From an uncultured Planctomycetia bacterium (GTDB lineage Bacteria; Omnitrophota; Gorgyraeia; Duberdicusellales; 4484-171), in assembly GCA_964536865.1 (NCBI GenBank), contig CAZHYN010000016.1:9305-41304 (forward strand): DNA of 32,000 nt, in the 5' to 3' direction. The translations under genes and the position numbers were made by a program. Positions within the stretch are counted from its first letter, which is position 1; each line of letters begins with the position of its first letter. Shown here one piece after another: positions 1 through 32,000 of the stretch. The notes beneath the pieces are model-generated. The model did no database searches, was not told the origin of the DNA, and saw nothing but the letters and a program-made list of their open reading frames with translations.

Positions 1-195
1 ATTGCTAAGGTGGTGGTGGGAAAGAGGAAGAAATTCCCTTGGGAAGACAATCGTAAGTTTATCCCGATAGATATTTTAGAGATAGATATTTCCTCTTCTT
101 TGATAAGAGAATGGATTAAGAAAGGATGGTGTGTAAGATACCTTCTTCCTCCCAAAGTTTTTAATTATATAGTGAGAAGAAAACTCTATCTTTGA
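1..195 (+). CDS. nadD: Nicotinate-nucleotide adenylyltransferase, C-terminal fragment (5' end outside window)
   Basis: Frame is open from nt 1. The tail ...IDISSSLIREWIKKGWCVRYLLPPKVFNYIVRRKLY matches the conserved NadD C-terminus (ISST-IR...G.S.RYL.P..V..YI....LY). Confidence 0.7.
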   Translation: MAKVVVGKRKKFPWEDNRKFIPIDILEIDISSSLIREWIKKGWCVRYLLPPKVFNYIVRRKLYL

Positions 196-215
196 TTACG
201 AAAGAGGAGGTGACA

Positions 216-479
216 ATGTCCCGGAAGATTGATTTAGAGGGGATGAGGAAAGAGATTAAAAAATTAATTTCTGAGATAGCGGAGGTTCCTCAAGATCAGA
301 TAAAAGATGACGCGCGATTTGTTGAGGATTTAGGGATAGATAGTATGATGGCTTTAGAAATTATCGCTAGTATCGAGAAGAAATATAAGATTGTTATTCC
401 TGAAGAGAAAATTCCTACTATAAATAGCCTTAACGCTATCTACTCTTTGATAGAAGAGATTGGTACCAAAAAGAAGTGA
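216..479 (+). CDS. Acyl carrier protein (stand-alone, not in a fab cluster)
   Basis: Phosphopantetheine-attachment motif FVEDLGIDSMMALEI; 87 aa. ATG at 216 follows GAGGAGG with good spacing, so it is preferred over the TTG at 192. Confidence 0.85.
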   Translation: MSRKIDLEGMRKEIKKLISEIAEVPQDQIKDDARFVEDLGIDSMMALEIIASIEKKYKIVIPEEKIPTINSLNAIYSLIEEIGTKKK

Positions 480-662
480 ATATTCAAGAGGAGAAGAGGC
501 ATTATAGGAGTTGTGAGAATATCTATTCTACCTAATCCAGAAATTTTCTTTGGGTAAGGACGAGGTATGTATAAGAGGGAGTTAAAGAAGGAAAGTATCT
601 TGAAAGGAGTAAGAAGTTTAAAGAGAGATTTTAAGTTTTCTTTTTAAGAAAAAGGGGGAGTA

Positions 663-2054
663 ATGATAAAATTTGGTACCGACGGCTGGCGAGCAGTTAT
701 CGGAGAGGATTTTACTTTTCACAATGTAAGAGTAGTTTCTCAAGCTGTTGCTGATTATCTTAAAAAGGAGATTAAGAAACCAAAAAAAGTTATAGTTGGT
801 TACGATACAAGATTCCTTTCTAAGGAATTTGCCTTTGCTAGTGGGTTAACATTAGCAGGAAATGGGATAAGGGTAGATATCTCTAGAGAAAATATCCCTA
901 CTCCTGTAGTGAGTTTTAATGCGTGGTATAAGAATTATGATTTGGGGATCATGATTACTGCTTCGCACAATCCCTATAAATTTAATGGCTTGAAGATAAA
1001 AACTAAAGATGGAGGAGCGGCGGATAAATCTTTAACTGGTGGAATAGAAAAATTCCTATATCGGAGTAAACCTAAGACAATTTCTTTAAGAGAGGCAGAG
1101 AGAAAGGGTATTCTAAGAGTGAAGGATTTTACTCTAAACTATAAAGATTTTCTTAAGAGTTTTTTTGACATCAAGAGAATAAGTAAGTTAAAACTTAAAA
1201 TTCTAATCGATCTGATGTATGGCGCAGGCAACAGCTTTGCTCAGCAAGTAATTTCTCCCTCATCCTTAACGATAGATTACCTCCATAAGGAATTTAATCC
1301 TTACTTTGGAGGGATTCACCCTGAACCTGTGGAGGATAACTTAAAGGAGTTAATTAGAAGAGTAAAAAAGGATGGTTACGATCTAGGAGTAGCTTTGGAT
1401 GGCGATGCTGATAGAATTGCTTTGGTAGATAACAAAGGGAATTTCATAGATGCTCAATTAATCTTACCTCTTTTAGCAATTCATATGATAAAAAGTAGAA
1501 AAGAAATCGGAGGTATAGGTAAAACTGTGGTAGGAAGTAACCTAATAGATGAGGTAGCTTTATCTTTAGGAGTAAACTGCTTTGAAACCCCTGTAGGATT
1601 TAAGTTTATTTCTAATCTTTTTAAGGAGAATCTAATTTGTATAGGAGGAGAAGAAGCAGGAGGGATAGGTTTTAAAGGATATATTCCAGAAAGAGATGGC
1701 ACAGCTTCTCTCCTCATGATGTTAGAAATGATGGCTTATAAAGAGAAATCATTGTTTTCTTTAGTAAAAGAGCTTTCCAAGAAGTATGGAAAATGGTATT
1801 ATACCCGAGTATCCGTATCATTAGGAAAGTTAGCTAAAAGTATGGAGAAGTTAAAGATACCTTCTAAGCTGTTAGGGAAAAGAGTTGAGAGAGTTAATCG
1901 CCTGGATGGGATAAAACTTATTACTAAAGATAGCTGGCTTATGTTCAGGAAATCAGGAACTGAACCGATAGTAAGAATTTATGCTGAGGCAAAGACTAAA
2001 GAAGAAAGAGATAGATTAATAAGATTAGGTGAATATCTAATCCATGCTCTATAG
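663..2054 (+). CDS. Alpha-D-phosphohexomutase (phosphoglucomutase/phosphomannomutase family)
   Basis: All four family motifs are present: TASHNP (catalytic Ser), DGDADR (Mg), GEEAGG (sugar loop) and RKSGTEP (phosphate loop). GGGGGAG Shine-Dalgarno before the ATG. Confidence 0.9.
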   Translation: MIKFGTDGWRAVIGEDFTFHNVRVVSQAVADYLKKEIKKPKKVIVGYDTRFLSKEFAFASGLTLAGNGIRVDISRENIPTPVVSFNAWYKNYDLGIMITASHNPYKFNGLKIKTKDGGAADKSLTGGIEKFLYRSKPKTISLREAERKGILRVKDFTLNYKDFLKSFFDIKRISKLKLKILIDLMYGAGNSFAQQVISPSSLTIDYLHKEFNPYFGGIHPEPVEDNLKELIRRVKKDGYDLGVALDGDADRIALVDNKGNFIDAQLILPLLAIHMIKSRKEIGGIGKTVVGSNLIDEVALSLGVNCFETPVGFKFISNLFKENLICIGGEEAGGIGFKGYIPERDGTASLLMMLEMMAYKEKSLFSLVKELSKKYGKWYYTRVSVSLGKLAKSMEKLKIPSKLLGKRVERVNRLDGIKLITKDSWLMFRKSGTEPIVRIYAEAKTKEERDRLIRLGEYLIHAL

Positions 2055-2610
2055 GATACTTAGGCCGTTAGCCATTCTATTGTTTAAGCTATTCTTTCGT
2101 ATAGAGGTAGAGGGCAAAGACAAAGTTCCTAAAGAGGGGGGGTTTATTTTGGCTTCTAATCATTTAAGTTTCTTAGACCCCGTAGTGTTAGGTTTAGCAT
2201 CCCCTCGGAGGTTATATTTTTTAGCAAGGAATGATCTCTTTACCAATAAGTTATTTTCTTCTCTTATAAAAAAACTAGGTGCTGTGCCTTTAAAGAGAGA
2301 AAAGCCTGATATAACTGCTATGCGCACTGCTCTAAAAATTATTAAGAATAATTGTCCTTTGGTTATTTTTCCCCAAGGTACAAGAGGACAACTTATGAGA
2401 AGTAAGCCAGGGGTAGGATTTCTGTTTAAAAGAACACATGTTCCTATAATTACAGCAAAAATATACGGGACGGATAGGGCTCTACCGAAAGGAGCAAGGA
2501 TGATAAGATTCAAAAAGATAAAAGTTTTCTTCGATAGAATAGATAATTTAGAGGAGGAAGATGATTATCGGAAGGTCTCTCTTAAAGTCTTAGAAAAGAT
2601 AAAAGTTTAG
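2044..2610 (+). CDS. plsC: 1-acyl-sn-glycerol-3-phosphate acyltransferase
   Basis: NHLSFLDP (HX4D acyltransferase motif) and FPQGTR motif. 11-nt overlap with the upstream gene. Confidence 0.85.
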   Translation: MLYRILRPLAILLFKLFFRIEVEGKDKVPKEGGFILASNHLSFLDPVVLGLASPRRLYFLARNDLFTNKLFSSLIKKLGAVPLKREKPDITAMRTALKIIKNNCPLVIFPQGTRGQLMRSKPGVGFLFKRTHVPIITAKIYGTDRALPKGARMIRFKKIKVFFDRIDNLEEEDDYRKVSLKVLEKIKV

Positions 2611-2617
2611 TTTTTCA

Positions 2618-2646
2618 TTGACAAACAATGTTAATTAGGAGATAAT
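2618..2646 (+). promoter_or_regulatory. Sigma-70-type promoter for rpsA
   Basis: TTGACA (2618-2623), 17-nt spacer, GATAAT (2641-2646). It sits 28 nt upstream of the rpsA ATG, which has a GAAGGAGGG SD. Confidence 0.6.
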
Positions 2647-2673
2647 TTTAGAAATTTTCTGCGAAGGAGGGAG

Positions 2674-4239
2674 ATGAGTGTGGAAGGAAAATCATTAGAA
2701 TTAGAGAATGCTTACTTTGGTTCGATTAGAGAGCTTAAAGAAGGAGAGATTGTAGAGGGGAGGATTGTTGCTTTAACTCCTAGAGAAGTTATAGTAGATG
2801 TGGGGTATAAATCTGAAGGTATAATACTTCGTGAAGAGTTTGATGACATTAAAGATTTAGAAAGATTAGAGAAAGTAGAGGTTTACGTAGATAGTGTGGA
2901 AGATGAAGAGGGTAAAGTTGTTCTTTCTTATAGAAAGGCAAAAGAGGCCCGGGGCTGGGAAAAGCTTTTGAAAGACTACCAAGAAGGAGACCTTGTGGAA
3001 GGAGTAGTATCTAGGAGAGTAAAAGGTGGTTACATCGTGAATGTTTTTGGTATAGATGGGTTTTTACCTCAAAGTCTTTCTGCTTTTCGAGGAAAAGAAG
3101 ATGAAATAATTGGTGAGAAGTTCTATTTTCAGATAATTAAATTGAGTAAGTCAAAGAGTAACCTTATTCTTTCTCGCAAAGATGCCTTAAGAATAGAAAG
3201 AGAGATAGCGAGAAAAAAACTATGGGATACTCTTAAAGTAGGTCAGGTATATAAGGGTAAGGTGAAGAGTATTACTAACTTTGGAGCGTTTATAGATCTG
3301 GGAGGGGTGGATGGACTTCTGCATATTGCTGATATGAGCTGGAAAAAGATTTCTCACCCTAGCGAAGTGGTAGCAGTGGGAGATGAGATTCAAGTAATAG
3401 TTTTGGATTTCGACCGTCAAAAAGGCAAGATTTCCTTAGGGCTTAAACAAACTATGCCCGACCCTTGGTTAGAAATTGAGAAAAAGTACCCTGTAGGTTC
3501 CATAGTAAAAGGTAAAATTGTGAATATTCAAAACTACGGTATTTTCGTAGAGCTAGAGAAAGGTATTGAGGGACTTGTTCATATTAGTGAGATTTCTTGG
3601 ACAAAAAAGTTTATTAATCTTAATGAGACTTTTGCTATAGGAGATGTTATAGAAGTAAAAGTGATAGGCGTGGATTCTTCTAATAGGAAGATTTCTTTAA
3701 GTATAAGACAACTAGAGAGAGATCCTTGGGAGGAGATTGAGAATCTTGTTACTATTGATTCCCAAATGAAAGGAAGAGTTACTGGGTTTGCTGAGGGTTG
3801 CGCTTACATAGAGTTAGAAAATGGCTTAGAAGGTATAATATATAATGAAGACCTTTCTTGGACTAGACGATTCTTGAAGGCAAATGAAGTGTTAAAGAAA
3901 GGACATACCTACGATTTTAAAGTGTTAGGGTTGGATAGAAGTAATCGAAGGGTAATTTTGGGAAGAAAGCAGTTAACTTCAGACCCTTGGCCACAAATTT
4001 TACAACGTTATCCCTTAGGTAAGGTAGTAGAGGCAGAAGTAGTTAAAGTTACTAATTTTGGGGTATTCGTTAAGCTAGAGGAGGAATTAGAGGGGTTGGT
4101 TTTTTCTGGAGAAATTGATAGGGAGAGGATGAATTCTCTTAATCCCCAAGATAAACTTAAAGTTAAGGTAATAAAGATAGACCCTGCCTCAGCTAAAATT
4201 GGCCTTTCTGCCAAAGTAGATGAAGAGAAAAATAGCTGA
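2674..4239 (+). CDS. rpsA: 30S ribosomal protein S1
   Basis: 521 aa with about six tandem S1/OB repeats, showing recurring G..V.G.V..I..FGAFV.L..G..GL.HISE patterns. Confidence 0.93.
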   Translation: MSVEGKSLELENAYFGSIRELKEGEIVEGRIVALTPREVIVDVGYKSEGIILREEFDDIKDLERLEKVEVYVDSVEDEEGKVVLSYRKAKEARGWEKLLKDYQEGDLVEGVVSRRVKGGYIVNVFGIDGFLPQSLSAFRGKEDEIIGEKFYFQIIKLSKSKSNLILSRKDALRIEREIARKKLWDTLKVGQVYKGKVKSITNFGAFIDLGGVDGLLHIADMSWKKISHPSEVVAVGDEIQVIVLDFDRQKGKISLGLKQTMPDPWLEIEKKYPVGSIVKGKIVNIQNYGIFVELEKGIEGLVHISEISWTKKFINLNETFAIGDVIEVKVIGVDSSNRKISLSIRQLERDPWEEIENLVTIDSQMKGRVTGFAEGCAYIELENGLEGIIYNEDLSWTRRFLKANEVLKKGHTYDFKVLGLDRSNRRVILGRKQLTSDPWPQILQRYPLGKVVEAEVVKVTNFGVFVKLEEELEGLVFSGEIDRERMNSLNPQDKLKVKVIKIDPASAKIGLSAKVDEEKNS

Positions 4240-5431
4240 GCACCTCAAAATTATAAGAGAGGATGCTGTAGATTTAATCTCTGAAGAGGAATTAGTAAAA
4301 AAAGTTACTTATTCAATTAAATTTCAAAATCCCTTAAGGTTGAAGATTGGTTTTGACCCCACTGCCAAAGATTTACATTTAGGTCACACTGTCCTTTTAA
4401 AGAAGTTAAGAAAACTTCAAGACTTAGGCCACCACGTTTACTTTATTGTAGGAGATTTTACTGCCCAGATAGGGGATCCTTCGGGAAGAAAAGAGTTAAG
4501 ACCTGTTCTTACTATTAAGGAGATAAGAGAAAATGCTAAGACTTATACTGAACAGGCATTCAAAATTCTCCAGCGTAGAAGGACTAAAGTAATATTTAAT
4601 AGCAGTTGGTATAGAAACTTAAACTTATCTCAATTTCTTCCTCTTCTTTCCTCTTATACAGTGGCGAGGATGTTAGAGAGAGATGATTTTTCTCAAAGGT
4701 TAAAAGAGAATAGACCTCTTTCCATTTTAGAATTTATTTATCCTCTTATTCAGGGTTATGATTCAGTAAAGATAAAAGCAGATATAGAGTTTGGGGGGAC
4801 AGATCAGAAGTTTAATTTGATCGTAGGAAGACATATTCAGGAGTCTATGGGTCAGAATCCTCAGATAGTGGTAACTATGCCTCTCCTAGTGGGTCTAGAT
4901 GGCAAAAGTAAGATGTCTAAGTCATTAGGTAACTATGTAGGGATAACCGAGGAGCCTTTTCAGATGTTTGGGAAGCTAATGAGTATTTCCGATCTCACTA
5001 TGTGGGAATATTTCAGACTTCTAACCGATCTTGATATAGAAAAAATAAAGAATATGCATCCTAAAGAAGCTAAGCTCCTTTTAGCAGAAAAGATTGTCTC
5101 TGAGTACCATTCTCCTTTAGTAGCTAAGAGAACTAAGGATGAGTTTGAGAGAATTTTTTCCCGCAGAGAGACTCCCAGAGATTTACCAACATTTACTGTT
5201 TCCGAAAAAAAAGTAGATTTAGTAGAACTTCTTTATAACAGCAAACTAGTTTCTTCACGTAATCAGGCACGTCGTCTCCTTCTGCAAAAGGGGATAAGGG
5301 AGAAAGAAAAAGATGCACCCTTGGAAGATAGAATATTAGCGATCCCCCCCCAAGGTTTAATCTTAAAAGTAGGAAAGAGGAAATTCTTAAAAGTAGTATA
5401 CAAAGGAGAAGATAAAAATGAAGGAAGATAG
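4220..5431 (+). CDS. tyrS: Tyrosine--tRNA ligase
   Basis: Class I signatures HLGH and KMSKS, GDFTAQIGDPSGR, and a C-terminal S4-like domain (SRNQARRLLLQKGI). 20-nt overlap with the rpsA stop. Confidence 0.92.
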   Translation: MKRKIAEHLKIIREDAVDLISEEELVKKVTYSIKFQNPLRLKIGFDPTAKDLHLGHTVLLKKLRKLQDLGHHVYFIVGDFTAQIGDPSGRKELRPVLTIKEIRENAKTYTEQAFKILQRRRTKVIFNSSWYRNLNLSQFLPLLSSYTVARMLERDDFSQRLKENRPLSILEFIYPLIQGYDSVKIKADIEFGGTDQKFNLIVGRHIQESMGQNPQIVVTMPLLVGLDGKSKMSKSLGNYVGITEEPFQMFGKLMSISDLTMWEYFRLLTDLDIEKIKNMHPKEAKLLLAEKIVSEYHSPLVAKRTKDEFERIFSRRETPRDLPTFTVSEKKVDLVELLYNSKLVSSRNQARRLLLQKGIREKEKDAPLEDRILAIPPQGLILKVGKRKFLKVVYKGEDKNEGR

Positions 5432-5723
5432 GCGTATTTTTCATCGCATTAAAAAGGAACTACCTTTGAAAGTTAAATTTTTAGACTATCTTATTGATGG
5501 AAGAAGTTATGACTTGAGTGCAAAGGGAATAGGGATAGTTTTAAATAGGTCTCTCCCTTACAAAGAGAGAGTGGATTTATTTATCTCCTCTCCTACGATA
5601 GGGAGAGATTTGGGTTTGGAAGGATGTGTGATTTGGTGTAAGAAGTTAGACAGAGATTGCTGGCGAATAGGGATGGAGATCGATAACCTTCAACTCCTTC
5701 TTTTCTCTAAGTTATTAGGTTAG
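5418..5723 (+). CDS. Single-domain PilZ protein (c-di-GMP receptor)
   Basis: N-terminal RRIFHR (RxxxR) and DLSAKGIG (D/NxSxxG) motifs in a 101-aa protein. 14-nt overlap with tyrS. Confidence 0.75.
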   Translation: MKEDRRIFHRIKKELPLKVKFLDYLIDGRSYDLSAKGIGIVLNRSLPYKERVDLFISSPTIGRDLGLEGCVIWCKKLDRDCWRIGMEIDNLQLLLFSKLLG

Positions 5724-5745
5724 ATTAACTCACTTAGAGATCTTA

Positions 5746-5774
5746 TTGCAAATTAATGCAAAATATGTTAAATT
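5746..5774 (+). promoter_or_regulatory. Candidate extended -10 promoter for the ABC/glycosidase unit, overlapping a TTGCA-N6-TGCAA inverted repeat
   Basis: TTGCAA (5746-5751), 17-nt spacer ending in TGt, then TAAATT (5769-5774). Inverted repeat TTGCA/TGCAA lies at 5746-5761. Confidence 0.35.
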
Positions 5775-5798
5775 AAACTCCCTATAAGGAGGTAAGTT

Positions 5799-7091
5799 AT
5801 GTACGTTAAAAGGATGCTAAAAGTTGTTCTTTTTTTCATCCTAGTTTCTGTTGCAGGAAGCTGTATAAAAAGAGAAAAGATTCCTCACCTAGTTATCTGG
5901 CATTGGATGGTTGATCGTCAGAGTGCTTTTCAAGCTCTGGCTGAAAAGTATGAGTCTGAAACAGGGGTAAAAGTAGATTTTAAATTGTTTTTCCCTCCAG
6001 ATATTTACTCCCAGAAGGTGATTGCTGCTGCTCGTGCGGGAAATCTTCCTGATATATTTGGTATTCTGGGGGAGAAGAGAATGTTAGCTTCTTTTGTAAA
6101 AGCAGGACATATTTTAGACTTAACTCCTTCGATGAAAGAGGATAGTGATGCTTGGGGGAAAAGATTTTATCCCCAGACTTTAAGGATAGTTAGTTTCCCT
6201 CCTAATAATATCTATCAGGTTCCTTCAGGCATCTACGGTGTTCCCATCGATACTACTGTTTTGCAATTTCTCTATAACAAAAGCCTGTTTCGAGAAGCAG
6301 GATTAGACCCTCAATCTCCTCCCAAGAGTTTTGGTGATCTTATAAGTTATGCTCAGCAGACAAAGAGTAAATTAGGTATTGATGGATTTGTATGTGGATG
6401 GGCAGAATCATGGCTTCTTAATGCTTTGGCTACAGAATGGGCGATAAATTTAATGGGGGAGGAGAAGTTTTTAAAGACCCTGAAAGGAGACGTCTCTTAT
6501 ACAGATGAGGATTGGATAAAAGTTTTTTCTCTGTTTGCTAAGTTGAAAGAATCAGGAATTTTAGCTCCTAATATAACTACAATGACCAATAAAGAAGCAG
6601 AAGATGCTTTTGCTAAAAGTAAAGCTGTTTTCTCTTTTAATGGTAGTTGGGCAGTTAATGTGTATAGGCAGTTAAATCCTAAGTTGGAGTATGCCTTCTT
6701 CCCTCTTCCTCAAGTTTCCTCAAGTTTCCCTATTAAAGTGTGGGGAGGAGCAGGTTCCTCTTTTATGGTTAATGCTCATTCTCCTTATAAGGATAAAGCA
6801 GTTAAGTTCCTAAAGTGGCTTACCTTGCCAGAGCAGCAGAAGTTCCTAATCGAAGCAACCAATAACCTTCCTGCGATTAAGGGATGTGAGGATAGTTTAC
6901 CTCCTTTGCTTAAGAGTCTAACTGAGAGCTTTGCTATTCTTACTCACCCTGATATTTGGCCTTACAATGAGGATTCTCGAGTTATCGAGGTAATGAATAG
7001 AGGTCTTCAGCAGATCGTTATGGGGTTAAAGACTCCCCTTGAGGTGGCTAAGGAGATTCAGACTACAAAAGAGAGATTATCACAGAGATGA
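5799..7091 (+). CDS. ABC transporter substrate-binding lipoprotein (CUT1 sugar family)
   Basis: Signal peptide with lipobox VAGSC. Size and general sequence character fit family-1 extracellular solute-binding proteins. It is followed by two MalF/MalG-type permeases. Confidence 0.8.
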   Translation: MYVKRMLKVVLFFILVSVAGSCIKREKIPHLVIWHWMVDRQSAFQALAEKYESETGVKVDFKLFFPPDIYSQKVIAAARAGNLPDIFGILGEKRMLASFVKAGHILDLTPSMKEDSDAWGKRFYPQTLRIVSFPPNNIYQVPSGIYGVPIDTTVLQFLYNKSLFREAGLDPQSPPKSFGDLISYAQQTKSKLGIDGFVCGWAESWLLNALATEWAINLMGEEKFLKTLKGDVSYTDEDWIKVFSLFAKLKESGILAPNITTMTNKEAEDAFAKSKAVFSFNGSWAVNVYRQLNPKLEYAFFPLPQVSSSFPIKVWGGAGSSFMVNAHSPYKDKAVKFLKWLTLPEQQKFLIEATNNLPAIKGCEDSLPPLLKSLTESFAILTHPDIWPYNEDSRVIEVMNRGLQQIVMGLKTPLEVAKEIQTTKERLSQR

Positions 7092-7984
7092 AAAGATGGT
7101 CTTGGGATAGATTTCAGAATTTCTCTTTTATTTTCCCAGCTCTTGTTATATTTTCTATCTTTTATATTTACCCTTTTTTCTATACGTTTGTTCTTAGTTT
7201 TCAAGATTACGATTTTATCTCTACGCCAAAATTTATTGGTTTCAGCAATTTCCGTGAAGTTCTTACTGATAGAGAATGGTGGTCATCAATGTATAATGGA
7301 GCTTTTATTACCTTGTGGGCTTTAACTTTTCAGAATATTTTAGCATTTATGCTTGCTTTAGGGGTAGATAGAGTCATAAGGATGAATAAATTTTACCGAG
7401 TAGTATTTTTTATGTTACCTATTCTCTCAGAGATTATAATCGGCTTGCTTATGAAGCAACTTTTGAGTTCCGAACCTTTAGGTAGAGATATATTCAACCG
7501 CTGGATAACCAATTTAGGTTTAGGATTTTTTGCTCAAGACTGGTTAGGATCTCAGCGGGTAAGATTAGTTACTGCTTTGGTGCACTGCTGGAAAGGATTT
7601 GGCTGGGCATTTGTAATTTTCTTAGCGGGCCTTCAAAATGTTCCTCAACAGCTTTATGAAGCTGCCCGTATAGATGGAGCGAATGCCTGGCAGGTTTTTA
7701 GAAAAATTACTTTACCTTTACTTACTCCCGTAATTGCTCTGGTATTGGTTCTTACCATCTTGGGGACAATGCAAGCTTTTGCTATGATTCTTGCTTTAAC
7801 TGGAGGAGCAGGAGGATTAACTGAAGTTCCTGTTATGAGAATTTATAATCATTTAAGGTTTAGGTTAGCAGGATTAGCTTGTGCCGAGGGGGTAATTCTA
7901 GGTTTAATTTTAATAGTAGTTTCCTTCGGGATGTTTTTTATATCTAAGAAGATAAGAGAGAAATATGGGGTATTACCGAGCTAA
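7088..7984 (+). CDS. ABC sugar transporter permease (MalF/UgpA-like)
   Basis: Multi-pass membrane protein with EAA loop YEAARIDGANAWQVFRKITLPLL. ATGA overlap with the SBP gene. Confidence 0.88.
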   Translation: MKRWSWDRFQNFSFIFPALVIFSIFYIYPFFYTFVLSFQDYDFISTPKFIGFSNFREVLTDREWWSSMYNGAFITLWALTFQNILAFMLALGVDRVIRMNKFYRVVFFMLPILSEIIIGLLMKQLLSSEPLGRDIFNRWITNLGLGFFAQDWLGSQRVRLVTALVHCWKGFGWAFVIFLAGLQNVPQQLYEAARIDGANAWQVFRKITLPLLTPVIALVLVLTILGTMQAFAMILALTGGAGGLTEVPVMRIYNHLRFRLAGLACAEGVILGLILIVVSFGMFFISKKIREKYGVLPS

Positions 7985-8999
7985 GAAGATATTTATTTTA
8001 GTGCTTATTCATACCTTTCTTATGAGTGTGGCATTAAGCTGTCTCCTTCCTTTCTTCTGGATGGTTAATGTTTCCTTTAAGAGTCAAGAAGAATTTGATA
8101 AGGGTTATGTGGCTAAAAAAGCATTTTCTCCTCAACAGCTGGAAGAATTACTTGCAGATAAGATAGTGAAGGAAGCTAAATTTAACCGTAAGTTTCTAAT
8201 CTGGAATATTTCCACTGAAGATATGTTGATGGTGAAGTTGGCTCAGTCCAGAGTAGAAGATAGAGATAAAATCTTAAAAATATGGAGAAGAACTCGGGAC
8301 TATGGATTAAAGCCCCCTCTAAGTTTAAACTTGAGTAACTATAAAGAGGTTATATTCAGAGAGAAGTTTTGGTGTTACTTCTTAAATAGTGTTTTTTACA
8401 CTTTTGTTACTGTATGTTCTATCGTAATTATTTCTTCCCTTGCTGCTTATGCCTTTTCTCGTTTACACTTTCCCGGCAGAAACGTTATATTCTATATGTT
8501 CCTGGCAGCAATGATGATTCCTCTTCCTGCAGGTTTTGTTCCTGTATACGTACTGTTGAATAAATTTCATCTAGTAAACAGGACAGGGTATGTTTTGGCA
8601 ATGACCAACGTAGGTCTTTCTCTAAGTATCTATCTTTTAAAGACTTTTTTTGATCAGCTTCCTAAAGATTTAGAAGATGCTGCACGAATCGATGGATGCA
8701 ATAAACTCAGGATTTGGTGGAATGTTGGGTTACCTTTGGTAGCTCCCGCTTTAGGCGTAGTGATAATATTTAACGCTTTGAATGTATGGAATGAATTTGT
8801 ATTAGCTTCCCTTATGTTTACCGCTGAGGAGCTAATGCCTTTACAGGTAGGGTTGATGGAGTTTTCCAATCGCATGGTTACTCAACATACCTTAATTGCT
8901 TCTGCTCTAACAGTAGCTGCCTTACCTATAATTCTTCTCTATTTAAGACTTCAGAGGCAGTTTATTAAAGGCCTTACTGCGGGAGCAATGGTAGGATGA
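7965..8999 (+). CDS. ABC sugar transporter permease (MalG/UgpE-like) with an enlarged first periplasmic loop
   Basis: EAA loop EDAARIDGCNKLRIWWNVGLPLV. A charged insert of about 95 aa lies between TM1 and TM2. Confidence 0.85.
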   Translation: MGYYRAKKIFILVLIHTFLMSVALSCLLPFFWMVNVSFKSQEEFDKGYVAKKAFSPQQLEELLADKIVKEAKFNRKFLIWNISTEDMLMVKLAQSRVEDRDKILKIWRRTRDYGLKPPLSLNLSNYKEVIFREKFWCYFLNSVFYTFVTVCSIVIISSLAAYAFSRLHFPGRNVIFYMFLAAMMIPLPAGFVPVYVLLNKFHLVNRTGYVLAMTNVGLSLSIYLLKTFFDQLPKDLEDAARIDGCNKLRIWWNVGLPLVAPALGVVIIFNALNVWNEFVLASLMFTAEELMPLQVGLMEFSNRMVTQHTLIASALTVAALPIILLYLRLQRQFIKGLTAGAMVG

Positions 9000-11281
9000 G
9001 GTATAAATTGCGAAGTTTTCCACAATTAAAAGTTGTATTTCTTTCTTGTCTATTTTCTCTCTTTTCTTGCTATATTTATGGAAATGCTCAGGACTCTTCT
9101 CACTATGTAAACAAAGCTTGGGCTCAGTTGGGAAAAAGAAATTTTAAAGAAGTTTACAGTCTTGTTGAGGAATGTATTAAAAGGTATGCCTCTCAAGCAG
9201 ATAGTTTAGCTCAAAAGTTGAGTAGTTTTCCTCCTCAAGGTAAAGAGAGTAGCTACCAGGTTATGAATGATGTAGCTACCTGTTACTTTATAAAAGGGGA
9301 AGCTTTAATGCGTGAGGGGAAAATAGAGGAAGCAAAGAAAGTTTTTAAAGAGGTTATAAAGAAGTATCCTTTTGCTTCTGCATGGGATCCTCGAGGGTGG
9401 TTTTGGTCTATTAAAGAAAAAGCGGAGATTACTTTGAGGAAATTAGAGAAGGGAATTATAGAAGAGGAAGAGGAAAAAAAGGTCATTATAACTAAAGTCA
9501 GTTTACATGACGGGGGAGAGGAATTTCCTGTTGATTACTCTCGATATGGGGAGTTCAAAAATTTAGGAACTTCTGAGTATACCTATGTTATTAAGGATCC
9601 TATAGGGTTAGCTAAAGCAGTAGGAGAAGGAATATACCCCAATACTACCTCTGTAAAATTTGACCCTAATTTTGTGAAAGTGAGAAAAAAACTATCTAAG
9701 ATTGACCATTGGAAGATTCTTAATTCCCGAAACCTCTCACTTGCTTTTTACAAATGGTGTATAGCTCCAGAACCTCAAGGAGTGAAGCAGTTTTATATTG
9801 GAGATATTTTAGAGAAAAGTGGGCTTATAAAACAGGCAATAAAGGCTTACTATGCAGTATTAGTTCATTTCCCTAAAACTATAGGATGGACTTATTGGAA
9901 TACTCCTTGGTATGTAGGGAAGACTGCTCTGTACCGGATAAAGTTTCTTCTTAAAGAGTATCCAGAACTAAATTTGAAGTTAGAGGGTGCATATATAAAA
10001 GTTAAAAATGGGACTAACAACAATGTAAGAGATGATATTTTCATTGTTAATCCTGGGAGACTGGTGCCAAAATCTCTAAAAGATAGGCTGATTTATTTTA
10101 AGAAAAGGAAGTTAGGTAAGCCTATAAAGATCCAAGGCAAAGGAAAGGTAAAATTGGTAAGATATCAAAGTGGGGATTGGCAGCTATTAGTAGATGATTT
10201 CCCTTTTATAGTAAAAGGGATGACTTATTCTCCTACTAAAGTAGGGGAGTCTCCTGATGAAGGAACACTATCTAATTGGATGTACCAGGATACCGATAAC
10301 GATGGGATAATTGATGCTCCTTATCAAGCATGGATAGATAAAAATAGGAATAATATTAAAGATGAAGACGAAGAGGTGGTAGGTGATTTTCGTCTTATGA
10401 GAGAGATGGGAGTAAACTGCATAAGAATTTATCATCAGCCTTTTAAATTGAATAAGAAAATCTTAAGGGATTTATATTACAATTATGGAATCTACACTGC
10501 GGTAGGAGATTTTTTGGGAAAATATGCTTTAGGAAGTGGAGCAAGCTGGGAAGAGGGTACCGACTATGATAATCCTCTTCATCAAGAGAATATGCTTAAT
10601 AGTGTGAGAGAGATGGTAGAGGAGTTTAAGGATGAGCCATATATTCTGTTTTGGATTTTAGGTAATGAGAATGTTTACGGGATTGCCTGTAATGCTGATA
10701 AAAAGCCCATTAGTTTCTTTAGATTTGCTAATCAAGCAGCAAAACTGATTAAGTCCTTGGATCCTTTTCAAAGACCTGTGGCTATTGCTTCAGGAGACAT
10801 TCTTTATTTGCATATCTTCGCTAAGGAATGTCCAGATATCGATATCTTTGGTACCAACGCTTACCGTGGTAGGTACGGATTTTTAGATTTATGGGAAGAA
10901 GTAAAAACCCTTGCTGATAAGCCTGTAGTAGTAACTGAATACGGAGCTCCCTCTTATGGTAGTGGGTATACTCAGGAGGAAGCAGAGACTTATCAAGCGG
11001 GTTATCATAAGAATGCCTGGTTAGATATTTATGAAAATCGTGCAGGGTATGGTCAGGGGAACAGTTTAGGAGGATTCGTATTTGAGTGGGTTGATGAGTG
11101 GTGGAAGGCTTACGAACCTGGATATCACGATAGGAAAGGAGTATTTGCAGGTCCTTTCTTAGATGGATATATGCACGAAGAATGGTTAGGAGTATGTAGT
11201 CAAGGAGATGGTAAACATTCTCCTTTTTTAAGGCAATTAAAGAAGGTTTATTTTACTTATCAGAAGTTGTGGAAAAAGTAG
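8996..11281 (+). CDS. Lipoprotein: N-terminal TPR-like region, unassigned middle region, and clan GH-A (GH2-like TIM barrel) glycoside hydrolase domain
   Basis: Lipobox LFSC. TPR-like helices (KGEALMREGKIEEAKKVFKEVIKKYP). The C-terminal ~370 aa carries MGVNCIRIYH, ILGNENVYG (acid/base NE), VVVTEYG (nucleophile E) and GGFVFEWVDEWWK, which resembles the LacZ GGFVWDWVDQ segment. Confidence 0.7.
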   Translation: MRYKLRSFPQLKVVFLSCLFSLFSCYIYGNAQDSSHYVNKAWAQLGKRNFKEVYSLVEECIKRYASQADSLAQKLSSFPPQGKESSYQVMNDVATCYFIKGEALMREGKIEEAKKVFKEVIKKYPFASAWDPRGWFWSIKEKAEITLRKLEKGIIEEEEEKKVIITKVSLHDGGEEFPVDYSRYGEFKNLGTSEYTYVIKDPIGLAKAVGEGIYPNTTSVKFDPNFVKVRKKLSKIDHWKILNSRNLSLAFYKWCIAPEPQGVKQFYIGDILEKSGLIKQAIKAYYAVLVHFPKTIGWTYWNTPWYVGKTALYRIKFLLKEYPELNLKLEGAYIKVKNGTNNNVRDDIFIVNPGRLVPKSLKDRLIYFKKRKLGKPIKIQGKGKVKLVRYQSGDWQLLVDDFPFIVKGMTYSPTKVGESPDEGTLSNWMYQDTDNDGIIDAPYQAWIDKNRNNIKDEDEEVVGDFRLMREMGVNCIRIYHQPFKLNKKILRDLYYNYGIYTAVGDFLGKYALGSGASWEEGTDYDNPLHQENMLNSVREMVEEFKDEPYILFWILGNENVYGIACNADKKPISFFRFANQAAKLIKSLDPFQRPVAIASGDILYLHIFAKECPDIDIFGTNAYRGRYGFLDLWEEVKTLADKPVVVTEYGAPSYGSGYTQEEAETYQAGYHKNAWLDIYENRAGYGQGNSLGGFVFEWVDEWWKAYEPGYHDRKGVFAGPFLDGYMHEEWLGVCSQGDGKHSPFLRQLKKVYFTYQKLWKK

Positions 11282-11308
11282 AAAAAACAAAAGTTAGCTA
11301 AAATACTC

Positions 11309-11338
11309 TTGAAAACGCTTACAGAAAAAAGGTATAAT
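11309..11338 (+). promoter_or_regulatory. Sigma-70-type promoter for the module-protein/second-glycosidase unit
   Basis: TTGAAA (11309-11314), 18-nt spacer, TATAAT (11333-11338). An AAGGAGG SD precedes the ATG at 11361. Confidence 0.5.
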
Positions 11339-11360
11339 ATAAAAACTATCAAGGAGGTGA

Positions 11361-12533
11361 ATGATGAAAAGGATAGGTAAGATTGTGTTGACCATTTCTA
11401 TCTTGTGGAGTCTAAGTTTCTTAGGGTATGCTCAGGAGAACATTTTCTATATTTATCAAGATAAAAATTCACCCTCTAATCACTTCATCCCTAGTGGATG
11501 GATGGGCGATTATGGAGATTTGAAGTTTAATGACCAATCTACCGAGGAGGTAGCTTCAGGTTCTACATCTATCAAGATAACTTATACTGCCAAAAAATCA
11601 CAAGGTCAGGGTTGGGCAGGAATTTATTGGCAGTCCTCCGCTAATAACTGGGGTTCTCGTCAAAGTGGGTATGACCTTACAGGGTTTAACAAGTTAGTAT
11701 TTAAGGCTAAAGGCAAAGAAGGGGGAGAAGTAATTACTAAGGTAAAAGTAGGAGGAATTGTAAGAGATTCCCAAGGTAATCTTTTACCTTACCCTGATAC
11801 TGTAGATAAAGAATACGGACCTATAAGACTAACTGATCAATGGCAGGAGTTTTACATTAATCTAGCAGGAGAAGATCTTTCCTATGTAAATGGAGGATTT
11901 TGTATTGTGTTTAATGCTGATCAGGCTCAAAAAGAACAGACTATTTATCTCGATGATATGTACTTTACTTATGATACTACGCTTAAGAAGGAAGAGGTAA
12001 AGACGGTTTTCCCTTTTTATGTTTATGCCGATAGTGGTTCTTTAGATAATCACTTTGTCCCCAGTGGATGGATGCCTGCCACTGCTGCTCAAGATCTGAA
12101 GATGTATATTAATTGGAAGGAAGCACCTTTGAGTGGAGATTCCTGTATCCGTATAGAGTATACTAATAAATCTGGCACACGCTGGGCAGGGATTTACTGG
12201 CAAAATCCTCCTAATAATTGGGGGACTATCCCCAATGCCGGATTTGATTTAAGAGGAGCAACTAAGCTTACCTTTTGGGCAAAGGGAGAACGTGGAGGAG
12301 AGATAATTAATGAGTTTAAAGTAGGAGGTATATCTAGTGGAGATTATCCCGACTCTGACAGTGCTTCCCTGGGCCCTATTCAGCTTACTAAAGAGTGGAA
12401 AAAATATGAAATTGATCTAAGAGGTAAGGATCTCTCCTATGTAATAGGAGGATTCTGCTGGGCAACTAACATAGATGTGAATGATCCTAATGGGATTGTC
12501 TTCTACCTTGATGAAATAAAATATGAGGAATAA
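11361..12533 (+). CDS. Secreted protein made of two tandem ~175-aa beta-rich modules (putative carbohydrate-binding modules)
   Basis: Signal peptide ...LGYAQE. Two copies of the pattern NHF(I/V)PSGWM ... I(K/R)I(T/E)YT ... WAGIYWQ..(A/P)NNWG ... G(Y/F)DL.G..KL.F.AKG..GGE(V/I)I...KVGGI ... DLSYV.GGFC ... YLD(D/E). Confidence 0.8.
   Translation: MMKRIGKIVLTISILWSLSFLGYAQENIFYIYQDKNSPSNHFIPSGWMGDYGDLKFNDQSTEEVASGSTSIKITYTAKKSQGQGWAGIYWQSSANNWGSRQSGYDLTGFNKLVFKAKGKEGGEVITKVKVGGIVRDSQGNLLPYPDTVDKEYGPIRLTDQWQEFYINLAGEDLSYVNGGFCIVFNADQAQKEQTIYLDDMYFTYDTTLKKEEVKTVFPFYVYADSGSLDNHFVPSGWMPATAAQDLKMYINWKEAPLSGDSCIRIEYTNKSGTRWAGIYWQNPPNNWGTIPNAGFDLRGATKLTFWAKGERGGEIINEFKVGGISSGDYPDSDSASLGPIQLTKEWKKYEIDLRGKDLSYVIGGFCWATNIDVNDPNGIVFYLDEIKYEE
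11442..12524 (+). repeat. Intragenic tandem duplication (module 1 = 11442-11969, module 2 = 12009-12524; period about 190 codons)
   Basis: The HF.PSGWM motif occurs at aa 41 and aa 231, and WAGIYWQ at aa 85 and aa 275. Motif order is conserved throughout both halves. Confidence 0.8.
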
Positions 12534-13749
12534 TGATATCTTCCTTAAGGCAGCTATAATTTTTAGCTGCCTTATTTTTTTTCCTCTAATTATCAGTGCT
12601 AAAGTTACTATCCAGAAGAATTCTCAAGGAGGATATCAACTCTACGTAGACAAAAGACCCTTCCTTATAAAAGGAGTAATTTACAATCCTACTCCTGTAT
12701 GTGGTGGCTACGATTATGTTTTTTTGGCTGATACTAAGAAACCTTGGCTTGTGGATGGTAAATTGATGAAAGAGATGGGAGTAAATACCGTAAGGATATA
12801 CTTTTGTTGTGCTCAGTTAGATAAAGTTAAGGAGTTTATAAGGGATATGTATACTAATTTTGGTATCTATACTATCGTAAGTGACTGGTTAGGATTGTGG
12901 GATAAACCTTCTCCTAATTATGCTGACAGGGAATCTCGTGAAAGAATAAAAATGAATATTCTTAAGATAGTAAAGGCATTAAAAGACGAAGAAGGACTTC
13001 TTATGTGGATTTTGGGTAACGAAAATAATTATACTTTCTCAGGAAAGATTGCTTTCTGGACTTCTCCTGAAATAGAAGAAATTCCTGATCTTTATAAGAG
13101 AGTATTAAAGCGAGCAGAGATTTACTATTCTTTTGTTGATGAGTTGGCTAAGGAAATTAAGAAGATAGATCCCAACCATCCTGTAGCTTTAGGTAATGGA
13201 GAAGTGAGTACTTTAGATGTAGCCTCTCGGGTGTGTAAAAATATTGATGCCTTAGCTATTATTTCTTATCGAGGTAAGCGTTTTGGGAATCTTTTTGAGA
13301 ATATAAGATATGTTTTTGATAAACCTGTTCTAATTTCCGAATTTGGTTGCGACTCTTATGATGCTTACCGTAATAAGGAAGCCGAAGATATCCAAGCTGA
13401 ATATATACAACTTCAATGGAGCTCTATATTTAAAAACACAACTTTTTGTGGTGACGAACGAGGCAACTGTATAGGGGCAACCTTATTTGAATGGAGTGAT
13501 GAATGGTGGAAGCATAACCAAGGGTATACTCCTGATTGGTGTGTGCATAATACTCAAGCAGGGTGGTCTAACGGTTCCTACTATTTTGATATAAGAGCAA
13601 AGGATAATTTAAATATGAATGAGGAGTGGTTTGGGATAGTAAAACTTCTTGAGGAGAAAGACGAGAAAGGATTAAATAAGCGAGTTCCTAAAAAAGCTTA
13701 CTATATCCTTAAAGATATTTGGAATAAACCACTTCCTACCTCTTCTTAA
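12523..13749 (+). CDS. Secreted clan GH-A (GH2-like TIM barrel) glycoside hydrolase, paralog of the C-terminal domain of 8996-11281
   Basis: Signal peptide. Motifs KGVIYNPTP, MGVNTVRIY, ILGNENNY, VLISEFGCDSYD and TLFEWSDEWWKHN are collinear with the motifs of the 761-aa protein. Confidence 0.75.
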   Translation: MRNNDIFLKAAIIFSCLIFFPLIISAKVTIQKNSQGGYQLYVDKRPFLIKGVIYNPTPVCGGYDYVFLADTKKPWLVDGKLMKEMGVNTVRIYFCCAQLDKVKEFIRDMYTNFGIYTIVSDWLGLWDKPSPNYADRESRERIKMNILKIVKALKDEEGLLMWILGNENNYTFSGKIAFWTSPEIEEIPDLYKRVLKRAEIYYSFVDELAKEIKKIDPNHPVALGNGEVSTLDVASRVCKNIDALAIISYRGKRFGNLFENIRYVFDKPVLISEFGCDSYDAYRNKEAEDIQAEYIQLQWSSIFKNTTFCGDERGNCIGATLFEWSDEWWKHNQGYTPDWCVHNTQAGWSNGSYYFDIRAKDNLNMNEEWFGIVKLLEEKDEKGLNKRVPKKAYYILKDIWNKPLPTSS

Positions 13750-13854
13750 TCCTCCTCCTTATTCCTAAGGTAAGTTTCTTCTTAAGGATAGTTTTTAGAT
13801 GGAATTAAGAAAAAGGATAATTACATAGAGAATATACTTCTAAAGAGGTTTCTC

Positions 13855-13882
13855 TTGACAATTATCTCTCTCCAGTTATAAT
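13855..13882 (+). promoter_or_regulatory. Sigma-70-type promoter of the Rrf2-cysK-nadA-ttuA-thi4-mnmA operon
   Basis: TTGACA (13855-13860), 16-nt spacer, TATAAT (13877-13882). Confidence 0.65.
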
Positions 13883-13910
13883 TCTATTAATTTTATAGAA
13901 TTTATAGATA
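13880..13910 (+). promoter_or_regulatory. Candidate operator: AATTCTAT-N7-ATAGAATT palindrome plus a third ATAGA half-site
   Basis: Perfect 8-bp inverted repeat (13880-13887 / 13895-13902). It overlaps the last 3 nt of the -10 box and the predicted transcription start. An extra ATAGATA lies at 13904-13910. Confidence 0.45.
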
Positions 13911-13918
13911 GCAGAAGG

Positions 13919-14365
13919 ATGAAAGTATCTACAAAAGCTCGCTATGGGTTAAGGGCAATAATGGAGTTAGGGGCAAATTACTCTAAGAAGAGGCCCCTTC
14001 TCCTGAAAGAGATAGCAAAGAGACAGGAAATTTCTTTAAAGTATCTTGATCATATTTTTTCTCTTCTAAAGAAAATAGGGATAGTGAAAAGTGCTGGCAA
14101 AGGTAAAGGTTATATTCTTAGCAAAGCCCCTTCTCAGATAAAGGTTTGGGAGATAATAGAGGTATTGGAGGAGACTACTCTTTTGGATTGCTTAACTACC
14201 CCTAACTTGTGTAAAAAAGCACAATTTTGTGCTGCAAGAAGTTTATGGCGTAACTTAGCTAATAGTTTAAGAAGGAGTTTAGAGAATATCTCCTTAGAAG
14301 ATTTATTGAGAGAACAAGAGGATATTCTTAAAAGAGAAAATAAAAATGCAATGTACTACATCTAA
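13919..14365 (+). CDS. Rrf2-family transcriptional regulator with an IscR-like three-cysteine cluster-binding motif
   Basis: N-terminal [18 protein letters not shown] wHTH signature. C91-x6-C98-x5-C104 compares with IscR C92/C98/C104. Confidence 0.88.
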
Positions 14366-14382
14366 AATTTTGGGAGGCTGTG

Positions 14383-15306
14383 ATGGAGATAGCTAATAGC
14401 GTGATTGAATTAGTAGGTAATACCCCTCTGGTAAGATTAAATAAGATAGGTAAGGATTTGGATGTAGATTTAATAGCTAAATTAGAATTTTTTAACCCCC
14501 TTTCTAGTTTAAAAGATAGGATTGCTGTAGCTATGATTGAAGATGCAGAAAGAAAGGGAGTAATTAGAGAAGGGGCCACCATTATTGAACCTACTAGTGG
14601 TAATACTGGGATTGCCTTGGCTTTTGTATGTGCAGTAAAAGGCTACAGATTAATTATCACCATGCCAGAGTCAATGTCAGAAGAAAGAAAACGTTTACTT
14701 AAAGCCTTAGGAGCGGAGGTGGTACTAACCAAGAATAGAGAAGGAATGAAGGGGGCAATAAAGAAAGCCGAAGAACTTCTCAAAGAAATTCCCGACTCTT
14801 TTATGCCTCATCAGTTTAATAACTTGGCTAATCCCCATGCTCATTATAAGACTACGGGCGAGGAGATTTGGCAGGATACCCAAGGAAGGGTAGATATAGT
14901 TGTTGCTGGTGTGGGTACTGGAGGAACTATCACAGGTGTTGCTCAACTGATAAAGAAAAGAAAGAAGGAATTTAAGGCGATAGCAGTGGAGCCTCAAGAT
15001 AGTGCTATTCTCTCCGGGGGACATCCCGGGCTCCATAAAATTCAGGGAATTGGAGCAGGGTTCGTTCCTCAGGTTTTAAACTTAGATTTAATTGACGAGG
15101 TAGTAGCTGTATCTGACGAAGAAGCTGCCCAGTTAACTAGGCGATTGGCTAAAGAGGAGGGGATTCTTGCGGGAATATCTAGTGGGGCAGCAGTAGCTGG
15201 TGCTTTAAGAGTTGCTCAAAGAGAAGAGAATAAAGGGAAGTTAATAGTAGTTATACTTCCTGACACAGGAGAAAGATATCTTTCTACTTGGGTTTTTAAA
15301 GATTAA
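14383..15306 (+). CDS. cysK: Cysteine synthase A (O-acetylserine sulfhydrylase)
   Basis: PLP-lysine motif SSLKDR, substrate loop [12 protein letters not shown] and [13 protein letters not shown] at 14383 lies 5 nt after GGGAGG; a GTG at 14380 is also possible. Confidence 0.92.
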
Positions 15307-15340
15307 ACAAACTTCTATATAAGCAAATAAAAAGTTAGGT

Positions 15341-16270
15341 ATGGTTAGAGATACTTTGTTTACTGATGAAGAGAAGCTAAAAGAGGCAATTATAAGGTTG
15401 AAAAAGAAAAAAGAAGCTGTGATTCTAGCTCATAATTATCAGATATCCCAAATCCAAGATGTAGCCGACTTTGTAGGTGATTCCTTAGAATTAGCAAAAA
15501 TTTCTGCTAAAGTTGATGCTTCCTTAATAGTTTTTTGTGGAGTTTACTTTATGGGAGAGACTGCCAAGATTCTTTCCCCCCAAAAGAAGGTGCTTATTCC
15601 TGTAGCTAGTGCCGGCTGTCCACTAGCAGATACTATTATTCCTAAAAAACTTTTGGAGTTAAAGAATGTTTACCCGGAGGCGTGGGTGGTAAGTTATGTT
15701 AATACTTCCGCAGAGATTAAGGCGTTGACAGATGTCTGTTGTACTTCCAGTAATGCTGTCCAAGTAGTAAAAAATATTCCTGCTAAAAAAGTTATATTTG
15801 TTCCTGATAAAAACTTAGGATGGTGGGTTAAAAGAAATGTCCCTCAAAAAGAGATAATTCTCTGGGAAGGGTTTTGTTATGTGCATCAGAATTTTACCTT
15901 AGATGATTTACATAAGCTGAGGAGTAAATTTCCTCATGCGCAGGTATTTGTCCATCCTGAGTGTAAGCCAGAAATTTTACAAGACGCTGATTTAGTTTTG
16001 TCTACTTCAGGGATGCTAAGTGAAGCAAAAAAGTCATCAGCAAAAGAAATCATTATTGGAACTGAAGAGGGTTTAATTTACAGATTAAAGAAAGAAAATC
16101 CTGAGAAGAAGTTTTACCCTTTAAAGAAAGCTGAGTGTGTAGATATGAAGAAGATTACCTTAAAAGAGCTTTACTTAGCTTTAGAACACCAAAGATATGC
16201 TATAGAGTTGTCTCCCCAGATTATTCAAAGAGCTCAGAATTCTCTTAGGGAAATGATAAAGTATACCTAA
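15341..16270 (+). CDS. nadA: Quinolinate synthase
   Basis: ILAHNYQ, GDSLELA and FCGVYFMGETAKIL motifs, with the conserved Cys-containing segments typical of NadA; 309 aa. Confidence 0.9.
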   Translation: MVRDTLFTDEEKLKEAIIRLKKKKEAVILAHNYQISQIQDVADFVGDSLELAKISAKVDASLIVFCGVYFMGETAKILSPQKKVLIPVASAGCPLADTIIPKKLLELKNVYPEAWVVSYVNTSAEIKALTDVCCTSSNAVQVVKNIPAKKVIFVPDKNLGWWVKRNVPQKEIILWEGFCYVHQNFTLDDLHKLRSKFPHAQVFVHPECKPEILQDADLVLSTSGMLSEAKKSSAKEIIIGTEEGLIYRLKKENPEKKFYPLKKAECVDMKKITLKELYLALEHQRYAIELSPQIIQRAQNSLREMIKYT

Positions 16271-16275
16271 AATAA

Positions 16276-17172
16276 ATGAAGTGCAGAATATGTAAAAAGG
16301 AAGCCAACATAACTTTAAAGAGTTACAATCTAAATCTCTGTCCCGATTGTTTTTTAGAATTCTTTAGGAAAAGAGTATATACTACCATAAATGAGTTTAA
16401 AATGTGCACTCCTAAGGATAGGATTTTGGTTGCTGTATCAGGTGGAAAAGATAGTTTATCTTTATGGCACATTCTTAATGATTTGGGATACAGAACCTGT
16501 GGACTTCATATTGTCTTAGATATAGAAGAATATTCTCAAAAGTCTTATCAAAAGGTAATAAAATTTGCTCAAACTAAAGATTTGGAGATTAGGATAGTGA
16601 GTGTAAGGGATGAGTTCGGCAAGAGTATAAGAGAGCTTGCTAGGATAGCTAAACGTCTTCCTTGTAGAGTTTGTGGAATGATAAAAAGATATCTGATGAA
16701 TAGAGAGGCTAAGGATTTTGATTGTTTAGCTACCGGTCATAATTTAGATGATGAAGCCAGCACTCTCTTAGGGAATCTCCTTAACTGGCAGGAAGGATTC
16801 TTAACTCGGCAGTCTCCGGTTTTGGAAGAAAATTATACTCTCAAGAGAAAAATTAAACCTTTTGCTTTTATTTCTCAAGAAGAAATTGCTCTGTATGCTG
16901 AGTTATGTGGTATAGATTATCTAAAAGAGGAGTGTCCTTTTTCTAGAACAGCTACTTCTTGTATCTACAAAGGAGTTCTGGATAAGATTGAGGAGGAGAT
17001 GCCTGCAACTAAGTTAAGATTCTATAAGGGATTTATTAGGAAGGAATATTTCAAGAGAGAGAAGAAGGATAAACTCTCTCCTTGTAAAAGTTGTGGTTAC
17101 CTCACAATAGGGGAAGTTTGTAATTTCTGTAAGTTAAAGGAGAAAGTTTTAGAGGGAGAAGGTTCTTATTAA
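16276..17172 (+). CDS. ttuA: TtuA/Ncs6-type PP-loop tRNA 2-thiolation enzyme (predicted [4Fe-4S]-dependent)
   Basis: N-terminal Zn finger CRIC...CPDC, PP-loop VAVSGGKDSLS, central PCRVCG plus ECPFS cysteines, and C-terminal Zn finger CKSC...CNFC. Confidence 0.75.
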   Translation: MKCRICKKEANITLKSYNLNLCPDCFLEFFRKRVYTTINEFKMCTPKDRILVAVSGGKDSLSLWHILNDLGYRTCGLHIVLDIEEYSQKSYQKVIKFAQTKDLEIRIVSVRDEFGKSIRELARIAKRLPCRVCGMIKRYLMNREAKDFDCLATGHNLDDEASTLLGNLLNWQEGFLTRQSPVLEENYTLKRKIKPFAFISQEEIALYAELCGIDYLKEECPFSRTATSCIYKGVLDKIEEEMPATKLRFYKGFIRKEYFKREKKDKLSPCKSCGYLTIGEVCNFCKLKEKVLEGEGSY

Positions 17173-17183
17173 AGGAGGGGACG

Positions 17184-17957
17184 ATGTTGGAAGAGATAAC
17201 TATCTCAAGAGCAATCATTGATTCTTATTGGAAGAAACTCGGTAAAATTTTGGAAGTGGATGTGGCTATCTGTGGTGCCGGGCCTTCGGGATTAGTTTGT
17301 GCAACCACATTAGCTAAGAAGAAGAGAAAGGTAGTAATATTTGAGAAGAAGCTTTCTATTGGTGGAGGGATGTGGGCAGGAGGTATGTTTTTTAACGAAA
17401 TTGTAGTCCAAGCATCAGGCAAGAAGATTTTAGAGGAGTATAAAGTGAGACTAAGAAAGTATAAAAAGGAATATTACCTTGCTGATGCTATTGAATGCGT
17501 ATGTAGTTTAGGATATCATGCTGTTAAATCAGGAGTAATTATTATTAATGGAGTATCTGTTGAGGATGTTGTAATAAGAAAGAACAGGATTTGTGGGGTA
17601 GTGATAAATTGGTCAGCAGTTGAACTGACTAATTTAGACGTTGATCCTTTAGCAGTGAGAGCTAAATTTGTTGTAGATGCCACAGGACACTCTTCAGATG
17701 TGGTGAGGATTGTGGAAGAGAAGAGTGGGTTGAAACTTAATACTGAGATTGGGAAAAGAGTTGGAGAAAGGTCTATGTGGGCGGATTTGGCAGAAAGTAT
17801 GGTGGAAAAGAATACTCAAGAGGTTGTTCCAGGCTTAGTAGTAGCAGGGATGTGTGTCAATGCTGTATTTGGTTCACCACGGATGGGACCTATCTTTGGG
17901 GGGATGCTTCTTTCAGGGAAAAAAGCGGCAGAAATCATTCTTTCTAAGATTAAATGA
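17184..17957 (+). CDS. thi4: Thiazole synthase Thi4 family (archaeal-type, probably sulfide-dependent)
   Basis: Dinucleotide fold DVAICGAGPSGL, then GGGMWAGGMFFN and VVDATGHSSDV. That segment has no Cys where eukaryotic suicide Thi4 carries ..CGH... Confidence 0.85.
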   Translation: MLEEITISRAIIDSYWKKLGKILEVDVAICGAGPSGLVCATTLAKKKRKVVIFEKKLSIGGGMWAGGMFFNEIVVQASGKKILEEYKVRLRKYKKEYYLADAIECVCSLGYHAVKSGVIIINGVSVEDVVIRKNRICGVVINWSAVELTNLDVDPLAVRAKFVVDATGHSSDVVRIVEEKSGLKLNTEIGKRVGERSMWADLAESMVEKNTQEVVPGLVVAGMCVNAVFGSPRMGPIFGGMLLSGKKAAEIILSKIK

Positions 17958-17981
17958 TTTAAACTTATATTTTAATTACAA

Positions 17982-19028
17982 ATGGATAGAGAGAGAATAG
18001 CTGTGGCTTTAAGTGGAGGTGTTGATTCTGCATATTCTGCTTACCTTCTTAAGAAAGAAGGGAAGGAGCTGGTAGGAGTAACTTTTAAACTTTCTTTCTT
18101 TAAAGAGGAAAATATTCGAAAAGCACAGTATGTATGTAACTTTTTGGGAATTCCCCATCATCTAATTGATGTTAACCAAGAGTTTAAGAATATTATAGAT
18201 TACTTTGTCAGCTCTTACTTAGACGGTTTAACCCCTAACCCTTGCGCTTTATGTAATCAAATCATTAAGTTCGGAAAACTCTTAGATTATATACGTATGT
18301 TAGGTTGTTATTATTTAGCTACCGGGCATTACTGTCGACTAATTAAAACTGAAAAAGGTGAAATATACTTAGCTAAAGGAAGGAGTATGTTTAAGTCTCA
18401 AGAGTACTTTTTGGCATTAACTCCTAAAGAGAAGTTTAATTCAGTAATTTTCCCTCTAGGAGACTATACTAAAGAGGAGGTTAAAAGGAATATTCAAAAG
18501 GAAGGGTTTTACCCTTTCCCTATCGAAGAGAGTAAAGAGGTGTGTTTTATAGGGAATAGTACCTATAAGGATTTTATTAGAAAACGTATCTTAAGAGATG
18601 GTGATTATTCGGGACAGATAAAGCATCATAATGGGAAAGTCTTAGGAACTCACCAGGGAGTTTATTTTTTTACCTATGGACAAAGAGAGGGATTGGGGGT
18701 TTCTTGGAGAAAGCCTTTGTATGTAATGGACATCCTTCCTTCAAAAAGAGAAGTGATTGTAGGAGAGAGAGAGTTTATTCTAAAGGAGCGTTTCTTTGTA
18801 AACCACATAAATTGGTTTTACCCTCCTTCTAATTATCGGAATTTGAGAGTTAAGCTTCGTTATAACTCCTACTCTTTACCTTGTGATATAGAAATTTCTT
18901 CTCATAATCGGATTCTGTGTATTTTAAAAGACAAAAGAGAAATTCCTGCTCCGGGGCAGTTAGCTGTTTTCTATGATAGAGATTTAGTAGTTGCTGGAGG
19001 ATTAATTGAGAAAGAAAGTGCTTCTTAA
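17982..19028 (+). CDS. mnmA: tRNA-specific 2-thiouridylase
   Basis: PP-loop IAVALSGGVDSAY, catalytic-Cys contexts NPCALCNQ and EVCFIG, and ATGHY. Confidence 0.9.
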   Translation: MDRERIAVALSGGVDSAYSAYLLKKEGKELVGVTFKLSFFKEENIRKAQYVCNFLGIPHHLIDVNQEFKNIIDYFVSSYLDGLTPNPCALCNQIIKFGKLLDYIRMLGCYYLATGHYCRLIKTEKGEIYLAKGRSMFKSQEYFLALTPKEKFNSVIFPLGDYTKEEVKRNIQKEGFYPFPIEESKEVCFIGNSTYKDFIRKRILRDGDYSGQIKHHNGKVLGTHQGVYFFTYGQREGLGVSWRKPLYVMDILPSKREVIVGEREFILKERFFVNHINWFYPPSNYRNLRVKLRYNSYSLPCDIEISSHNRILCILKDKREIPAPGQLAVFYDRDLVVAGGLIEKESAS

Positions 19029-19077
19029 GAAAAACTGAAGCGGTAGATTTGGAAGGGTTTGTCCCTGCAGGATTAAG

Positions 19078-20064
19078 ATGAAGGCAGTCTCTCTATTCTC
19101 AGGAGGTTTAGATAGTATTTTAGCTACCAAAATTATAAAGGAGATGGGTATAGAGGTAGAAACTATACACTTTTGGAGTTTATTTTCCCCTGCCACCTAC
19201 CAAGAGACAGTTAAAAAGTTATCATTTTTTACAGAGAAACTAGGGGTTTCCCTTCATATAGAAGATATAACTCTTCAGCTCTTAGAAAAGGTAAAAAACC
19301 CTCGCTATGGCTACGGGAGTTGTCTTAATCCTTGCATCGATTGTAAGATTTTAATGTTTAGGAGGGCAAAAGAGTATATGGAAGATGTAGGAGCGAAGTT
19401 TTTGATAAGTGGGGAAGTATTAGGAGAACGTCCTTTCTCTCAGAGGAGAGGGGCTTTAGCGATAATAGAGAGAGAAGCTTCAGGGGAAGGAATAATTTTG
19501 AGACCTTTATCTGCAAAATTGCTAAAGTCAACTATTCCTGAGAATAAAGGATGGGTTAAGCGGGATAAACTTTTTGCTATAAAAGGAAGTAAGCGAAGAC
19601 CCCAGATAGAGTTAGCAAGAAAATTGAAGATTTACTCTTATCCTTCTCCTGCAGGAGGATGTCTCCTTACCGACAAAAATTTCTCTAAAAAATTGCAGGA
19701 TTTATTTTCTTACTCTAAAGATTTTGGAGTAAGAGATGTATTTCTTCTTAAGATAGGAAGACACTTTCGCCTCTCCCAGAGAGGGAAGTTGATCGTTCCT
19801 CGCAACGAGAGAGAGGAGCAGAGACTATTAGAGAAGAAGGAGGAAGCAGATACCTTATTTGTCCCTTTAGATGACGGAAGAAGATGTTTAGGAGTGGGGT
19901 CGTTAGATACTGATGATATCCAGTTAGCTACTCGGATAGTTGCTTCATATGTTAAGAGAGACTCTTATCCTAAGAAAATAAGGGTTATCTCTTTCTGGGG
20001 AGAGAAGGAATTAGAGGTAAACCCTTTATCCTCTCAGGAGTTAGAGAGTCGACGAATAAGTTAG
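19078..20064 (+). CDS. Orphan PP-loop (adenine nucleotide alpha-hydrolase) protein, ThiI/MnmA-related, no THUMP or rhodanese domain
   Basis: PP-loop AVSLFSGGLDSILA, Cys cluster CLNPCIDC plus downstream GGC, ThiI-like GEVLGERPFSQ, and a ~130-aa C-terminal region I cannot assign. Confidence 0.65.
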   Translation: MKAVSLFSGGLDSILATKIIKEMGIEVETIHFWSLFSPATYQETVKKLSFFTEKLGVSLHIEDITLQLLEKVKNPRYGYGSCLNPCIDCKILMFRRAKEYMEDVGAKFLISGEVLGERPFSQRRGALAIIEREASGEGIILRPLSAKLLKSTIPENKGWVKRDKLFAIKGSKRRPQIELARKLKIYSYPSPAGGCLLTDKNFSKKLQDLFSYSKDFGVRDVFLLKIGRHFRLSQRGKLIVPRNEREEQRLLEKKEEADTLFVPLDDGRRCLGVGSLDTDDIQLATRIVASYVKRDSYPKKIRVISFWGEKELEVNPLSSQELESRRIS

Positions 20065-20090
20065 GTAAAATTTATTTTTTTCTTGAGAAA

Positions 20091-20119
20091 TGGACAAATT
20101 AGTGGTATTATTCTATAAT
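20091..20119 (+). promoter_or_regulatory. Sigma-70-type promoter for the HD-GYP gene
   Basis: TGGACA (20091-20096), 17-nt spacer, TATAAT (20114-20119). A GAAGGAG SD precedes the ATG at 20138. Confidence 0.5.
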
Positions 20120-20137
20120 TATCGGTAAGAGAAGGAG

Positions 20138-21658
20138 ATGGGAGAAGGTAAGATTTTAATTATTGATAATGATGTTGAGTTTCCACAGAAGCTAAGTAGC
20201 TTCCTAAAAGAACAGGGTTATATTCTTCATGTTTATCAAGAAAGTAGAAAAGGTTTAGATGCTTTCCTTAAGGAAGAGTTTGATGTGGTGATGGTAGAGC
20301 TAGCTATGCCTCAAATGAATGGGATCGAGGTTATAGAGGAGATTAAAAAAATTGATCCCGAAAGTATAACTATTATTATGACTACTCAACCTTCTCTGGA
20401 GACAGTTCAAAGAGCAATAAGAGCAGGGGCATTTGACTATATTACCAAGCCTTTTAGTAAAGAGGAAATCTCATTCGTAATGAAAAGAGCACTTGCCTTT
20501 CGCAATTTAAGTGTAGCTAGAAGGAAACTTATGGAGGAGTTAGAGAAACAGAATGTAAGGTTAGAGCGCCAGATTAAAGAAAAGACAAAAGAGTTAGCTC
20601 TTATATACCAAGTAGGTAGAGATATTTCCTCCACACTGAACTTAGAAGAAATTTTAGAGATTATCTTAGATAGAGTGTGTGTAGTATTGAACATAGAAAA
20701 ATGTTCTATTCTTCTATTGGATGAGGGTAAGGGAGAGTTATATATAAGAGCTGCTCGAGGTCTATCGGAGGATGTTATAATTCAAACAAGACTTAAAGTA
20801 GGTGAGCCTATCTCTGGATGGGTACTTAAAAATAAGAAGCCCGTGTTTGTAGAAGACATAGAGAAAGATCCTCGTTTTGCTCGAAGAAACTATGAGAGGT
20901 ATTATACACACTCTTTTATCAGTGTGCCTTTGATAGTGAAAGAAGATGCTATTGGGGTGATAAATGTGAATAATAAGAAAACAAGACAGCCTCTCACTGA
21001 GGATGATTTCAGAATCGTGAAAGGAATAGCTAACAAGGCATCTATAGCTGTAGAGAATGCCCGTCTTTATTCTACCTTGGAAGATAGTTATATTCGAACA
21101 GTCACTGCTCTTACTTCAGCAATTGATGCTAAGGATCATTATACTAAGAGTCATTCAGAACATGTTTCTCAGTATGCGGTAGCTATAGGGAGGGAGATGG
21201 GTTTATCAGACCGTGAGATTGAAGAAATTCGTCAAGCTTGTCAACTTCATGATTTAGGAAAAATTGGAGTCCACGATTATATTCTTACTAAACCTGGCAA
21301 ACTTACTCCTGAGGAGTGGGAGGAGATAAAACAGCATTCCTTAAAAAGTGCGGAGATATTGAAGCCTCTAATTTTCTTAGGAGGAGCTATTGATTTGATA
21401 AGGCAGCATCACGAGAGGTATGATGGGAAGGGGTATCCTTACGGTCTTAAAGGCGAGGAAATAAAGCTAGGAGCAAGGATAATAGCAGTAGCTGACAGTT
21501 TTGACGCTATGACTACCGATAGACCTTATCGTCGAGCACGCACTAAAGAAGAAGCCATTGAGGAAATTAAAAAATGTAGTGGCACCCAGTTTGATCCTAA
21601 AGTTGTAGAAGCTTTTTTAAGGATAGTGGACAAACTTCCTCCTAAACCCAAAAAGTAG
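20138..21658 (+). CDS. REC-GAF-HD-GYP protein (RpfG-like c-di-GMP phosphodiesterase) with an atypical receiver
   Basis: The receiver fold (ILIIDND...VVMVELAMPQMNG...IIMTT...YITKPF) has Glu54 at the acceptor position. A GAF-like middle region follows. The HD-GYP core is intact: HDLGKIG and HHERYDGKGYP. Confidence 0.88.
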   Translation: MGEGKILIIDNDVEFPQKLSSFLKEQGYILHVYQESRKGLDAFLKEEFDVVMVELAMPQMNGIEVIEEIKKIDPESITIIMTTQPSLETVQRAIRAGAFDYITKPFSKEEISFVMKRALAFRNLSVARRKLMEELEKQNVRLERQIKEKTKELALIYQVGRDISSTLNLEEILEIILDRVCVVLNIEKCSILLLDEGKGELYIRAARGLSEDVIIQTRLKVGEPISGWVLKNKKPVFVEDIEKDPRFARRNYERYYTHSFISVPLIVKEDAIGVINVNNKKTRQPLTEDDFRIVKGIANKASIAVENARLYSTLEDSYIRTVTALTSAIDAKDHYTKSHSEHVSQYAVAIGREMGLSDREIEEIRQACQLHDLGKIGVHDYILTKPGKLTPEEWEEIKQHSLKSAEILKPLIFLGGAIDLIRQHHERYDGKGYPYGLKGEEIKLGARIIAVADSFDAMTTDRPYRRARTKEEAIEEIKKCSGTQFDPKVVEAFLRIVDKLPPKPKK

Positions 21659-21663
21659 CTTGC

Positions 21664-21888
21664 CTACCATCTCCACAGAATTAAGAGAGTAAAGGAAATT
21701 ACTACAATTATTGTTGTCCACACCATCCACTTAGCCTTTGCTGGAGATGGTAGACTTTTTCCACAGTAAAGACAGATGGTAGCGTTATGAGGAATGGGTT
21801 TTCTACAGTAAGGACACTTCTTAAGCTGTGAGAAGTCCAGTTTCTCTTCTTCTACTACTTCTTGGAAGGGAAAATACTCTTCATTCAT
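21664..21888 (-). CDS. Small zinc-ribbon protein with acidic N-tail and C-terminal transmembrane helix
   Basis: CPYC-x13-CLYC zinc ribbon followed by WMVWTTIIVVISFTLLILW. It has no SD, but a good promoter lies immediately upstream. It is the only minus-strand gene. Confidence 0.55.
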   Translation of the reverse strand: MNEEYFPFQEVVEEEKLDFSQLKKCPYCRKPIPHNATICLYCGKSLPSPAKAKWMVWTTIIVVISFTLLILWRW

Positions 21889-21902
21889 CGTCTATAATAA
21901 GT

Positions 21903-21930
21903 AGTATACAACTTTTTTCTCTTGTATCAA
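21903..21930 (-). promoter_or_regulatory. Candidate promoter for the minus-strand zinc-ribbon gene (very short leader)
   Basis: On the minus strand: TTGATA (+ coords 21930-21925), 16-nt spacer, TATACT (21908-21903). The ATG at 21888 lies about 8 nt beyond the expected start site. Confidence 0.4.
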
Positions 21931-21988
21931 TAGGTATTTACCTTTGAGGTATTTTTTATATAATTAATTAAAGAAAGAGAGATAGTCT

Positions 21989-23017
21989 ATGAGGGAAAGG
22001 AAGTTTATAGATTTATCTATGATCTCTGAAGAGGAACTTCTCAATTTAAAAATCTGTGATCTTCCTCTAAAAATAGAGGGTACATGGCTCCAAGGATGTG
22101 TAGAGCAGCTCTATCAGGAGTTAGAGAAGAAAGGAATAAAATTTAAGCCTCCCTGTTACTTGGCAGACGAGTGGCTTACTCCTGACGGTGAACCGGTAAT
22201 AGGTATCCCTTTTTTCTTAGCTCATCCTACACTTATGAAATTAGAGAAAAAGATGATGCTTGATGTAGAAGGAGAAACTAAGGGCTGGTGTATGAAACTG
22301 TTGCGTCATGAAAGCGGCCATGCTATAAACTATGCCTATAGGTTGTATAGACGGAGAAAGTGGCAGAAAATTTTTGGAAAGTTTTCCCAAGTTTACTCAG
22401 ATACTTACCGTTTCCGTCCTTATAGTAAAAGTTTTGTACGCCATCTAGAGGATTACTACGCTCAGTATCATCCCGATGAAGATTTTGCGGAAACTTTTGC
22501 TGTTTGGCTTACTCCCGGTTCTAATTGGCAGGAGGCTTATAAGGGATGGAAGGCCTTAGAGAAGTTAAATTATGTAGAGGAATTAATGGAAGAAATAAAG
22601 GAAAAGCCACCTCTCGTTAAACGAGGGAGAAGGTATTGGCATATTAATTCCTTAAGAATCACTCTTAAAAATTATTATAAGAAAAAAAGGCTCTACTATG
22701 CAGAGTATTTTCCTGATTTTCACGATGTAAATCTAAAGAAGATATTTGCAGAAAAAAATCTTCATTCTCAAGAAGGGTTATCTGCTAAGGATTTAATAAA
22801 GAGATATAGGAAGCAAATTCTAAATAATGTTTCTGAATGGACTGGAGAGAAAAAGTACGTAATTGCCGACCTTTTAGATACTATAGGGGAAAGATGTGAT
22901 AGTCTTAACCTTAGGATAATTGAGTCGGAGAGTTCCGCTCTTCTTAAATTTTCTACCTATATTACTACTCTCATTATGAATTATCGTTATACAGGGAGAT
23001 TTCAAAAGACAAAATGA
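21989..23017 (+). CDS. Putative zinc metallopeptidase (zincin HExxH), otherwise uncharacterised
   Basis: HESGH at aa 107-111, with downstream acidic YHPDEDFAETFAVW (aa 160-173) as the candidate third ligand. No signal peptide. The C-terminal ~140 aa carry no recognisable motif. Confidence 0.7.
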   Translation: MRERKFIDLSMISEEELLNLKICDLPLKIEGTWLQGCVEQLYQELEKKGIKFKPPCYLADEWLTPDGEPVIGIPFFLAHPTLMKLEKKMMLDVEGETKGWCMKLLRHESGHAINYAYRLYRRRKWQKIFGKFSQVYSDTYRFRPYSKSFVRHLEDYYAQYHPDEDFAETFAVWLTPGSNWQEAYKGWKALEKLNYVEELMEEIKEKPPLVKRGRRYWHINSLRITLKNYYKKKRLYYAEYFPDFHDVNLKKIFAEKNLHSQEGLSAKDLIKRYRKQILNNVSEWTGEKKYVIADLLDTIGERCDSLNLRIIESESSALLKFSTYITTLIMNYRYTGRFQKTK

Positions 23018-24030
23018 GGAGGAGATTAAAAGTTTTGTTAGTATTTGATACGCCTTATCATACGCCTCGAGGTTATAACTTTGAAAAGGAGTTTAAAGAG
23101 CTTGACTGGGTAACAGAGAGAGACGTTTATTCAGCTCTCTTAGAGAACGGTTATGATGTTATTCTCTTGGGGCTCTATGATGATATAAAATTACTCTTTG
23201 AGGAAGTGAAAGAAAATAAACCTGAGGCTATTTTCAATCTTACTGAGGTATTTAAGCAGAAAACTTATTTAGAAAAGAATGTAGCCTGGATTTTAGAAAT
23301 TCTGGGTATTCCTTATACTGGTGCTACTCCAACTAGTCTTCTTATCTGTAATAATAAAGCTCTAACTAAAAAGATACTGACCTTTCATAAGATTCGTGTT
23401 CCCAATTTTTATACATTTTATAAGCATCGCAAGGTCAAATTTATCCGGAGGTTAAAACTTCCTCTCATCGTAAAGCCTCTGTATGAGGAAGCTTCACGGG
23501 GGATATCTCAAGCTTCGGTAGTTGATAGTGAGGAAGGATTAATTGAGCGAGTAAAATTTATCCACACTCACCTCAATATGGATGCTATTGCTGAGGAGTA
23601 CATTGATGGGAGAGAGCTTTACGTGAGTGTATTAGGGAACAAGCGGATAAAAGTTTTACCTTTTAGAGAGATGAAATTTGGTAAGATTCCTGAAGATGAA
23701 CCTCGTATTGCTACTTACAAGGCTAAGTGGGATTATAGATATCGGGAAAAGTGGGAAATTAAAAATGTTTTTGCTGGTAGATTACCTTCAGGGTTGGATA
23801 AGAAAATTATCGAAATTTGCAAACGTGCTTATCGAGCTCTTAATATGCAATGTTACGCTCGCTTCGATATAAGGATTACATCTCAAGGAGAAGTTTATAT
23901 TATTGAAGCAAATGCTAACCCCTGTTTGGGTAGAACTGATGAGCTTGCTCAATCAGCAGAAAAAAGTGGTATTAGTTATAATAAGCTAATTCAAAAGATA
24001 ATAAACCTTGCTCTAAAGAGGCCAGTTTAA
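23014..24030 (+). CDS. D-alanine--D-alanine ligase-like ATP-grasp ligase (non-housekeeping context)
   Basis: ATP-grasp motifs LPLIVKPLYEEASRGIS, AEEYIDGRELYVSVLG and RFDIRI...YIIEANANP. ATGA overlap with the peptidase gene. Confidence 0.85.
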   Translation: MRRRLKVLLVFDTPYHTPRGYNFEKEFKELDWVTERDVYSALLENGYDVILLGLYDDIKLLFEEVKENKPEAIFNLTEVFKQKTYLEKNVAWILEILGIPYTGATPTSLLICNNKALTKKILTFHKIRVPNFYTFYKHRKVKFIRRLKLPLIVKPLYEEASRGISQASVVDSEEGLIERVKFIHTHLNMDAIAEEYIDGRELYVSVLGNKRIKVLPFREMKFGKIPEDEPRIATYKAKWDYRYREKWEIKNVFAGRLPSGLDKKIIEICKRAYRALNMQCYARFDIRITSQGEVYIIEANANPCLGRTDELAQSAEKSGISYNKLIQKIINLALKRPV

Positions 24031-24495
24031 ATATTATCCTGAAGTTCCCCCAAAATTTAGACATCCTTTTGTCTAACAGTATATGATTCAGTAAGATAAG
24101 AAAATTGAAATCTGCGCTTTTTAGAAAAATATTTTTGTTGTAAAAATAGGAAAGAGTTTTCCCAAAATTTTGAAAGGCTAATATAATATTTTCAATACCT
24201 TTAGAAAAGCCAACTTTACAAAAGATGCACTTTTAAGAAGAAATGAGTTCCCCTGGCCATATTTAAAAATATAGGCCTGAGAAATGATTGGGATACCTGA
24301 ATCTGAATAATTATCATGTGCGTTTGTAAAGCACGAATAGGTGGTTAGAGTAAGACTCTATTGATAAGATATTTTTAGCAAGAAATTAACTATTGACAAA
24401 CTCTTTCATAGGCGGGAAAACCCCAGTAAAATATTATCTTTTTGTTCTCACTATTTATGATATAATAATGTAGCTAATTACAAATTTGAAGAAAT

Positions 24496-25908
24496 ATGTT
24501 TAGAGAATTCCTTAATTTTCTTCCTGATATAGTTTACCTTAAAGATTACGAAGGCAGATACTTATGGGCTAATAGAACCTTTCTACAGTTTTTTGGGAAA
24601 GAAGAGAAAGAGGTAATAGGTAAGGTAGATAGCGAAGTTATTCCTCAAGAGCTTGCTGTTCAGTGGCAGACTTCAGATAGAGAAGTTATTTCTCTTAAGA
24701 AACCAATTATAAGAGAGGAACATTTAGGAGAAATTATTTTTGAAACGATGAGGTTCTTGGTTCCCCTTAGTGAAGGGAAAATAGGAGTTGCGGGATACTC
24801 TCGTGATGTAACTCTTCACAAGAAAATGGAAGAGAGTTTGAAAGCAAGTGAGGAGAAGTATCGAATCATTGCTGAGAATGTGAATGACATAATTTGGGGT
24901 ATAGATATGGACTTAAGAGTTGTCTATATAAGTGCTTCTTTGGAACACATTTTGGGGTATAAACCGGAGGAATTGATAGGTAAAAGTTTAGAGGAGATAT
25001 TGCCCCCAGGGGAATATAAGAAAATGAAAAAAATTCTGGAGGAAGAGTTGACTCGAGAGGAAGAAAAAGGAACAGACAAATTGCGTTCGAGGACTTTTGA
25101 GATTAAGTATATTCATAAAAGTGGTCACCCTGTATTGTTGGAGGTTAAAGCTAATTTTATCCGTAACCAAGACGGTGTTCCTACTGGTATTTTAGAAGTG
25201 GCTCGAGATGTCACCCAAAGGAAGGAGATGGAGGAGACTCAGCGGCTTTCTCAATTAGGTAAGCTTGTTGCTGATATTGCTCATGAAGTAAATAATCCTC
25301 TTATGATTATTTCAGGGAGGGCTCAACTTGCTCTTATGGAGGAAATATCTGATCCAGAGGTTAAAAAGACTCTAGAGATTATCCTAATTGAATGTCAGAG
25401 AGTAAAGGATATTATCCAGAGAATTCTCAGATACTCTCGTCCTGGTAAGGGTGAATTTAAAGAGCTCAATATAGAAAGAGTTATAGAGGATGTAGTTGCA
25501 ATTTTGGAACACCAGTTTCAATTAGTTAATATCTCCATAGTAAGAAACTATACTCCTAACTTACCCCAGGTATGGGCGGATGATAAGCAAATTGAAGAAG
25601 TGCTGATGAACCTATTGATTAATGCTAGAGATGCTATGCCTGAGGGAGGAAAAATAGAGATAAGTACATCTTCTCAGGATAATTTCTTAAGAATAGATAT
25701 AAAAGATACAGGTACAGGTATGAGTAAAGAAGTTCTAGATAGGATATTTGAACCATTTTTTTCTACTAAGAAGAGAGGCACAGGATTAGGTGTCTCTATA
25801 TGTTATAATATAATAAAAGCTCACAAAGGAGAGTTGAAGTTCGTAAGTGCCCCCGGGAAGGGTACTACTGTTACTATACTTTTACCTTTTTTGAAAAAAG
25901 ATGGCTAA
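24496..25908 (+). CDS. Soluble PAS-PAS histidine kinase
   Basis: Two PAS-like regions, H-box ADIAHEVNNPL, N-box LLINARDAM, G1 DIKDTGTGM and G2 GTGLGVS. No TM segments. Confidence 0.9.
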   Translation: MFREFLNFLPDIVYLKDYEGRYLWANRTFLQFFGKEEKEVIGKVDSEVIPQELAVQWQTSDREVISLKKPIIREEHLGEIIFETMRFLVPLSEGKIGVAGYSRDVTLHKKMEESLKASEEKYRIIAENVNDIIWGIDMDLRVVYISASLEHILGYKPEELIGKSLEEILPPGEYKKMKKILEEELTREEEKGTDKLRSRTFEIKYIHKSGHPVLLEVKANFIRNQDGVPTGILEVARDVTQRKEMEETQRLSQLGKLVADIAHEVNNPLMIISGRAQLALMEEISDPEVKKTLEIILIECQRVKDIIQRILRYSRPGKGEFKELNIERVIEDVVAILEHQFQLVNISIVRNYTPNLPQVWADDKQIEEVLMNLLINARDAMPEGGKIEISTSSQDNFLRIDIKDTGTGMSKEVLDRIFEPFFSTKKRGTGLGVSICYNIIKAHKGELKFVSAPGKGTTVTILLPFLKKDG

Positions 25909-26278
25909 GATTTTAGTTATTGATGATGAGCATCAGATTTTAGATATTTTGGAGAGATTTCTAACTAAGATGGGGTTTCAAGTTATTACTGCCTTGGGAG
26001 GAGAAGAGGGAATAAAAGCAATTAATTCTCAGGATGTGGATCTTATTCTCTTAGATATGAAGATGCCTAAAGTAACAGGAATTGATGTATTGAAAGAATT
26101 AAAAGAGAGAGAAAAGAAGGTTCCTGTTATTATTTTAAGTGGTTCTTTAGGGGTAGTAAGAGAAGTCCATCTTCTAGAAGAGTTAGGGCATACTCAGGAA
26201 GATATTGTTACCAAACCTATAGACCTTTTTAATCTCCTAGAAAAAGTTAGGAGCAAATTACCTAGAGAGATTGTTTAG
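25901..26278 (+). CDS. Single-domain response regulator (CheY-like receiver)
   Basis: ILVIDDE, LILLDMKMP, IILSGS and VTKPID: all canonical receiver residues. 8-nt overlap (ATGGCTAA) with the kinase gene. Confidence 0.9.
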   Translation: MAKILVIDDEHQILDILERFLTKMGFQVITALGGEEGIKAINSQDVDLILLDMKMPKVTGIDVLKELKEREKKVPVIILSGSLGVVREVHLLEELGHTQEDIVTKPIDLFNLLEKVRSKLPREIV

Positions 26279-26283
26279 CTTCT

Positions 26284-27060
26284 ATGGGGCAGAGGGTTTT
26301 AATTGTAGATAGTGACATAGAGGCACGCAATACTTTTTATGAGATACTTTCTTCCTTAAATTATGAGCCTACCTGTGTACCCACAGCTAAAGAAGCTCTA
26401 AACAGACTTACTGAGGAGAGGTTTGATCTTATCATTTTAGAGAGAGATATGCCTGATTTAGATGGGGTAGATATTGTCAGGAAGATAAGGGAATTTGATA
26501 AGGATACTAAGATTGTGTTACTCTCTCGAGAAGATCCAGAAAGATCTATTTTATCTTTAGCTCATCAGTTAAATATCCAGAGGGTGTTAAAAAAGGACTT
26601 CTCTACTCATATGATGATGAGAGATATACTAGGTACTTTAAGAGAAAAGCGCTCATCTCCTCAACCTTCTTCTCTTTTTAAAAATTTCTCTATTCTCATA
26701 GTTGATGATAATCCTCAGGTAAGAGAAACTCTTCAGATTTTCCTAGAGAAAAAGGGTTTTAAAGTTCTAACAGCATCTTCCGGAGAAGATGCTGTTATGA
26801 AAGTGAAGCTGGGGGAGCCTAAGGTAGTTATTTTGGATATAAGGATGCCAGGAATGGATGGGGTAGTAGTGTTAAGAAATATAAAACAACTCAATCCTTC
26901 TATCAAAGTGATCGTGCTTACTTCAGTTAGAGATGATTATATCATGAAGGAAGCTCGGCGAGAAGGAGCTTCTGAGTATTTGGTTAAACCTTATGATCTT
27001 GAAAAATTAGATAATATAATTACTTCTTTACTTTTACAAAAAAGGAGTGAAGATGGATAA
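26284..27060 (+). CDS. Dual-receiver protein (degenerate REC + canonical REC), no output domain
   Basis: REC1 is VLIVDSD...LIILERDMPDLDG, with Glu53 at the acceptor position. REC2 is ILIVDDN...VVILDIRMPGMDG...VLTS...LVKPYD, which is canonical. Confidence 0.88.
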   Translation: MGQRVLIVDSDIEARNTFYEILSSLNYEPTCVPTAKEALNRLTEERFDLIILERDMPDLDGVDIVRKIREFDKDTKIVLLSREDPERSILSLAHQLNIQRVLKKDFSTHMMMRDILGTLREKRSSPQPSSLFKNFSILIVDDNPQVRETLQIFLEKKGFKVLTASSGEDAVMKVKLGEPKVVILDIRMPGMDGVVVLRNIKQLNPSIKVIVLTSVRDDYIMKEARREGASEYLVKPYDLEKLDNIITSLLLQKRSEDG

Positions 27061-27799
27061 GAAAATCTTAGTCGCTGAAGGTGAAGTGGGAATTCGTCAA
27101 CAATTCTATGATAGTTTAACGCATGCAGGTTATAAAGTAGTAACTACTCATCACGGAAAGCATGCATTCGAACTATTTACTACTCAGAAGCCAGATTTAG
27201 TGCTTCTAGATTATGCTCTTTCTGATGAAAGTGGTATTGAGGTACTTAGGAAAATAAAAGAGATAGATAAAAAAGCAAAAGTAGTTATGCTTGGTAGTCC
27301 TGTTGAATCAGAGTTAGAGAAGGAAGCACGACTATTAGGAGCTAGTGGTTTTCTTCCTAAAAGTTTAGAAGGAGGAGCTATTGTTGAAGCAGTTGATCGG
27401 ATAATGGGAAAATCAATCGAGGAGAGAAAAATTCTAGTAGTCGATGATGATTCTCAAATTTGCTCTCTCATAGAAGATTTCTTAACGAAAAAAGGATTCA
27501 GAGTAATCGTTGCCTATAGTGGTGAGGAGGGTTTGGAGAAATTTAAAAAAGAGAGACCAATTTTGGTTCTTCTTGATGTAAGGTTACCAGGTATGGATGG
27601 GATAATGACTCTAAAACGAATTAAAGAGATTGACCCCCGAGTAGGAGTAATTATGGTAACCGGCCTAAAAGATGAAGATACCTTTAATGAAGCAAAGAAA
27701 TTAGGTGCTCACGAGTATGTGGTGAAACCTTTTGATTTAGATTATTTAGATACCTGTGTCCTTGTACGTCTGTGTCTTGTTTCAGCTCTTTTAAGATAA
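27053..27799 (+). CDS. Dual-receiver protein (degenerate REC + canonical REC), paralog of 26284-27060
   Basis: REC1 is ILVAEGE...LVLLDYALSDESG: the acidic pair is lost and the acceptor Asp is kept. REC2 is ILVVDDD...LVLLDVRLPGMDG...MVTG...VVKPFD. ATG at 27053 follows AAGGAG and gives an 8-nt ATGGATAA overlap; the track's GTG at 27047 is less likely. Confidence 0.88.
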   Translation: MDKKILVAEGEVGIRQQFYDSLTHAGYKVVTTHHGKHAFELFTTQKPDLVLLDYALSDESGIEVLRKIKEIDKKAKVVMLGSPVESELEKEARLLGASGFLPKSLEGGAIVEAVDRIMGKSIEERKILVVDDDSQICSLIEDFLTKKGFRVIVAYSGEEGLEKFKKERPILVLLDVRLPGMDGIMTLKRIKEIDPRVGVIMVTGLKDEDTFNEAKKLGAHEYVVKPFDLDYLDTCVLVRLCLVSALLR

Positions 27800-27825
27800 C
27801 TTTTTGGTTAACTCTTATGTAGAAG

Positions 27826-29157
27826 ATGGAAGGAGAGAAGGTTAAAGTATTCCTTGTTGAAGATGATTTTTCGGTGTTTTCTCTCGTTAAGGAGATGTTA
27901 GCTAAATTGAGAGGTTACTCTCTGGAAGTAGATGGAGCACCTAGCTTAAATGAGAGTATAGAGAAACTGCAGAGTAAAAAGGTAGATGTTATTCTTTTAG
28001 ATCTAAATCTACCAGATAGCAAGGGTGAAGATACTTTTTTGAAGTTATACCAGAAATTTCCTCAACTTCCTGTAGTAGTTCTTACTGGTTTTGATGATGA
28101 AGAGTTGGCTGTTAAAGTAGTACGCCAAGGTGCTCAGGATTATTTGGTAAAAAGTAGAGTGGATGCTTATCTAATGATGAAGGCTATTTCTTACGCTATC
28201 GAACGTAAGCGGATAGAGGAAGCGTTACGGAAGGCACGTGATGAATTAGAGCTACGAGTTAAGGAGCGGACTGCAGAACTAGTAAGAGTTAATGAATATC
28301 TTAAACAAGAGATAGAGGAGCGTAAGAGAAAAGAGGAAGAATTACGTATTACCTATATTAAATTAAAGGAAGCTCAACAACAGTTAATTCAATCAGCAAA
28401 GATGGAGGCGGTGGGAGTTTTAGCTGGTGGTGTAGCCCACGAGGTTAAAAATCCTTTAGCAATCATTCTTCAGGGAATTGAATATCTCTCTAAGAAGATT
28501 GAAACTGATAACGAGAATATAAAATCTACTTTAAAATATATGAAAGAAGCAGTGATAAGAGCAGACACTATTGTTAAGGGACTCTTAGATTTCTCTAGAA
28601 TTTCCAAACTGGATATAGCTAAATATAACATTAATTCATTAATAGAGAATTGCTTATTACTAATGAAACATCAGCTTGATAGACACCATATTCGTGTGAT
28701 AAAAGAGTTAGGGGAAGATACCCCTGAACTTAATGTAGATAAGAGTAAGATAGAACAGGTATTCATAAATATTTTTATGAATGCTGTTCATGCTATGCCA
28801 GAAGGAGGAGAGCTTATCGTAAGAAGCTATGTTAAATCTCTAACCGAAGATACTCTACCTTTCCAAGTTGAAGGGAAAGAGAAATTTAATCTTGGTGAGA
28901 AAGTAGTGGTAGTTGAAATAGAGGATACAGGTAGTGGTATTCCTCAGGAACTTTTAGATAAAGTGTTTGATCCTTTTTTTACTACTAAACGTGCTAAGGG
29001 AGGTACAGGTTTAGGTCTATCTATAGTGAGAAATATAATGGAGATGCATAATGGAAGGATAGATATCAGAAATAGAAACGAAGGGGGTGTGATTGTGAGT
29101 TTGTTATTTAAAAGAGGAGGAGGCCAATATGGAGAAAAAGAAGATACTAGTAGTTGA
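27826..29157 (+). CDS. Hybrid REC-coiled coil-histidine kinase
   Basis: N-terminal receiver FLVEDD...VILLDLNLPDSKG...VLTG...LVKS, a long charged helix, H-box GGVAHEVKNPL, N-box IFMNAVHAM, G1 IEDTGSGIP and G2 GGTGLGLS. Confidence 0.9.
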   Translation: MEGEKVKVFLVEDDFSVFSLVKEMLAKLRGYSLEVDGAPSLNESIEKLQSKKVDVILLDLNLPDSKGEDTFLKLYQKFPQLPVVVLTGFDDEELAVKVVRQGAQDYLVKSRVDAYLMMKAISYAIERKRIEEALRKARDELELRVKERTAELVRVNEYLKQEIEERKRKEEELRITYIKLKEAQQQLIQSAKMEAVGVLAGGVAHEVKNPLAIILQGIEYLSKKIETDNENIKSTLKYMKEAVIRADTIVKGLLDFSRISKLDIAKYNINSLIENCLLLMKHQLDRHHIRVIKELGEDTPELNVDKSKIEQVFINIFMNAVHAMPEGGELIVRSYVKSLTEDTLPFQVEGKEKFNLGEKVVVVEIEDTGSGIPQELLDKVFDPFFTTKRAKGGTGLGLSIVRNIMEMHNGRIDIRNRNEGGVIVSLLFKRGGGQYGEKEDTSS

Positions 29158-29503
29158 TGATGAGGAGAGTTTTGCTCAAATGGTGAAGCTGAATCTCGAA
29201 GAAACAGGGAAATATGAGGTTATGGTAGAAACTAAAGGCAAGGAGGCTATACTTACTGCTAAGAGATTTAAGCCTGATTTAATATTTTTAGATATAGTAA
29301 TGCCTGATGTAGACGGGGGTGAAATTGTGCAAAAGATGAAGTCCGATGAGGATTTAAAAGATACCCCTGTGGTATTTCTTACTGCTTTAGTTACAGAGAA
29401 AGAAGTAAAGTCCCAAGAAGGAGTTATAGCTGGACGCCCCTTTTTAGCCAAGCCAGTAACTACCCAACAACTTATTGAGTATATTGAAAAATATATAAGA
29501 TAA
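29129..29503 (+). CDS. Single-domain response regulator (CheY-like receiver)
   Basis: ILVVDDEE, LIFLDIVMPDVDG, VVFLTAL and LAKPV. GAGGAGG SD. 29-nt overlap with the kinase gene. Confidence 0.9.
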   Translation: MEKKKILVVDDEESFAQMVKLNLEETGKYEVMVETKGKEAILTAKRFKPDLIFLDIVMPDVDGGEIVQKMKSDEDLKDTPVVFLTALVTEKEVKSQEGVIAGRPFLAKPVTTQQLIEYIEKYIR

Positions 29504-29537
29504 ACTTACTTCTCTTCGTTTTAGGAGCTACAAATAG

Positions 29538-30344
29538 ATGAGGAACAAGTTGTTACCTTATTTTCCAGATTTCTTTTATAACCTCTCTAGAGTAAAAATT
29601 ACTTCTATCCTTATTACCATTAATGTAGGGATATTTCTCATTATCCATATTATTCCTAGCTTTCCTTGGGTTTACCTATTAGGTCTGGTGCCTAGTTTGG
29701 TATTTTCTAAGTTAATGTTTTGGCAATTCTTTACTTATATGTTTATCCATGTAGGGGTTATGCATCTTGCAATAAATATGCTGATGTTATGGTTCTTTGC
29801 TTCTGGTATAGAGAGTTTATGGGGGAAGAAAAAGTTTTTATTTTACTATTTTTTTACCGGTGTAGGCGCAGGTTTTTGTAGTTTTCTTTTTTCAGGGGCT
29901 CCCTATACGGTAGTGATTGGTGCTTCAGGGGCGATCTTTGGGATTTTAGTGGCTTACGCAGTGATGTACCCTGAGAGTACGATTTTGTTGTTCTTTTTCT
30001 TTCCCATGAAGATGAAGTATGCTATTTTGGTATTAGGGGGAATAAATCTTTTAGGGGCTCTTTTCTCTCCCGGGAGTGGTATTGCTTATCTTGCTCATTT
30101 AGGAGGAGCTCTTTTTGGATATATTTATTTAAAAAGAGAACTACTATTCTTTAAGTTTTCTCACTCCTTTTTTCTTTTTAAACAATGGTTAATAAGGAAA
30201 AGAGAATATAGAAAAAAACTATATCAGGACAAGATTAAGAAGGAAGTCGATCGTATCTTAGACAAAATAGCTAAACACGGAACAGCTAGCCTTAGTAAAG
30301 AGGAAAAGAAATTTTTGAAACTTAAGAGCGAAGATTATTTTTGA
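29538..30344 (+). CDS. Rhomboid-family intramembrane serine protease with a Lys-rich cytoplasmic tail
   Basis: Catalytic Ser motif GASGAIFG and His motif AHLGGALFG, with six or more hydrophobic helices. It lies 34 nt downstream of the two-component operon. Confidence 0.88.
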   Translation: MRNKLLPYFPDFFYNLSRVKITSILITINVGIFLIIHIIPSFPWVYLLGLVPSLVFSKLMFWQFFTYMFIHVGVMHLAINMLMLWFFASGIESLWGKKKFLFYYFFTGVGAGFCSFLFSGAPYTVVIGASGAIFGILVAYAVMYPESTILLFFFFPMKMKYAILVLGGINLLGALFSPGSGIAYLAHLGGALFGYIYLKRELLFFKFSHSFFLFKQWLIRKREYRKKLYQDKIKKEVDRILDKIAKHGTASLSKEEKKFLKLKSEDYF

Positions 30345-30378
30345 TTAAATAGATTATTTATTGACTAATAGAGAATAG

Positions 30379-30407
30379 TTGCTTACCCTAATTGAATGTG
30401 TTATAAT
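30379..30407 (+). promoter_or_regulatory. Extended -10 promoter placing the yqeY ATG at or near the transcript 5' end
   Basis: TTGCTT (30379-30384), 17-nt spacer ending in TGt, then TATAAT (30402-30407). The ATG at 30415 is only 7 nt beyond the -10 box and has no SD. Confidence 0.45.
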
Positions 30408-30414
30408 CAAACCT

Positions 30415-30861
30415 ATGTTAGAAGAAAGAATCTATAAAGATTATTTGCAAGCACTAAAAGATAAGGATAGACATAGAGTTGAGTTTTTAAGCTTCATAAG
30501 AGCAGAGCTTAAAAATGTAGCTATTGAATTGAAGAAGGATAAACTTCAGGATAATCAAGTATGGGAAGTACTTAAAAGACAGAAGAAGCGTCTCTGCGAG
30601 ATTAGAGAATCTGCCCTTTCTTCTAACCGTTCAGATATACTTACAGCTGTAGAAGAGGAGTTGGCAATACTTAATTCTTATTTACCTCAGCCTCTTAGTG
30701 AGACGGAGTTGTCTACAATCATCGATGAGGTGATTTCTCAAGTTGGTGCCACATCTCTTAGGGATGTAGGTAGAGTGATTAAAGCTGTTTTAGAAAAAGT
30801 AGGAGCAAGAACTGAGGCTAAAGAGGTGAGTAGGCTAGTAAAGGAAAAGCTTAAATCTTAA
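30415..30861 (+). CDS. yqeY: GatB/YqeY domain protein
   Basis: MLEERIYKDYLQALKDKD...ELAILNSYLPQPLSE.EL..II.EVI is typical of the ~148-aa YqeY family. The TTG at 30379 would add 12 atypical residues. Confidence 0.85.
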   Translation: MLEERIYKDYLQALKDKDRHRVEFLSFIRAELKNVAIELKKDKLQDNQVWEVLKRQKKRLCEIRESALSSNRSDILTAVEEELAILNSYLPQPLSETELSTIIDEVISQVGATSLRDVGRVIKAVLEKVGARTEAKEVSRLVKEKLKS

Positions 30862-30869
30862 TTTTACTG

Positions 30870-30897
30870 TTGACAACAGCCTTAAAGATAGTATAGT
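30870..30897 (+). promoter_or_regulatory. Sigma-70-type promoter located between the yqeY stop and a strong terminator
   Basis: TTGACA (30870-30875), 16-nt spacer, TATAGT (30892-30897). Confidence 0.5.
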
Positions 30898-30903
30898 AAA
30901 GTA

Positions 30904-30967
30904 AAAAGGGTTGAAGGATCTTAGAGCCGCAAGGCTTCTAAGGTGGTGTAAGCCTTGCGGCTTTTTT
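30904..30967 (+). ncRNA. Candidate ~65-nt short transcript or attenuator leader (promoter to terminator)
   Basis: Defined only by the promoter at 30870-30897 and the intrinsic terminator at 30926-30967. No homology is claimed. Confidence 0.25.
30926..30967 (+). terminator. Rho-independent terminator
   Basis: Perfect 12-bp stem GCCGCAAGGCTT (30926-30937) / AAGCCTTGCGGC (30950-30961), a 12-nt loop, then TTTTTT (30962-30967). Confidence 0.85.
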
Positions 30968-30990
30968 ATTAGTAGGCATGGGGGTTAAGA

Positions 30991-31491
30991 ATGAGACGTA
31001 TACTTCTGATTATGTGTGCAGGGTTAGTTTTTAGTTTCTCTATATATCTAGAAGGAAAAGGGGGCAAGATGATTGTTGAGAATGGAAGAAAGGTTTCTTT
31101 TGATTATGTACTTACAGTAGAAGGAGAAGTTATAGATAAATCTCCACCTGAACAGCCTTTCCAGTATATTCATGGAGAAGGCCAGATTATTCCTGGGTTA
31201 GCTAAGGGCTTAGAAGGTATGAGCGCAGGGGAAGAGAAAGTAATTACCGTTTCTCCTCAAGAGGCTTACGGTTTACGTGATCCCCATGCTTTCTATGAGA
31301 TTTCTTCTAAGTCTTTACCTGAAGATTTAAAACCCAAAATAGGGATGTATCTTCAAATGCGTACCCCAGAAGGGAGGACTCTCCCGGTGAGAATTAGTGA
31401 GATTAAAGAGAACACCGTAGTGCTTGATTTAAACCACCCCTTAGCAGGAAAGACGTTAATTTTTCATGTAAAGATTAGAGAGATTGAGTAG
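30991..31491 (+). CDS. FKBP-type peptidyl-prolyl cis-trans isomerase (SlyD-like with insert-in-flap region)
   Basis: VSFDYVLTVEGEVIDKS, GEGQIIPGLAKGLEGMSAGEEK and LDLNHPLAGKTLIFHVKI. The N-terminal 26 aa look like a signal peptide. An alternative start at 31069 (MIVENG..., preceded by AAGGGGG) would give a cytosolic form. Confidence 0.85.
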   Translation: MRRILLIMCAGLVFSFSIYLEGKGGKMIVENGRKVSFDYVLTVEGEVIDKSPPEQPFQYIHGEGQIIPGLAKGLEGMSAGEEKVITVSPQEAYGLRDPHAFYEISSKSLPEDLKPKIGMYLQMRTPEGRTLPVRISEIKENTVVLDLNHPLAGKTLIFHVKIREIE

Positions 31492-31644
31492 AAGAGGGCA
31501 GAAGTTCGGGAGGGTCTGCTTATACTTTCTTCACCTTCAACCTTTGAAGATATTTAAAAGGAGGTTAGATGATGTAAAGGTTAACAAAGCTAGGCGGGCA
31601 TAGGGAAATTGAAATTTTTCCAATGGAATTTAAGGAGGAGAATA

Positions 31645-31956
31645 ATGGAAGAAGAGAGGAAAATCTATATTGGTAATCTAGAGTATAGTGTAGCAGAAAG
31701 TGATTTAGCAAGAATTTTAGAGAAAAATGGTTTGGAAGCAAAAGATATTACAGTTATAACTGATAGATATACCGGCAGGTCAAAAGGTTTTGGATTTGCA
31801 GAGTTCGATACCGAAGAGGAAGCACAGAAAGCTATAGAGAAACTGAATGGAGAGCAGCTAAATGGGAGAATATTAAGGGTAAGTAAAGCTCAAAAAAGGA
31901 AACCCCGAAGAGATAACTTTAATATGGGTAGATACCCTAGAGGAAGTAGGTATTGA
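31645..31956 (+). CDS. RRM-type RNA-binding protein
   Basis: RNP-2 IYIGNL and RNP-1 KGFGFAEF, with a basic Arg/Gly-rich tail. ATG at 31645 follows TAAGGAGGAG, so it is preferred over the track start at 31609. Confidence 0.88.
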   Translation: MEEERKIYIGNLEYSVAESDLARILEKNGLEAKDITVITDRYTGRSKGFGFAEFDTEEEAQKAIEKLNGEQLNGRILRVSKAQKRKPRRDNFNMGRYPRGSRY

Positions 31957-32000
31957 ATATTAATTCTGTCAGAACTTCACCTTTTCTTAAACTTAAATCC

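Follow-up and report, generated by a model that had tools for sequence, protein, structure and literature searches.

Introduction

Operons that combine an ATP-grasp peptide ligase with a peptidase have been predicted by comparative genomics to make metabolites or protein tags, and few of them have been solved. The logic of van operons is that of a ligase plus a zinc dipeptidase, and in the LysW system one small acidic zinc-ribbon carrier is used by both LysX (an ATP-grasp enzyme) and LysK (a metallopeptidase). RimK (with RimB), TTL with its tail-trimming carboxypeptidases and LysX/LysW/LysK all have an ATP-grasp enzyme that adds amino acids to a protein C-terminus or a carrier and a peptidase that removes them. 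A further analogy is offered by glutathionylspermidine/trypanothione synthetase-amidase, in which an amide-forming enzyme and a hydrolase for the same bond are held together at a fixed ratio; in the trypanothione enzyme the conflict between synthesis and hydrolysis is reported to be resolved through regulation of the hydrolase (PMC2427367).

Here we analyse a locus within a 32,000-nucleotide stretch of DNA (the window) from an uncultured bacterium of the Omnitrophota, where a putative metallopeptidase gene is followed by a gene for an ATP-grasp ligase (Table 1). The original prediction had described a 342-residue peptidase ORF with HESGH at residues 107–111 and an HPDEDFAETF segment, the stop codon of which overlaps the start of a 338-residue ligase, and all of these features are present in the sequence, HPDEDFAETF at residues 161–170. 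Its description of a divergent 74-residue zinc-ribbon protein was equally accurate, from the CPYC/CLYC motifs and the C-terminal hydrophobic helix to the 100 bp that separate this ORF from the peptidase start and the 5 bp between its stop and that of an HD-GYP response regulator. The 100-bp region contains a promoter-like site. As had been said of cell-wall genes in general, no mur or fts genes occur among the window ORFs scanned (13919–27796). Of the three outcomes that the original prediction had named as fatal to it, none was obtained. We rate the pair as an uncharacterised variant of the known theme of an ATP-grasp enzyme plus a peptidase.

Table 1. Features of the peptidase–ligase locus and its flanks, in window coordinates.
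Feature	Coordinates	Strand	Basis
HD-GYP response regulator	20138..21658		Pfam HD_5, Response_reg, GAF
Zinc-ribbon ORF, 74 aa	21664..21888	-	CPYC + CLYC, C-terminal hydrophobic helix
Promoter-like site upstream of the peptidase gene (TTTACC, 16 nt spacer, TATAAT)	21937..21964	+	Consensus scan, 10/12 matches; pattern match only
Peptidase gene, 342 aa, first of the pair	21989..23017	+	ORF list
Putative catalytic zincin domain, aa 1–205	21989..22603	+	Invariant residues, weak fold matches
HESGH, predicted zinc-binding/catalytic motif (H107, E108, H111)	22307..22321	+	Sequence, alignments
YAQYHPDEDFAETF motif, aa 157–170, includes HPDEDFAETF	22457..22498	+	Y157 predicted transition-state Tyr, E164 predicted third zinc ligand
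All-helical C-terminal domain, aa 206–342 (137 aa)	22604..23014	+	AF2 helices, charge, distribution
ATGA stop/start overlap (peptidase TGA with ligase ATG)	23014..23017	+	Sequence
Predicted ATP-grasp carboxylate-amine ligase gene, Ddl fold but probably not Ddl, 338 aa, second of the pair	23014..24030	+	ORF, Pfam PF07478

Results

Conservation of the gene pair

Peptidase and ligase together make up a genuine two-gene module that is self-contained and strongly conserved. The gene-neighbourhood check showed the pairing to be genuine, with adjacency kept far beyond the source genome: the peptidase gene is directly followed by the ligase gene in 79 of 80 genome loci, and about 75 of 80 metagenome loci likewise have the two side by side. 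Taken together, the metagenome and viral scans gave 74 loci with an adjacent pair, one with a split ligase and one with reversed gene order, and the order peptidase to ligase is near universal (one reversal in about 155 loci). The taxa that bear the pair belong to at least six bacterial phyla and include the Omnitrophota, Bradyrhizobium and its relatives, Acidobacteria, Nitrospirae and others. Because full-length homologs of both proteins number in the thousands and the pair recurs across phyla, we dismiss chance as its explanation. Translational coupling, first proposed from the single overlap in the window, is itself a conserved property: of 153 loci, 94 have the same −4 nt stop/start overlap, 101 have an overlap of some length and 142 a spacing of no more than 20 nt. 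The two proteins diverge in parallel, showing 61–92% identity within the Omnitrophota and 40–48% to Bradyrhizobium. For the same pairs of Omnitrophota genomes, peptidase and ligase are 66–68% identical, as against 45–47% for the syntenic MnmA and 58–65% for NadA.

We found no third partner, in that no gene family around the pair was common to more than 3 of 11 clades, no conserved small ORF (15–100 aa, within 500 bp of the pair) was common between clades, and no riboswitch was found to accompany it. Genes of the mur and fts families were absent beside the pair in all 156 loci, and none of the clades had mur, fts, van or salvage genes near it, nor a linked transporter, regulator or further biosynthetic gene. 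The context of the pair is housekeeping and partly syntenic; the pair matched none of the PADLOC anti-phage defence models, and no plasmid match was obtained for the locus.

The divergent zinc-ribbon membrane protein does not belong to the unit. Only L001 and L002, the two closest loci, have a homolog of it adjoining the pair; in L096 the distance is 2.7 kb, and none accompanies the pair in Bradyrhizobium or the other phyla, so that the partnership suggested by the window did not hold. Small ORFs with a CxxC...CxxC pattern occur within 1.5 kb of the pair in 6 of 83 loci (four Omnitrophota loci, and two Bradyrhizobium ORFs that we regard as spurious), and no zinc-ribbon ORF was seen beside the pair in any other phylum among these 83. 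In L003, L004 and L006 the ligase is followed by another zinc-ribbon ORF, which is unrelated to the first. The acidic tail of the window protein is N-terminal, not C-terminal, and the protein carries a membrane helix.

The ligase has a Ddl fold but probably another substrate

The ATP-grasp identity of the second protein was borne out by Pfam, with 95.1 bits to PF07478 (Dala_Dala_lig_C; cut-off 24) and 36.8 bits to PF02655 (cut-off 23.2), along with a weak partial match to RimK (19.9 bits). Its AF2 model (pLDDT 88.3, pTM 0.88) has the three-domain ATP-grasp fold, and a fold search returned 802 PDB matches at E ≤ 0.001, the best of them Ddl structures (3r5x, 8evx and 1iow; TM 0.76–0.87, 20–25% identity). 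Profile scores and residue comparisons nonetheless indicate that this is not a D-Ala-D-Ala ligase. The NCBIfam Ddl models NF002378 and TIGR01205 gave 132.1 and 110.5 bits against cut-offs of 243 and 245.65, and across all 25 listed NCBIfam Ddl/Van models the ligase scored 44–132 bits against cut-offs of 243–1015; NCBI names it only as an 'ATP-grasp domain-containing protein'. That it is not the housekeeping Ddl, as originally argued from gene context, is thus upheld by these scores together with the loss of the D-Ala-binding residues.

An alignment to DdlB (reference sequence identical to PDB 2dln/1iov) separates what the ligase shares with Ddl from what it does not. Nine ATP, Mg and acyl-phosphate residues of the ligase (K115, K154, E194, E201, K238, R283, D285, E298 and N300) correspond to DdlB K97, K144, E180, E187, K215, R255, D257, E270 and N272 and are invariant across four phyla; they are identical also in VanA/B/G, which have the same three-domain fold. 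The lid (omega) loop is retained and is 5 residues longer than in DdlB. By contrast, DdlB E15 is replaced by F27, H63 by F80, S150 by A160, Y216 by W239 (H in Bradyrhizobium) and S281/L282 by D309/E310; a 12-residue insertion stands in place of the GGxSxE motif that holds E15, and the HGxxGEDG motif of H63 is absent. The 'Ddl-like motifs' of the original prediction therefore stand for the generic ATP-grasp catalytic residues and not for the Ddl-specific substrate residues. We take DdlB E15, H63, S281 and L282 to have D-Ala-binding roles, with E15 presumably clamping the free ammonium of substrate 1 together with S150 and Y216, and S281 and L282 the free carboxylate of substrate 2. Since these clamps for free amino acids are lost, at least one substrate, and probably both, would not be a free alpha-amino acid. 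Ddls with D-Ala-D-Ala as their sole product have Ser150 and Tyr216 as conserved residues (PMC7691350).

The peptidase is a predicted gluzincin with a basic C-terminal domain

The peptidase family is large: clustering at 90% leaves some 8000 homologs or more, and 2218 representative clusters are obtained at 50% identity. We sampled these 2218 clusters through two alignments, of 33 diverse and 70 further homologs, and the zinc-binding and catalytic residues of HESGH are invariant in both, as are E164 and E168. Residues invariant in the peptidase alignment are W62, P74, R106-H107-E108, H111, F129-G130, Y157, Q159, H161-P162, E164-D165, E168 and F170, from which the protein appears to keep a complete catalytic machinery. 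The sequence has neither a signal peptide nor a lipobox.

Sequence profiles and the predicted structure (AF2, pLDDT 86.8) suggest a gluzincin of the anthrax-lethal-factor/Peptidase_Mx type. The window protein matches Peptidase_Mx (PF15887) at residues 105–175 with 25.9 bits, under the gathering threshold of 27 and over only about 70 of 236 model positions, and PF15887 is the precomputed Pfam label of most homologs; all 33 diverse relatives match this model (E ≤ 1), the eight that were scored reaching 27.6–47.1 bits. Eight of the 33 match ATLF (best E-value 3.8e-4), for which Pfam gives no match in the window peptidase itself. Foldseek aligned the peptidase with the catalytic domain of anthrax lethal factor (M34, ATLF) at a probability of 0.8–0.92 over about 122 columns (E-value 0.13 or worse, TM 0.21–0.26), and there was a weak but consistent fold match to 4l7a too. 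Lethal factor, which we group with the MtfA-type cytosolic relatives, gives the best, although weak, fold matches, and a phage 'lethal factor' fragment was the top match in the viral library. HExxH, the Tyr and the Glu seven residues on within an E-x-F-A-E helix are, we assume, arranged as in lethal factor, the spacing presumably equalling that of Y728 to E735. The peptidase differs from lethal factor in being no toxin, in having no secretion signal and in its accessory domain, and global similarity is not significant (Foldseek E-value >0.1).

In the solved Peptidase_Mx protein 4l7a (BACCAC_01431), the segment that aligns with the motif at residues 157–170 is YAgSkPsEDiAE, and HExxH and Y-A-x-S/Q-x-P-x-E-D-x-A-E are common to the peptidase, Peptidase_Mx and the TIGR04549 lipoproteins. 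The latter, SusCD-associated zinc metallohydrolases of Bacteroidetes, are secreted and linked to TonB-dependent transporters, whereas the peptidase is cytosolic and ligase-linked, with a different N-terminal part and a basic C-terminal domain; it scores 22.6 bits against the TIGR04549 cut-off of 75, and its pair has no TonB-dependent transporter gene among its recurrent neighbours. Profile, fold and database-name comparisons found no solved or named close relative, in keeping with its original description as an uncharacterised zincin.

The C-terminal ~140 residues, which had been left unassigned, indeed gave no Pfam match, and no PDB match either. The AF2 model places helices at residues 226–335. 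Of 164 homologs, 163 have a domain pI above 9, and its net charge is +9 to +14 in all well-sampled clades regardless of G+C, the exception being a single-locus clade; the charge of the remaining parts, by contrast, flips sign from clade to clade. In proteins on phage contigs the zincin domain occurs alone, fused to other domains, and the C-terminal domain is missing exactly in these ligase-less homologs. This basic helical domain is specific to the ligase-linked peptidase family.

Discussion

We tentatively propose, as a possible rather than a probable explanation, that the two proteins act as a cytosolic complex on a conserved target that is acidic or associated with polyanions, the one as writer of a short tail of amino acids or peptide and the other as its eraser or trimmer. 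The ATP-grasp ligase would phosphorylate a carboxylate and couple it to an amine, giving an amide bond, its more likely substrate being a peptide or protein (at the end or at a side chain) or else an amine that lacks a carboxylate. The lethal-factor-like gluzincin would hydrolyse the same kind of bond, trimming or removing what the ligase adds, and such trimming would determine how long the modification is or how much of it is present at steady state. The basic helical domain would hold the module on a polyanion (an acidic protein tail, a poly-acidic peptide, RNA, the ribosome or other) and may also dock the ligase. On the other hand, all that the domain binds could be a membrane or the ligase, several clades having an acidic ligase. 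The writer and eraser would be analogous to RimK or TTL ligases with their tail-trimming peptidases, and RimK, TTL and LysX act on acidic tails, for which a domain of basic charge would be a fitting means of recognition; the pair differs from these systems in its ATP-grasp branch and peptidase fold (theirs being retropepsin, M14 and M20) and in having no linked carrier or target gene. Against a writer and eraser, the characterised enzymes of closest fold (Ddl and Van) use small free substrates, and the retained, lengthened lid loop would suit a protein no better than a small substrate. A ligase and a hydrolase that oppose each other at a fixed 1:1 would moreover burn ATP unless one of them were regulated, and no regulator that could prevent such futile cycling is visible at the pair. 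In a more specific form, which we think unlikely, this would be a previously unrecognised bacterial protein-tail modification system, where a Ddl-fold writer extends a conserved cellular protein, acidic or RNA-associated (e.g. ribosomal or translation-linked), by at least one amino acid and the zincin eraser, held by its basic domain, trims them.

Other readings of the pair have to be weighed against the same observations. Some common acid, be it an amino acid or a small peptide, might be joined by the ligase to an amino acid or a small amine, and the zincin might degrade the product, for instance a storage compound, an osmolyte of the dipeptide kind or a conjugate of a polyamine; we consider this somewhat unlikely. 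Parallels are the NAGGN synthetase with its peptidase, cyanophycin synthetase with cyanophycinase, and glutathionylspermidine/trypanothione synthetase-amidase. The last is, in its trypanothione form, a documented precedent for keeping together the synthetase and amidase of one metabolite (PMC2427367), although it is fused in one chain, has a CHAP cysteine peptidase as its amidase and belongs to another ATP-grasp branch. The closest solved folds of the ligase are all small-substrate ligases, its lid is kept, and the acidic D309/E310 in place of the carboxylate-binding S281/L282 would suit an amine without a carboxylate. With no carrier or precursor gene linked to the pair, the substrates of such a synthetase must be common cell constituents, as this reading has them. 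HExxH gluzincins of the lethal-factor type are, however, peptidases acting on peptide chains, a 137-residue and invariably basic domain has no obvious role for a small metabolite, and both the very high conservation and the want of a linked transporter, regulator or further biosynthetic gene in any clade would be unusual or unexpected for an accessory metabolite pathway. The futile cycle would be escaped altogether, in spite of fixed-ratio co-translation, if the two steps were consecutive, with the peptidase cleaving a precursor for salvage or maturation and the ligase coupling the exposed carboxylate or amine to a second molecule, much as LdcA precedes Mpl in the recycling of peptidoglycan peptides or as leader removal precedes ligation. 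Both active sites are intact and the gene order matches such a sequence, but the order of the genes, taken by itself, says little about that of the reactions, the surroundings contain neither a precursor gene nor a conserved small ORF, and cell-wall or salvage genes are not linked; we regard this course of events as distinctly improbable.

Because the ligase finds its best matches, in sequence and in fold, among Ddl and Van ligases, and a van operon likewise couples a ligase to a zinc dipeptidase, a second Ddl/VanA-like ligase with a VanX-like dipeptidase that remodels the D-Ala-D-Ala termini of peptidoglycan precursors was also considered. It is close to refuted by the sub-threshold Ddl/Van scores, by the replacement of the whole E15-S150-Y216 triad, the H63 motif and S281, by the absence of mur, fts and van genes nearby in all clades and by a peptidase that resembles lethal factor (HExxH) and not the M15 VanX type, and we give it hardly any credence. 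Scarcely any more room is left for a system built on the zinc-ribbon protein, either as a LysW-like carrier with ligase and releasing metallopeptidase or as part of a graspetide-like RiPP system with a precursor. The acidic-tailed zinc-ribbon protein beside the pair and the unrelated zinc-ribbon ORFs after the ligase in three other loci recall the acidic carrier served by LysX and LysK. The distribution of the zinc-ribbon ORFs largely refutes this idea; in addition, the window protein has its acidic tail at the wrong end for LysW and a membrane anchor, so no conserved zinc-ribbon carrier with an acidic C-terminal tail stands beside the pair; no precursor peptide gene is conserved next to the ligase as in graspetide clusters, and the ligase is of the Ddl type, not of the RimK/LysX or MdnC type. 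Lastly, the 'peptidase' might be no hydrolase in vivo but a regulatory or substrate-recruiting subunit of the ligase, presenting for instance a polyanionic target through its basic domain. Co-occurrence of the C-terminal domain with the ligase and its conserved basic charge speak for such a role, which we nevertheless hold to be very unlikely, the invariance of H107, E108, H111, Y157 and E164 in both alignments being unexpected for a pseudo-enzyme.

Whatever its reaction, the pair is unusually clean, consisting of two translation-coupled genes that thousands of genomes carry, across six phyla or more, and within the Omnitrophota it is better conserved than the nearby tRNA-modification and NAD-synthesis enzymes. 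Its presence in the culturable and genetically tractable Bradyrhizobium makes the function directly testable. The tail-modification system, if true, would give bacteria of at least six phyla an equivalent of the tubulin tyrosination/glutamylation cycle. Solving the pair would give a function to a large family of 'putative zinc-binding metallopeptidase' proteins, would correct the 'D-alanine--D-alanine ligase' labels that the ligase bears in some databases, and might uncover a new modification cycle or metabolite.

The gene pair in the window

Direct reading of the sequence, together with the ORF listing, confirmed all three genes of the original prediction, i.e. the zincin peptidase gene, the Ddl-like ATP-grasp ligase gene that overlaps its end, and the divergent ORF for a small zinc-ribbon membrane protein. 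The peptidase gene starts 100 bp from this last ORF, whose stop lies 5 bp from that of the gene for an HD-GYP response regulator. An exact-sequence look-up returned only 'hypothetical protein' for the peptidase and 'ATP-grasp domain-containing protein' for the ligase. Pfam recognized Dala_Dala_lig_C in the ligase (95 bits) and, in the window peptidase, Peptidase_Mx alone, covering aa 105–175 with a borderline score (25.9 bits against a cut-off of 27). The last ~140 residues of the peptidase, which had been described as unassigned, indeed had no Pfam match.

Features of the peptidase–ligase locus and of homologous loci. L-numbers are loci collected for comparison, with coordinates within each locus; all others are window coordinates unless given in residues.
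Feature	Location	Strand	Remarks
Peptidase gene	21989..23017	+	342-aa ORF; ORF listing and direct sequence reading
HESGH motif	peptidase aa 107-111		Sequence reading
HPDEDFAETF segment	peptidase aa 161-170		Sequence reading
Ligase gene	23014..24030	+	338-aa ORF
ATGA overlap	23014-23017	+	Ligase ATG on peptidase TGA; sequence reading
Zinc-ribbon ORF	21664..21888	-	74 aa, divergent; CPYC and CLYC, C-terminal hydrophobic helix
Same zinc-ribbon family	L001 2557-2778; L002 151-321; L096 2127-2336
Second, unrelated zinc-ribbon ORF	L003 8109-8342; L004 ~8074-8301; L006 8056-8286	+	~76 aa; FSATHLYC..CKASMPVREVLLLVLP..YDYRCL.CG
Gene run upstream of pair	13919-20064	+	Rrf2 regulator, PLP-dependent (cysteine-synthase-like) enzyme, NadA, TtuA-like PP-loop tRNA 2-thiolase, Thi4, MnmA, ThiI-like PP-loop protein with NFACT-R_2 RNA-binding domain
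HD-GYP response regulator	20138-21658	+	Upstream of pair
PAS histidine kinase and several receiver proteins	24496-27799	+	Downstream of pair
c-di-GMP-I riboswitch	L013 12189-12275	+
c-di-GMP-I riboswitch	L096 8114-8251	-
RlpA-like lipoprotein gene	L096 7606-8088	-
CBM_11 lipoprotein gene	L005 4920-5528		~200 aa; Pfam, 72 bits
Conserved prs–peptidase intergenic stretch	L027 5740-5898		~160 nt; Bradyrhizobium
Viral zincin fusion	L086 4560-6236		IMG/VR; 558-aa protein, C-terminal part Sod_Fe_C (Pfam, 50 bits), superoxide-dismutase-like
Viral zincin fusion	L091 4539-5708		IMG/VR; extra N-terminal region, HAD-like by eye, no Pfam match

Conservation and coupling of the pair

Homologs of the peptidase number at least 8000 at 90% clustering, and an exhaustive search gave 2218 representative clusters at 50% identity (621 with E < 1e-30), nearly all full length. 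Adjacency to the ligase gene, for which a neighbourhood check had been proposed, recurs across these relatives. Peptidase followed by ligase was found in 79 of 80 genome loci from Omnitrophota and from Bradyrhizobium, Afipia and Xanthobacteraceae, the last locus stopping within the peptidase gene, and the two genes were adjacent in 74 of 90 further loci (80 metagenomic and 10 viral), among which there were also one split ligase, one reversed gene order and six loci that were cut off. Identities of the two proteins are 61–92% in the Omnitrophota loci, while in Bradyrhizobium, Afipia and Xanthobacteraceae they are 45–48% for the peptidase and 40–44% for the ligase. Vicinamibacterales (Acidobacteria) and Nitrospirae also carry the pair, and homologs are named from Gemmatimonadetes and Methylomirabilales as well.

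The translational coupling predicted from the window is borne out across loci. Since the spacing from peptidase stop to ligase start is −4 nt in 94 of 153 loci, with an overlap of any length in 101 and a spacing of 20 nt or less in 142, coupling is a conserved property of the pair and no accident of the window genome. When the same pairs of genomes were compared, the two proteins were 66–68% identical, against 45–47% for the syntenic MnmA and 58–65% for NadA; to judge from these identities, the constraint on the pair is unusually strong.

A Ddl-fold ligase that is not a Ddl

The AF2 model of the ligase (pLDDT 88.3) has Ddl structures as its best fold matches (TM 0.76–0.87, 20–25% identity), and the NCBIfam Ddl and Van models gave only 44–132 bits, compared with cut-offs of 243 and above. 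We aligned family members from four phyla with E. coli DdlB (the sequence used is identical to PDB 2dln). All residues for ATP, Mg and acyl-phosphate are kept (K115, K154, E194, E201, K238, R283, D285, E298 and N300). E15, H63, S281 and L282 of DdlB, which we take from its structure to have substrate-binding roles, have all been replaced: E15 and its GGxSxE motif by F27 and a 12-residue insertion, H63 and its HGxxGEDG motif by F80, and S281/L282 by a conserved acidic pair, D309/E310. Two more substrate residues of DdlB are replaced as well, S150 by A160 and Y216 by W239 (H in Bradyrhizobium), the latter in a lid that is five residues longer; both S150 and Y216 are kept in Ddls with D-Ala-D-Ala as their sole product (PMC7691350).

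It appears that the ligase has lost two clamps, one holding the free ammonium of substrate 1 and one the free carboxylate of substrate 2, so that its substrates are unlikely to be a pair of free alpha-amino acids in the binding mode of Ddl. The ligase has a Ddl fold yet is not a Ddl, in agreement with the original view of it as a Ddl-like enzyme outside the housekeeping role.

A lethal-factor-like zincin with a basic C-terminal domain

Among 33 diverse members of the peptidase family, all matched Peptidase_Mx, 22 matched Peptidase_Mx1 and eight the anthrax lethal factor family. Invariant positions include R106-H107-E108, H111, Y157, Q159, H161-P162, E164-D165, E168 and F170, and the segment YAQxHPxEDFAETF aligns with YAgSkPsEDiAE of 4l7a, a solved Peptidase_Mx protein. 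The spacing of Y157 and E164 is presumably that of Y728 and E735 in lethal factor. Searched against solved structures, the sequence had no match and the profile had a marginal one, to 4l7a. The AF2 model (pLDDT 86.8) gave weak fold matches that agreed in pointing to 4l7a and the catalytic domain of lethal factor, none of them significant in the PDB or the viral library. To judge from its residues, the protein is an intact gluzincin, probably of the lethal-factor/Peptidase_Mx type, with an extra domain.

In the model this extra domain, the C-terminal 137 residues, is helical; it has no detectable relative, and the 33 members showed no recurrent Pfam match to it. It is basic in 163 of 164 homologs, with a net charge of +9 to +14 in all well-sampled clades over G+C contents of 0.39 to 0.68 (the exception being one single-locus clade), unlike the catalytic domain and the ligase, whose charge varies in sign between clades. 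Eight of the ten viral-contig homologs have the catalytic domain alone, fused to other domains, and lack both the C-terminal domain and a ligase; the C-terminal domain thus goes with the ligase. Besides the two fusions in the table, phage-like contigs with the catalytic domain and neither C-terminal domain nor ligase are L087-L090, L092 and L094.

Neighbours of the pair

Neighbour genes were clustered all-against-all, first for 80 and then for 156 loci, and no family was common to more than three of the 11 peptidase clades that the 156 loci represent. The local neighbours are housekeeping genes: in Omnitrophota nadA and mnmA, in Bradyrhizobium lgt, prs and a gene resembling YfiH, and in Acidobacteria an M50-CBS protease gene. 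A small-ORF scan around the pair found nothing kept between clades, Rfam found no riboswitch or regulatory RNA upstream of it in the window and 12 loci, and longer members of the peptidase family had no additional Pfam domain, hence no informative fusion.

The zinc-ribbon membrane protein, which had been noted as a neighbour, does not belong to the pair: only L001 (76% identity) and L002 (47%), the two closest loci, have a homolog that adjoins the pair, and that of L096 is 2.7 kb away. We place it outside the pair's system because it is found beside the pair only in these closest relatives; the protein, a membrane-anchored zinc ribbon with an acidic N-tail, belongs to a small Omnitrophota family. 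In three Omnitrophota loci the ligase gene is followed directly, on its own strand, by the second zinc-ribbon ORF, and the presence of two different zinc-ribbon genes beside the same pair may be chance. A zinc-ribbon scan gave no convincing ORF beside the pair in Bradyrhizobium, where two long ORFs that fit the pattern appear spurious, and none in other phyla.

Several other features of the surroundings were observed. A gene for a lipoprotein with a CBM_11 carbohydrate-binding domain lies immediately upstream of the pair in nine of 23 Omnitrophota genome loci (L005 and eight others), with none in the window or in other phyla. The genes that run upstream of the pair in the window concern sulfur, thiolation and cofactors, and two of them, NadA and MnmA, keep their synteny with the pair in some eight further loci of Omnitrophota; we saw no sign of a functional link. 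Elements of c-di-GMP-related signalling recur nearby in Omnitrophota, the riboswitch of L096 preceding the RlpA-like lipoprotein gene and not the pair. In Bradyrhizobium (L027 and 24 other loci), the conserved stretch that separates prs from the peptidase gene resembles a repeat-element artefact when translated (…TLRESNSHRPRGDSPSPHPLS…); it may represent a regulatory region or an element repeated between genes.

Possible functions

The comparisons show two intact enzymes on one coupled message, in obligatory co-occurrence and with no other partner. The ligase would form an amide bond on a substrate other than a pair of free amino acids, the zincin would hydrolyse a bond of the type that the ligase makes, and the basic domain might anchor the module on a polyanionic partner, on the ligase or on both. 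The reading that we favour, tentatively, is a writer plus trimmer: the pair would add a short amino-acid or peptide tail to a conserved target, itself acidic or associated with a polyanion, and trim that tail. A small-molecule synthetase/amidase comparable to glutathionylspermidine synthetase-amidase would fit the small substrates of the ligase's relatives and the retained lid, and we consider it rather unlikely. Consecutive action, the peptidase cutting before the ligase joins, would avoid the futile cycle expected of opposing enzymes made in fixed 1:1 amounts, and seems improbable.

Other readings are largely excluded. A cell-wall Ddl, housekeeping or Van-type, was rejected on model scores and lost substrate residues, a pseudo-enzyme on the invariant catalytic residues of the peptidase, and a LysW-like carrier system or RiPP cluster on distribution. 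A role in defence or on mobile elements was dropped, PADLOC having given no defence-system match for the pair and plasmid matches being absent too.

Operons that combine ATP-grasp enzymes with peptidases are a known theme, and Iyer et al. in 2009 reportedly linked peptide ligases to several peptidase folds. We found no paper on this pair in the full-text library searched, and existing names go no further than 'putative zinc-binding metallopeptidase' and 'ATP-grasp domain-containing protein'. Each protein falls in a known superfamily; what makes the pair distinctive is the combination of a Ddl-fold ligase stripped of its D-Ala site with a lethal-factor-like zincin that carries a ligase-specific basic domain. 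Comparative genomicists will not be startled by such a pair; it is large and clean, under strong constraint, and open to direct tests in Bradyrhizobium.

Follow-up and report, generated by a model that had tools for sequence, protein, structure and literature searches.

Two-component system (TCS) genes that lie together in larger groups have been surveyed by Williams and Whitworth, in whose study the tetrads, that is, foci of four TCS genes, were the largest class tabulated and accounted for only ~1.3% of TCS genes (PMC3018481). In the Nmp system of Myxococcus xanthus, the kinase NmpU phosphorylates both REC1 of NmpT and the REC of NmpS, two substrates with nearly identical specificity residues; NmpS phosphorylates its own downstream regulator only, and NmpT is a proposed phosphate sink (Bretl et al. 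2018, PMC6211767). In the LvrA-LvrB-LvrC system of Leptospira (Agustoni et al. 2026, PMC13269768; PDB 8vc9), Rec phosphorylation controls the kinase core of LvrB, and the effector LvrC, which the lvr locus itself had not revealed, was identified through a screen of the genome's 50 response regulators. Forward kinase cascades have been demonstrated for LvrB (PMC13269768) and for NmpS (PMC6211767). RedE of the M. xanthus RedCDEF system did not autophosphorylate in vitro and was termed a histidine-kinase-like protein (Jagadeesan et al. 2009, PMC2755868).

We analysed a 32-kb stretch of DNA (hereafter the window) from an uncultured Omnitrophota bacterium of a MAG lineage, in which six coupled genes occupy positions 24496-29503 of the + strand. 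According to Pfam, they encode, in order, PAS-PAS-HisKA-HATPase (HK1), REC (R2), REC-REC (RR3), REC-REC (RR4), REC-HisKA-HATPase (RHK5) and REC (R6). The operon probably encodes a two-tier kinase cascade with extra receiver proteins, which elaborates the NmpRSTU and Lvr designs and is not a new type of system. Its closest characterised counterpart is Myxococcus NmpU/T/S/R, ahead of RedCDEF: both loci have contiguous genes for a sensor kinase, a protein with tandem receivers and a kinase of REC-HisKA-HATPase layout, and the kinases and receivers of the operon come closest to the NtrB/AtoS and NtrC/AtoC types. The locus differs from NmpRSTU in that its sensor is PAS-PAS (Cache-PAS in relatives) and contains no protoglobin; in that it has two additional receiver proteins, the single-domain R2 and the second tandem protein RR4; and in that the canonical domain of RR3 and RR4 is C-terminal, whereas NmpT is phosphorylated on REC1. 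Its end regulator is a bare receiver, whereas that of Nmp is an NtrC-like sigma-54 activator, for which the GAFTGA motif was absent from all ORFs of the window. Nmp-type layouts were found in two planctomycete loci, L016 and L011, the only ones with a protoglobin; L016 (protoglobin-HK / REC-REC / REC-PAS-HK / REC) was recovered by the RR3 profile at 26% identity.

With Lvr, the locus shares the Rec / signalling helix / DHp / CA architecture of LvrB, seen here in RHK5, and kinases that lack an output domain, the LvrB effector likewise not being apparent from its own locus; an upstream kinase that feeds a Rec-controlled kinase, as HK1 would do here, is a further likeness. However, RHK5 and LvrB are only 22-24% identical over the Foldseek alignment, the helix from the REC to the phospho-acceptor His is ~50 residues longer in RHK5, LvrC is a REC plus anti-sigma-factor protein whereas the partner here is a bare receiver, and tandem-receiver genes are absent from Lvr. 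An earlier note on this DNA, made from the sequence, had named RedCDEF as the closest logic. Its comparison with multi-component Myxococcus systems was apt, but NmpU-NmpT-NmpS and LvrA-LvrB-LvrC match better. RedCDEF does resemble the locus in comprising at least four two-component proteins with no DNA-binding output, in the order kinase, dual receiver, second kinase-like protein and single receiver, and in a single receiver as effector, which R6 would be here. RHK5, however, combines a receiver with a complete catalytic domain, unlike RedE, and Red lacks both a second tandem receiver and an extra receiver coupled to the first kinase. RedC is membrane-bound.

Gene coupling and domain content

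HK1 (24496-25908, +; 470 aa) is a soluble sensor kinase with the H-box HEVNNPL and intact N, G1, F and G2 boxes. It overlaps by 8 nt, at ATGGCTAA (25901-25908), with R2 (25901-26278, +), a single-domain receiver of 125 aa with a canonical D-D-D-S-K-P site. A spacing of 5 nt separates R2 from RR3 (26284-27060, +; 258 aa), which in turn overlaps RR4 at ATGGATAA (27053-27060). The RR4 frame (27047/27053-27799, +) opens at either of two positions, of which the ATG at 27053, also chosen by gene callers on identical contigs, yields a protein of 248 aa. RHK5 (27826-29157, +; 443 aa) begins 26 nt further on and overlaps R6 (29129-29503, +) by 29 nt (29129-29157); R6, of 124 aa and with a canonical D-D-D-T-K-P site, is preceded by a strong Shine-Dalgarno (SD) sequence, AGAGGAGGAGG. 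The next gene, for a rhomboid protease, follows after 34 nt. As no intergenic gap exceeds 34 nt, there is no space for a hidden HPt or Spo0B-like phosphotransferase gene.

Pfam searches of the six proteins gave no match to Hpt, HTH or other output families at E<=0.01, which sets the locus apart from a classical His-Asp-His-Asp phosphorelay, and a Kyte-Doolittle scan found no transmembrane (TM) segment in them, while several were found in the rhomboid control. Across the ORFs of the window, HMM scans located REC domains only in the six-gene operon and in an HD-GYP gene, and kinase cores numbered only two. The coordinates, overlaps, domain list and two kinase cores reported in the earlier note are therefore correct, as is its statement that HPt, HTH, enzymatic and TM parts are missing; the profile HMM searches brought no output or DNA-binding domain to light in any of the six proteins. 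Its count of seven receivers holds for REC folds, but only five are chemically competent. When the folds were compared with CheY D12, D13, D57, T87 and K109 (acidic pair, acceptor Asp, Thr/Ser and Lys), R2, RR3-C, RR4-C, the RHK5 REC and R6 had the full acceptor site, whereas the active-site alignment gave D-S-E-S-K for RR3-N and E-G-D-G-K for RR4-N.

Besides D13S and D57E, RR3-N has K-D in place of K-P and the hallmark KKDFSTH, while RR3-C is canonical. AlphaFold predicted two REC folds in RR3 with a disordered linker at residues 123-130 (mean pLDDT 86), and the best full-length fold matches were the tandem-REC stems of PleD (Caulobacter, PDB 1w25, 2v0n) and 3luf. As in RR3, these stems place a canonical and an adaptor-like receiver in tandem; however, RR3 and RR4 have no GGDEF, the canonical and atypical domains come in the opposite order, and identity is only 18-23%. 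In RR4, the N-terminal domain is degenerate in this genome (D12E, D13G and T87G, with the acidic pocket gone and D57 retained), and the C-terminal domain is canonical.

The earlier description of gene 5 as REC-HisKA-HATPase holds for its domains but can be made more specific: judged by its sequence and predicted fold, gene 5 has the architecture of an LvrB-type Rec-controlled histidine kinase. Its REC (residues 8-111 in Pfam) has the pattern E-D-D-T-K with the Asp57 equivalent present. The AlphaFold model (mean pLDDT 81) comprises the REC (1-113), a single helix (114-224) that continues into the H-box HEVKNPL, DHp helix 2 (230-260) and the CA domain (264-430), and the N, G1, F and G2 motifs are complete in the translation. 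An N-terminal receiver with an acceptor Asp is thus joined by a continuous signalling helix to a DHp His and a complete CA domain. The best PDB sequence match was LvrB (8vc9), and full-length LvrB was also the top Foldseek match (E 1e-21, ~435 columns).

Conservation in Omnitrophota

The same gene order was found in at least five Omnitrophota lineages at ~50-60% protein identity. It is complete in the window lineage, L094/L095, L097, L098 and L090/L104, and lacks RR4 in L085/L089/L091; its nucleus of sensor kinase, single receiver and tandem receiver is present in ~20 loci. This recurrence argues against the chance juxtaposition that the earlier note had named as the finding that would overturn its reading. 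The best match of each REC was the window REC of the same slot, indicating position-by-position orthology, and the 8-nt overlap between the kinase and R2 recurs in the coordinates of L085, L090, L091, L094 and L097. The sensor kinases of relatives are of Cache-PAS or HAMP-PAS-GAF type. In relatives the cluster begins with TM-Cache-PAS(n) kinases of 1057-1185 aa, whose C-terminal PAS-PAS-DHp-CA portion aligns with HK1 at 40-47% identity; HK1 itself lacks the TM-Cache-PAS(n) region found in most relatives. The full cluster of L097 is likewise headed by a short soluble form.

The acceptor sites of five receivers are, by the sequence counts, under purifying selection: DDD[ST]KP was present in 18/19 R2 orthologues and DDDTKP in 14/14 of RR4-C, and the site was canonical in 38/38 of RR3-C and 9/9 of R6 and was kept in all 11 RHK5 orthologues. 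The RR3 family was seen solely in contigs labelled Omnitrophota. Throughout the family RR3-N is relaxed, with an invariant Lys-Asp for Lys-Pro, the motif KKDFS[TN]H, an acidic pocket that is often lost and, in six lineages, an acceptor Asp replaced by Glu, Ala or Asn. RR4-N orthologues beyond the window lineage retain D-D-D-T-K, and the RR3-N D57E and RR4-N E-G...G changes are confined to the window lineage or common only to its closest kin. The helix-1 signatures are also slot-specific across lineages: one class comprises R2, RR3-C and RR4-C, a second R6 and extra terminal RECs, and a third RR3-N and RR4-N, whereas the RHK5 REC has a signature of its own type, unlike that of the first class.

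Signal flow and alternative readings

We propose, with a probability of about one half, that the locus encodes a branched phosphorylation cascade of two tiers, built from two modules, in which HK1 would phosphorylate several receivers including that of RHK5, RHK5 would set the state of R6, and R6 would bind a target encoded elsewhere. The domains, catalytic residues, conservation and LvrB-like architecture are seen in the data described above; which kinase serves which receiver, whether RHK5 is activated or inhibited, and what R6 binds are inferred. Within module A (HK1-R2-RR3-RR4), HK1, a soluble PAS kinase, would sense a cytoplasmic cue, autophosphorylate and phosphorylate the receivers that have a common helix-1 signature, namely R2, RR3-C and RR4-C. 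HK1 would also phosphorylate the N-terminal receiver of RHK5, the Rec-controlled kinase that makes up module B with its own single receiver R6; as in LvrB and NmpS, this may alter the long signalling helix and so activate or silence the kinase core, and the phosphorylation state of R6 would follow from RHK5. RR3 and RR4 may be phosphate sinks or adaptors that tune threshold and timing, as was proposed for NmpT, with RR3-N and RR4-N presumably operating without phosphorylation in this genome.

Specificity-residue similarity gives no support for transfer from HK1 to RHK5, because the helix-1 signature of the RHK5 REC is unlike that of the class assigned to HK1. The modules might instead be independent units lying side by side, with HK1 serving R2, RR3 and RR4, and with RHK5 and R6 fed by another membrane sensor or by a different kinase such as the orphan TM-Cache-HisKA kinase that lies ~2.4 kb downstream of the cluster, just beyond the window, and has no adjacent regulator. 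Module B is found alone in L132, which implies that a Rec-HK can be served by a kinase other than HK1; module A is found alone in L088 and L107, and the Rec-HK family is far larger than the RR3 family. We nevertheless regard independence as rather unlikely, given that in at least seven lineages (41-60% identity) the two modules lie side by side on one strand with little spacing, that an RHK5-type REC-HD-GYP fusion sits between the sensor kinase and R2 in L123, and that genes 4 and 5 have only 26 nt and no promoter- or terminator-like break between them. Very unlikely, in our view, is a RedCDEF-like timer, in which a tandem receiver phosphorylated by HK1 would pass its phosphate to the DHp histidine of RHK5, and RHK5 would act mainly as an R6 phosphatase with no forward cascade. 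Both kinases carry the HExxN motif, which is associated with phosphatase activity, and with HPt absent any Asp-to-His step would need a DHp domain. Although the kinase / dual receiver / kinase / single receiver order is common to RedCDEF (PMC2755868), RHK5 carries all ATP-binding motifs (N, G1, F and G2 boxes) together with an N-terminal REC, which speaks against an inability to autophosphorylate like that of RedE in vitro (PMC2755868), and its architecture fits LvrB and NmpS with their demonstrated forward cascades.

With RR3-N, RR4-N and the REC of the HD-GYP protein degenerate in this genome, and with no membrane sensor in HK1, the pathway may have been rewired or have decayed in part. An extreme form of this would be a partly decayed remnant that has lost its membrane sensor, has three inactivated receivers and signals little or constitutively, with Glu57 as a fixed phosphomimic. 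The missing TM-Cache-PAS(n) region, the restriction of the three degenerate receivers to the window lineage or its closest kin and the insertion of ~400 nt in the promoter-proximal intergenic region are consistent with such decay. Yet none of the six ORFs is broken, their overlaps and SD sequences are conserved, no catalytic motif is missing from either kinase core or from the five canonical receivers, the genes are 81-91% identical to those of L094/L095 (HK1 70%) and free of frameshifts, and the short soluble HK1 of L097 heads a full cluster, so we assign a remnant a very low probability. Also improbable is the idea that the RR3 family represents a new, phosphorylation-independent class of receiver adaptors, with RR3 and RR4 linking HK1 to the Rec-kinase as a pseudo-receiver scaffold, through receiver-receiver heterodimerisation with the RHK5 receiver and no phosphotransfer, and the stand-alone R6 would be a phylum-wide c-di-GMP / type IV pilus effector in Omnitrophota; the kinase-to-kinase signal would then travel through the RR3/RR4 scaffold.

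Candidate output and flanking genes

In the branched cascade, R6, which has no output domain, is the best candidate for the terminal, diffusible output of the operon. Its best 120 homologues are all stand-alone RECs of ~125 aa, nearly all 55-70% identical. The earlier note had found an operon without output unexplained; none is indeed encoded in it, but this is not anomalous, as LvrC, too, was not apparent from the lvr locus, and single-domain receivers are a recognised output class. The R6 target would most plausibly be found in c-di-GMP or type IV pilus control. In relatives the module is tied repeatedly to c-di-GMP and pilus genes: PilZ and REC-GAF-HD-GYP genes adjoin the cluster of L090; genes for an MshEN-T2SSE-REC ATPase and an HK-GGDEF-REC protein lie immediately upstream on the same strand in L097/L098; and in the L123 fusion a REC and signalling helix that share 49% identity with RHK5 residues 1-154 are joined to HD-GYP in place of the kinase core. 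However, an HD-GYP gene lies within 10 kb of the cluster in only ~4 of ~14 lineages with enough flank, and because HD-GYP proteins often serve as TCS outputs in these organisms, this proximity could be partly background.

In the window, a REC-GAF-HD-GYP protein of the c-di-GMP phosphodiesterase type is encoded outside the operon (20138-21658, +). The link to it that the earlier note suggested is supported in part by recurrence in L090, L123 and L087, but its REC is without the acceptor Asp, having D-N-E at D12/D13/D57 (D13N, D57E), which makes direct phosphotransfer onto this protein unlikely. Such degeneracy is confined to the window lineage; the REC of the orthologue adjoining the L090 cluster (51% identical) is canonical. 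The rhomboid-family membrane protease (29538-30344, +; Pfam), also suggested as an output, loses its appeal, as it lies downstream of the operon solely in the window lineage and in a relative, L094/L095, that is 78-92% identical across these genes, the downstream gene elsewhere being PilZ/HD-GYP, glycogen phosphorylase, RadC, ribosomal protein L21 or polyprenyl synthetase. Here it is probably co-transcribed with the cluster, because a terminator-like site is absent between R6 and the rhomboid gene; in a consensus scan, the first hairpin and T-run resembling a terminator, a pattern match only, came after the YqeY gene (30950-30963, +). Upstream, a candidate extended -10 promoter element, TGATATAAT (24458-24466, +), was read from the sequence ~30 nt before the first gene, and the block at 24415-24495, in contrast to the remaining intergenic region, is conserved in L094, where the element reads TGGTATAAT.

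Operon layout and domain content

ORF calling recovered the six genes of the earlier note precisely, on the plus strand between 24496 and 29503, in the order HK1 (sensor kinase), R2 (single receiver), RR3 and RR4 (tandem receivers), RHK5 (REC-kinase) and R6 (single receiver). HK1 and R2 overlap by 8 nt (ATGGCTAA), as do RR3 and RR4 (ATGGATAA); gaps of 5 nt and 26 nt separate R2 from RR3 and RR4 from RHK5, respectively. RHK5 and R6 overlap by 29 nt, with a ribosome-binding site (AGAGGAGGAGG) 5' of R6, and the rhomboid gene follows R6 after 34 nt. Pfam assigned PAS-PAS-HisKA-HATPase, REC, REC-REC, REC-REC, REC-HisKA-HATPase and REC to the six products, matching the domain list read earlier from the sequence, and detected no Hpt, HTH or enzymatic family in any of them. 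A hydropathy scan found no membrane segment in the six proteins, whereas the rhomboid control was clearly positive. The Pfam and hydropathy results bear out the claim that the operon encodes neither a known output nor a transmembrane segment. The description "output-less" is accurate for the operon, but such an arrangement is no anomaly when set beside Lvr and the single-domain regulators. The C-terminus of RR4 (27740-27799) forms a hydrophobic tail with Cys (CVLVRLCLVSALLR) that lies near the hydropathy threshold.

As read from the translations, the H-box is HExxNPL in HK1 as well as in RHK5, and neither kinase lacks any of the N, G1, F and G2 motifs. No named NCBIfam equivalog was found for any of the six proteins, all matches lying far under the family cut-offs; the top scores were obtained with AtoS/NtrB-type models for the kinases and with AtoC/NtrC-type receivers for the receivers. 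Profile searches of every ORF in the window revealed no further REC or kinase core outside the six genes and the upstream HD-GYP protein, and no sigma-54 activator motif was found in the window. Rfam returned no RNA family for the whole window, including the 466-nt leader. Consensus scans for promoters (41 versus 33.9 expected) and terminators (8 versus 7.2 expected) were at background level and were not counted as evidence by themselves.

Between the upstream ATP-grasp gene and the conserved promoter-proximal block lies an AT-rich segment of ~400 nt (24047-24446), with an imperfect 19-nt direct repeat on either side (24029-24047 and 24429-24447). Neither an ORF nor an Rfam match was found in it. 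L094/L095, which are close relatives, are without the segment, and a near-identical strain (L002/L003) lacks 169 nt of its interior (24246-24414); the segment resembles the footprint of an insertion or a small mobile element.

Gene order in relatives

Omnitrophota, often ultra-small and possibly dependent on a host, are uncultured bacteria on whose signalling there is, to our knowledge, hardly any work. A protein search with RR3 yielded a compact family of ~28 full-length relatives (42-100% identity), and those bearing a name were Omnitrophota without exception. Proteins identical to RR3 are encoded by several metagenome contigs that bear the label Omnitrophica or Omnitrophota, and by a contig of one MAG (GCA_021162445.1). 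A KKDFS motif, at the position usually occupied by Lys-Pro in receivers, is invariant in the family. Gene contexts were taken from the contigs encoding these relatives and from a metagenome scan keyed on a pattern of the N-terminal half of RR3, [VIL][ILV]KKDFS[TNS][HP], which recovered 35 true loci; the loci were annotated with our own REC and kinase-core profiles and by BLAST against the window proteins. A scan of genome contigs with the full RR3 alignment (generic pattern LDxRMPG[ML]DG) returned almost exclusively unrelated receivers, but did bring up planctomycete Nmp-like loci.

The full order sensor kinase/R2/RR3/RR4/Rec-kinase/R6 recurs in L094/L095 (R2 to R6 81-91% identical, HK1 70%), in the 1.87-Mb contig L097 (58%), in L098, in L090/L104 (54%) and, to the extent that its contig covers the cluster, in L105. 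Variant clusters are without RR4 and have two or three single receivers after the Rec-kinase (L085, L089 and L091), have as second kinase a membrane kinase without a receiver (L096, L101, L110 and L005), or end at RR4 (L088 and L107); elsewhere RR3 is solitary or lies beside unrelated kinases (L087, L119, L121, L122, L127 and L128). The nucleus kinase/R2/RR3 was present in ~20 loci. Position by position, the closest window counterpart of each receiver was the receiver of the same slot, and the helix-1 signature is kept per slot across lineages. Chance juxtaposition of independent two-component pairs, which the earlier note had tied to a lack of synteny, is therefore contradicted by the recurrent gene order, the slot-by-slot orthology and the slot-specific helix-1 signatures. 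Judged by these sequence comparisons, the six-gene cluster is a selected module.

The distant dual-REC matches L092 (protein P0044) and L093 (P0031) were rejected as cluster relatives, the former having no gene order in common and the latter belonging to a different multi-REC cluster. RR3 homologues fused to HD-GYP (P0042/P0051) were also rejected, their locus being a simple 7TM-kinase followed by two REC-HD-GYP genes. The second-kinase slot of L096 (3952-5181) and L101 (10752-11948) holds a multi-pass membrane protein that contains a helix resembling an H-box; a Pfam HisKA/HATPase match and recognizable ATP-binding motifs are both absent from it. The protein, which recalls RedE, may be a pseudo-kinase. 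In L090, a KaiB-family protein of 87 aa (2294-2557; Pfam E 3e-18) is encoded directly 5' of both large Cache/PAS kinases that head the cluster.

Receivers, the REC-kinase and proposed signal flow

Receiver residues were assigned by alignment to CheY, Spo0F and NtrC. The seven receiver domains counted previously are indeed seven REC folds, but only five are competent and two are atypical. The complete residue set (acidic pair, acceptor Asp, Thr/Ser and Lys) is present in R2, in the C-terminal receivers of RR3 and RR4 (RR3-C and RR4-C), in the receiver of RHK5 and in R6. The N-terminal receiver RR3-N reads D-S-E-S-K, with Glu at the acceptor Asp site and Lys-Asp for Lys-Pro, and RR4-N reads E-G-D-G-K, its Thr and metal-binding pocket being gone. 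The receiver of the upstream REC-GAF-HD-GYP protein (D-N-E) is without the acceptor, whereas an orthologue in L090 (51% identical) retains a canonical receiver. Across loci, RR3-C was DDD[TS]KP in 38/38 cases and the RHK5 receiver E-D-D-T-K in 11/11, and RR4-C, R6 and R2 were canonical in 14/14, 9/9 and 18/19, respectively. RR3-N invariably has Lys-Asp and is often missing the second acidic residue, and its acceptor has become Glu, Ala or Asn in six lineages, the window's among them; RR4-N is canonical save in the window lineage. The cluster is most distinctive in its RR3-type atypical receiver and in the Asp-to-Glu variants that occur naturally. The AlphaFold model of RR3 has two intact receiver folds with a flexible linker between them, and its closest full-length folds were the tandem-receiver stems of PleD and 3luf.

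In most relatives the cluster is headed by kinases of 1057-1185 aa that begin with TM-Cache-TM-PAS(n), and HK1 corresponds to their C-terminal portion, PAS-PAS-DHp-CA; the first kinase of L097 is a short soluble form like HK1. Because HK1 is without the TM-Cache region and receivers have degenerated, we conclude that the window lineage carries a pared-down version, in which the sensor is soluble and degeneration has affected the N-terminal receivers of both tandem proteins and the receiver of the HD-GYP protein. Relatives with canonical receivers and a membrane sensor, set against the window lineage with its Glu/degenerate receivers and soluble sensor, constitute a natural experiment that gives a direct handle on receiver degeneration.

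The top PDB match of RHK5 by sequence was Leptospira LvrB. Its AlphaFold model (42 homologues, mean pLDDT 81) comprises a receiver (residues 1-113), an uninterrupted helix (114-224) into the H-box, a second DHp helix and a CA domain, and full-length LvrB ranked first in Foldseek (E 1e-21). By its architecture, gene 5 encodes a predicted Rec-controlled kinase, and its homologues are very abundant in Omnitrophota. A 2026 study showed that phosphorylation of the LvrB Rec by LvrA, the kinase upstream of it, leads to formation of the signalling-helix coiled coil, which frees the catalytic domain; LvrB in turn phosphorylates LvrC, a protein that the lvr locus had not revealed and that came to light in a screen of the organism's 50 response regulators (PMC13269768). 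Myxococcus xanthus has adjoining genes for a sensor kinase (nmpU), a protein with two receivers (nmpT) and a REC-kinase (nmpS); NmpU targets NmpT REC1, a proposed phosphate sink, and the NmpS receiver, keeping NmpS off, and NmpS phosphorylates NmpR only (PMC6211767). The same authors noted homologous nmp gene sets in Planctomycetes (PMC6211767), with which the planctomycete locus L016, retrieved by the RR3 profile and laid out as protoglobin-kinase/REC-REC/REC-PAS-kinase/REC, is consistent. RedCDEF, previously named as the closest described logic, shares its gene order with the window cluster, but its second kinase-like protein failed to autophosphorylate in vitro (PMC2755868), and NmpRSTU takes its place as the closest characterized system. 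Compared with Nmp and Lvr, the window cluster has R2 and RR4 added, and a bare receiver takes the place of terminal regulator. By design it is an elaborated relative of Nmp and Lvr, and it represents an Omnitrophota-specific version of the Nmp/Lvr/Red-type multi-component two-component systems. The cluster elaborates the cascade from sensor kinase to Rec-kinase in a conserved form specific to the phylum, with a pair of tandem-receiver paralogues and a stand-alone receiver that is highly conserved. It is a tractable test case that could reveal how stand-alone and pseudo-receivers shape signal flow without a transcription factor, and it does not overturn the current understanding of two-component systems.

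From the architecture and conservation observed, we infer the phosphotransfer steps of the scheme that is best supported as a whole, leading from HK1 through RHK5 to R6. HK1 would sense a cytoplasmic cue via its PAS domains and phosphorylate R2, RR3-C, RR4-C and the RHK5 receiver; phosphorylation of the last would switch the RHK5 kinase core, which would set the phosphorylation level of R6, and R6 would then bind a target encoded elsewhere, with RR3 and RR4 as sinks or adaptors. The scheme is weakest at the step from HK1 to RHK5: the RHK5 receiver has a helix-1 signature unlike that of the class assigned to HK1, and another kinase could therefore feed RHK5 instead of HK1. One candidate is an orphan membrane sensor kinase of 566 aa encoded ~2.4 kb 3' of R6, outside the window, with the organization TM/Cache-like sensor/TM/HisKA-HATPase (L001 15877-17577; L094 16461-18161). 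No response regulator was found between this gene and the end of L094, ~2 kb further on, and the orphan Cache kinase may feed an additional signal into a cluster whose receivers are in surplus. It was rejected as a split-off ancestral Cache sensor, as it aligns with the first kinases of relatives in the kinase core alone and its sensor region is unrelated to their Cache regions.

R6, candidate outputs and neighbouring genes

In the HK1-RHK5-R6 scheme, R6 is the best output candidate. It is coupled to RHK5 by the gene overlap and is the most conserved component of the cluster; its best 120 homologues are all single-domain and nearly all 55-70% identical, and the extra terminal receivers of relatives have an R6-like helix-1 signature. 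The Rec-kinase and R6 also occur as a free-standing two-gene module in L132, and the six-gene cluster is therefore a junction of modules HK1-R2-RR3-RR4 and RHK5-R6. Exopolysaccharide genes lie 3' of this lone pair (L132 11872-20676), including a Bac_transf phosphoglycosyl transferase, Poly_export, a weak AAA_31 match and Polysacc_synt. A 2025 paper reports a single-domain regulator as an activator of a Bac_transf-like phosphoglycosyl transferase (PMC12802240).

Two neighbours had been proposed as outputs. The rhomboid protease is rejected on synteny, as it follows the cluster in the window lineage and its close relative (L094/L095) only. The HD-GYP idea fared better in that such proteins recur near the cluster in relatives, but the receiver of the window protein has lost its acceptor. 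This REC*-GAF-HD-GYP protein is encoded 2.8 kb 5' of HK1; PilZ and REC-GAF-HD-GYP proteins adjoin in L090, PilZ and two HD-GYP proteins lie next to the orphan RR3 of L087, and a MshEN-T2SSE-REC ATPase and a HAMP-PAS-kinase-GGDEF-REC protein are encoded directly 5' on the same strand in L097/L098. Because REC-HD-GYP proteins are common two-component outputs in Omnitrophota, the link between these recurrent c-di-GMP and pilus components and the output is only suggestive. A 349-aa REC/signalling helix/HD-GYP protein lies within the L123 cluster (4380-5429), and its residues 1-154 (receiver and helix start) share 49% identity with RHK5 1-154. The arrangement suggests a domain swap, with a phosphodiesterase in place of the kinase core behind the same input module, and HD-GYP in this position points to c-di-GMP as the putative output currency.

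The four genes directly 5' of the full cluster in L097 (2455-8149), also present in L098, encode in order a REC protein, the MshEN-T2SSE ATPase with its C-terminal REC (701 aa), the HAMP-PAS-HisKA-HATPase-GGDEF-REC protein (929 aa) and a second REC protein, and together with the six cluster genes they make up a ten-gene signalling supercluster. In the window, a PilZ-domain protein of 101 aa (5418-5723, plus strand; Pfam E 9e-12) overlaps the end of tyrS by 14 nt. A gene pair with a 4-nt overlap (21989-24030, plus strand) separates the HD-GYP gene from the kinase operon and is conserved with both in L094/L095. It encodes a putative zinc metallopeptidase, called from a weak Peptidase_Mx match under the Pfam cut-off, and a D-Ala-D-Ala-ligase-like ATP-grasp enzyme; the pair possibly acts in peptide ligation or modification. 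At 5799-13749 (plus strand), genes for a sugar ABC uptake system precede three that encode large secreted or lipoprotein-like proteins, two with weak glycoside-hydrolase matches (GH2/GH72-like) and a third without a Pfam match, whose two halves are similar to each other. The G+C content of the window is low (~36%). Nearly every sizeable ORF and every convincing gene in 1-32000 lies on the plus strand, and GC skew is positive in all 1-kb bins (0.10-0.45), which suggests a strong strand bias of the genome or a long leading-strand block.
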